DNA from: Mobula hypostoma | Taxonomy: Eukaryota | Direction of reading: 5' to 3' | Length of the DNA: 64,000 bases | NCBI RefSeq assembly: GCF_963921235.1 | Contig: NC_086097.1 | Coordinates: 132,868,001 to 132,932,000, forward strand | Shown here: positions 1 through 64,000 of the stretch, piece by piece | Layout: every line of letters starts with the position of its first letter | How positions within the stretch are numbered: the first letter of the stretch is position 1 | Notes under the pieces: generated by a model | The model's database searches: none | Seen by the model: only the letters and a program-made list of their open reading frames with translations | Told to the model about the DNA's origin: nothing | Program-made: the position numbers and the translations under genes

Positions 1-755
1 GTATATAGATTCAGACAACACACAGAATGGTAAGGTACTGAGGAGTGCAATAGAACAGAGGAATCTGGGAACACAGATACATAGTTCCTTAAAAGTGGTG
101 TAGCAGATAGAGGTTGTAAACAAAGCTTTCAGCATATTGGCCTTCATAAATCCAAGTATTTAGTACAGGAGTTAGGATGTTATGTTGAAGTTGTCCTAAG
201 ATGTTTGCGAGGCATAATTTGGAGTATAGTATGCAGTTCTGGTCAACCAACTACAGGAAAGATATCAATTAGATTGAAAGTGTATAGGGGAAATTTACAA
301 GGATGCTGCTGGGTCTTGGGGACCTGAGTTATAAGGAAAGGTTGACAAGATTATTACTTTATTCCCTGAAACGTAGGAGAATGATGGGAATCTTGATTGA
401 GGCATATAAAATGTGAACGGTATAGATAGGGTCAATGCAAACAGGCTTTATCTACCGAGTTTGGGAGAGAACTAGAAGTCATGGCTTAAGGGTTAAAGGT
501 GAAAGTTTAAGGGGAACATGAGCAGGAACTTCTTCACTCAGAAGCTGGTGAGAGTGTGGAAGAAAATGCCAGCAGAAATGGTGAATGTGGGTACAATCTC
601 AACCCTAAAGATGCATTTATATAAGTATGTGAAAAGGAGGGGCATGGAGGGCCATTGCCAGGTGCAAGTCAATAGGACTAGGCAGAACAATAGATCGGCA
701 TGAGCTAGATGGGCCAAAGGGCATGTTTCTGTGCTGTAGTTCTCTATGACTCTAT
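1..755 (+). mobile_element. CR1-clade LINE, 3' fragment (end of ORF2, 3' UTR, tail)
   Basis: Degenerate CR1 ORF2 C-terminal motifs (LEYSMQFWS; ORF 518-703 NFFTQKLVRVWKKMP), 3' stem-loop region gggccaaagggcatgtttctgtgctgt and tail tctatgactcta. Continues beyond the window start. Confidence 0.9.
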
Positions 756-769
756 AACATGAATAATAC

Positions 770-1300
770 ATAAATTATGTGTAATAGAATTGACATAAAA
801 ATGACTGCAAAACGAGACATTAGTACAAAAATAAAACAAAATCAGTGACAAATCCATGATAGGGCCAAGAGATGGTCTGTTTTGTTCTGGTACTGGGGTA
901 GGGTTGGTTCAAAGTCCTGATAGTTAAAGGAAAGTAGCGGTTCCTGAACCTGCTGATGTGGGACATCCGACTTCTGTACCTCCTGTACCATTGGTGGGAT
1001 GCACTATGATAAATTTTGCCTTCTGAGGCAGTGCCTCATATAGGAGTTGTCAGGGGTGAGAGGACTGTCCCTGTGATGGACCAGGATGTGTGCACTACTA
1101 TCTGCACCCTCTTGTATTCCTGCACATTGGAATTGCCATGCCAGACCGCAATACAACCCATCAGGATACTTTCAACAGTGCATTTCTTGACATTTGTGAG
1201 AGTATTTGGTGACATGCTGGATCTCTTTAAGCTTCCAAGAAAGTTCAGGAGCTGGTGTGTCTTCATGATTGCATCAATGTGCTGGACTCAGAACAGGACA
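770..1300 (-). mobile_element. Rex1/Babar-type LINE, 3' fragment
   Basis: ORF 1036-1266(-) LNFLGSLKRSSMSPNTLTN..KCTVESILMGCIAVWHGN aligns with the Rex1-type C-terminal domain also seen at 31380-31811. Confidence 0.7.
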
Positions 1301-1599
1301 GAGAGCTTGCAAATGCAAAACATGGTCACAGCCACTCATGATCCTTATGCCCACCTGGTGTTACTCCTACTCGAGTGATTGTCCAATGTAGGGTCACTCT
1401 ATCCACCAGCAAACTGTCCATCCAGTGCTGATTGGCAGCTGAGCCACTGGCTGTCCTTGGCCAATGAGTGCCAACAGCAGGTACACCCTCAGTGGACCAG
1501 AACCAGTAGGTAACTTGAAAGGTGCAACCAGCCAAGAAAACAGAAGTGCAGCTAATATAGCTGTTGTTTCACAACTCAAGTCACCTCTGCTTCAATCTC

Positions 1600-1880
1600 G
1601 ACCTCAATTGTTATCTATGTGGAGTTTACATATTCTCTTTGTGATCACAAGGGTTTCCCAGTGGCTCTCCGCTTTCCTCTCACATCCAAAAGGTGTGTGG
1701 GTTGTTGGGTTAATTTACCCTTGTGTACCTGAGGGGTAGAAACAGGGGGAGTGCGGTAGTTGATGGAAATGTGGAGGAATGAAAGAAAAGGGATAGTGTC
1801 AGATCAATATCAATGGGTGCCTGATTGTTGGCACAACCTCAATGGGCTGAAGGGCCTAGTTCTGTATTGTATGACTCAAT
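1600..1880 (+). mobile_element. HE1/V-SINE-like SINE, decayed
   Basis: V-domain-like core tgtggagtttacatattctc..gggtttcc..gctttcctctcacatccaaa, followed by a CR1-like 3' end (gggctgaagggcct). Confidence 0.6.
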
Positions 1881-2002
1881 GAGAAAGGAACCTTCAGACA
1901 TGGATGCTAGACACCGTGTCCCCAGGACTGAGTGAGGGCTCGGCAATAAAACGGTGACTTCCTGCAGGAAGGCGAGGCAGGTCAGACGCACTCACCCAGA
2001 GG

Positions 2003-2255
2003 GAAGAGAACCTTTTCTGCACACTCTTCAAAGTCTCCACTTCATTTCTTGCAATGAAGTAACCAGAACTGCACACAATACTCCATAAGTGGCATAACTG
2101 AAACTTTATACAGATGCAATGTGATTTCCCAACTTATATGCTCAACACTCTAAATGATGGAGGTCCATATGTCATATGCTTTTTCAACCACCATCTTTAC
2201 TTGTGGTGCCACCTTAAGGGAGTTATTGACTTGGACTCCAAGACCCCTCTGTGTC
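2003..2255 (-). mobile_element. CR1 fragment
   Basis: Minus-strand translation gives RGLGVQVNNSLKVAPQVKMVVEKAY and VETLKSVQKRF. Confidence 0.75.
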
Positions 2256-2259
2256 AAGG

Positions 2260-4320
2260 AATGTCGACCAGACTTGACCCAAAAGCAAAGCAGCGGAGAT
2301 GATTTAGTGGCAAGTGCTAATAATAATCCATGAGAGGGCACAAAGAGAGAATAGATACTTAACACCAGTAGGCAACAAGGTACCTTCAATCTAGTGAGGC
2401 TTTATGGGTAGAACTGAAAAATAGGTATGAACACATTAATAGTGTTCTATTATAACCCACCCAATGGTCTCTGGGATTTAAAGGAGCAAATTTGTAGAGA
2501 GAGATCGTAGACAGTTGCAAGAAACAAAAGGTTGTGATAGTAAGTAATTTTAACTTTCCACATATTGACTGGGACTCCCACACTGTAAAAAGGCTGGATA
2601 GGAAAGTGTTTGTCAAATTTGTTCAGGAAAGTTTCCTTAATCAGTATATAGAAGTACCAACTAGAGAGAGTATGATACTAGATCTCCTTTTAGATAATGA
2701 GACAAGGCAGGTGACAGAAGATTGTGTGGAAGAAAACTTCGCATCTAGTGATGATAATGCCATTAGTTTCAAGGTAATTATGGAGAAAGATAGGTCAGGT
2801 CCTAGGGTTAAGTTTCTGAATAGGAGAAATGCCTATTTTAAAAGCATCAGAAAGAATCCGGCAAGAGTCGATTGGGAAATGTTGTTTTCTGGCAAAGGTG
2901 TACTGGTAAGTAGGAGGCCTTCAAAAGAGGAAGTTTAAGGATACACCCTCTAGCCAGATGCTTTCCCCTTCCTGCCCTTTTATCCTGTTATCTTCCTCCA
3001 TCCTGTGAAAAGTGGTGTGCTGTAGGGATGACACTGGGTCCATTGTTTTCAGTCCTGAAGAGAAGCCATATAGAGTTTATCAGGGAAATTACTAGGAAAA
3101 TCGATGAAGGCAAGACAGTTCATGTTGTCTACATGGATTTTAGCAAGGCTTTAACAAGGTGGTCTCGCATGGGAGGGTGGTCAAGAAGGTTCAGTCGCTT
3201 AGCATTCAAGATGAGGTAATAAATTGCATTAGACATTGGCTTCACAAGAGAAGACAGAGAGAGGTTGGAAATGGTTGCTTCTCTGACTAGAGGCCTGTGA
3301 CTAGTGGTGTGCTGCAGGGATCAGCACTGGGTCCATTGTTGTTTGTCATCTGTATCAATGATCTGGATCATAATGTGGTAAACTGGATCAGCAAATTTGC
3401 AGATGACACCAAGATTTGAGTTGTAGTGAACAGTGAGGAAGACTATCAAAGCTTGCAGTGGGATCTGGACCAGCTAGTAAAATGGGCTGAAAAATGACAG
3501 ATGAAACTTAATGCAGTCGAGTATGAGGTGTTGCACTATGGGAAGACCAACCAGGGTAGGTCTTACACAGTGAGTGGTAGGGCACTGAGGACTGCAATAG
3601 AACCAAGGGATCTGGAAATACAGATCCATAACCTCTCGAAAATGGTATCACGGGTAGGTAGGGTTGTAAAGAAAGCTTTTGGCACGTTGGCATTCATAAG
3701 TCAATGTATTGAGTACTGGAGGTGGGATATTATGTTTAAGTTGTATGAGACATTAAAGCAGCCTAATTTAGAGTATTGTGTGCAATTTTGATCACCTACC
3801 TACAACAGGAAAGGTGTAAATAAGATTGAAAGAGTGCAGAGAAAATTTATAAGGATGTTTCTGGGCCTTGAGGACCTAGGTATAAGGAAAGGTTTAATAG
3901 CTTAGGATTTTATTCCCCAGAACGCAGAAGATTGAGGGGAGATTTGATAGAAGTATACCAAACTATGAGGGTATAGATAGGGTAAATACAAGAAAACTTC
4001 TCCCACTGAGGTAGAGTGAGACTACAACTAGATGTTGTGGGTTAGGGTTGAAAGGTGAAATGTTTTAGGGGAACATGAGAGTGATCTTCTTCATTCAGAG
4101 GGTGGTGCAAGTGTGGAATGAGCTGCCAACAGAAGTGGTGTATGCGGGTTCGATTTCAAAATTTAAGAGAAATTTGGATAGGTACATGGATGGGAATAGT
4201 ATGGAGGGCTATGGACCAGGTGCAGGTTGATGGGACAAGGCAGATTAATGGTTTGGCACAGAATAGATAGGCAAAAAGGCCTGTTTATGTGCTTTAGTTT
4301 TTCATGACCTTATGACTGTA
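2260..4320 (+). mobile_element. CR1 LINE ORF2 remnant (APE end, RT, 3' end) with internal deletion
   Basis: Translations NFNFPHIDW, ILDLLL, SSDDNAI (endonuclease), [31 protein letters not shown] (RT) and LEYCVQF; tail atgaccttatgactgtatga. Many stops and frameshifts. Confidence 0.92.
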
Positions 4321-4722
4321 TGAGGCTATGAGCAACTGGTTGAGGCTGGCTGTTTTGATGGGTGAACAATGACGGTGGATGAGATCTGGGTTTAAATAGG
4401 CTGCAGGTGATGAGTTGGAAATGAGTGGCAGATGACTCATGTTAACTGGGTGGAGATCAGGAAGTGCCTGCCTGTGCAGGCCTGACACATTGTACAACAA
4501 GGTGGATGACAGATGGTAAATGTAGTTCCCGGATCTTCGTGATTTTTATAAATGACTTGGATGAGGGAGCAGAAGGGCGCTTCAGTAAGACTGCAGATGA
4601 CATGAAGGTTGAAAGTGTTGTAAGTAGTACAAATGGTTGTCATGGGTTACAACAGAATAGACAGGATACAAAGCTGGCTGGAGAAGTGCCAGATGGAGTT
4701 CAACCTGGAAAAGTGTGAAGTG

Positions 4723-5526
4723 TGTTACATACCTCATGGGTATCTTGTGACTGTCTTATGACCATGATGTAATTGAGTATCTTGTGAGCATGATGTAATG
4801 GTCTTGTGATGGTGGGGTGATGTAATTTTCCCGCCAGTGTGAGGTCACGTGATGACACGTTCTCAACAAGTATATAACGGGAAACCTCTGTAGTTACACA
4901 GTTGATTTGTTGTTTAATTCATCAGTTACTCCGGTATGCTGTGTATTTGCGTCTCATGACGCAGTTTTGTTTTAAAGTGGAGTTTTACTTTCTATTGTAA
5001 GTCTAGTATTGGAGAGTGGAGACCTTACTAAAGTACGGAAACCTGAAGAATTGAGTAAAGTTGGTGTCATTCAGCAGTTTCATAAAGGATTGGCCTTATT
5101 GAATCTTCGTTCAGAAATAGTGACCTGCATCTGAGATAACCATTGTAAGATCGGGAAGGTTTGTGCAGTGTTCATTCGCCAGGGAAAAGGTCAGTTCCTT
5201 TAAGCCGTTTTATTTCATTCATCGTGAATCCTTTGGATCGAATCAGCAGTAACGTCACGTCTTCGAAGAAATCCGTTTCCAGAGAAGTCTCTTCTTATTG
5301 ACTGTGTAAATCACTTGGACTTTCAAATTTACCATTTTAAGACTGTGTTCGAATTTACCACTTTAAGAACTGTTCCAGAGTTGCCGTATAGCAGTAAGCT
5401 TCTGGTTAAGTTAGTCATTTCGCTATTGTTTTCTTTTTGCTATTTTTGAGCAGAGTTTAATAAATGTTTATGTTTGTTTTTAAAACCTGACTCAATTCTA
5501 TATTCATTGTTGCTGGTCACGTGACA
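4723..5526 (+). mobile_element. Solo LTR, 804 bp
   Basis: Termini TGTTAC...GTGACA; 4-bp TSD AGTG (4719-4722 and 5527-5530); TATATAA at 4871; AATAAA at about 5459; cleanly splits a CR1 coding sequence. Confidence 0.88.
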
Positions 5527-6084
5527 AGTGATTCAGTTTGGAAGATCAAACGTGAAGGAAGAGTACAAGGTCTTTTATGAGAATCTTAGATGTGTGGAGG
5601 AACAGAGGGATCTTGTAATCCAAGTCCACATATTCCTCAAAGTTGCTGTATACTTGATAGGTTAATTAAGAAGGTGTGTAGTATGCTGGCCTTCATTAGT
5701 CAAGGGATTGAGTTCAAGATCTCTAGATTATGATGCAACTGTATAAAACTCTGATTACATCACACTTAGAGTACCCTGTTCAATTCTGTTTGCTTCATTA
5801 TAGGAAGGATGTGGAAGCTATAAAAAGGGTTCAGAAGAGATTTATTAGGATGCTCCCTGGATTAGAAGATATGTCTTAAGAGGAAATGTTAAGTAAGCTA
5901 AGGCTTTTCTCTTTGGAGCAATGAGGGATGGGATGCTAATTGATAGAGACGTGTAAGATTATGAGAGGCATAAATAGAATGGACAGCCAACACCTTTCTC
6001 CCAAGCAGCAAAAGCCAATAGATACAGACATGAGAACGTGTATTTAAAATGAGTGGATGCAAGAAAAATGGAGAATAATGGGCT

Positions 6085-7435
6085 ACACACACAAAAAATG
6101 CTGGTGAGCGCAGCAGGCCAGGCAGCATCTATAGGAAGAGGTACAGTCGACGTTTTGGACCGACACCCTTTGTCAGGACCAACTGAAAGAAGAGATAGCA
6201 AGAAATTTGAAAGTGGGAGGAGAGGGAAGATCCAAAATGATAGGAGAAGGCAGGAGGGGGAGGAGTGGAGCTAAGAGCTGGAAAGTTGATTGGCAAAAGG
6301 GATACAAAGCTGGAGAAGGGAGAGGATCATGGGACGGGAGGCCTAGGGAAAAAGAAAGGGGTGGGGGGGAAGCCCAGAGGATGGGCAAGGAGTATAGTGA
6401 GAGGGATAGAGGGAGAAAAAAAGAGAGGAAAAAAAAGGAAAAGAAAACAATAATAATAATGAAAAATAAATAGATAGACGGATAAATAAATAAATAAATA
6501 AATAAATAAGGGATGGGGTACGAAGGGGTGGTTGCACATTAACGGAATTTAGAGAAGTCAATGTTCATGCCATCAGGTTGGAGGCTACCCTGACGGAATA
6601 TAAGGTGTTGTTCCTCCAACCTGAGTGTGGCTTCATCTTTACAGTAGAGGAGGCCGTGGATAGACATATCAGAATGAGAATGAGCGTAGGTGTTCAGCGA
6701 AATGATCTCCCAGTCTGCGTCGGGTCTCGCCAATATATAGAAGGCCCCATTGGGAGCACCGGATGCAGTATATAACACCAGCCGACTCACAGGTGAAGTT
6801 TCGCCTCACCTGGAAGGACTGTCTGGGGCCCTGAATGGTGGTGAGGGAGGAAATGTAAGGGCATGTGTAGCACTTGTTCCAATTACAAGGATAAGTGCCG
6901 GGAGGGAGATCAGTGGGAAGCGATGGGGGGGACGAATGGACAAGGGAGTTGCGTAGGGAGCGATCCCTGTGGAAAGCAGAAAGAGTTGGGGGAGGGAAAG
7001 ATGTGCTTGGTGGTGGGATCCTGTTGGAGGTGGCGGAAGTTACAGAGAATTATATGTTGGACCCGGAGGCTGGAGGGGTTGTAAGTGAGGACAAGGGGAA
7101 CCTTATTCCTAGTGGGGTGGCGGGAGGATGGGGTGAGAGCAGATGTGCGTGAAATGGGAGAGATGCATCTGAGAGCAGAGTTGATGGTGGAGGAAGGGAA
7201 CCCCCTTTCTCTAATAAATGAAGACATCTCCCTCATCCTAGAATGAAAAGCCTCATCCTGAGAGCAGATGCGGCGGAGACGGAGGAATTGCGAGAAGGGG
7301 ATGGCGTTTTTGCAAGAGACAGGGTGAGAAGAGGAATAGTCCAGATAGCTGTGAGAGTCAGTAGGCTTATAGTAGACATCAGTGGATAAGCTGTCTCCAG
7401 AGACAGAGACAGAAAGATCTAGAAAGGGGAGGGAG
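6085..7435 (-). mobile_element. Penelope-like element (Neptune-type), 5'-truncated
   Basis: Reverse complement aligns with 57085-58415: RT thumb region, GIY-YIG remnant (LRLEEQHLIFRQGSLQPDGMNIDFSKFR), pyrimidine-rich 3' UTR, decayed hammerhead at about 6144-6180. About 55 bp are deleted in the GIY-YIG near 6682. Confidence 0.93.
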
Positions 7436-7764
7436 ATTGGATTGATCGTGAAGTGGGTTTATAGGGGTTGGCACAACATCCTGGGCTGAAGGGCTCATAC
7501 TGTGCTGTAGTGTTCTATGTTCTACCCTCCTAAGAATCCTACCATTTACTGGATACTTTCATTTTACACTTGATCTCTCAAAGTGCAGTATCTCAGACTG
7601 TCCAAATTGAATTCTGCCTTCCATTTCTCTTATGCTGTTTCCAATGCTTTGTAATGATCTGCTCGAGTGGCATGCAAATCAAAGTTTTTCACTGTACCTT
7701 GGTACATGTGACAACAATAAACTAATTAAACAAATAAAATTTTATTGAAAAAAATAATAACTAC

Positions 7765-7826
7765 CTGAACCTGAGAGCCTTTTCTGATCCTTTTGCTAAT
7801 TCCTTCCTTGTAAAACCATGTTCCGT
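7765..7826 (-). other. Candidate 62-nt internal exon of an unidentified host gene
   Basis: Minus strand ...gactaatattgcag|ACGGAA...GTTCAG|gtagtt in non-repetitive sequence; open in two frames. The polypyrimidine tract is weak. Confidence 0.2.
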
Positions 7827-8184
7827 CTGCAATATTAGTCTTTACATTTTACACAGAGACACAGTAAATACATGCCTAGGAATTAGTGTCAGTCTATAAA
7901 TTACATGCTGTTGACCCTAAGGAAATGAAAGATGAATTTTATAAGCAAATCCTTTAATTATATGATACGGAATATTCCAAAGGCTATTAAATGTGTTACG
8001 CACCAAAACATACACAACAATATACAGTAGCTGTGGAAAAGTTTGTGAGAGCAGCTGGCATGTCAGATAAATGTGAGGTTCAGTTCTGTTCTATTTGATG
8101 AAGAGATTAAGTGAAATCACTATGTTGCATTGAGGGGTATTGGAATAATGCCAGGACAGTGGTGCAAAATGTTCTAATTTTAGC

Positions 8185-10350
8185 GTGCAGAGTGCTAATT
8201 TCTGCATGCAGAGCCCTCCACTCTCTCTGTACCAATCCCAATGTTACCGTCAAATCAGTAGGCAAAGTGGGTGCTGTTGTACTCTGGTGCACAGACCTCT
8301 ACCTTGCTGAGGCCAGGTGGCAACTCTCAGACACCTCCTGATACAAACCCTTGAAGAGGACCCTTACTCCAGACCATCAGAAAACTGCCCTCGACACCAT
8401 CACTGACCTCATCAATTCTGGAGAACTTCCATCCACTGCCACCAAACTCTTTGTACCCTTACCCCACACGGTTTGTTTCTACTTCCTATCTAAGATTCAC
8501 AAACCTGACTGTTCAGTAGGCCTATTGTCTCTGCCTTCTCCTGCCCTACTGAACTCATGTCCTCATACCTCAACTCTATCCTATCCCCCTTGGCTCAGTC
8601 CCTTCCCAGCTACATCCGTGACACTTTTCATGCTCTTCATCTCCTCACTAACTTTCACTTGCCTAGCCTTGATCACCTCCTTTTCACTATGGATGTCTAT
8701 CCCCCATCAAGAAGGCCTTAAAGTGCTCCACTTCTTTCTCGATAAAAGAACTAACCAGTTCCCCTCCAACACCATCCTCCTCCATCTAACAGAACTGGTC
8801 CTCAACCTCACCAAATTTCCTTCGGCTCCTCCCACTTTCTACAGATTCAAAGGATAGACATGAGCACCTACATGGGCCCCAGCTATGCCTGTCTTATTGT
8901 TGGCTACATAGAACAGTCCATATTCCTAGATTTCCCCAGTAATATTCCACAGCACTTCCTCCACTACATTGACGACTGCATTGGCGCTGTTTCATGCAGC
9001 CACTCTGAGCTCATCAATTTCACCAACTTTGCCTTCAATTTCCACACTGCCCTTAAATTCACTTGGTCCTTTTCTGACACCACCCTCCCCTTTCTCAACG
9101 TCCCTGTCACCATCCTTGGAGACAAACTGTCGACCGACCTCCTTTATAAGCCTCCTGATTCCCATGGTTGTCTTGACCACACCTTTTCACAGTCTGTCTC
9201 CTGCAAAAATACCATTCTTTGTCTCCCCTGCACCTGTTCCCAGGACATGGCTTTCCTTTCCAGGACATCAGAGATGGCCTCCTTCTTTAAGCAATGGGGC
9301 TTCCCTTCCTCCACCATTGATACTACCCTCCCCCACATCCCTAAATTTTCCGCATGTCCGCACTCACCCTATCTTCCCCCGCCTTAACAGTAATATAGCT
9401 CCTCTTGTCCTTCCCTACCGCCCTGTGACCCTCCACATCCAACATATCATTCTTCACAATTTACGCCATCTCCAAAGGGATCCTACTTCTAAATATATCT
9501 TCACCTCCCCCCGCTCTCTCCACTTTCTGCGGGGTTCACTCCCTTCGTGATTATCTTGTCCACTCATCCCTCCCCATTAATCCCCCTCCCGGCACTTATA
9601 CCTGCAAGTGGCCAAAATGCTACACCTGCCCATTCACCTCCTCCCTCACCTCCATTCAGTGCCCCAAACCATTCTTCCAGGTGAGACAACACCTAACCTG
9701 CGAATCTGTTGGGGTTCTCGATTGTGTCCAGTGCTCCCAACGCGGTCTCCTCTACATTAGTGAGTCCCATCGCAAACTAGGGAACTGTTTCGTTAAGCAC
9801 CTCTGCTCCATCGGCCAAAAGCAGAACTTCCTGGAGGCCAAGCATTTAAATTCCGATTCCAGTTCCTATTTCGACATGTCAGTCCATGGTCTCCTCTTGT
9901 GCCATGATGAGGCCAATCTCAGGATGGAGGAGCAACACCTTATATTCCATCTGGGTAGCCTCCAAGATGATGGCATGAATAATGATTTTTCCTTCCAGTT
10001 AAAAAAATTCTTTCCCTCTTCTTCTAACTCTCTACTCTGGCCCCTTACCTCTTCTCACCTGCCTATCACTTCACCCCTAGTGCCCCTCCTCCCTCCCTTT
10101 CTCCTATGGTCCTCTTCCTCCACCTATCAGATTCCTTTCTCTCAATCCCTTTACCTTTCCTACCCACCTAGCTTCACCTATCACCTTCTAACTATCCTCC
10201 TTCCGCTCCCCCCCCACCTTTTTATTCTGTCATTTGCCCCCTTTCTTTCCAGTCCTGAAGAAAGGTCTCAGCCTGAAACATAGACTGCTTATTCATTTTA
10301 AAAGATGCTGCCTGACCTGCTAAGTTCCTCCGGCAATTTGTGTGTGTTTG
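8185..10350 (+). mobile_element. Penelope-like element, older subfamily, decayed RT + GIY-YIG
   Basis: Translations FYFLSKIHKP, MGPSYA, LHYIDDCIG, YKPPDSH, CESVGVLDCVQCSQRGLLYISE, MEEQHLIFHLGSLQDDGMN; 3' UTR with hammerhead motif at 10250-10287. Confidence 0.92.
10250..10287 (+). ncRNA. Minimal type I hammerhead ribozyme motif (PLE-associated)
   Basis: CAGTC-CTGAAGA-A-AGGT(CTCA)GCCT-GAAA-CA-TA^-GACTG. Stem I CAGTC/GACTG, intact CUGANGA and GAAA cores, 4-bp stem II. The stem III palindrome has decayed (ACGT>ACAT). Confidence 0.7.
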
Positions 10351-10631
10351 CCTTGCTGTTCATATCACTAATTGTTTCCCACTTAACAGAAATATCAACA
10401 ATCAATTTACATTTACAAAATATTCTTGACATGGTAAAAGGTTCTCAGGCACTTAGCAGGAGTGTTTTCAAACAAAATTTAACACTACCCACGTAAGTAT
10501 TTTAAACAGAGTGCTGGGTGCCTGGAATGCACTATGAGAGAGATCTGGTTGTGGAAGCTGGTACAATAGAGATGTTTAAGAAATTGTTACGTATACACTT
10601 GAGTATGCGATGGTGGGGTCTGAACATAGTA

Positions 10632-10942
10632 CAAGGGGTGATTAATAAGTTCATGGCCTAAGGTAGAAGCAGTCAATTTTAGGAAACCTAGCACATTTAG
10701 TTTTCAACATAGTCCCCTCCTGCATTTACACACTTAGTCCAGCGGTCATGGAACATACGGATCCCTTCTTTGCAGAAGTCAGCATCTTGGACCTCTAGAA
10801 GTGGTCCACAGCAGGGGTGATTGATAAGTTTGTGGCCTAAGGTAGAAGGAGATGAGTTATACAGCTCTCGTTACATGCACGTGCAGTTCAACTCTTTCAG
10901 TGATTATGAAGAAGGTTTGAAGTTAATAACTCATCTCCTTCT
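10632..10942 (-). mobile_element. Mariner DNA transposon deletion derivative
   Basis: Starts after TA with CAAGGGGTGATTAATAAGTT. Minus strand encodes the mariner transposase C-terminus EVQDADFCKEGIRMFHDRWTKCVNAGGDYVEN*. The terminal ~37 bp recur internally at about 10813-10851. Confidence 0.8.
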
Positions 10943-10949
10943 GAATCCT

Positions 10950-11310
10950 AAAGATGCTGGGATTCCAGAGAAGCACACATAAAATGCTGGAGTAACTCAG
11001 CAAGTCAGGCAGCATCTATTAAAATGAATAAGGGGGTCAGCATTTCAGGCCAATACACTTCAACAAGACTGGAAAGGAATGGGGCAGAAGCCAGAATAAG
11101 AAGGTGGGTAACACACTCAAAATGCTGGAGGAACTTGATGAAGGGTCTCGGCCCGAAACATCGACTGTACACTTTCCCATAGATGCTGTCTGGCCTGCTG
11201 AGTTCCCCCAGCATTTGGTGTGCTTCGATTTTTCCAGCATCTGCAGATTTTCTCTTGTTTGTGATAAGGAAGTGTTGGGGGAAAGAATACAAGCTAGCAG
11301 GTGACATTGT
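10950..11310. mobile_element. Nested PLE 3'-end fragments: old minus-strand 3' UTR containing a short plus-strand fold-back copy (about 11110-11262)
   Basis: aaatgctggagtaactcagcaagtcaggcagcatc (minus), then acacactcaaaatgctggaggaact-tgatgaagggtctcggcccgaaacatcgactg...ccagcatctgcagattttctcttgtttgt (plus). Confidence 0.8.
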
Positions 11311-12489
11311 GTTCAGGTATTGTACTCTTCTAGCTTCTAACTTCCATCAGCTGTCTCCCCCTGATTCTTTATACTGCAGTTTTGAATCTCAAACTGATAA
11401 AATAACTTTCTTTGTTTCTTTCCTTTCCTGGATAGGTGCATATGAATATGCCGAAAATGGAAAGATGCAGACCAGGCACAGGAAGAATGGATTGGATGTC
11501 AGTAGCTTAATTAGTTCGGCCCAGCATCATGGGGCAAAGAGCCTCTTCCTGTGCTGTGCTGCTTTATGTTCTAAATAGACAAGAGAGCAAAAGAAAACTT
11601 GGCCTTGGAACTTAGAGTTTCATAGTTTCTAGTTGTGTTCTTCTCCACTAATATCTTGCCTTGCAGTCTTTTTCTTCACTATCCTGTCTATCTTATGTAT
11701 AATTCATGCTCTGTATGTTGTCTGCAAGCAACTTCTTCATGTATTTGTATCTCATTGTACTTGTGCATAAGGCAATAAATGTAGCTCAACTTTTAAGGAG
11801 GAGGTGGAGAGACTGAGATGTATGTTGAGGAAGTTCCAGAGTTGAAGGTGTACTTGTTGACAGTAGAGAACTAGAAACCAGAATTGTGCAGAGGTGAGTC
11901 GGAAATGGAAAGCAGAGGGTTTGATGTACTGAAGAATGAAAAAGAGAGAGAAATGAGACTTTGGAAAGAAGGGTGAGTCTAGTAGGGTGAAGTAGTATCC
12001 CAGGTTGTCCAATTAAGCAGTAGAAGAAAAAAATGATCCAAAACAGGTTCTGGCATTATGAATGTGAGTCCATCCTGTAATATTAAGGATACAAATGCAT
12101 CGAATTCCAAATTTGGCAAGTTTAATGTGCTGTGCACCACTGCATTGGAGGGATTCAAAAACAAGAATGGGAATGAATAAACTGAGTTGCTTCTGGACTG
12201 AGAGCTATGGGTAAGCCTAGGTAGTGCTAAGGTAAGGACATGTTTGGCACAGCTTTATGGGCCGAAGGGCCAGTATTGTGCTGTAGGCTTTCTATGTTTC
12301 TATGAGAGCCGGTGTAGATTGAATTGGAGGTAATGCTGTCAATCATTTTAAATCTAATTAGATGAAGTGGGATAATGGTGCAATACATGAATCTGTTGCA
12401 ATTCTCATAATTTTATTAAATGATCAGTTGATTGAAGAGTAGTAAGTGTTTCTCATTGTTCAAAACCATGGGCTTCCTGACGCATTGGG

Positions 12490-13010
12490 AATTGATTTAT
12501 ATTTGTCACATGTACTGAAGTACAGTGGAATATTTGTGTTTTTCTTGTCATTTATATAGATCATTTCATCTGATCAGTACATCAAAGAAGTACAAGGGAA
12601 GAGCAATAACAGAATACAGAATAAATTGCTACCGTCTCAGAGAATGAGCAATGCAGGCATACAAAGAGAAGTACAAAGCCAAACTGAGATAGATGTGACA
12701 TTAAGAGTCCATCTTCTCGTAAAGGTGTTACATTCAGAAGTCTTATAACAGTAGGACAGAAGCTGTCCTTGAGTCTGGTGGTATGAGCTTTCAAGCTTTT
12801 TCTGTCCAATTAGAGGGGGGAGAAGAGAGAATGTCCATTGTGGAAAGGGTCTTTGCCAAAGCAGTGAGAAAAGTGGACAGAGACATATAAGGGAAGCTGG
12901 TTTTCATGATGTGCTGCAATTGTGTCTGCAATTCATTGCAGTTTCTTATGGTTTTGGGCATACCAAGCCATGATGCATCCGGATAGGATGCATTCTACAG
13001 TATGTCTACA
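12490..13010 (-). mobile_element. Rex1/Babar-type 3' fragment
   Basis: ORF 12582-12809(-) KSLKAHTTRLKDSFCPTVIRLLN; the 3' UTR resembles other copies (for example 52420-52730). Confidence 0.75.
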
Positions 13011-13679
13011 ATGAAGATTTTCACGAAGAATGAAGTTGCACAGAAGAGTCTCAAAGCTGACAACTACAGTTTTGACCCGTGACATAGGGAGGACTTATTC
13101 TTCTCTCAACTGATTATTTAATCAAAGTATGAGAGCTACTACAAATTCAAATGCTGTTACTCCTGTTCAACTTCATCTTCTTCATCTAATCCTATCAACG
13201 TAATCAAGGCCTAATCAATTATCTCAACAGTGTTTTTAGGAGACTGCTGTGTAGAGAGTGATTGCATTTCCCTATCTTACAGCATTCAAACATAAACCCA
13301 TTAGCTATGAGATGTCCCAAGGCTGTGAAAGGTCTGTGCAAATTCAAGCATCTCATTATCAATTGAAGGATACTCTGAATACTCGTAATGCAGAGGCCTG
13401 AACTAGTGATCAGGAAGTCAGGAGAACTTCCACTGCAGCAGTAGGGTTTAGATCTAATATAATGGTGACTTTGATACTGTAAGTTTGTTGTTAAAATCTA
13501 CCATTTTTTCCTAATATTTTGCAAGGAAAGATACTTGTCATCAACCTAGTTAAGTGACAACAGACTGCACATTGAGTGCTACATTACCTGTGAAATCCAA
13601 AGGAAGTAGAGAATGGTCCAGAAGCGCAGAGTTATTATGAGCACACCAGGAAGGAAGTCAGAATTAGAAACTCAAAAGG

Positions 13680-14015
13680 TGGCAAGGTAGCACGGCTTGT
13701 AGAGGCTCTGTCTTACAGAGTCAAAGAATTGGGCTCAATGTCAAACTCATATACTGGCTGTGTGAGTTTTCACATTCTCCAAGTGACTGCATGTGTTTCC
13801 CGATGTACACTGGTTCCCTCTGGCATCCTTAAGTCATGCATACTTGTAGGTTAATTGGCTGCTGTAAATTGCTCCAGGTGCGTAAGTGAGTGGTAGAATA
13901 TGAGGAGAGTCAATGAGTATGTGGGGAGCTTAAAATGGGATTAATATCAGATCAGTGTAAATGGGCAGTTGATGGTCTGTATGAACTTGATGGGCTGAAG
14001 GACCTGTTTCTGACC
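13680..14015 (+). mobile_element. HE1/V-SINE-like SINE
   Basis: Decayed tRNA-like head (ggcaaggtagcac..gggctcaat), V-domain (tgtgagttttcacattctcc..gtgactgcatgtgtttcc..ggttaattggctgctgtaaattgc) and CR1-like tail gggctgaaggacctgtttctg. Confidence 0.75.
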
Positions 14016-14024
14016 TTCTTTAAA

Positions 14025-15300
14025 CAACGGAAAAACTGTCCTTGTTGTTGGGACATTAACAAAGACTCTCTTGATGGTGCTCCTGTAAAAATTGGTTAGA
14101 ATGTGGTGATGGAGCCTCACTCGCCTCATTCTCCTCAGAAAGTGGAGACACTGCTGTGCTTTCTTGACCAAGGGGTGGCTTTGAGAGACCAGGTGAGATT
14201 GTTCATTATGTGTACTCCCAGAAACTTGGTGCTCCGAACACTTTCCTCGGAAGAGCTGTGTATGTGCAGTGAGGAGTGGTCAATCTGCACCTTTCTAAAG
14301 TCCACAATCATCTCTTAGGTCTTGTCCACATTGAGACACCATTCTACCAGCTGCTTTGCCTCCTCTCGATACACCATCATCTCAGCATTGTTGATGAAGC
14401 CAACCACTGTTGCATCATGGTTGAACTTGATGATTCAGTTTGAACTGGACCGTGCAGTTCAGTCATGCAACAGCAGCGTGAACAGCAGACGGCTGAGCAC
14501 GCAGCGACGGAGAGCGAAAGTGCTCGGTGCGATGGAGCTAGAGATGTTTCTGCCACCACAGACACACTGTGACCTTTCTGTCAAGAAGTTCAGGATCCAG
14601 TTATAGAGAGAAGTGTTGAGCCCCAGTGAGGACAGTTTACCCACCAGCTTCGGAGAGATGATCATATTAACTGCTGAGCTGAAGTCAATAAACAGCATCC
14701 TGGCGTATGAGGCACCATTTTCCAGGTGGGACGGAGTGCAGAGGCAGTGGCATCATCAGTAGACTGATTTGAACAGTAAGCAAACTGTAAAAGGTTCAGT
14801 GTAACAGGAAGATGGGACTTAATGTGATCTATAACCAACTGCTCAAAGCACTTCATTATTGTTGAGGTCAGTGCCACTGGACGGTGGTCGTTTGGAAGGT
14901 TACTGTCACCCTCTTATGCACCAGGATGATGATGGCTGCCTTGAAGCCTGAGAGGACAGTGGACTATTCCAGAGATATGTTGAAGATGTCTGTCAGAACT
15001 TCTACTAAATGGGCTGCACAGTCCCTTGGCACCTGTCCAAGTATGTTATTAGGCCCCACACTTTTACATGGGTTGACCCTGGCTATGGTCTTCCTCACAT
15101 CAGATATAGTCAGAGAGAATGACTGCTCCTCAGGGAGACGGGGAGGTCTTCCTTGCCAGCACATTTCTCCATGCTGCAAACCAAGTGTAAAAGATGCTCA
15201 GTCTATCTGAAAGAGAAGCATCACTGTCACTGAAACGCAGGATGAACTTTGTAGTCCCATATGGTCTGAATGCCCTGCCACGTAGACCTCATGTCCCTGG
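14025..15300 (-). mobile_element. Rex1/Babar LINE RT region, decayed
   Basis: Translations [62 protein letters not shown]. Confidence 0.9.
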
Positions 15301-15479
15301 TGTTACAGAAATAGCTGTATATTCTCTGAGAGTGATGCTAGAGTGGCCGCTATGACTGGACACTTGGAAAATAAAATCTTTCTCAAAAGCCATGGCATCT
15401 TTCATATAATGGTGTGACCAGAAATGAATGAAACTCCAAATGCAGTTATCTAAAGTTTTGTAAAGCTACAACATAAATT

Positions 15480-16760
15480 CCTGACTCTTGAACTCAGTTC
15501 CTTGATATCATGTCTTTTTTAACATGCTATCAACCTGTGTCGGCACATTCAGGGAGCAATGGACTTGGACTCCAAGATCTCTCTGCACTTTGTTAAGAAC
15601 ATTGTTAAGGTTCTTTCCATTTACGGTATTCTGTCTTTTTATATATCTGAGCTCCCACATTTGGCCAACTTAAATTGCGATACCTATATCCAGCTGTATC
15701 CTTTGATTGTCTCCTATGCTATCCAGAACACCACCATTATTAATAGAGGAGGAGAAGATGGCGGCGCGACAACAGCGTGCGCAGCCTCTCCTGTGATGAA
15801 TATCTGTTATCTGTCAAGTAGGGGACCGTGCACAATTCTGATTTGATGGAGACGGACATGAGAGTACGGAGGAACATCCGGGAAAGTTCTGAAATGCCCG
15901 CTTTGCTGCAGCTGCTACTGTGGTAACCGGAATCTCCGGAGCAGAAGGCTCCGAAATCCTCGGCTTTGCTTGTTTCAGCAGCCGCGGCTAGGTCGAAGGC
16001 GCTTGGGAGACTGTATCGGAGGGGCTGGTCAGAGGCTCGAAGTTTTTGGACGGATGGACTCAGTTTCGCTGCTTCCAAGGCATCAGCAAGTTGACGGTGC
16101 CTGCAGGTTTATGGCAGGGAGCTTCTCCTTTTTGCCGCCTGCTATCAGGGACTCGGGAGTTATTGACTTGGGGACTTTTGAGACTTTTTTTACAGTGCCC
16201 ATGGTTTGTTCTTCATCAAATTATGGTATTGCTTTGCACTGCTGTAACTATATTTTATAATTATGTGGTTCTGTCAATGTTAGTCTTTGGTTTGTCCTGT
16301 TTTCTGTGATATCACTCCGGAGAAACATTGTATCATTTCTTAACGCATGTATGCATTTCTAATGACAATAAAAGAGGACTGAGTGTTCTCATAATCTAAA
16401 TTATCTTCAAACTCACCAACTCACACATTTACATTTTCATCCAGGTGATTTATATATATCACAAACACTATTGATCGCTATCTTCTGTCTTCTATGAGCA
16501 AGCCAATTCTGAATCCAAATGGCTAATTTGTCATGCATCTTAATCTTCTGAATGAGCCTCCCATGTGGGAACTTGTCAAACACCTTACTAAAATCCAAGA
16601 AAAAAACATCCACAGATCTTCCTGCGTTAATCACCTTTGTCACTTGCTGAAAAACTCAATCAAGTTCATAAGACACAACATTGCCCACACAAAACCATGC
16701 AGACAACCGCTAATTAGGCATGGTTTCCAGATGCTCATAAATCCTATGCCTTAAACACTG
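15480..16760 (-). mobile_element. CR1 RT fragment split by a 650-bp insertion
   Basis: ORF 16437-16643(-) VDVFFLDFSKVFDKFPHGRLIQK..WIQNWLAHRRQ; CR1-like sequence resumes at 15480-15740. Confidence 0.75.
15747..16399 (+). mobile_element. Non-coding non-autonomous retroelement with AAGATGGCG start (copy 1)
   Basis: CpG-rich 5' end with GAAGATGGCGG, AATAAA near the 3' end, terminus cataatctaa; aligns along its length with 37326-37989. Confidence 0.75.
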
Positions 16761-17959
16761 CTTCTGCATCTTATTGTCAAGGGACAAACCATTCCATGAT
16801 TTCCGGGATTATCTCTAATCTCCTTCATGAATACTGAAATACCAGATACCTGTCAAAACCTCTGGGGTCTCCTTTATTGCTAGAGAGAAATCCTCCATTT
16901 AAGCCAATGCAGGCAAACTTCCAGACCAAAATGCGCAAAGTTCACCATGCAACCAATCAGTGACGAGACCCCCTCCCTATGTCACAGCTGAGTTTCCATA
17001 ATGACAACCAATCAGTTGATTGGTAAGTAAGAGACACCAACCATTCAGAGGGCATGTCCAAAAGTAACACTTGGCTCCTTGTGTGGATACAAAACATTTG
17101 CAAATGGACTGCCAAGATCAGAGGGCAACTCAACATGACCATAAACCACCTAAACTACATATTTTCCAATTTATTTCCAGAGAACACGATGATATTAGTC
17201 AAGGCCCCAGCAATCTCATCTTTTGCCTCTCTCAAGAATCTGAGGTATATCCCTTGTTCAGTATGTTTTGGATATGTTTTTCAACTTCCTAATCCAAAAA
17301 CCATAAGGATTGGATTGCTCTCTGATGCTTAGGGAGGCTGTGACAAGGATGTTTTTTTTTGGTGTATTATTGTCACATGTACCAAGATGCAGTGAAAAGC
17401 TTGTCTTGCATGCTGCTTACACAGATCAAGTCATTACACAGTGCATTGAGCTGGAATTAGATAAAACAATAGCATGCAAAAGCTACTGAGAAGGTATTGT
17501 CCAGGTAAGCAATAAAGTGCGAGATCATAATCTCCTCAGAACATTTCAATCTGTTCTATGTATAACACCCAACAAACAATGTGGCTGACTGCCTGCTTCG
17601 TTAATGACCACTTAGGGATGGGAAATAAATGTTGGTAATGCCAATGATATTATATCCTATGAAAAAGAGTTAAAGTCAAAGGCAAGTTTTAGTCATATGT
17701 ATAATTACACAAATGCACAGGTACAATGAAATAAATCTTACTTCGAGCAGCATTACAGACATATAGCATTATACAAGCAGTATTCACAAGAAAAAAAACA
17801 TAATTTACATGTAATTAGATCATTTCCAATTTTTAACCGGAAGGTAAATCAATCAGGCTACAAAAAAAGCTTCTTATAAGCAAGTTCCAAAGCCAATTCT
17901 AGAGGCCTTTTTACTTTATTTGTTTAACACATTCTAAGAAGAATTTGTAGGCTTTGGAA

Positions 17960-18340
17960 AGGGTACTGAAGAGGGTAAAGAATGATGCCTGGATTTGAAA
18001 GAATGTGCTAGGATGAGAGGCTGGGAAATGTGCATTCTTCTGTTTGAAGAAGTGGAGGCTAAGGGGAAACCCGAAAGAAATTTATAAGGTCATGAGAGGC
18101 ATAGATAGAGTGAACAGCCAGTATCTTTTTCCCAAGATCAAAATGTCTAATACTATGGTAGAGGCAAATACAATACAGACATTTAAGAGCCTGTTAAATA
18201 GATAGGAAGATGAATGTGCAGAGAATAGAGGGATACGGATGTGTAAGCAGAAAAGAGTAGTTTAGTTAGGCATTTAAATTAATTCATTTGATTAGCTCTG
18301 CACTACATCATAGGCTGAAGGGCCTGTTTCTGTGCAGAAC
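17960..18340 (+). mobile_element. CR1 3' fragment, decayed
   Basis: Degenerate LKKWRLRG..YKVMRGIDRVN region and 3' end ggctgaagggcctgtttctgtgc. Confidence 0.75.
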
Positions 18341-18341
18341 T

Positions 18342-19100
18342 AGAAACATAGAAACATAGAAAACCTACAGCACAATACAGGCCCTTTGGCCCACAAAGCT
18401 GTGCTGAACATGCCCTTACCTTAGAACTACCTAGGCTTACCCATAGTCCTCTATTTTTCTCAGCTAAATGTATCCATCCAGGAGTCTCTTAAAAGACCCT
18501 ATCATTTCTGCCTCCACCGCCGCCATCGGCAGCATATTCCACGCACTCACCACTCTCTGCGTAAAAAAAAAACTTACCCCTGACATCTCCTCTGTACCTA
18601 CTTCCAAGCACCTTAAAACTATGCCCTCTCGTGCTAGCCATTTTAGTCCTGGGAAAAAGCCTCTGACTATCCACACGATCAATGCCTCTCCTCATCTTGT
18701 ACACCTCCATCAGGTCACCTCTCATCCTCCGTCACTCCAAGGAGAAAAGGCCAAGTTCACACAACCTATTCTCATAAGGCATGCTCCCCAATCCAGGCAA
18801 CATCCTTGTAAATCTCCTCTGCACCCTTTCTATGGTTTCCAAGTCCTTCCTGTAGTGAGGCGACCAGAATTGAGCACAATTCTCCAAAGTGGGGTCTGAC
18901 CAGGGTCCTATATAGCTGCAACATTACCACTTGGCTCCTAAACTCAGTCCCACGATTGATGAAGGCCAATGCACCGTATGCCTTCTTAACCACAGAGTCA
19001 ACCTACGTAGCAGCATTGAGTGTCCTGTGGACTCAGACCCCAAGATCCCTCTGATCCTCCACACTGCCAAGAGTCTTACCATTAATGCTATATTCTGCCA
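18342..19100 (-). mobile_element. Young CR1 3' fragment
   Basis: Tail (tagaaaca)n; ORFs MVKKAYGALAFINRGTEFRS..LYRTLVRPH and MRGDLMEVYKMRRGIDRVD; CpGs largely retained. Confidence 0.93.
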
Positions 19101-20769
19101 TCAAGAAGCTATAGTGAAACCACATTTGGCGATGTGCAACATGGCTGTTGATTGGTCAAGGATTTGGCAGAGTGTCAGTAATGGAAGAGGATATATGTGC
19201 ACATCACTCTGTGCACAATGATATATCATTCTGATTCTGATCCATATGACATGTACATTGGAAGAGATAATGTTCTTGTGAATCTACTGCACGTGTCCAT
19301 GTAGGTCATCGTGGTTTAAAGTATCAGAGATACTGTGAGAGGACTCAGTGATCTTTTTTTGCGAGAACACATTTCATCCTAATCCCAGTGTCAAGAGGTC
19401 TACTTTGCCCTGGCTAGAGTTCAGTTTCATGCTTTTCCAGAGAAGAATAGTCTGAGGCTTTTTCCCAGGGCTAAAACGTCTGACTTCTGCTGAAACAGCT
19501 GAAATCCCTGACTTCTGTTTTACAGATGGTGATAAGGCCTTGGGAATCACAAAGGGAATCACTCATCATTCATACTTCAAGCTTAATTGTCATTCAACCA
19601 TAAATGAATACCCTTGAAAACAGTCAAGCTAAACAGTGTTACTCTGGGGTCGAGGAGCAGAGCACAGTACCAACAGTTATGCATAGCACAAGGAACATAT
19701 AGCATATAAAACATAGCAAGCACATGTAAGATATCAGTGGAATGGTCACACAAAAAATAGTCCAAGACCCTGAGTCCATGAACATTGCAGCAGTCTGCAG
19801 CTGAACACAATACAGCTTGTCTTCTGCCAGGCAAACACTGGGGCGCAGTACCGACTCCATCTTGGATGCCATGTCATATGAAAGCTGCCTCACACTACTT
19901 TTCCATTGCTATTTCTTCCCAATCTGTGGTAATGAGTTCAGGAGGTGGAGCACAGTAGCCAGGTATGGCAGGAAACTTATAGTAATTGACATCATAAAAA
20001 GGACCACAACTGTAATATGTCCTTTGGCCTTGGGGCATCCACCACTGCTTGGATCTTCTCAGAAAAAAAATGTATAGAACTTGTGCATCAATGGTGTGTC
20101 CACAGTAAGTAAAGCTTTGTTTAAATAATTCAAACTTGTTGTGCCATGATCCAAGCCGCTAATCTGTTATTATTTAACAGCGTTGTGAGATTTTGGAGAT
20201 GTCCCTTGTCACCTTCACTGGTAACAATTATGTCATCCAACACTGAGTGCCTGGGCAGCTTTGCAACACCTGGTCCATAGCTTTCTGCCAGAGTGCAAAT
20301 GATAAAGCCATTTGTGAGTGTTTATGGTGAGAAACACTTCAGCCTCTTTTTCCATCTTTATCTGTAGGTAGGCCGCAGCTAAGCTCACTTTGCTGAAGTG
20401 TTTTCCTACAGAAAGATTTTCAGAAATATCCTTTATTCTGGGTAGAGGGTATTGATTTATTTTGGATTGATGGTGCCCTTAAAATCACCACAGATTCTAA
20501 CAGAAGAATCCTTCTTGGCTACTGGGATCACTTGTGTTCCCCATGCAGTTCTCTCCACCTTGGAAAGAATTATTTCATCCTCCATACGAACGAGCTCACT
20601 GACTACTTTATCACGGATGGTTTAAAGAACCAGAAGGGCTTTGCAAAACTTGGCCCTGGCATTGTTATTTAATATTATTTTACCCTTGATATGTTTGAGT
20701 TTTCAAATGTCATGACTGAACACTGTTGTAGCATCATCCAGTACCTTTTTTAATTCAATTCAGTTGACT

Positions 20770-21750
20770 CTACAGCAAGGGATGTGGCTGCAAGTGGTGG
20801 ATGGATATCCTATCAAGTTGTAGTTGTCTCAGCCAATCACAGCTCCACAATGCGGGCCCTCCTGTTTTTACTACATAGAAACCCAATGTTTGTTGGTTGT
20901 TGTATTTCTCTGCTGTGAATGTCATTCTCACAGGAGCTATCTTTTCTCCAGTACAAGTTCTTAGTTGGATATCTGTAGGCTTCGGTTCAGTATCTTTGAA
21001 ATACTGTTCAGACTTATTTTGTGGAATGATTGAAACAACCGACCTAGTGTCCAATTCCATTTCAATTAATTTGCCACTTACTTCTGGTGTAAGCCATAAT
21101 GTTTGTCTATTGTTAGTTTTCATATTGTAACACTCAAGAATACTCAGTCCTGTGTCCCTTTCATCATAATCAGGTTTCTCATCAACAGCATGCAGATTAG
21201 TTTTCTTATTGAAACTGCAACTTGACTTTTTTTTTTCTCTTCCCCGTGCAGTCTGTTTATTCTTTTGTCTGCCTGACAAGCTTTTTGTATGTCCTACTTT
21301 GTTGCATTTTCTGCAAGTTTCACCTTTAATCCCCCATTGCTCTGGTGTATGTGAACTCCTGGCACAATGGTAACACAATTTGTTTGGACTTACAGATTTC
21401 TGTTTAAAAGTTGCAGTTCTATTCACACTCACTTTCATTCCTGACTGCAACTCATTTGTGTCTCTGACTGCTGTTTCCATTGATACAATGATTTCAACTG
21501 CTCTTTTAAATGTGAACTGTGCTTCAGTTAGGAGCCATTTTTGAATGATTTCTTTTAAGATTGCATAATCTAAATGATCTCTCAGTACATCATTAAGTCC
21601 ATCACTGAACTGAAGGTGCTCGGACAATCTCTTCAATTCAGCCACATTAGATGAAATGGACTCCTCTTCCTTTTGAATCTGCTTATGAAACTTAAAGTGT
21701 TCTGCAATCAACAATGGTTTCAGTTCTAAATGTTCCTGCATTATGTTCAC
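20770..21750 (-). pseudogene. Gypsy gag-protease remnant ORF (326 aa)
   Basis: Longest ORF in the track; CCHC knuckles and aspartic protease motif degraded to DTR; the N-terminus is cut off by frameshifts and an L1 insertion. Confidence 0.88.
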
Positions 21751-21929
21751 AATATGTTCACAAAGCTAATTTCTGCTGGTTTGGTTGGAGTAGTTAAAAT
21801 CCCAAGCAAACTGTATACTTTTCCATCTATTGATCTCAGTAACACTGGCAGTGACTTTTCATTGGCTATTTCATTTGCTTCAAAATAGTACTCAATTCTT
21901 TCAATATACATCATCCAGTTATCTGTTGT

Positions 21930-23703
21930 ATTTTATTTATGATTTTCTACAAACTACAGCATAGAAGAAAAAATATCAATAGTATAAATAGAAGGATCAT
22001 TGCAATACAGACAAAAATAGCAATAATACATATCTTAACAAATGAGCAAGTCACCCATATTAAAAATGGAAAAATAGAAAGGAAAGCACCCAACCCACCC
22101 ACTATCCAACTCCAAGCCAACCATTACATTATAAGTATAAATATTTGAAAGGACATTTGAGATAAACTTTTATTACCCCAGAGTTATATATTGTAGTAAA
22201 AATAGAAATGAGTAATAAAAAAAGCAGCCTGCTACCTAATCAAAAAATCAAAGAAAGCTGGAAATGCAGGATCTGACTATCAAGGGAAGAAAAAAAATAT
22301 ACCTGTCCGTCTAGGTGAGAATTATGAAAATATTCACGAAAAGGTCCCCACACCTTATGAAACTTTATGTCCGAATTAAAAAGTGAATAATAAATCTTTT
22401 CAAGATCTAAACAAGACATAATATCCCTAAGCCATTGAACATGGATAGGGGGAACTACAGCTCTCCACTTAAGGAGTACTGCATGTCTAGCTAAAAGAGA
22501 GGCAAAAGACAATGTTCGTCATTTAGCCGGGATCAAATGCTTCTCAGAGTCTCGAGAAATACTGATAAGAACGATCAAAGGATCAGGTTCCAAATGACAA
22601 TTTAATATAGAAGATAAAGTTAAAAAACATCTTTCCAAAATTTTTCCAAAGAAGGACAGTCCCAGTACATAGGAATAAGTGAAGCCTCATCTCCTTTGCA
22701 TTTGTCACACCAGGGAGTAATATCAGGATAAAACTTCACCAGTTTGGTTTTAGACATACGAGCCCTGTGGACAACTTTAAACTGCAAAAGACAATGATGA
22801 GCACATAAAGAAGTTGAATTGACTGACTTAAGAGTTGAATCCCAAAGCTCGTTGGACAAAGAAAAACCAAAGTCATGCTCCCAAGCAGTTTTAATTTTAT
22901 CACAAGGGACTCATCTGAGATTCATAAATTTGACACGAATAGTAGAAATTAAACCTTTACCCAAGGGTTTCATTTAAAGAAACAAGTCTACAACATTTTT
23001 ATCAGGTTGTTCAGGAAAATGTGGTATTAAAGGGCTAATGAAATGTCTAATTTGTAGAAATTTTTTAAAAAATGAGTATTCAGTAAATTAAACTTTGTAG
23101 ACAACTGTTCAAAAGTCGCAAACCGATTGTCCATAAAAAGATGTTCAAAACACCTGATATGTCTCCTACACCAGTTTTGGAATGTGGAATCCTGCATAGA
23201 AGGTTGAAATAAATACTAGTATAGAATAGGACTAGAAAGGGAAAAACTATAAAGGCCATGATGTTTTCTAAACTGAGCCCATATTCTCAGTGTATGTCTG
23301 ATTACAGGATTAATAATAAATTTTGGCAAGTGGCAAGGAAGTATAAATCCAAGTAAAGCTGGAATAGATAATTTCTTCTAAGCATTCAATACCATTGCCA
23401 CCCATGTTGGACAAATAGACTGATTATAAAAGTAGGACCAAAAGATAATATTGTGAATATTGACTGCTCAATAATATAAACGAAAATTAGGCAACGCCAA
23501 GCCACCTTCTCTTTTAGGCCTTTGAAGATGAGCTTTATTCAGTCTAGACTGTTTACCCTTCCATAGGTACGACGAGATAATAGAATCTAAAGAATCAAAG
23601 AAAACTTTAGGAATAAATATGGGTAAAGATTGAAATAAGTATAAAAATTTAGGAAGAATTTACATTTTAATTACATTAATTCACCCATATATTTAAAAAA
23701 AGA
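21930..23703 (-). mobile_element. L1/Tx1-clade LINE, 5'-truncated, inserted in Gypsy gag
   Basis: Translations ILPKFLYLFQSLP, GGLALPNF, LLQFKVVHR, CDKCKGDEASLIPMYWDCP, FHKVWGPF; A-rich tail at 21930; 13-bp TSD AGTTATCTGTTGT at 21917-21929 and 23704-23716. Confidence 0.93.
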
Positions 23704-25629
23704 AGTTATCTGTTGTGCATTTGAATGTGTCTCTTTTTCTGATGTAGCCAGCCATTTCTGTTTTATTTATTTATGATTATTAACATCCGGTACTCATTGT
23801 TTATGAACCCATGGCCATAAATGTTGCTTGTTAATTTCATCTGTATTCTGCCTTTTTTTAACTTGACCATCTGTCTCTCTTCTTCCAATGAAAAAATGTG
23901 CTGCATTTCAACAGCTAGCTAATTGTCACGGGTTAATTTTCAAACCTACTCATCACCACTATTATGTTTGGGAATTCCAGAAACTAATTAAAAGAAAAAA
24001 CACACAAGCCCTGAATAATGGTCTACTTACTTTTGTTTTATTAGTGAGGTGCTCACATAAGACACAGTGGCATAAGGACATACTGTATGTCATTCATGTA
24101 CTTCTTACATAGAACGCATAGTAAACAAAGAATGTCTAATCAGAAAATATATTTACAATATAACTCAAATATTACTGGAATACTAAATACACTACATTTT
24201 ATCCAATCACTCTCCATAACTTAAATCCTTGGACTTAAGCAGTACCCTGGCGAACCCCCAGTTGAGTTTGTAATCAGTGGCAGTCCCTTAAACATGGTTG
24301 ATACATTTTGTCTGGCAAAACATCTGAGGATTTGTTTTATTCGTCATATGTACATTAAAACATTGAAACATGCACCATTTGCATCAATGAACAACACCCT
24401 CTGAATTTGTGCTGGCGGCCATTCTTCCTTTATCATTCAAAATTCAGTTGTTGCCTGTGTTAACTGGTACTGAGAACCAAACACCAGTCCACATCAGTGA
24501 GGAGTCCCTTAAGTGACCTTAAGCTAGGTGGGAAATTATTCACAAAGTAACTGAAGATAGTTGGTCCTATATTTTGCCTTTAAGCCTCTGCCTGTGATGC
24601 CCTGCAGCTGGAATGGTTGCCCGGCAACACCTTTACTCCCTATCCTTTAGACTGTAGTTTGAAGCTTTGAAGCTTGAGAACATGAGCATGGAAAGAAATA
24701 AGAAAATTTCTACAGCACTCTGATGAAGCAAGAAAGAGTTCAACAGAATTAAATGCCAAAGTCTAGGAGAAAGTGGGATTATTTTAGAATATCAAAAGTT
24801 CCGCCACTTGCCAGTTCATTAATTTATTTATGCTATCTTCAGACTGAAATGTAAATGCTTTTTCGTCTCTTCACAGATGCTACTTGACCTGATGAGTGTT
24901 TCCAGCATTCTTTGCTTTTGTTTCAGATTTCCAGCATCTGCAATTTTTTAGGTTAGTCAGTGGGAATAAATAACTTACTGAACAAGTGAAAGAAATAAAG
25001 ACATGTTTATAATAATGAATGATGTGATCATAAATGTAGTCTTTCTTCACATCTATCACTATTAAGCTCTAACACCTGCAAATTAGGCAACAGCTTGGAA
25101 TTATGCTGAGCTAACATCAATTATCCATTCCATTTTACACTTTGGCTTCACTGTAGATGCCACTGGGAAAGTAGATTTGAACTGTGTGACAAAATCTGCC
25201 TTTGGTGAAGGAAGCATTTGGCCAAATCATCTTAAAAGTTGGAAATGTTAGAACAGATGATCACGAAAAATCATATTATTTTGTTTCAGACTATGTGAAA
25301 AGCTTTCCATTACATCTAAATATAATTAAGTTTTCATTTTGGATAATGCTTGTTGAAGTTTAGGTTTTGCTTTCATGGTTTTAGACAAGGCATGTTCAAG
25401 GTTCCTCAAATTTTGATGCAGGAGAGCACACCGATTGATAACAGCTTGCAGATAAATGCGCTGCTGCTCACTCCTTTCCTGATTACATCAATAAACCTGA
25501 AGCATTTTGTAAATTTTTGACTTCATTAATTGGTAAATTGGTTTATTATTGTCATATGTATTGAGGTACAGTGAAAAACTTTATTTTGCCTGCCATCCAT
25601 AAAGATCATTTTATCATATATAACAATAA

Positions 25630-26715
25630 GACATATGCAGAGAACTAGGTCTTTTGGCCCATTAGGTCTGCTCCGCCTTTGGATTACGGCTGATTTATTT
25701 TCCCTCTCAACCCTATTCTCCTCCCCTCTCCGCATAACCATGAGACCATAAAACGTACGAGCAGAATCAGACTTCTCGGCCCATTGAATCTGCTCTTCCA
25801 TTCTATCATGGTCATAGCCTTTCTCCTCTAACCTTTGATATGCTTACTAATCAGGAACATATCAGCATCCGCTTTAAATATACCCAATGACTTGACCCCC
25901 ACAGCTGTCTGTGGCAGTTAATTCCACAGATTAACCAAACCTCTGGCTGAAGAAATTCTGAAGCTGCACCCTCTGGTCCTAGACGCTCCCACTATTGGGA
26001 ACATTGTCTTCAAATCCAATCCATCTAGGCCTTTCAATATTCAATAGTTTCAATGAGATTCCCCACCCCCACCCCATTCTTCAAAGTTCCAGAGAGCACA
26101 GGCCTAGAGTCATCAAACAGTCCTCAACATTAACCCTTTCATTCCTGAGATCATTACTGTAAACCAACTTTAGCCAAAACTACTTTACTCAGCTATTGGG
26201 CCCAAACTGCTCACAGTACTTCAAATCTGATCTAAAGTATAATCATTACTTCTTCACTGTTATATTCTAGTCCTCTGGAAATGAATGCTAAAATTGCATT
26301 TGCCTTCCTTACTACTGACTGAAACTGCAAGTTAACATTTAGGGAATCCTGCATAAGGACTCCAAAATCCTTTCGCTCCTCTGATTTCTGAATTCACTTC
26401 CTATTTAGAAAATAGACTGTACCTTTTGTTCCTTATATTAGACTGATGATATACACTTCCTTATGCTGTATTCCAGCTACCACATCTCTGCCTAATTTAT
26501 TTTAGTCCACTGCAGACTCCCTGTTTCCTCAACACTATCTGACCCTCCATTTATCTTCATATCATCCACAAACATGGCCACAAAGCCATGAATTCCATCA
26601 TCCAGATCATTAACATATAATGTGAAAAGTCACAGGCCTAACACCGACCACTTGTCACTGGCAGCCAACCAGAAAAGGCCACCTTTATTCCCACTCTTTG
26701 CCTTCTGCCAATCAA
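25630..26715 (-). mobile_element. CR1 3' portion containing a second short CR1 3' end (about 25735-25812)
   Basis: The CR1 3' UTR motif ggcccatt..tctgctc occurs twice; decayed RT on the minus strand (VKKANAILAFISRGLEY-like). Confidence 0.8.
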
Positions 26716-27799
26716 ATGGTTCAATTTAATATCACAGAATGTGTACAGAATACAACCTGAAATTCTTACTCTTCACAGACATCCACAAATCAAAAAAAAG
26801 CAAAGAATGCATGAATGAAACATCATAACCCCAAAGTCCCCCCTCTCCCATCTCACTGGCAAATTGGGCAAAGAAATTACTTTATGAAATGAGAAAAGGT
26901 TTAGTGAGACAGGACAAATGGCAATGGTCAATCAGGAGATTGTGGACTATCAATTCATATTCTAATTATCCAATCATTACTAATTCTTTACCTGAGACAA
27001 TGCCATTAGTATTATTGCTTAGCAATACCACCTTCAATGAGCTAGAAACAAAGAGGAATTTACCATTAAACAGAAAATCCTGGGAGTGCAGCACCAGTGT
27101 ATCATTGTCGGCCAAAGGGCCAGTTCCAAAACTGTACTGTCCTATCTTCTATATTGTATTAACACTCAACAGGTAAGGCAGCATAGAAAAATTGCTAATC
27201 TTTCAGGGTGAAGACCCTTTGTCAAAGAATTCGTCTTAGGCTCAAAATGAACAAAGTGAATGTTAAATGCTTTATCAGTTCATTGAACAGAATTTGTACA
27301 AATATCCTGCCAACAATCTCAGTACCAGTCTCTTTACATCTTCGGGATATTAGTGCAAATCTCATTTCTTCCACCTGATTCATTGTCTAACACTTGCTAA
27401 GAGCAATGATTCTGCACAGGTCAGACTTGGTAAAGCCTGAGGCCAGAACCAAGTTCTTATTCCACTCTGGTTCTGCTAGATGGAAACTGTCAGCCTCTTG
27501 CATGTGGCATTAAGCTATTGTCCTATCTGATTGCTCAGGTGGGCGTGCTTTTCCTTTCCAGATAAGAGAAATATGGACATTTGTAGCACAGGAAGCTAGT
27601 CAGTTCATCAAGTCTATGCTGTTCACATGTATGTTTCCATTTTCTAGCTCTGCATCTTTAACCCCGCAGGGTGCAATTACTCATCCAAGTGAGGAGAGGA
27701 AACAAAGTTAATGTTCTTGCCTCAAGTATTTCTGCTTGTTCCATTCATGGGCCACCCTCTTTGTGAAAGAGTTGCTCCTTGAGTCCCTTCTACTTTTAT

Positions 27800-28290
27800 T
27801 TCAGATTGTGAGCAGTTTTGGGCCCCATACCTAAAAAGAGTCCAGAGGAGGCTCACAAGAATGGTCTCAGGAATTAAGATCTTAACATACGAGGAGCATT
27901 TAATGTCTTTGGGCTTGTGCTCAATGGAGTCCAGAAAGACTGGGGGGAGATCTCATTGAAACAAACCTACTGGACACTAAAAGGCCTGGACAGAGCGGAG
28001 ATGGAGAGGGTATTGCCATTAGAAGGAGCGTTTAGGATCTGAGGCCACAGCATCAGAATAAAGGGAATCCCTTTAAAACAGATGAGGAGAAATTCACAGA
28101 AAGTGGTGACTTGGTGGAGGCCAAGTCATTCCCTGTCTTTAAGGTTGAGCTTAATAGGTTCTTGATTGGTAAGTGGGTTAAGGGTAATGGGGAGTAGGAA
28201 GGACAAAGGTGTTGAAGAAAACAACTATGATTAAATGGTGGAGTAGACTCAATGGGCTGAAGAGCCTAATTCTACTCCTATATGTTATAG
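27800..28290 (+). mobile_element. CR1 3' fragment
   Basis: DCEQFWAPYL, YEEHLMSLGLCSME-like translation; 3' UTR atgggctgaagagcctaattctactcctata. Confidence 0.8.
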
Positions 28291-29619
28291 TTTTATTGTC
28301 TTATTTCCAGCATCTGCAATATTTTGGATTTTCACATCTCACCATATGTTCTCTCCAGGCTAGGGGAAATACAAGTTTAATTCCTGGAAACCATGATGAA
28401 ATTCACATTCTTTTGAAAAATAATCTGTTTTCCATCTCCATTGATGTACTTCATTATGTTAACGGCATCAGTGCACCAGAGAAGAGAGCATTCAGTGCCA
28501 TTAGAATAAATGGTGCAATAACTTGTTCATAAAAGGACAATAATTACCTTGAATTTTTTTTTGACATGTATAAACTTCAAGATGTGAATAGAGAAATCTG
28601 GGGCATGAAGGCAATGTGATTTCTGACTGGACTGCATTTGCAATTAACAAAACTAGGACAGAACAGCATCATGTAACTGAGAACAACATCCTTCACAAAG
28701 TGCCAAAACTCACTTGAGACTTGTTAGATACAACATCTCCGTTACAACTGTAATTGTAACTTGGAAATGAAACTGGGAATATTTTCTATCACTTTCTATG
28801 ATCACAAAAAGAGCATTTGTCCATCTTGGAGAAACTTCATTAATGTTATGTTGTTTATTACAGTCTTTGCTCGTGAAAGCTCCAGTGAGTTCTGCAGTGC
28901 CATTTTGCTTTTGTTAGGCATTGTTAACACCTTTTAAAATAGCTATCTGTATTTTCTTTGTAAGACCTGTAAATCTTTATAATTCCTGTAAATGGGGTGA
29001 TGCTTGAAGGAAAGCAGTTTTTGCGTACGGAATGACTCTGAAAAAGGATGATTAACTGCAGTTTACATTGGCAATGGGAATAAAGGTCTATCTGTATGTA
29101 TGAGTAACAGCCACATGAAGTTTTCTAACAGAATGGATGTGAAGGAGTTGTTTTTCCTTGGGGTAGACTCTTGAATTTAAAGACACCATTGCTCATCCCT
29201 TTTGTTTTTTTATAATTGCAAGACAGTGCTGGATGTTAAGAATATTAACTACACCAAGTCTACCCCACTAGTGAGTTGCTGGATGGCAATGGAGCACTGG
29301 GATGTAGCTACCTTAGCTGACCTAGCGGTATGCAATCCAACAAACAGTGGAAATAACTGGTTTCAACATTTTTCTTGTGATCACAAGACCCTTTTGGATA
29401 TTTGTAAAGTTGACCACTGTGAGTCCAATTCACTGTTTCATTGGTGAGACCGATGCTGAAGGAGCCGCGTTGCCTCAGTTGTTGAAACATGGCTGAAAGA
29501 AGATTAACGCTGGGAGCTTAATGTCCAAGGATACACATTGGATCAAAAGGAAAAGCAGTTAGGCAGAGGAGAAGTGGCAGATGGAATATAATACCAGGAA
29601 GTGTATGGTCATGCACTTG

Positions 29620-30318
29620 TTATATGAAATAACCATTTAGAACCTAACCCTCTGGTTGCTCTTTTTGGCACCTTGGGTGAAGTAAATATGCACTTGAGTC
29701 AAAATGCCGAACATTTTCTTTTGCCTCTCTTTTGGCTAGATGGTTGGTTCTTCTTAGGTGGAAAGATGTTGCCCCACCCACTCTCGCTCAATGGCTTAGT
29801 GATATTATGGCCTGTTTAGAGCTCGAAAAGGTTAATTATTCACTTCTTAATTCGGACATAAAGTTTCATAAGGTGTGGGGACCTTTTCTTGAATATTTTC
29901 ATTGTTCTTCTTCAGGGTAAGTTTATCCTTTTTTTTAGTATGCTACAATCCCTTACTTTCAGCTTTTTTTCTTGAAAGTTATACTTTTTTTGTTATGAAT
30001 TATATTATACTTTTGGTAGTTGGCATTATATTATTTTTTCCCTATATATATTTACAGTTCTCTGGGGTTGAATGTTCTGATTGATTTTTTTTCATATGTA
30101 AAGTGGTTGGCCTGAGTTTTTCTTTTTTTCAGTGGGAGATTGGGGTGGATATTAATTTTACATATTTCTCTTTTGGGTGCTTTTTTTCTTACTGTTATGA
30201 ATTATGTATTGGATTTGTTTGTTTTGCACTGTATAAATCTCCATTTTGTTGTTGGGTTCCTCTGTAGTTTCACTATAGAAATGCATAAAAAATTAATTAA
30301 AAAAAGAAGAAATAAAAA
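29620..30318 (+). mobile_element. L1/Tx1 3' fragment, same family as 21930-23703
   Basis: ORF 29732-29920 WLSDIMACLELEKVNYSLLNSDIKFHKVWGPF closely matches ORF 22240-22512; T-rich 3' UTR and A-rich tail. Confidence 0.88.
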
Positions 30319-30534
30319 CATAGACATAACAAAATAGTGTCTTGTCACACAAGGCAAGAAGCAAAAGAAACAATTGACCAATATTCTACCTGTCTGAGAC
30401 AATCTGCCCCAAAATGTGAATTCTCTAATCTTGCATAATAACTGAAAACTTGTGCACCCGAACAAGGTCATTGATGAATGCATAAGAAAGGTGGTTTGGT
30501 GAAAGCCCTTGATAAAAAAAAATCCCATCATCTG

Positions 30535-31000
30535 AAAATACAGAAGACTGCAGATGCTGGAATTTAGAGCAAAAAAAAATAGACTACTGGAAGAATTCAG
30601 TAGATGAAGCAGCATTCGTGCAGTAAGGAGATGGTTGACATTTCAGGTCAAGGTTTTGCATCAGGATTGAGTGTATAGAGGGTAGATAGTGAGTACATAT
30701 AGAAGTAAGACTGAGGGATGAAACAGGTTGGGAGCTGAAGAGTGGAAAATGGGTATGGGTGGGATAATGGACAGATGGAACCAATTGGGGAGGGGATGGG
30801 ATAGGTGAACCAAGGGAGCAGAAATCTAAGTGGGAGGCATGTGTCCGAGGGGCAGATTGAACCATACAGGAGAGTATAATGAGTCTGGGTAAGAGGGGTG
30901 AGGGAGGGATAGAAAGGGCGAACCAAGGGAGAGAAGCTTTGTTCAAAGCTGGGAAAGTGGGATTGGAAAAGGAACCCAGGAGGATGTAGGTTACCTGAAA
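30535..31000 (-). mobile_element. Old PLE 3' UTR with decayed hammerhead
   Basis: ctgcagatgctggaatt terminus; reverse complement of about 30632-30668 gives AATC-CTGATGC-..GACCT-GAAA-TGTC-AACC; purine-rich tract is the reverse complement of the pyrimidine-rich UTR. Confidence 0.7.
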
Positions 31001-31299
31001 CTATCGATCTGGAGGATCTTCCAGCAGTTTTATTTGTTTTGTTTTTATTTATTGGCATCAGCTCGCCTGAGCTGAATGGGACAGCAAGTAGGAAGTAGTG
31101 GAGCTGGTATGGTAAAGCCATGAGTATCACTGTGAATAAGACAATTGCTGATATCATCAACAAACTGCTAATATCAGTGAGGTAGACAGAGCCATTAATT
31201 GTACCGTCATTGCAGCAGTATATGGCATACAATGAGAAAATAATGTAAATGCTGTAGAAAACTCAACACCCCCCCCCCACTCTACTCACTTTACACTTA

Positions 31300-32320
31300 G
31301 GACTGTGTGGTTAAGCACAGCTCCAATGCCATTTTGAAGTTTGCTGGTGATACCACTGTCATAGGCCAAATCAAGGGTTGTGATAAATCATCATTTAGGA
31401 GGGAGATTGAAAATTTGCCATAAAAACAACCTTTTACTCAATGTCAGCAAGACCAAGGAGCTGATTATTGACTTCAAGAGAAGGAAACCAGAGATCCATG
31501 AACCAATCCTCGTTGGAGGATCAGAGGTGGAGAAGGTCAGCAACTTAAAATTCTTCGGCATTATCATTTCAGAAGACCTGACCTGGACCCAGCTCATAAA
31601 TGCAATTACAAAGAAAGCACAGCAGCACCTCTACTTCCTTAGGAGTTTGCAAAGATTCAGCATGACATCTAAAACTTTGAGAAACTTCAATAAATGTGTA
31701 GTGGCATGTATATTGACTAGTAGCATCACAGCCTGGTATGGATTTACCAATGCTCTCGAATGGAAAATCCTACAAAAAGTAATGGATATGCCCCTAGTCG
31801 ATCATGGATAAAGCTGTCCCAATGATTGAGCACATGTTCATGAAACACTGTTGTGGGAAAGCAGCATCCGCCATCAGGGACCCCCACCACCCAAGATATG
31901 CTCTCTTCATGCTGCTCTCATCAGGAAGGAGGTACAGGAGCCTCAAGACTCACAGCACCAAGTTCAGGAACAGTAACTACCCCTCAACCATCAGGTTCTT
32001 GAACCAAAGGGGATAGCTTCAATCAACTTCAATTGCCCCATCATCAAAATCTTCCCACAACCAATGGATTCACTTTCAAGGACTCTTCATCTCATGTTCT
32101 CGATATTTGCTGCTTATTTATTTATTATTATTATTTCTTTTTTTTTGTATTTAAACAGTTTGTTGTCTTTTGCACACTGGTTAAATACTCATTAGTGTGG
32201 TCTTTCATTGATTCTGTTATGGTTATTATTCTATTGATTTACTGAGTATGCTCACAAGGAATTGAATCTCGGGGTTGTATATGGTGACATATAATGTATG
32301 TTGATAATAAACTTTGCTTT
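31300..32320 (+). mobile_element. Rex1/Babar LINE, 3' part
   Basis: Translations KFAGDTT, LNVSKTKELIIDF, KKAQQHLYFLRSL, RDPHHP..SGRRYRS..FRNSNYPSTIRFLN; 3' UTR. Confidence 0.9.
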
Positions 32321-33160
32321 GTGGAAGTTTGTCGATCAGTAAACCCAGTGTTGAAGCTAATGCAGAGATCAGTAACATCTCAGCTGAATTTGAGTCCATG
32401 TTTGTTATTCATCACGTTCATAATTCAACATTTGCAAATCACTTGTTGATGCAGGTGCTCAAGTCAAGCTGATCAACAAACACATTTTGAACAATTTTTG
32501 CCATTGTCCCACCAGGGATCAGTGAGAAAATGTAAAGGTTACTGCAGCTTTGACAATCCTGGGAGTGCACTTGCTGCAAATTGTATTGAAATCTGAAAGT
32601 ACCAACACAACATTTGATGTAAACTCATATGTCTGCAATTTCCTTCTGAGTGTTGGAGGTGGATCTGCCCTGCATTTTATGGATCACATGTAACCAACTC
32701 AGTACCCAGAAGTGAGCCAGTGAGTGAAGTCAAAGTACGACAAAGCAAGATGTTAACCTCTCACTGCAAATGACATAAATGGAAGCATTTCAGCGGTGAT
32801 GCAGTGCGAGGTTTAAAAAGAGCTCTGGTGCTTTCAGGACCATTTGATGGGCTGTAATCATAACAATCTATTAGGCACTCAGCAGGGGCCAATGAAAGGA
32901 ACCAAGGTGTAAGCGGAGCAGCCATTGTGAGAGCAGCTATTGTATGAGTGGACAGTGCTAGAGTGGTCAGGCTTTGGCTCAATGGGCTTGGGCAAGCACA
33001 GAAGGAGGCTCTAAGTAAGTTTCTAGTCATTTTTTTTTCTGTTAATCCATAGCTAGTGCACTGAGAATGAATCCAAGGTTAGTGGTATTTTCCCTGTGTG
33101 AGATGTGGGAACTTTAGGAGACCTCCAGTCTCCCTGATAACTACATCTGCATGAACTACA

Positions 33161-33308
33161 TAGCTTATATCTATCTCCTCCACATTTTCCCAAATGAAAT
33201 GAAGGCCAACTTGCTGCAGCTCCTTAGAGACCATGTTAAGGAACTGAAGCTGCAGCAAGTTGGCCTTCATCTCATTTGGGAAAATGTGGAGGAGATAGAT
33301 ATAAGCTA
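33161..33308. repeat. 61-bp inverted repeat with 26-nt spacer inside CR1 ORF1
   Basis: 33161-33221 is the reverse complement of 33248-33308 with 1 mismatch. Confidence 0.95.
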
Positions 33309-34009
33309 CAGGGAGGTAGTCGCCACTAAGCTGCAGTAGGTAGGTACCTAGGTAACTGACAGGAGACGGAAAGGGAATAGGCAGCCAGTGCAGAGTATCC
33401 CTGTGGCTATTACCCTGAACAATAAGTACACCATTTTGGATACTGTTGGGTAGGGCAATCTACCAGGGGAAGCCACAGTGATCTCATCTCTGGCTCTGAG
33501 TTTGTCTATATGGCTCAGAGAGGAAGGGAGAGAAGATGGTGATAGGGATTCCATAATTAGAGCAGCAGACAGCAGGTTCTGTGTACATGAAAAAGAGACC
33601 TGGATGGTATGTTGCCTCCCAGGTGCCAAGATCAGGGAGGTTTCAGATTTGGTTCACAGCCTTCTAAATGGGGAACATGAACAGCCAGAAATTGTGGTAT
33701 ATCTTGCTGCCAATGACGTAGGTAGGAAAATGGAGGAGGTCCTGAAGGGAGAACATAGGGAGTTAGAAATTTGAAAAGCAGGGCCTCCAGAATAGTAACC
33801 TCTAGATTGTTGGCTGTGCCACACACCAGTGAAGGTTTGAATAGGATGATTTAGCAGATGAACATGTAGCTGAAGAACTGATGCAGGGGACAGGGTTTCA
33901 GATTTCTAGATAACTGGGGTCTCCCCTGGAGAAGGTATGACCTGTACAAAAAGGACAGATTACACCTGAACCCGAGAGGGACCAATATTATTGCAAGTAG
34001 CTTTGATAG

Positions 34010-34575
34010 GCTCCTTAAGGTTGTTATAGCCATGAGTGGTAATGGGGACAAACTCCCACTACCTATTAAATGCCCCAAAGGTGTGCGCCTCAAACAGCCT
34101 TTGACAACCAAGTCGAGCTCCTGGTCTTCATGTGTGGCTTGGCTACTAAGCCCAGCGGAACCGTTTCTACTGACAGGAGCCTTAAATCCAGTCAATTCGG
34201 GCAGATGGGGCTCATCGGCCATGGTTGGCAGCTCACTTAGGAGAAGGAAATCTCTGATGTCAAACCTCCTGTGCCTTCAGCTATACCCACTCATGGTAAA
34301 GTCTTCAGGTGTAAAGCCAGAGGGAAAATTCTGGAGCTGGAGTCCCTAAAGCCTTCCTACATCGAGTTCAACACTGACCTACAACTCCTGTAATGCTTCT
34401 CATACTGTACTGTATCAGTCTCTGCCGTTCCTTTGGGTTCATCAGATGTATGGAGACAGGGTGCTCGCTACATGGGCAACAGCTTACACTCCATAGCGTA
34501 GTGCATAGGCTTGCATATCTAGACAGGTAGGATGCAAAATCCATGGTAAACTCTGACTGACCGAGGCCCTCAATT
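34010..34575 (+). mobile_element. RTE-5'-UTR-like non-coding insertion in CR1
   Basis: Interrupts the CR1 ORF1 end with TGATAG on both sides; contains ggcagctcacttaggagaaggaaatctctgatgtcaaacc, which resembles RTE/BovB-type 5' regions (family call from recall). Confidence 0.55.
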
Positions 34576-36321
34576 CTGATAGAGCTGTTGCGGAGGTTTT
34601 AACCCAATTTGTTAGGGGATGAGAAGCAGAGTGATAAGGCTAATGATGGAGCAGTTTGTATAAACTTGATGCAGTGTATAGTGAGACTATGAAAAAGGAC
34701 AGACAGATGATTGGGCAAAATTGCAGGCAGTGGGATGAGTTAAAGAGTGACAGGGGGCCAAAATACAAAATAGGTAATGAATACAAGTCCAAAGGTGTTA
34801 CATTTGAATGCACACAATATACAGAATGAGGTAGATGATCTTGTAGCACAGTTAGAGATTAGCAAGTATAATGCTATGTGCATCACTGAGTCATGGCTAA
34901 AAGAAGATCATAGTTGGGAGTTTAACATACAAGGATACACATTGCATCGAAAGGTAAGGGGTCGCTCTGCTGGGAAAAAGTAAAATCAAATCCTTAAAAA
35001 GAGGTGACATAGGATTGGAAGATGTCGAATGCTTGTGGGTAGAGTTAAGAAACTGCAAGAGTAAAAAGACTTTGCTGTGAGTTATATACAGGCCTCCGAA
35101 CAGTAGCCAGGAAGTAGGTTATAATTTAAAATGGGAGACAGGAAAGGCATATAAAAAGGGCAATGTTGTGATAGTCATAGGGGATTCAATATGCAAGTAG
35201 ATTGGGCAAATCCGGTTGGTGCTGGATACCAAGAGAGGGAAATTGTGGAATGAGTGTGATTTGGCTTTTTAGAGCAACTTCCAGTTGAGAGCAAGGGGAA
35301 TGGCAATTCTGGATTGGATGATACGTAATGACACAGGTTTGATTTGGCAGCTTAAGGTACAGGAATCCTTAGGAGTCTATGATCATAATATAAAAGAATT
35401 TACCCTGCAGTTTGAAAAGGAGAAGTAAAAATCGGATGTATCAATATTGCAGTGTAGTTAAGGGAATTATAGGGTCATAAGAGAGGAGCTGGACAAAGTT
35501 TATTGGAAGGGGTCACTAGCAGGGATGATGGCAGGACAGCAATTGCTGGAGTTACTGCTGCAATTTGGAAGGTGCAGGAAAGATTCTTCCCAAAGAGGAA
35601 GAAGTATTCTAAAAGGTGGATGAGGCTGCCAAGGAAAATCAAAGACAGAATAAAAACAAAAGTGGGGGCATATTATATAGCAAAAATGAGTGGAAAGGCA
35701 GAGGATTCAGAGACTTTTAAAAACCAACATAAGGCAACTAAAAAAAGCAGAAAGAGAGGAAAGATGATATTCGAAGATAAACTAGCCAATAATATGAAAG
35801 AGGATGCAAAGAGTTTTTTTTTCAGATACAGTATATAAAGAGTAAAAGACGGATGAGAGTGGATATCGGACCACTGGAAAATTACGCTGGAGTTCCAGTA
35901 ATGGAGGCAAAGATATGGCAGATGAAATTTTTCATCAGTCTTCACTGTGAAATGCCAGAAATGCAAGAGTGCCGGGGGCAGAACTGATTGCTGTAGCTAT
36001 TACTAAGGAGAAGCTGAAAAGTCTGAGGTAGATAAGTCACCTAGACCAGATGGACTAAATTCCAGGGTTCTGAAAGAGGCAGCTGAAGAAATTGTGGAGG
36101 CATTAGTAATGACCTTTCAAGAAACTTTAGATCCTGAAATGACTTTGGAGGACTGGAAAATTGCAAATGTTATTCCACTCTTTATGAAGGGAGGAAGGCA
36201 AAAGAAAGAAAATTATAAGCTACTTATCCTGACATCAGTGGTTGGAAAGATGTTGGAGTCTATTATTAAGGATGAGGTTTCAGGATACTTGGAGGTACAT
36301 GATAAAATAGGCCATAGTCAT

Positions 36322-36376
36322 AATTTTGTGTGTGTTGGTTCGATTTCCAGAATCTGCAGATTTTCTTTTGTTTGTA
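36322..36376 (+). mobile_element. 55-bp PLE 3'-terminus insertion
   Basis: ttttgtgtgtgttggttcgatttccagaatctgcagattttcttttgtttgta matches the PLE tip at 11215-11262; 9-bp TSD CATAGTCAT at 36313-36321 and 36377-36385. Confidence 0.85.
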
Positions 36377-37325
36377 CATAGTCATCATGGTTTCCTGAAG
36401 GAGAAATCTTGCCTGACAAATTTATTGGAATTCTTTGAGGAAATAACAGGCAGGATAGACAAAGGAGAATCAGTAGATGTTGTTTATTTCAATTTTCAAA
36501 TGGTCTCTGACAAGGTGCCACACATGAGGCTACTTAACAAGATCAGGGCACGTGGTATTACAGAAAAGATACCAGCATGGATAGAACATTGAATGACTGA
36601 CGGAAGGCAAATTATAGGAATAAAGAGAACCTTTCCTAGTTGGCTGCTGGTGACTAGTTGTGTGCCACAGTAGTCGGTGTTGAGACAGCTTCTTGCCATA
36701 CTATATATCAATGATTTGAAAGAAGGATTTGATGGCTTTGTGGCCAAGTTTGCAGGTGATATGAAGATAGGTGGAGGGGCAGGTAGTATTGAAGAAGCAG
36801 AATGCCTGCAGAAGGACAGATTGGGATAATGGGCAAAAAAGTGGCAGATGAAATATTGTGCTTGGAAGTGCGTGGTCATGCGCCTTGTAGAAAGAATAAG
36901 GGTATGGACTATTTTCAAAATGGGAGAAAGTTCAAAATTCAGAGGTGAAAAGGGACTTGGGAATTCCCTATGGGTTAGCTTTCAGGTTAAGTCAGTGGTA
37001 AGGAAGGCAAATACAATGTTAGCATTTATTTTGAGAGGATTAGAATACAAAATCAAGAATGTAAGTCTGAGACATTATAAGGCAATGGTTAGACTGCACT
37101 TGGTGTATTGTGAGCACTTTTGAGCCCTTTATCTAAGAAAAGATGTGCTAGCATTGGAGATAGTCCAGAGCAGGTTCTCAAGAATTATTCCAAGAATGAA
37201 AGAGTTAACATATGAGGAGCATTTAATCACTCTGGGCCTGTACTCAATGGAATTTAGAAGAATGAAGGGGAATCTTATTGAATACTATCGAATATTGAAA
37301 GACCTAGATAGAACGGATATGGAGA

Positions 37326-37989
37326 GGCAGCTCGCAGCAGCCACTCCAGTGGTGATGTCTGTTATTTGTCAAGTAGGGTGCCGTGCACAATTCTGATTTG
37401 ATGGAGACGGACATGAGAGCATGGAGGAACATCTGGTGAAACTTCTGAAATGCCTGCTTCGCTGCTGCTGCTACTGTGTGGCCCAGAATCTCCAGAGGAG
37501 AAGGCCCCGAGTCCTTAGCTTTGTTTGTTGCTCAGCGGCCGGGGCGGAGTCAAAGCGCTTGGCAGAAGATAGTGCTTGGAGATGCTGTGTCGGAGGGGCT
37601 GGTCAGAGGTTTGAAGTTCTCGGACGAACTCAGAGTCAGCTGCGGTCAGGTGCTTCTGATGGTGCTGCATCAGCAAGTTGGCAGCGCTTGGAGGTTCATG
37701 GCAGGGAGAGTTCCTCTCTTCTACCGTCTGCATGAGATGATGAGTCTATCAGGACTTTGAGACTTTTTTTTAACCGTGCCCATGGTCTGCTCTTTATCAA
37801 ATTATGGTATTGCTTTGCGCTGTTGTAACTATATGTTATAATTATGTGGTTTTTGTCAGTTTTAGTCTTGGTTTGTCCTGTGTTTTCTTGTGATATCATT
37901 CTGGAGGAATATTGTATCATTTTTTAATACATGCATTTCTAAATGACAATAAACGAGGACTGAGTGTCCTCATAATCTAATCTAATCTA
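37326..37989 (+). mobile_element. Non-autonomous retroelement (copy 2 of the 15747-16399 family)
   Basis: Shares ccgtgcacaattctgatttgatggagacggacatgagag and the 3' end gaggactgagtgtcctcat(aatct)3 with copy 1. Confidence 0.8.
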
Positions 37990-39894
37990 CCTGTATATAT
38001 TTCTTATTGCAATTTATAGCTTTTATTATTGAGTGTTGCAATGTGCTACTGCCACATAACAACAAATTTTTCAATATATGCCAGTGATATTAAACCTGAT
38101 TCTGGCGATAGACATTACTTACAGAAACTAAACACATCTCTAAAGGAGAAGGGGTAAGAATACATCTCTTGGATGAAAACATAATGTCTTAAAAGCTGAG
38201 CAACCTCAGTGACATCCCCTCACAAATCACTGGAACCAATTCAGTGACGTTGTCCTCAAGAGTGATAGAAATTTATAAAACAATGATTGGTGTGGATAGG
38301 GTAGACAGCCAGAACTTCCCCCAGGGTAGAAATGTCAATTACTTGAAGATATGCCTCAGTGGATGAGATTGCAAAGTTGAAGCAAGATGCACGTACCATG
38401 ATTTTTAAACAGTCTTAAACAGTCTGTGAAGGGTGGTGATGGAAGTAGATATGATAGTGCCATTTAAGAGGCTTTTAGATATACACACAAATATGCAGGC
38501 AAAGAATGGATATGGATCATGTACAGACAGAAGAGATTTAGCCGGTTAGGTTGCGTTTCCTTCAGCAAAGTGGGCTGTAGGGCTTGTTCCTGTGCTGTAT
38601 TTTTCTACTTATGTTGTGATTTCTATTTTATTTTCACTGTTTGGCAAATTCAGAGGTACAGTCTAAACATTACAAACAGAAGTGAAGTGGAAAACTCTTC
38701 TACAGACAAAAGGGAAGGAACATTTTCAACTATCCTATATAAAAAAAAATGATGCTGGGTCCAATGTTCATTTTAAATCTGCATTGTATCAGTCAGATTG
38801 TGTTATCCAGATGTGTTTGGATTGAGAAAGTTTTGGCAATGTACAGAATTAGGTCATAAGTCAGCTGTGATCTCACTGAGTGACTAAACAATCTACAGTG
38901 GATGATTGTCTTGCTCCGTAACCAAATGTATGAATTATTATACTGAGGATTTCTTCAATAACTCTATTCTGGTAAGGGATCATAACTGAAGTGATAATCT
39001 GCCTGTCCTTGTTATAAATGCTGCCAGACCTACATTATTTCCAGTCTATACTGCTTTTTTGTTGTATATGGGTTATTTTGAAAAAATGTTTATTTGTAAG
39101 ATGTGAACAAAGTTAATTCCTCATCCTAAGAGCTCAGTGGTGACCTTGTCTTTGAATCACTCTAATCTTTATGATGTTGGCATTCCCCAGTTCGGACGTA
39201 TTCCAGGATATGGATGCAATTCCATTAAGGGCTCCACAGCATTTATCCACATCAAAATGCCATGTGGTTTGAAGAGGAAGTGGGTGATGATAGTATTCCC
39301 AAAACATTACTACTCTTAGCCTTCAGGGTGAGACATATCTTTTGAAAACTATTCTTATAACCTCTGTTGTTACTACCAGTTACTGCTGAACTCCTAAGGT
39401 CCCTTTGGAGGGTTATGGTGATCTGCCTAAAACCACTCTGCTCCATATGGTAAAGACACTTCTACAGTGTGCTTAGTTGGGTAGCTCCAGGGATTAGACC
39501 TAAGCAGCAATAAATCAATGGTGGCATAGAAGCAAATCAGGAGAATGTGTGATGTGGAGGGAATGGTGCTGTCCTTATTGAAAGAGATACGTGTTTTGCA
39601 ATGTTTAAAAAAGGGTTAAAAGAGAAATAAAGCTGTTAATGCAACCCTTGGATGAATTCCTATATGTACACAATCCTTCATTAACTATTTACTTACAGGA
39701 TGAGGGCTCAGCACTCAGCATTTATTATCCATCCCCAATTACTCATGGAAATAAATGTTTTGCCAGGTTATTTATATGATTAGTTAAGAGCCATGCTGCT
39801 GGATCACACCTAGGCCAGATAGTGGTGTATTGCCTGCTTCAACTGAGTTTGTGAATCAGGATCTGGAATTTCATGACTATTATCACTAACAGCA

Positions 39895-40680
39895 CATTCA
39901 AGATTCAAGATTCAAAGTATGTATGCAGTACGCCACCCTGAAATTCATCTTCCCAAAAACAGCCACGAAACAAAGAAAAGCTATGAAACTCATTCAAAGA
40001 AAATCATGAAACCCCCAACGCACAAAAAAAAGAACAAACTGCCCAAACGGCAAAAAACAAGCGAAAACACAGAATATAAAACATCAAACCACAAGGTTAT
40101 CAAAACAGTCTAGGAATGTTCAGTTTAGTGCAGTTCAGTTGTGTCACTACCCTCGGCGAGGCTGCTGGTTCATGCCACTTTGCTCAGACCGGACACTGGG
40201 TTCGAGTCACTGCGTCAGAGAGGCCAGTGGTTCATGTCACTTCCCTCGGAGAGGCTACTGGCTCATGCTGCTGCCCTTGTGTTGCTGGGTCCCAATGATG
40301 TTATCAAACTTTTGTGATTTATGGATTGGACTGTAGTTCATATTGTCCTCTTTCAGTTCTATTTCTTTTCTCATGTGCTCATTCATTCTTTCTTTTTGCT
40401 GATTGGTGGGCTGGAGGTTTGGCGTTTGATGGTCTAGCTGTTTTTTCTCCATGTAGGTGATCTGTTAGTTTTTGTGTGAGGAAAGGGTTTGGGGTTTTGG
40501 AGTTTTTTGTCACATTTCTTTTCATGCCCTGGGAGTGATTACAACTAAAGTGTGAGGGGGGGATTGGTGTCTTCCTTTCAACTACTTCTATGGTTTTCTG
40601 TATTTTATGGCTATCTGGAGAAGAAATTCTCAGAGTTGTATTCTGCATACATACTTTGATAATAAAATGAACCTTTGAAC
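39895..40680. repeat. Two oppositely oriented retroelement 3' ends around a ~31-bp minisatellite (40142-40265)
   Basis: Left arm starts with (ttcaaga)n and gtatgcagta..accctgaaattc; right arm ends aaattctcagagttgtattctgcatacatac..tttgaac; four ~31-bp units share ggttcatgtcact. Confidence 0.5.
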
Positions 40681-40739
40681 ATTTTCAGTTTAACTTAGCA
40701 TTGTGTCGTTCATTGACCGCAGGCTTCAGAGCCAGTTTG

Positions 40740-41335
40740 ATCCAGTCAAAATTGCATAAAATAACAATAAACAAAGAAGCAAGCAGAAAGCAGAAACACA
40801 TCATAACATGAACAACAGAGATCCATCCACAAACTGCGTTGATTAAATCTCACCCAAGATCTGAGACTCGGCACCATCCTCTGGCAGCATAGAACAAGAG
40901 GAAAAGAGAGACCGATCGAACGCTGGCACCTTCCTCCTGCAGCAGTGTGCAAAAGAGAGAGAGAGACCGGTCAAATACAGACAGTTGTCGCTGAACACCC
41001 GCACATCTTCTGCCCTTGTCCTCATTGGATTCAATCTTCCTCATTGCTTAATTAGTGAGATCAGCAAGAAGTGGACTCGTGCCCCAACTCCAGGCTTCCT
41101 GGAGACTCAGGCCACGCACTTCGCTCAAAATCTCAGCGAGCTCCCTCAGAGACAGCAGAGCACCAGATCACTCAACCAGCCTGAAAACATACCAGCAAAA
41201 TGTAAATCACCTGCTCCAATAGTAGCAGAATCATATTTGAAAGAAGAAGAAGTGCATGAAGTGAAAGAAGTTGTCTTGTGAGGTTTCTGAAGGATGTCGC
41301 CTTTGGTCACATTGTTCACTGGTGCCATCTTTTTT
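40740..41335 (-). mobile_element. Non-coding element with AAGATGGC-type 5' end
   Basis: Reverse complement starts aaaaagatggcaccagtg; CpG-rich body; T-rich 3' region. Architecture resembles 15747-16399 but the sequence differs. Confidence 0.5.
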
Positions 41336-41559
41336 TTTGTAATTTATTTTTTATTGAATTTCATCATCAAAGAAACATTTCCATAAGATGTATTTCAGAT
41401 ACTGTACATATATATCATATAATCATATTTGTCACAAATCTCCACATAATATTTATCCCTGGCTGTTGCATGTTACCCTATATAGACTCATTCAATGAGT
41501 TCACAGCTGACCTATGACAAATTTTGCGCACCACTTTTCCTGAGGAGACATTGGATTAC

Positions 41560-42700
41560 ACAGAATTAGAAAGATGGCAAGATCCAATTAAAAAGAAGTT
41601 AGGTTTAATCAGAGCAGCCATTGTGTGAGTGGGCAAGTGTTAGAGTGGAGAGTTGAGGCATTGTCTCTCAAGGTTTTGGCAAGGAGAGGCATAGATCGTA
41701 GACAGATTTTTTTTCATTATTTATTCTTTCTTTCCTTCTTATTGCACATTTAGAGCAGTGGAGATGCCAGAGAGGATAGTCGAATGCTACTCTTGTGGAA
41801 TATGGGAAGGCAGGGAGATCTCCAGTGCCTCTGATGACTACACCAGAGAAAGTGCATCCAGCTGCAGCTTTTAAACAGACCATGCTGTGCAGTTGGACTG
41901 GAACTGGTTGAACTCCGGATCATCTGGGACGCTAAAGATTTGATTGATAGGACATTCAGGGAGGTAGTTACACTCAAGGTGCAGGACAAATGTAGCTGGG
42001 TGACTGCCAGGAGGGGAAAGGGATTAGGCAGTCATTGCAGAGCACCCCTGTGGCTGTGCCTTTTAAGAACAGGTACACTGTTTTGGATACCGTTGGAAGA
42101 GATGACCTAGCAGAGGAAAGCCACAGCAGTCAGGTCTCTGGCACTGCGTCTGGCTCTGTGGTTCAGAAGGGAAGTGGGGGGGGGGGGGAAGAGGCAAGCT
42201 GTAGTGATAGGGAATTCATTGGTTAGGGGAACAAGAAGGAGGTTCTGTGGATGAGAACAAGATTCCGAGATGGTATGTTGGCATCCTGGTTCAGGGAGAT
42301 CTCAGATCAAGTCCACAGCATCCTTAAGTGGGAGGGTTAAGATATTGTAGTGCATGTCAGTGCCAATGGCATGGGTAGGAGAGGTGATGAGGTCCTGCAA
42401 AGTGAATTCTGAGAGTTAGGTTTGAAGTTAAAGGGCAGGATCTCCAGGGTGTGATCTCATGATTGCTACTCATGCCATGTGCTAGTGAGGCCAGAAAAGG
42501 AAGATCCTACAGCCTAATACATGGCTAAGGAGATAGTGCAAGAGGAAATGCTTCAGATTTTTGGATCGGGGGCTCTCTTCCAGGGAAGGTGGAACCTGTC
42601 CAGAAGGGATGGTTTGCATCTGAACTTGAGAGGGATGAATATCCTAGTGGGGAAGTTTGCTGGTACTGTATGGGGTGGGGTGGGGGCAGATACTAAATTC
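41560..42700 (+). mobile_element. CR1 5' portion (5' UTR + esterase ORF1), decayed
   Basis: QSTPVAVPFKNRYTVLDTVG and RDGLHLNLRGMNILVGKFA; aligns with 32930-34010. Confidence 0.85.
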
Positions 42701-42999
42701 TAAATTCTGTAACTTGCCAAATCTTTCACAATCCAAACATTTCAGCTTAACAAGATTTGATTGATGCAATGCAGATTTAAAATTAACATTTGACCCAGCA
42801 TCAATTGTTTGTGTGTAAGATAATTAAAATGTACCCTACCCTCTGTCTGCAGAAGTGTTTCCTGACTTCAATTCTGTCTGTAATTTTTAGACTGTGCCTC
42901 TGAATTTCCAACCAGTAATCTACCAGAGCAATTATCTAAGCTTCCAGTAATAGTCCAGTCACTTAACCATTATGCCCTAAGTGACCTGAGGATGGAGGT

Positions 43000-43155
43000 A
43001 CAAGAGATTGCAGAGCAAAAAACAAAACACTGGTCGATCTCAGCAGGCCAGGCAGCATCTGTGGAGAGAAATCCACAGTCAATGTTTCACGGTGAGCCCA
43101 TTCATCCAGATGTTACCTGACCTACTGATTTCCTCTAGCAGCTTGTTTCTGCTAG
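43000..43155. mobile_element. Old fold-back PLE-end element
   Basis: Arm ctcagcaggccaggcagcatctg..cagtcaatgtttc..ccattcatc, followed by the inverted arm cagatgttacctgacctactgatttcctctagca. Confidence 0.7.
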
Positions 43156-43269
43156 GGATGGAGTTTGTAGGTAAAGTCCATTAGACAGATAAACCATTGA
43201 TAATGATGATAACGAGACTCGTGTTGTTTCAACCCTGACCTAAACCAGGGAAGCTACTGATTATTAATC

Positions 43270-43485
43270 AAAGTGCAAGAGAAACACAGCAGGTCAGGCT
43301 GCATCAATGAAAATAAATGGACATTCGATGTTTTTGTTGAGATTCATGAACTTCCAGCTAAAGGGTCTCAACCTAAAATATCGACTGTCCATTTCCCTCC
43401 ATGGTTGCCTCCTGATGCTTTGAGTTCCTCCTGTGTCTTGTGTATTATTCCAGACTCCTGCATCTGCAGTCTCTTATGTCTCCAG
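43270..43485. mobile_element. Old fold-back PLE-end element
   Basis: cagcaggtcaggctgcatc..tggacattcgatgtttt, then the inverted arm aagggtctcaacctaaaatatcgactgtcca..gagttcctcc..gcatctgcagtc. Confidence 0.7.
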
Positions 43486-44744
43486 TCCAGAGATCATCCT
43501 AGGGAGATAAGTTATTTGAGCAATTTGTAGAGCACTGGAACCTTTACCAAAGACATTCTGTTATCCCTGACATTACTTTTACCACTCTGAATCCCATAAC
43601 ATAACATTGAGTGCCTATCAGCCACCCAGTAATATTGTTTGCCATATTTATATAGGGTGTGGTAAATGAAGAGTTTGTTGTCGGTAATCCATGCTAAATT
43701 CATCTCCTGAACACACTAGGTTTGCTTAGTCCCCGAGATCACAATTGCACGTTTCAAGTGCAGTGTGCACTGCCCTGAATAAACTGCTCTGCTTTGAATG
43801 GTGTTGACGTCTCTTGCTAGCTCAACTTAATGCTGCCATCAGGCAGGAGATAGCGGAGTCTCAAGGTTCAACAGCAGCTTCTTCCGCACTGCAGTCAGGT
43901 TCTTCAACCAACCTGAAGAGCCCTCATTCTACGTCAGACCACATTTCCCATGCCGTTATCTTTATTCTGGCACATTTTGCATTTCAGGTTATGTATAATC
44001 TACATTAATTTGTTTCTGTAATTTGTGTTTGCTATCTCTGTAACGTTCTCTGTTGCTGCCACAAAAGTTAATTTTAATGTCATTTATAACCTGGGTATGT
44101 GTGCATATGACAATAAAATTGAATGTGCGTATTTAGCAACAACATTTGGACATGTTAGCCTGCATCAAAGTCTTCCCTCAGACAGCTAGTGTACCAATAG
44201 TTTCCACCTGCTTGTTTCTAAATAATGAGAGCTTGAGAACTACGAATCGTGGTCTCTATCACTGTGATTTCAGATCATCTGTGACTGTATTAAAGCCTTT
44301 GAGGAAGGCTGTGTCACGTGTGTACCAAATTATCATCCAAACTACATTTCTGTTCATCAAAGACATTGTGATATCAACAACATTTAAGCAAATAATCTCC
44401 TTATTGTACAAGATGTCAAATTCTCTCCATAATACAAATTTAAAACACTATTTGTGCATGCCATCCTGAAACTTGCCAATTTGAAGACTAGGTTGTGGAT
44501 TGAAGCTGACAGTTAAGTTATTAGATATTTATTTGAAGCAGCAGAGTAAATCTTGCAAATTATGAAACAGTGAACACTCAAAATAAGGAATTGTCAGCTA
44601 TAAAGACTAAGAATAAATCAGAAGGTTCAAAACTGTATTTGACAGGCTTGTTAATCATGGGGATGGAGAGAACTGCCAAGCAAATGGAGTCAGGAAACAG
44701 AGCAGAAAATATCTAATTAAATAAGGAATCTGATCAATGGGCCA

Positions 44745-44837
44745 TACATACAAAATGCCTGAGGAACTCAGCAGATCAGGCAGCATCAATGGAGAGGAAT
44801 AAAGAGTTGACGTTTAGGGTCTCGACCTGAAATGTCC
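44745..44837. mobile_element. Fold-back PLE-end element, left part (right part at about 46264-46350, separated by CR1 insertions)
   Basis: caaaatgcctgaggaactcagcagatcaggcagcatc..gttgacgttt|agggtctcgacctgaaatgtc; the remainder ctccaaagatgg..cagttcctccagtattttgtgtgtg lies at 46264. Confidence 0.65.
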
Positions 44838-46110
44838 ATAAGTCCATAAGATATAGGAGCAGAATTAGGCCATTTGGCCCATTGAGTTCACTCTTCAATT
44901 TCATCATGACTGGTCCAATTTTCCACTCAGTCCCAGTCTCTTGTCTTCTTCCTGTATCCCTTCATGCTGTGACCAATCAAGAATCTATCAACGCAAACAC
45001 GAGGAATTCTGCAGATGCTGGAAATTCAAGCAACACACATCAAAGTTGCTGGTGAACGCAGCAGGCCAGGCAGCATCTCTAGGAAGAGGTACAGTCAACG
45101 CTTCGGGCCGAGACCCTTCTTCAGGACTGACGAAGGGTCTCGGCCCAAAATGTCAACTGTACGTCTTCCTAGAGATGCTGCCTGGCCTGCTGCGTTCACC
45201 AGCAACTTTGAAGAATCTATCAACCTCTGCTTTAAGTATACATGGACTTGGCCTCCACAATTGCCTGTGGCAAAGAAATCCACAGATTCACCACACTCTG
45301 ACGAAAGAAATTCCTTGTCAACTCCATCTTAAAAGGACGCCTCTTTATTCTGAGGCTGTGTCCACTGGTCTATGTAAAAAAAACGCAGAGCCCTGTGGAA
45401 CATCACTAGTCACTGGCAGCCAGAAAAGGCTTCCTTTATTCCTGCACTTTGCTTCTTGCTATTCAGCTACTGCTTTATCCATGCTGGAATCTTTCCTGTA
45501 ATACCATGAGCTCGTAGCTTGTTAAGCAGCCTCATGTGTGACACCTTATCAAAGGCCTACTGAAAATCCAACCAATTCAACATTAACCAATTCACTTTTG
45601 TCTATCCTGCTTGTTATTTCTTCAAATAATTCCAACAGATTTGTCAGGCAAGATTTTCCCTTGAGGAAACCACATTGACTATGGCCTATTTCATCATGTG
45701 CTTCCAAGTACTCTGGAACCTCATGTTTAATAAATAACTCCAACATCTCCCCAACCATTGAGGTCAGACTAAGAAGCCTACAGTTTCCTTCCTTCTGCCT
45801 GTCTCCCTTCTTGAAGAGTAGAAGGACATTTGCAATTTTCTATTCTTCCAGAACCATTCTAAAATCTAGTGATTCTTGCAAGTTCATTACTAGTGCCTTC
45901 ACGCACCTCTTTCAGAATCCTGGGGTATACACCATCCGGTCCAGGTGACTTATCTACCTTCAGACCTTTCAGATTCCCAAGAACCTTCTCTCTACTTATG
46001 GCAACTTCAGGCATTTCATACCCCTTGACACCACATCATACTGTTAGTGTCTTCCACAGTGAAGACTGATGCAAAATACTTATTCAGTTCTTCCGCCATT
46101 TCATTTCCAA
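44838..46110 (-). mobile_element. CR1 LINE RT/3' end with internal deletion
   Basis: Tail (cataag)-type at 44838; ORF 45549-45758(-) GFLKGKSCLTNLLELFEE; VDKSPGPDG. Confidence 0.88.
44993..45210. mobile_element. 218-bp fold-back PLE-derived mini-element with two head-to-head hammerhead motifs
   Basis: 84-bp inverted arms 45041-45124 and 45127-45210 (7 mismatches); perfect 14-bp TSD AAGAATCTATCAAC at 44979-44992 and 45211-45224; arms match the PLE 3' end at 58324-58407. Confidence 0.93.
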
Positions 46111-47201
46111 TTATAGGAAAGATGTCAACAAAATAGAGAGAATACAGAGAAGATTTACTAGAATGTTACCTGGGTTTCATCTCCTAAGTTACAGAGAAAG
46201 GTTGAACAAGTTAGGTCTTTATTCTCTGGAGCGTAGAAGGTTGAGGGGAGACTTGATAGAGGTGTCCCCTCCAAAGATGGTGTTTGACTTGTTCAGTTCC
46301 TCCAGTATTTTGTGTGTGTTGCTCCAGCATTATCCGCTTCTGTGTCTGCAGTAGCTTGATCTTGTGTACTACCATGCAAATTCTATTCCAGCAAGGATGA
46401 TCAAGAAATTATGATAGGACCCATGAGAACAAATGGAAATTCTGCTGCTTTCAGTTGCTTGAATTGGAAATTCTAAAAGCAATGATAGTTCCTGTACTTC
46501 TATGTTATATTGACTATCCTGTTGTACATAGTATTAAAAATTACTATAATTGCACATTGCACATTTAGACAGAGACAAAACATGAAGATTTTTACTCTTC
46601 ATGTATATGAAGGATCTAAGTAATAAAGTCAATTTCGTCATTCATTCAAGTCAATTAGCCAGATGAAAAAACATTACAGTCAAATTCGAGTGATGAGGAG
46701 ATTAGGAGTCTGTAATACCTTTAGTCTTGATACTTACAAAGAAAAATAAGATATAGAAGCAGGAGTAAGCCATTTGACCACTCATGCCTGCTCTCCCATT
46801 TAATGAAATCATGGCCACTCTGCCACATCAGTGCCATTCATGAGCTGACCACATATTCCCCAATTTCTGTTATATCCAAAATCCCTTTTTTTTCTGTCTT
46901 AAATAAATTCCAAAGATTCAGCTCCTTTTGAGTGAAGGAAAGTCTTCTCTTTTCAGTGCAGAACAGACAATCCCTTAGACTGGTGCTGGGGCCCTGAGTT
47001 CTAGATTCACCAACCTAAGCAAACATGAAATCCATATCTATCTAATTTAAGAGTTTTACAAGTTTCAATAAGACCTCTACTTATTTTGTTAACCTCCAAG
47101 AAGACCACAACCATGCTGTTCGGTTTGGAGGTTTGCATGCCTCAATGATCTGGAGAGCTATGTTGGCTGGGGTCAAGACTTTACACTTTTGCTCTTGGTA
47201 G

Positions 47202-48194
47202 TGTAATGCACTGGTTACGATTTCTACTGCTGTGCTGTGAGGTAGTTTAAATTAGCAGTTTTCTGGTAAAGCTGTGTGCCATGCTGGAAAGTGTGTTTTG
47301 GCTTCGGCTGAGATAAACATAGAAACATAGAAACATAGAAAATAGGTGCAGGAGTAGGCCATTCGGCCCTTCGAGCCTGCACCGCTACTCAGTATGATCA
47401 TGGCTGATCATCCAACTCAGAACCCAGCCTTCCCTCCATACCCCCTGACCCCTGTAGCCACAAGGGCCATATCTAACTTCCTTTTAAACATAGCTAATGA
47501 GCTAAAGACCCATGTTGTCCAACTTAGTTATGTGAGTCACCCAATCAGGATTGTGGGTTATGAGAGAAGGTTCTAGAGAGCTGCGGAGAAGAGTTTGCTA
47601 AAGGAGAGTAGTCTGATTCGTGGTATTTTGGTTGGAGATGCAGCAAAGAAAAGATCGGGAAAGGCACCCGTAGGATTCCAATTTGATGGGAAGGCGTAAC
47701 TGCAGGGAATGCTTCACAAGATGAAAGAGCCCAAGATGGGAAGCTGTACCAATGAGAATTCAGTGCCATGAGTAACGGTTATACCCAGCTTTTGGAAGAG
47801 ACGAGCTCCAATGGTCATGTGCACATTTAGACTCATTTAATTGTAATGGGTCCTTTTATTTCTTTATCTTTGTTTTCTTTCCTTTCTCTTAGTAACTATT
47901 TGATAAAGTTGAGATTAGTAAATATGCCTTCTTTATAACTTTATGCGGTGTACAATCTGTTATTTCTTGCCGACCAATATTTGGGTATGGACAGTATTTA
48001 CACAGCATTCACTCAAATCAAGGTTTCTTTCATCAGAACACCACAACTTTGCTGTTTGGTTGAACCCCAAATCATACCGACCCTAGATGTATATTGTTTA
48101 TGAAAGGTGCCCTTCTCACCACTAAGACTCGTGACTGTTAGCAGAGTTAGCCAATGAGCCAGGTCTATATATAAGCCCCAGAGAGAGGGTTACA
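47202..48194. mobile_element. Solo LTR (about 810 bp plus an internal CR1 fragment)
   Basis: Termini TGTAAT...GTTACA; 4-bp TSD GTAG (47198-47201 and 48195-48198). Confidence 0.82.
47318..47497 (-). mobile_element. Young CR1 3' tip inside the LTR
   Basis: (catagaaa)3 tail, ggccattcggcccttcgagcctgc stem-loop, imperfect TSD tgagataaa/tgagctaaa. Confidence 0.85.
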
Positions 48195-49674
48195 GTAGGG
48201 TCACCCATGCGAAACAGATCAAAGGTTAGAAGTCAGACTAAAAGTGGTCCACCAGTTCCCCCAGTTCTGGGGGTTCTGCTCAGGGCTAACAATCCTGACT
48301 AGTAAAACAAAATTGTTACAGAAATACAATGAAGAATCCTTCTCTATCTGCTACATCTGAGTACAACTGCATTACTGTGTCTCCACCCAGGACTTGCATG
48401 ACTGACATCAGTGAAACATAAGGGAAAGCGACTGACATGATTAAGGAAGCTCCGCACACCGCCAAAGTTGGAGGACCTTCATCGCAGTGCTAAGAGAATA
48501 CAAGCCTTCTCTGCTTAACAAAGGTAGAGAAACGAACAAAATATCCTTGGTTGAAAGGAGTCATCTCTCAACTAATGGCACTATGTAGGAGAATGATTAA
48601 TGGTAATGAGTAAACATAACTGTAAGTGGTTAAATCTTATTTACAAAAGAGGCAAAGAGGGACAATTAGTAGAAGTCTTAAAAACTGAAAGCAAACAATG
48701 TCAGTTTAGCAAGAAAAATTTGCTGTGAGAGTGCATAATTTGCAAAATGGTGAGTGATTGACAAAATGCAAGTTAGATCAAAATTAAATGTATGGTACTG
48801 AAAACAACTTTAAAACTCTTTTCAGGTAAATTAAGCTGTCAAATCTAGAAGAATGCCTGTCATAATTCATTGTATTTGAAGAAAAGAAAAACCAAGATTA
48901 GCTTTTATTTTTTGTAACAAACTGAAGTTGATTAACTAAATTTATTGACCTGAGATCAATCCGAACCTTGTGCAGTTTGACGTATGTGTATAAATGACTA
49001 CCAGGGTTTCCCTGTGTACTCCATTTGCTTTCCACACCCAAGTGATGTGCTGGTAGGTTGAGTGTCCATGGTAACTTATTCCTCATGTCAGTGAGTGGGA
49101 AGAGAATTGGTGGGAAGTTGATGACAAGCAGAAGTTGTTGCAGGAGAAGAAAAAGAAAAAGCCACCGTTGCTCAAACTTGCATTGAAATTATCTGTGTGG
49201 ATAATATGTTAAATGAGTTTTTCACTGTACTTTACCCAATACATGTGACAAGAATAAACCAATTCGAAAGTCAGAACCCAGAACTCAATATTGAAGGAAA
49301 AGAAAATTTTGAATTTAGACTCTAGTAAGCGGGCCTTCAGGGTTCCAGGATCTCATGGCTCTGGAGGCGAGCAGATGCGAGGTCAGTGCAATTTGTGGTA
49401 CGTTGAATTACTGGGTGAATGAGTAGTCTTTTGGGTACTGCAAGTCTGTGTCTTTATTGATGCTTTGCTGTGTCCTTAAGTTCTTGGTGGAGGGGGGGGC
49501 GCCGATGACTTTTTTGCTGGTGGGGGACGGGGGAGATCATTGCTTTGCTGCTGCTTATGCGTGGGAGGGGGGAGATGGGGGGTCTTTGGGGTTCTAACAT
49601 TTAACTGTCATTCACTCTTTGGAGTACTCCTCTGTTTATGTGGATGATTGTGAAGAAAAAGAATTTCACGATGT

Positions 49675-51550
49675 AAAAAGAATCTTAAGAAAGAAATTAG
49701 AAAAGCTTAAAGAAGATGTAAGGTTGCTTTGGCAAGTAAGGTGAAAATAAATCCCAAGGGTTTCTACAGTTATATTAATAGCAAAAGGATAGTGAGGGAT
49801 AAAATTGGTCCCTTAGGGAATCAGAGTGGACAGCTATGTGTGGAGGCAAAAGAGATGGGGGAGATTCTGAACAATTTCTTTTCTTCAGTATTCACTAAGG
49901 AGAAGGATATTGAATTGTGTAAGATAAGGGAAACAGGTAGGTAAGTTATGGAAACTATGATGATTAAAGAGGAAGAAGTACGGGAGCTTTTAAGGAATAT
50001 AAATGTGGATAAGTCTCCGGGTCCTGACAGGATACCCCATAGGACCTTGAGGGAAGTTAGTGTAGAAATAGCAGGGGCTCTGACAGAAATATTTCAAATG
50101 TCATTAGAAGCTGGGATGGTGCCGGAGGATTGGCGTATTGCTCATGTTGTTCCATTGTTTAAAAAGGGTTCTAAGAGTAAACCTAGCAATTATCGGCCTG
50201 TGAGTTTGGCGTCAGTGGTGGGTAAATTGATGGAAAGTATTCTTAGAGATGGTATATAATATAGATAGACAGGGTCTGATTAGGAACAGTCAACATGGAT
50301 TTGTGCGTTGAAGGTCACATTTGACAAATCTTATTGAATTTTTTGAAGAGGTTACTGGGAAAGTTGACGAGGGTAAAGCTGTGGATGTTGTCTATATGGA
50401 CTTCAGTAAGGCCTTTGACAAGGTTCGACACGGAAGGTTAGTTAGGAAGGTTCAATCGTCAGGTTATATTAATATTGAAGTAGTATAATGGATTCAGCAG
50501 TGGCTAGATGGGAGACACCAGAGAGTAGTGGTGGGTAACTGTTTGTCAGATTGGAGGCTGGTGACTAGTGGTGTGCCTCAGGGATCTGTACTGGGTCCAA
50601 TGTTGTTTGCATATACATTAATGATCTGGATGATGGGGTGGTAAATTGGATGAGTAAATATGCAGATGATAGGTGGAGTTGTAGATAATGAAGTAGGTTT
50701 TCAAAGCTTGCAGAGAGATGTAGGCCAATTAGAAGAGTGGGCTGAAAGATAGCAGATGGAGTTTAATGCTGATAAATGTGAGGTGCTACATTTTGGTTGG
50801 ACTAATCAAAATAGAACATACATGGTAAATGGTAGGGCATTGAAGTATGCAATAGAACAGAGGGATCTAGGAATAATGGTGCATAGTTCCCTGAAGGTGG
50901 AATCTCATGTAGATAGGGTGGTGAGGAAAGCTTTTGGTATGCTGGCCTTTATAAATCAGAGCATTGAGTTGGGATGTAATGTTGAAATTGTACAAGGCAT
51001 TGGTGAGGCCAAATTTGGAGTATTGTCTACAGTTTTGGAAAGATGTCAAGAAAATAGAGAGAGTACAGAGAAGATTTACTAGAATGTTATCTGGGTTTCA
51101 TCACCTAAGTTACAGAGAAAGGTTGAACAAGTTGGGTCTTTATTCTTTGGAACGTAGAAGGTTGAGGAGGGACTTGATAGAGGTATTTAAAATTATGAGG
51201 GGGATAGATAGAGTTGACGTGGATAAGCTTTTTCCATTGAGAGTGGGGGAGATTTAAACAAGAGGACACATGTTGAGATTTAAAGGGCAAAAGTTTAGGG
51301 GTAACATGAGGGGGAACTTCTTTACTCAGAGAGTAGTAGCTGTGTGGAATGAGCTTCCAGCAGAAGTGGTTGAGGCAGGTTCGATGTTTTTGTTTAAAGT
51401 TAAATTGGACAGCTATATGGACAGGAAAGGAATGGAGGGTTATGGGCTGAGTGCAGGTCGGTGGGACTAGGTGAGAGTAAGAGTTTGGCATGGACTAGAA
51501 GGGACGTGACGGCATGTTTCCGTGCTGTAATTGTTAAGTTATATGGTTAT
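49675..51550 (+). mobile_element. CR1 ORF2 RT and 3' end
   Basis: Translations [75 protein letters not shown]; tail gttatatggttat. Confidence 0.95.
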
Positions 51551-52419
51551 ACTGTGTACATTTTTCTGACATTAAATGTACCTTGCAAATCTTTGAGATG
51601 GAGGCCATAATGTTACCTACTGTTTGTTTATCCTCTACCTGTTACAGGATGTGGCTGTCATCGGCAATGCTATCATTTACTGTCCATTCCCGAATGTTAA
51701 AGATAGGAGAAACAATTAAAACTCAATCATGTTAATATTCCAGTCCATGCCCCTTTATTGGAAATAAAAGCAAGCAGCTCTGATGAAGGTCTTCAATCTG
51801 AAGCATTAATTCTTGTTTCTCTTTCAACAGATCCTGTCAGATCAGTTGAGTGTCTCCAGCACTTTTCGCTTTTATTTCAGACTTCTAGCATTCACAAATG
51901 TCTCTTTTTTTAATTTTCACTTATTAATCAGTCAGGTAAGGACAGTAGTGAGCCAGATGGGTTCTTATGGCATTACTGATACCTTGATAGTTACCATTAT
52001 TGACACAAGCGTTTTGTTTAAATTCTAGGTTTATTTAATTTCTTGACATTAAATTCCCCAGCTGTCACAGTGAGATTCAAACTGATTATTTCCAAACGCT
52101 GGCGATAAATTCAGTTGCTTAACCACGACACGACCACAGCCCAAACAGCAACTACGTCCAAGAATTTATCACACATGTATTCACTAATGAATTTCTAACC
52201 AAATGAGACTGGATTGAAACAACTGAGGATCATGCTTAAGATGCTTAGAAATTAGAAAATAAAAAGAAGGTTATAAAATAAAACTCAGGAAAAATAAATT
52301 GTCGAGTTGCAATAGGGTACAAGGAGCCTGTGTCAACTTTTGGAATTTAATTACACCCACTCTCCTCCTCCTTCTCAATATCCCTACCCTTTCAAATAAA
52401 TATCCGATGCTTATTGAAG

Positions 52420-52730
52420 GTAATTGGTTTCTTATTGCCAGCTGTCTCAAGCTACAATGAAAAGCTTTATTTTGCATGCCATTCAAACAGATCATTTCAG
52501 CACATCGGTGCGTTGTGGTAGCACAAAGTAAAAGCAATAACAAAATGCAGAATGCAGTGTTATAATTACAGAGGAAGTACAGTGCAGCAGACAATGTGCA
52601 ACGGCATGACAAAGTAGTCTGGCAGGTCAACAATCCATCTTATCATACAAGAGGTCCATTCAATAGTCATATAACAGCAGGATAGAAGCTGTTTTTGAGC
52701 CTGGTAACATGTGCTTTCAGGCTTTTGTAG
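52420..52730 (-). mobile_element. Rex1/Babar-type 3' UTR fragment
   Basis: Aligns with 12490-12810 (KAHVTRLKNSFYPAVI-like). Confidence 0.65.
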
Positions 52731-53899
52731 ACTATCATCATGTACTCCAGCTGCAACAAATAAATTCTCCTCATCTTCCTCAACCCTATTCCCCTGCCAT
52801 TTTAATTTTCTGATGAAATACTCTGAGACAATACTGGGAGTGGCCAGTAATGCCGAGGGAAACTAACTGGTGGGAGAGAAAAATACACGTATCCATTAAT
52901 TTGTTTTTCATTACTTAAATCTGGTAGATGCACACACAGAGTGAGTTTTAACTCTGGCAGTGTAATTGTAAGACTTGACTAGAAGATTGTGGTCCACCAG
53001 GCAGTGAACCCTGTCAACATGTTCCCTTCAGACCAAAGATCAGAATATCATGTTGCTTGTAGCTACTCTAGGAATAGTAAATACCATTTGTGAGAAGACA
53101 GACTTCTTTGAAGAGCTTTGTCTTCGCTAGTAGACATTTGCTGTGCCTGAAAATTTGGGTGCACTGCTTCACAGTCTGATTTAGAACCAATCCTCCCATC
53201 TATTAGATTGTTTTCAGTAGGAGAGAAAGATGTTTGTAACTGGTATATTTGTTGGTAATTTTTATTCATTTATGGGAGGGGGCCATTTTTGTTCATGACT
53301 GACTTTATCGCCCATTTCTGCTTCCTCTTCAACTAAGTGGCTTGCTAGGCTATTGCAGAGGGAAATGAGAAAATACAGGAGCATGGTAGTTAAGTTATTA
53401 ATTGATGCCCAGTTTTATGAGTACAATTCCCACCAATGCAACTGAGAAATTTAAATCCATGTCATTATATGAGTAATAAAGCACTAGGCTCAGTAACTAA
53501 TGGTATGTTTTAAAAGCTGATTTCATTAATGCTCTTCGGAGGAGAAAGCCTACTACTCTTCCATGAACTGACTTATATGTGATCCCAGATCCTGCAGTGT
53601 GCTTGACTTTCAATTCCCTCCTTAATTCAAAGGCAATTACAAATGTGCAATATGTGTAGTGACAACTGGTGGAGGGGATTCACATGTTGTCAGATCAGCA
53701 AGAGGGGTTTCTTCCGTAAGGGACATTAATGAACTGAAAGGCTTTTTCGTTAGTCTAGAGATTCCATTAACATTTAGATTAGTTTTGTATTCCTTTAATT
53801 ATTTAAGTGAACTTAACCCCCCCCCCCCCCAATAAACACACACACAAATTTAGGGAAGTTTAAAATCATTTCATATTTACAAACTTGCTTGCAACATAG

Positions 53900-54235
53900 A
53901 TAGACATTATTTCAGCCCCATCAAGTTCCTATGCCAGCTCATAAAGCAATACCACTTCCCCATTGTCTTTTTCCCCTTTAACCACACATTCCCATTGATG
54001 TATCTCTCTCCAGGTCCCACCACCATTAACCAAAAACCTACATCAAGACAATTTGCAGTGGTCAATTAATCCACCAACCCCACATATCTTTGAGAAGTGG
54101 GAGGAGACCAGAGAATGTGGAAGAAGCCCACAAATTCACAAGAAGAATATGTAGACTCCACACAGATAGCACCAGAGATCAGAATCAATTCTAAGTAGCT
54201 GAAGTAGCGTTCTACCAGCTGTGCCACTGTGCCAT
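53900..54235 (-). mobile_element. HE1/V-SINE-like SINE
   Basis: caatttgcagtggtcaattaatccaccaacc..tctttgagaagtgggaggagaccagag..actccacacagatagcacc is the reverse complement of the V-domain seen at 13680. Confidence 0.7.
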
Positions 54236-54614
54236 TTGATTATTGGTCCAGATTTCTGTGCTTATAACTTCCACACAACTAAGTTACAATTGGGTGGGGT
54301 TATAGAAAGCAAAAGCACAGAAGAAAACAAATTGAGTCACCACATTCATGTTGTAGGATAATGTGCAGCATTGACGGATATGATGGTCTCTATATTTTCA
54401 ATTTCACACCCTCAGTGCAGAGTCCTCACATTCACACAAAGTGCAGATCTAGAGCATGATCAATTAGTGGCAGAGTGCATAGGTCTGAAAATGAAAACAG
54501 ATTAGCTAAATAGAAGGAAGAGCAATATTATTTGAAATTCAGTTGAGAATGAATGTAAATTACATCCTTGCATTAAGTGTCATTTTTCTTGGATTAAAAT
54601 AGGCCCATACTTAC

Positions 54615-54697
54615 CCAATGGTGTAATGAATGGTGTAAAAACAACTGAAGTGATAATGTTGTGACATTTGGCATCTTCTGTAGTCTCAATATAGAGT
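54615..54697 (-). other. Candidate 83-nt internal exon of an unidentified host gene
   Basis: Minus strand tttttcctttgactgtctctctctcaatggcattccag|ACTCTA...CATTGG|gtaagtat: strong acceptor and donor in non-repetitive DNA; open in two frames. Confidence 0.4.
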
Positions 54698-55710
54698 CTG
54701 GAATGCCATTGAGAGAGAGACAGTCAAAGGAAAAATCAATGTTGAATGCCATTGGTGAGCACTGAAATCCTCATCACAGAATGAGCCAGTTCATCCTATG
54801 ATATTACAAATGGACCTTAGAAAGATCTCTTTATATAGTCCCATACCCTCAAAACCTTGTAAATGATCTCTGTTCATGCATTTACCTGATTCTTCTTTGA
54901 AAACTCTATGGGATCTACTTTTTCTGTCCTTCCAATAGTTCATTCAGGTCACGAACATTGGTACACAGTTCTATTGACCTAGGTTCAAACCTAATCTTTG
55001 GTGCCGTCTTGTGGAGTTTATACCTTCTCCCTAGGTCTGTGTCAAAGTCATCTCAAGGTCATGTTGGCTGGCACATTTATTAGTCACTGTAAATTGCCCT
55101 TGCTGCGTAGCTGAGTTGTTGAGAATCTGGGGAGAGATGATGGGAATAGAACATAGAAAATGGTACAAGAACATAGAACAACACAGCACAGTAACAGGAC
55201 CTTTGATCCACAATGTCTGCACTAAAATTAAACTAAATTAAACGAAATCTCTTCTGCGTGCACATGATCCTTATGCTTCCATCCCTTGTATACTCACATG
55301 TCTAACAGTCTCTCAAATACCTGTTTTACCTGCTTTCACTACTACTCTGCAGCCTGTTCCAGGCATGTAGGGAATGTCGGGAGTATAAGATAGGATTAGT
55401 GTAGAATGGTAATTGATGACAGGCTGAAGGGACTGCTTTATGCCGAGGATACTCCAAACATAGTTAAAACTACTCATTAGTTTTAAATATAACTATATAT
55501 ATACACACAGAAACATAATATTATTATAACAGTTCATTTTTTATAATTGGCCAAAGAGCCTAATTCTGCTGCTATATCTTATGGTCTTCATTTCTTCACA
55601 GGAAGCTCCCATAAGTAGCAATGTATCAATACCCAAGTGAGCAGTTTTAATAATGTTGAATGAATGAATATTGGCTAATATTGGCCAAAACAAACTAAAC
55701 AGATAGTTTA

Positions 55711-58035
55711 CTTCTTCATCTCCTTCAGATCCCATCGTCAGCTCCTGGGTCCTCAGAGGCTCCATCTTCCTCTCACCCCAACCCTCCCCTCTCCATTGAC
55801 ACCACCAGCCTCCCCCCTCCCCGCTCTGATCCCAGCTCTCATCCGTGCTGGGTCTTTACCATCCCCTCCGACCTTCAACTGTCGGAGGCAGAGCGCTCTG
55901 TCCTCAGTAAGGGCCTCACCTTTGTCTCCCTTCGCCCACACCTCAGCGAGTTCTGTGTTCGCCATGATGCGGAACTTTTCTTCCGCCGTCTCCGTCTCCA
56001 AGCCTACTTCTTCAGCAAGGACTCTTCCACCCCCACCGATGACCCCTTCTCCCATCTCCAACCCTCCTCTTCTTCATGGACACCCCGCTCTGGTCTTCTG
56101 CCTGCTCTGGATCTCTTTATCGCTAACTGCCAACGGGGCATCAACCGTCTCGACTTCACCGCACCTTGTCCCCATTCCAACCTCACTCCTTCGGAACGCT
56201 CTGCTCTCCACTCCCTCTGCACTAATCCTAACATTATTAAACCCGCCAATAAGGGGGGTGCTGTTGTAGTCTGGCGTACTGACCGCTACCTTGCCGAGGC
56301 ACAGCGACAACTTGCGGATACCTCCTCTTATTTACCCCTCGATCGTGACCCCACTAAGGAGCACCAGGCCATTGTCTCCCACACCATCACTGACTTTATC
56401 CGCTCAGGGGATCTCCCATCCATTGCTACCAACCTAATAGTTCCCACACCTCGCACTTCCTGTTTCTACCTCCTACCCAAGATCCACAAACCTGCCTGTC
56501 CTGGCCGACCTATTGTCTCAGCTTGCTCCTGCCCCACCGAACTCATTTCTGCATACCTCGACACGGTTTTATCACCCCTTGTTCAATCCTTTCCGACCTA
56601 TGTTCGTGGCACTTCTCACACTCTTAAACTTTTCGATGATTTTAAGTTCTTTGGCCCCCACCGCTTTATTTTCACCATGGATGTCCAGTCCCTATATACT
56701 TCCATCCCCCATCAGGAAGGTCTCAAAACTCTACGCTTCTTTTTGGATTCCAGACCTAATCAGTTCCCCTCTACCACCACTCTGCTCTGTCTAGCGGAAT
56801 TAGTCCTTACTCTTAATAATTTCTCCTTTGGCTCCTCCCACTTCCTCCAAACTAAAGGTGTAGCTATGGGCACCCGTATGGGTCCTAGTTATGCCTGCTT
56901 TTTTGTTGGCTTTGTGAAACAATCTATGTTCCGTGCCTATTCTGGTATCTGTCCCCCACTTTTCCTTCGCTACATCGACGACTGCATTGGCGCTGCTTCC
57001 TGCAGGCATGCAGAGCTCGTTGACTTTATAACTTTGCCTCCAACTTTCACCCTGCCCTCAAGTTTACCTGGTCCATTTCCGACACCTCCCTCCCCTTTCT
57101 AGACCTTTCTGTCTCTGTCTCTGGAGACAGCTTATCCACTGATGTCTACTATAAGCCTACTGACTCTCACAGCTATCTGGACTATTCCTCTTCTCACCCT
57201 GTCTCTTGCAAAAACGCCATCCCCTTCTCGCAATTCCTCTGTCTCCGCCGCATCTGCTCTCAGGATGAGGCTTTTCATTCTAGGACGAGGAAGATGTCTT
57301 CCTTTTTTAAAGAAAGGGGCTTCCCTTCCTCCACTATCAACTCTGCTCTTAAACGCATCTCCCGCATTTCATGTACATCTGCTCTTACTCCATCCTCCCG
57401 CCACCCCACCAGGAATAGGGTTCCCCTGGTCCTCACCTACCACCCCACCAGCCTCCAGGTCCAACATATTATTCTCCGTAACTTCCGCCACCTCCAACGG
57501 GATCCCACCACTAAGCACATCTTTCCCTTCCCCCCCCCCTGCATTCCACAGGGATCGCTCCCTACTCAACTCCCTTGTCCATTCGTCCCCCCCATCCCTC
57601 CCCACTGATCTCCCTTCTGGCACTTACCCGTGTAAGCGGAACAAGTGCTACACATGCCCTTACACTTCCTCCCTTACCACCATTCAGGGCCCCAAACAGT
57701 CCTTCCAGGTGAGGCAACTCTTCACCTGTGAGTCGGCTGGGGTGATATACTGCATCCGGTGCTCCCGATGTGGCCTTTTATATATTGGTGAGACCCGACG
57801 CAGACTGGGAGACCGCTTTGCTGAACACCTACGCTCTGTCCGCCAGAGAAAGCAGGATCTCCCAGTGGCCACACATTTTAATTCCACATCCCATTCCCAT
57901 TCTGACATGTCTATCCACGGCCTCCTCTACTGTAAAGATGAAGGCACACTCAGGTTGGAGGGACAACGCCTTATATTCCGTCTGGGTAGCCTCCAACCTG
58001 ATGGCATGAACATCGACTTCTCTAACTTCCGCTAA
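55711..58035 (+). pseudogene. PLE RT/GIY-YIG polyprotein, no start codon, two frameshifts (about 57030 and 57535)
   Basis: Frame open from the 5' junction: LSKGLTF, IKPANKGGAVVVW, FYLLPKIHK..PGRPIVS, MDVQSLYTSIP, GVAMGTRMGPSYA, RYIDD. After the shifts: PFLD, YKPTDSH, PCKRNKCYTC, GVIYCIRCSRCGLLYIGET..RFAEH..GMN. Confidence 0.93.
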
Positions 58036-58319
58036 TGCCCCACCTCCCCCTCGTACCCCATCTGTTACTTATTTTTATACACACATTCTTTCTCTCACTC
58101 TCCTTTGTCCCTCTGAATATACCCCTTTCCCATCCTCTGGGTCCCACCCCCGCTTGTCTTTCTTCCCGGACCTCCTGTCCCATGATCCTCTCGTATCCCT
58201 TTTGCCTATCATCTGTCCAGCTCTTGGCTCCATCCCTCCCCCTCCTGTCTTCTCCCATCATTTCGGATCTCCCCCTCCCCCTCCCACTTTCAAATCTCTT
58301 ACTCACTCTTCCTTCAGTT

Positions 58320-58355
58320 AGTCCTGACGAAGGGTCTCGGCCTGAAACGTCGACT
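58320..58355 (+). ncRNA. Minimal type I hammerhead ribozyme motif (best-preserved copy)
   Basis: AGTC-CTGACGA-A-GGGT(CTCG)GCCT-GAAA-CG-TC^-GACT. All core nucleotides present, GUC cleavage triplet ending at 58351, palindromic ACGT stem III. Confidence 0.82.
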
Positions 58356-59519
58356 GCACCGCTTCCTAGAGATGCTGCCTGGCCTGCTGCGTTCAGCAGC
58401 AACTTTGATGTGTGTTGCTTGAATTTCCAGCATCTGCAGAATTCCTGTTGTAAACAGATAGTTAACATTTTCTTCTTTGAAATAGTGTGAAGGGACCTGG
58501 GACATGGGCAGTGGGAAAGCCAGATTTAAAATTTCACCTCTCAAAAGTGCAGTGCTCCGGAGTCACGTCTGTTCAGCTAAGCGCAGTGAGATGTGGAAAT
58601 CCAAGCCCAAAGTCCTGATGAGTGGTTTTGACCCTGAAAACCTACAGTTCCTTTGCCCCCCAACAGATGCTGCTCAACCTGCCAAATTCCAGCAGCAGTT
58701 AAGTTTATTGCTCCAGATTCCAGCACCCGCAGTCTGCTGTATCTCCTAGCACATTCTGCCTTTCCCAATAGTTATAACCTGTTTGATCTAGTGGATTAAA
58801 GGCAACCTAATACTTCATTCATTCTCAGAAACAAAATCAGAATCAGGTTTATTCTCTCTGAAGCATGTTGTGAAATTTGTTGTTTTGTAGCAGCAATATT
58901 GATCAGTGCACACATGAAAATAAATTACCATAAGTGACAATAAGAAATACAGAATATGAGAATAAATTAGCAGTGCAAAAAGAGAGAAGAAGAGTGAGGT
59001 AGCATTCAGAAATCTGATGGCAGAGGGAAAGGAGCTGCATGCAATAAGGAACAGCTCTGTGAAACTATTTTCTGCATTGTTATATCTCATATAATACATC
59101 CATTACATTTATTACAGTGGTGTGTTCAAATCAATTTATTGCAAAGCATCAAAGGCTGAAAGAGCACATTATTGTTTTTTTGTGTGTTTTGTCAGCTCTA
59201 CCCGAGGTAGCTTCAGATTGTTGAGTTGCTGATTATAATTCAAAGTTTTGTTTCTGCAGTAAGTGGGAGGTGATCTCATACTTTGCCTTATTAGCAAACA
59301 CTGCTGACAGAGCTGGGTGAAATGGCATTGAAGAGATTCTACAGGGTTATGGGGAAGGAATGCAGTCTTAAGCTCTGCAACCCGTGGGCTCTGATTGTGG
59401 GTTGTAGGAAGATCGACAAGTATCTACAGTATGTGAAGGCTACCCAAGCATGGTGGGACAAAGTTCACAATAGTGTCAATATACAGGACAGCTGGCAGAA
59501 ACCTTTGTTTGCAATAATC

Positions 59520-59960
59520 ACAGTCACAGGGTTATACAGCATGAAAACAGGCCACTTAGCTGCTACAGTGTGTCCATGCCAATCAGTGGGCACCCATCTT
59601 CCAGTAATTGGACCATAGCCTTCCATCATGCCTGGCTGATTCAAGCGCTCGTCAGTCACTTCTTAAATGCTGTCAGTGACCCTGCTTCCACCACTTTCTT
59701 AGACAGTGCTTTTCAAGAGTTCACCACTCTCTGCGTGAAGAATCCACTCTAAATCTGTCACCCCTTACCCTAAATATATGCCCTTAATTCTTACCTACCT
59801 CTAATACGGAGAAAAGTTTCCAACAGTCCACCCTATATATGCCCCTTACGTACCCTCAATCACATACCCCCTGATCAACACCTATTTTAGGGAGAACAGA
59901 CCCAGCCTCTCCAGTTTCTCTTTATAACTAAATTGCTCTGTCAGAGGAGATATCCTGATC
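59520..59960 (-). mobile_element. Old CR1 3' fragment
   Basis: acagcatgaaaacaggcc 3' end; reverse complement gives FTQRVVNS*K-like CR1 C-terminus. Confidence 0.7.
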
Positions 59961-60274
59961 TGTAGATGAGGTGTAATATGTCTTGTGAGAATTTCTTATT
60001 AAATAGTGGCCGAGGAGCCAATCTGCGGGGGTTTGGGAGAGCAGATAGGATAATGGACTGCTTCTAACCCCATTATGATGTCTATTGAAACATCTGCTCT
60101 GATGCACCTCCTAATGCAAAATGAGTGGAGTACTGTGCATGACTGTATCCCACCTCACAAAAAAAAACTCATCCTCAGCAGTGAGGACTTGTTCATTTGA
60201 CTCAGTGAATATTTATAACTCTGTAAAGTTGATCCCCATAATATCATTTGGTTGTCCTTTTATGATAGTGTCAA

Positions 60275-60687
60275 GGAGTCACAGAGAACTACAGCACAGA
60301 AACAAGCTCTTTGGCCTAAATGGCCCATGCCAGCCTGGTTTCCTGCTTAGTCCCATCTACCCGCACATAGATCATAGCACTCATACCTTTCTCACCCATG
60401 TACCTATACAAAATTACCATAAATATTGCAATTGAACCCACATCTATTACTTACACTGCAAGACCATTCCACACTTACAACACCCTCTGAGTGAAGTAGT
60501 TCCTCCCTAGACTTCCATTAAGTATTTCCCCTTTCATTCTAAGTTTTATGATTTCTAGTTCTAGTCTTACCCCACCTGAAGGGAGAGAGTCTGTAGGCAT
60601 TTACCCTATCCACATACCTCATAATTTTGTATTCCTCTACTCTTATTCTCCTGCATTCCAGTGAATGAAGCCCTAACCTATTCAACT
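60275..60687 (-). mobile_element. CR1 3' fragment, truncated by the PLE
   Basis: LNRLGLHSLECRRIR..YKIMRYVDRVN and the 3' UTR. Confidence 0.8.
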
Positions 60688-62415
60688 TCAGGAAGGTCTC
60701 AAAGCTCTCTGCTTCTTTTTGGATTCCAGACCTAACCAGTTCTCCCCTACCACCACTCTCATCCATCTAGCAGAATCAGTCCTTACCCTTAATAATTTCT
60801 CCTTTGGCTCCTCCCACTTCCTCCAAACTAAAGGTGTAGCCATGGGCACCAGTATGGGTCCCAGCTATGCCTGCCTTTTTGTTGGCTTTGTGGAACAATC
60901 CGTGTTCCAAGCCTATACTGGTATCTGTCCCCCACTTTTCCTTCGCTACATCGATGACTACATTGGCACTGCTTCCTGCACGCATGCTGAGCTCGTTGAC
61001 TTCATTAAATTTGCCTCCAACTTTCACCCTGCCCCCCAAATTTACCTGGTCCATTTCCGACACCTCCCTCCCCTTTCTTGATCTTTCTGTCTCTATCTCT
61101 GGAGACAGCTTATCTACTGATGTCTACTATAAGCCTACGGACTCTCACAGCTACCTGGACTATTGCTCTTCCCACCCTATCTCTTGCAAAAATGCTATCC
61201 CCTTCTCGCAATTCGTCCATCTCGGCCGCATCTGCTCTCAGGATGAGGCTTTTCATTCCAGGACAAAGGAGATGTCTTCCTTTTTTAAAGAAAGGGGCTT
61301 CCCTTCCTCCACCATCAACTCTGCTCTCAAATGCATCTCTCCCATTTCACGCACATCTGCTCTCACTCCATCCTCCCGCCACCTCACTGGGGATAAGGTT
61401 CCCCTTGTCCTCACCTACCACCCCACCAGCCTCCGGGTTCAACATATAATTCTCTGTAACTTCCGCCACCTCCAACGGGATCTCACCACCAAGCACATCT
61501 TTCCCTCACCCCCCTCTTTCTGCTTTCCACAGGGATCGCTCCCTACGTGACTCCCTTGTCCATTTGTTCCCCCCCCCATCCCTTCCCACTGATCTCCCTC
61601 CCAGCACTTATCTTTATAAGTGGAACAAGTGCTACACATGCCCTTACACTTCCTCCCTCACCACCATTCAGGGCCCCAGACAGTCCTTCCAGGTGAGGCG
61701 ACACTTCACCTGTGAGTCGACTGGGGTGATATACTGCGTCCGGTGCTCCCGATGTGGCCTTCTATATATTGGCGAGACACGACGCAGAATGGGAGACTCT
61801 TTCACTGAACGCCTACGCTCTGTCCGCCAGAGAAAGCAGGATCTCCCAGTGGCCACACATTTTAATTCCACGTCCCATTCCCATTCTGATATGTCCATCC
61901 GTGGCCTCCTCTACTGTAAAGATGAAGCCACATTCAGGTTGGAGGAAAAACACCTTATATTCCATTTGGGTAGCCTCCAACCTGATGGCATGAACATTGA
62001 CTTCTCTAACTTCTGTTAATGCCCCTCCTCCTCTTCTTACCCCATCCCTTGTTTATTTATTTATTTATTCCCCTTTCTTTCTCTCTCTTTTTTCTCCCTC
62101 TGTCCCTCTCACTATATATTCCTTTGGTTCTCCTCTCCCCCTTTCTTTCTCCCTAGGCCTCCCTTCCCATTATCCTCTCCCTTCTCCAGCCTTGTATCCC
62201 TTTTGCCAATCAACTTTCCAGCTCTTAGCTCCATCCCTCCCCCTCCTGTCTCCTCCTATCATTTCAGATCCCCCCTCCCTCTCCCACTTTCAAATCTCTT
62301 ATTATCTCTTCTTTCAGTTAGTCCTAACAAAGGGTCTCGGCCCGAAATGTCGACTGTACCTCTTCCTATAGATGCTGCCTGGCCTGCTGCGTTCCATCAG
62401 CATTTTGTGTGTGCA
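60688..62415 (+). mobile_element. 5'-truncated PLE (RT C-terminal half + GIY-YIG + 3' UTR)
   Basis: GVAMGTSMGPSYA, RYIDD, GVIYCVRCSRCGLLYIGET; frameshifted; hammerhead core mutated to CTAACAA at 62324-62330. Confidence 0.95.
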
Positions 62416-63625
62416 GCTTATCCCTGTAATTTTTTCTATCTTTTTCCCACTGTTCTGTAAAATCATCTCCTTTAAGTATTATCCATTTCTTTGTTGAATG
62501 TTTCCTGGCACGCTCTCCTTTCAGCCACTGTATATGATTATAAGAACCTGTCATGAAAAAAAATGCTATCTCTTTTTCCGAACTCTGATGTCCTACACCA
62601 CTATGTTCAGGAGCAGCTAAGTTCATACAGCCATTGGGTTCTTGAAATGGTCTGTACAACCCCAACCCTACCTCTGCAATGGAACACCACGGATCACTTC
62701 TTGCACCACTATGGACTTGTCTCTGAGTGTGTTATTGTAGCACTAGTATCTTGTTTTGCACTCTCTTTTTCTCTTCACTGTCTTGCATATGTTACGTTCT
62801 GTGTGTTGTTGTCTGGATGTACGTGTCTGAGATGCTGCTACAAGAATGTTTTCATTGTACCTGTACCTCAATAATCTCAATTTGACTTCGTCGTTACAGA
62901 AGAGCATCTGATAGCAGGGTTAGGTTGTGCCTGGTGAAGATTAAATATGTCCATGGCAATCAAACTGACTACTGCCATATTTGATAATGGCTTCATGTTC
63001 AATTCCACCTAGGATCTTGGGAGGTTCTGTCAATATGGCTATGGTGGCATAGTGGCAAAGTCATGGATGTTTAAACTAAAAGGCCGACTAATTAAAACAA
63101 AACAGATTTAGAAATCCTCAAATCTGTTTCCATGGTCATTCCAATACATGTGTCTTTCTGAGCTCATTATCCCTCATTTCCCTTCATCCACCCATCTCAG
63201 CCTTACATCTGCTGAATAGCAGAAGGCAGATAATCTCAAAGATTCTCCAACAAATATATAATGAAGTTCTTAGACCTGAAATGTTAACTATCTGTTTCTC
63301 TCTCTATAGATTCTGCCTACTTGCTGAATGTTTCCAACATTTCCTATTTTTATTTCTGCAGATTTTTTTTTGATTCCCAAAAATTAATTTTTGTCCTTAG
63401 TGGCAATAATCTCATCCCTGTGATGCAGAAATTGGATTTGAATCATGAACCAGCAGATGCAGAATTTCACGTTAGTGAACCTGAAAATTAACATCAGTAA
63501 TGAGACAGTGAGGTTGTAAGAACTACCAAATTGTCAGAAAATTCTGGATCTCTGGAGCCTTCTTGGAAAGGAAGTCAGCCGTCTTTACTGTCCACCCGTT
63601 TTAGGGTTTCTTAACCAGATGCGAC

Positions 63626-63886
63626 CTGGCTGGTGGCGTAGTGGCATCAGTGCCGGACTTTGGGATAAAAGATCCCGAGTTCAAATCCAGCCGGCTCCCC
63701 TGCACGCTTTCCATCCGTGCTGGGTTACGAGCTGGTGATCTCTTTGGAAACTCACCTGGCAGAAGACAATGGCAAAGCACTGCTGTAACTTGCCTCATAT
63801 GCGATTCCCCTCTACAACAGAGAGGCTTGGAGGGAAATCGTCCGCTAACCGGAGAAACTCCAGATGCGACGTACCTTTCCTTTCCT
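63626..63886 (+). mobile_element. tRNA-derived SINE with an RTE/Bov-A-like body
   Basis: A box TGGCGTAGTGG (63634-63644), B box GAGTTCAAATCC (63677-63688), gaagacaatggcaaagcact motif, (CTTTC)n tail, flanks CCAGATGCGAC / CTAGATGCAAC. Confidence 0.8.
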
Positions 63887-64000
63887 ATCTAGATGCAACA
63901 CAGTTTGGTTTGGCTGCTGCTCTACCCAAGACCACAAGAAATTGTTGAGGGTTGGGAATGCAGCCCAGTGTATCATACAAACTATCCTCCCCTCTGTTGA

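Follow-up and report, generated by a model that had tools for sequence, protein, structure and literature searches.

Insertions of endonuclease-bearing Penelope-like elements (PLEs) have been described with an adjacent inverted pLTR, a tail on one inverted pLTR, a target-site duplication (TSD) of 9-10 bp and palindromes at head-to-head junctions (PMC3846280), and a comparable inverted layout appears in the legend to Fig. 2 of PMC8557442. In vitro, the Poseidon PLE nicks and extends both target strands and starts reverse transcription internally at two sites, which define the tail; hammerhead cleavage is not needed for its insertion (PMC11167929). Minimal PLE hammerheads, which do not cleave as monomers and cleave at a low level as dimers, can occur as dual motifs on opposite strands, 100-700 bp apart (PMC4209133). 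In the papers compared here, as far as their accessible text extends, the joining step of PLE insertions is called undefined.

Here, we describe a 218-bp insert at positions 44993-45210 of a 64-kb stretch of DNA (the window), the layout of which is already published in all its parts: inverted pLTR, one-sided tail, TSD, junction palindromes and opposite-strand hammerhead pairs. Similar to the inverted-pLTR insertions of endonuclease-bearing PLEs, the insert is head-to-head and has a one-sided tail, one TSD and a near-palindrome at its junction (PMC3846280, PMC8557442); unlike them, it is reduced to two end pieces without an element ORF, and the 5' end of one arm falls on hammerhead nucleotide (nt) 1 with a 2-nt match at the joint, a rule that does not appear in the accessible text of those reports. 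It shares with minimal PLE hammerheads a 4-bp helix I, an extra base before helix II and palindromic positions 15.2-16.2 without loop 3, but both of its motifs are mutated, one lacks half of helix I, and the opposite-strand pair overlaps by 2 nt instead of being spaced as reported in PMC4209133. Metazoan non-LTR retrozymes are also non-coding and PLE-related, with a type-I hammerhead and a long TSD; however, they are direct tandem repeats whose same-strand ribozymes release monomers and circles, whereas the insert is an inverted pair without such a second site (PMC7229834; bioRxiv 10.64898/2026.07.22.740005). No tandem array was found at the insert locus, where the motifs lie on opposite strands, and without a same-strand tandem the insert falls outside the definition of a retrozyme. 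In L1 twin priming, two target-primed cDNAs are joined at microhomology inside one TSD, and the second cDNA starts internally, which yields an inversion without duplication; in the insert, by contrast, both arms copy the same end. The two internal reverse-transcription starts of Poseidon explain tailed and tail-less ends in the way that we propose for the insert, although Poseidon of Anolis belongs to a different clade and the joining of two arms was not reconstituted in the accessible part of that report (PMC11167929).

Results

The features of the locus and of its closest PLE relative in the window are as follows.

44979-44992, no strand: left TSD, 14 bp; read from the sequence, the word occurring once in each of two paralogous repeats in the window
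44993-45128, minus strand: long arm, a PLE end repeat that begins at hammerhead nt 1 (AGTC) and includes the tail; by identity (121/127)
44993-45040, minus strand: one-sided extension including the PLE tail, 48 nt; by presence or absence across PLE ends in the window
45093-45128, minus strand: minimal type-I hammerhead motif, stem I complete, core changed; motif type as in PMC4209133
45125-45128, no strand: head-to-head junction including the 2-nt microhomology at 45127-45128; read from the sequence, with the same rule in six other junctions
45127-45210, plus strand: short tail-less arm, hammerhead nt 5 to nt 88; by arm comparison
45127-45158, plus strand: incomplete hammerhead motif, without the 5' strand of stem I, core changed; by motif
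45211-45224, no strand: right TSD, 14 bp; read from the sequence
44837-45390, minus strand: older interspersed repeat that was the insertion target, boundaries approximate; by paralogs at 28043-28296 and 25738-25958
55699-58446, plus strand: decayed 5'-truncated parent-type PLE with RT, CX4CxxC linker, GIY-YIG endonuclease and the same end repeat; by translations and Pfam

The two inverted arms (45041-45124 and 45127-45210) are 84 nt each, are identical at 77 of 84 positions and enclose a 2-nt centre, and the two copies of the TSD (AAGAATCTATCAAC) match at 14/14 positions, an exact match expected by chance at approximately 8e-9 per register; the arms, spacing and perfect duplication described in an earlier note on this DNA are therefore confirmed. 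Both outer ends of the insert are PLE 3'-type ends, one tailed and one tail-less, and a single TSD frames both. The target repeat, which we take to be a CR1-type LINE 3' end, has two paralogs in the window, each containing one copy of the TSD word with contiguous sequence on both flanks, which indicates that the duplication arose on insertion into the older repeat. The single insertion event proposed in the earlier note is borne out by these observations. For an orthologous empty site in two other organisms, no listed contig piece from four sequencing runs spanned the insert. Collection scans for outside copies returned 0 loci at first and then 27 metagenome loci and one viral locus, none of which matched over more than 33 nt and all of which were dropped as chance. 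No host gene was recognized; 128 stop-to-stop frames of at least 75 aa outside the PLE blocks gave four Pfam matches, two to LINE RT or endonuclease domains and two to ALKBH8_N, none of them close to the insert. The insert had been said to contain no ORF, but a stop-to-stop frame of 210 codons (44869-45501) runs across it; this frame has no Pfam match.

The insert is asymmetric, with the 48-nt extension present on one side only. In context, this extension is 93% identical to the PLE end at 58311-58446; it recurs at 58.4k and 11.2k, whereas the short arm and three PLE ends (62.4k, 6.1k and 10.3k) lack it. Across the long arm, 121 of 127 aligned bases are identical to the PLE end at 58320-58446, which upholds the PLE origin suggested earlier. 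The short arm stops approximately 6-12 nt short of other tail-less PLE ends, and the two arms have in common the 2-nt AG/CT at 45127-45128 (CT on the plus strand, AG on the minus strand). The insert thus displays all features of an inverted insertion of an endonuclease-bearing PLE: a pLTR source, an inverted 5'-truncated head-to-head copy, a tail at one end, given as 30-40 bp for this kind of insertion, and one TSD. The arm alignment agrees with the earlier counts of six mismatches out of seven within the hammerhead and of four CpG transitions; one more mismatch is a transversion at a CpG site. Ancestral CpGs number five in the 32 hammerhead positions of the arm versus one in the remaining 52, and this higher density accounts for the clustering of mismatches in the hammerhead, so that selection against ribozyme activity need not be invoked.

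The element at 55699-58446 matched RVT_1 (E 1.7e-5) and GIY-YIG (E 2.5e-4) in Pfam, both below the curated cut-offs. Its frame at 57103-58035 contains CKRNKCYTC followed by GVIY-C-x2-C-YIG and two His residues, which corresponds to a CX2-5CxxC linker before a C-terminal GIY-YIG with CCHH. This linker is common to Neptune and Nematis (PMC8557442); by linker and GIY-YIG domain, the parent PLE would be Neptune-type, with the linker also occurring in Nematis. Four decayed Neptune-type copies are present in the 64 kb, at 6082-7458 (minus), 8213-10349 (plus), 55699-58446 (plus) and 60688-62419 (plus), and those at 6k and 8-10k stand head-to-head. Further hammerhead-like motifs at 58611-58720 and 3051-3090 belong to more distant PLE end subfamilies, one of them lying 160 nt past the 58.4k element. 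Separately, a 331-codon frame at 20770-21765 (minus), without a Pfam match at E 0.01, resembles what we take to be a decayed LTR-retrotransposon gag-protease.

The minus-strand arm begins with AGTC at 45128, four bases ahead of CTGA, and the plus-strand motif has AGGA where AGTC is expected, so that two of four stem-I pairs are possible; stem I is therefore whole in the minus-strand hammerhead only. Each arm had been described as starting exactly at CTGA, which is correct for the plus arm, at nt 5, but not for the minus arm; likewise, the proposal of one outward hammerhead per strand holds for the opposite-strand arrangement but not for the completeness of the plus-strand motif. Both motifs carry core changes, which in hammerhead numbering we assume to affect positions 15.1 and 17 on the minus strand and G12 on the plus strand. 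The minimal PLE hammerhead pattern (helix I, CUGANGA, helix II, GAAA, UH) is present at 58320 and in neither motif of the insert. At the gathering score, Rfam gave 0 matches in the 64-kb window and no hammerhead family either at the insert or at 58320, where the copy is nearly intact; the motif itself and PMC4209133 are therefore the basis for calling hammerheads. With the limit raised to E 10, Rfam gave 11 matches, mostly to generic long-hairpin microRNA models and all below the gathering score, which were rejected as structure-only, and one match on the parent PLE copy was taken as chance.

The hairpin has a predicted MFE of -162 kcal/mol (z -20), and none of 200 shuffles folded as well. The energy cost of imposing stems I and II is 25-40 kcal/mol for the insert versus 0.4-14 kcal/mol for four of four ordinary copies, and the hammerhead bases are paired with upstream sequence at a mean probability of 0.66-0.89 in the insert versus 0.32-0.59 in one control. 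The stem I pair probability is 0.000 in the insert versus up to 0.006 in the control at 58320; this control itself rarely forms the stems, and equilibrium folding therefore discriminates only by energy cost. Because the motifs lie on opposite strands and point outward, a transcript of either strand meets the antisense arm first, and this arm is predicted to pair with the motif as the motif emerges in read-through. Both hammerheads, already mutated, are predicted to be buried in the hairpin and to be passengers in the insert. The core changes and the cost of the forced fold bear out the earlier view that this copy is probably catalytically dead. The idea that the sequence turned at the ribozyme cut site was rejected, as the junction lies 27-31 nt upstream of that site.

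Five two-armed PLE scraps, including the insert, are present in the window; the other four (approximately 11110-11260, 43000-43155, 43269-43480 and 44746-44836) are older and belong to other subfamilies. In each of these, the hammerhead start lies no more than approximately 12 nt from the beginning of one arm; the partner arms start near nt 72, 53, 10 and 26. When a TSD was sought for the four, 43000-43155 showed one of 10 bp with one mismatch (9/10), and none was found for the other three. The neighbours 43000-43155 and 43269-43480 are adjacent, and the second, like our insert, has both arms reaching into the hammerhead. The composite PLE insert at 10943-11260 comprises a minus-strand partial tandem standing head-to-head with a tailed arm that starts from near hammerhead nt 6. 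At 44746-44836, the LINE-type repeat into which the insert went truncates an old two-armed PLE end at hammerhead nt 32, and a matching pLTR piece resumes at approximately 46273 (46273-46350); the two pieces, between which no linking TSD was found, possibly make up a three-level nest of PLE, LINE and PLE. A further fold-back of 148 bp with 88% identical arms (33161-33308) lies in a LINE-type repeat related to 41957-42642, contains no PLE sequence and looks like a local inverted duplication.

Contigs from 4 of 24 listed sequencing runs were aligned to 44600-45600 at 88% likeness. An antisense shortened arm is joined to the sense arm at 45127 in 3 of the best 15 of 1395 joints and in 6 of the best 12 of 663 letter rows; the joints are a ranked, best-supported subset of a kind that often stems from repeats, and the counts for runs X1 and X6 are lower bounds. 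At least seven distinct other junctions occur among the joints and rows listed, in contigs of the source species and of a second species, three of the seven under two species labels, with partner breaks at hammerhead coordinates 39, 41, 56, 65, 68, 83 and 99. For six of these junctions the letters are known, and in every one AGTC is completed across the joint: the left side closes with AG (four), AGT (one) or GT (one), and TC or C comes next. Within the arm, 14 of 124 positions end in AG. Like the insert, these six use a 2-3-nt match to the first letters of stem I. The remaining listed joints connect the arms further out or involve neighbouring old repeats. Splicing was rejected as the cause of the other junctions, since GT follows one and GC follows one of the seven partner breaks.

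The depth of contigs at the joints reaches approximately 220, compared with approximately 7-19 for the single-copy flank, and several copies therefore share each junction, which could reflect either recurrence or small families; copy number was not read from summed contig depth, which does not measure it. The listed rows establish the variety of junctions and a shared joining rule, not frequencies. With one fixed end and few AG sites, identical junctions can recur independently, and thus even many copies of the exact junction would amount to a family only if they had private changes in common. The fixed feature is the start of one arm at stem I, not the fold-back point. In run X3, which we guess to be RNA, flank contigs show 0-1 differences and none crosses the insert, and the run was set aside as evidence; single X3 contigs with a depth of 725-1619 hold rearranged pLTR pieces (joints 44778 to 44996, 45050 to 45132 and 45037 to 45173), and these may derive from abundant transcripts elsewhere.

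Discussion

The insert is a minimal form of the published PLE insertion, consisting of a tailed end and an inverted tail-less end. We consider it probable that two head-to-head pieces of a PLE end repeat were inserted once, within one TSD, likely as cDNAs primed from nicked strands and joined at a 2-base match, and that the result is likely a dead by-product. In such a course of events, the PLE endonuclease would nick both target strands, and a short cDNA would be primed from each nick; the first would start at the tail site and run to stem I nt 1, and the second would start at the tail-less site and extend to nt 5 or beyond. The first cDNA could then anneal through its terminal CT to the AG at nt 5-6 of the second, after which trimming of the flap and fill-in would yield the 14-bp TSD. 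The arms would have been identical at birth and would have decayed later, mainly at CpG. The extreme truncation anchored at stem I that the earlier note offered as one reading is supported, in that the long arm begins at the first base of stem I.

The sequence alone does not separate twin priming from fold-back self-priming, in which a cDNA would pass stem I by a few bases, snap back on the 4-bp stem TCAG...CTGA, copy itself and later lose four loop bases. Junction palindromes are read in this way in PMC3846280, and the native context upstream of the core offers a 4-bp inverted match around a 6-nt loop. The short arm, moreover, lies wholly within the long arm, and the tail is on the arm reaching the hammerhead start in four of four window inserts with both arm ends visible. 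The present junction, however, would need a 2-nt loop; such a loop is too tight for a hairpin, and self-priming must therefore assume an additional 4-nt deletion. No upstream bases are present in the six other junctions of known sequence, all of which start at nt 1-3, and a 4-nt insertion is absent among the contig differences listed, a listing that is insensitive at this depth. We therefore regard such a fold-back by-product as unlikely.

Considerably less probable is a self-standing, non-autonomous hairpin family, retrozyme-like or SINE-like, that would be transcribed and mobilized as a 218-bp unit by a Neptune-type PLE. The clean TSD and the presence of PLE cis ends on both strands would suit such a family, as would the report that solo pLTRs can drive insertion in trans (PMC3846280) and the contig depths by which each other junction is common to several copies. 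Nevertheless, the exact junction has one copy in the 64 kb, at least seven other junctions exist, and the same-strand tandem ribozymes that retrozymes require are missing; half of stem I is missing from one motif, and sequestration is predicted for both. All seven arm differences resemble private decay, and at the listed sites 45097, 45101 and 45163 most of the depth in run X1 has the other letter. The retrozyme-like family raised in the earlier note thus finds no support in the opposite-strand motifs and scattered partner breaks. Randomly scattered breakpoints, which that note had named as part of the outcome that would speak against a family, are nearly what was observed: partner-arm breaks do scatter, but the start of one arm is fixed at stem I. 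Finally, it is barely conceivable that a replication template switch later added an inverted duplication to what had been an ordinary short PLE copy, for although the unrelated fold-back at 33161-33308 in a LINE-type repeat indicates that inverted duplications do occur in this genome, the perfect TSD directly abuts both outer ends of the insert and the short arm ends near the stop point of tail-less PLE ends.

If two nick-primed cDNAs were joined, the question arises why one of them should end at stem I nt 1. Tentatively, and on the basis of sequence features, we suggest that the PLE RNA may begin at base 1 of stem I and that internal initiation of reverse transcription 90-135 nt downstream may produce strong-stop-like run-off cDNAs whose 3' end is fixed and whose terminal CT could capture any AG on a second cDNA. 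The first base of stem I fits the Pol II initiator consensus YYANWYY (PMC5287107) in three of four longer PLE copies versus 1.2% of window positions, a match that the pyrimidine-rich context makes easier. Four further contexts gave one match, an isolated motif at 3051; the other three were not in register or had decayed too far. At 58296-58326, 62296-62326 and 10227-10257, stem I is directly preceded or overlapped by a pyrimidine tract and AG, and its start is compatible with an initiator as well as with a splice acceptor. In D. virilis, an intron ends at helix I (PMC4209133), at a position 46 + 75 nt from the transcription start (PMC2377424). In our literature search of openly accessible texts without supplements, no PLE paper used the term 'strong-stop', and nothing was found on an nt-1 boundary with AG joining.

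The insert as an object is ordinary; its value lies in being a clean record of how PLE insertions are joined. The run-off rule, if true, would account for this PLE's mini-insertions as well as its head-to-head junctions, with the insert as the extreme in which neither cDNA stopped short of the end. If transcribed, a copy would yield long double-stranded RNA, on which editing or small-RNA processing might act. Should the stem-I boundary prove to be the 5' end of the PLE RNA, the origin of PLE inverted junctions becomes testable.
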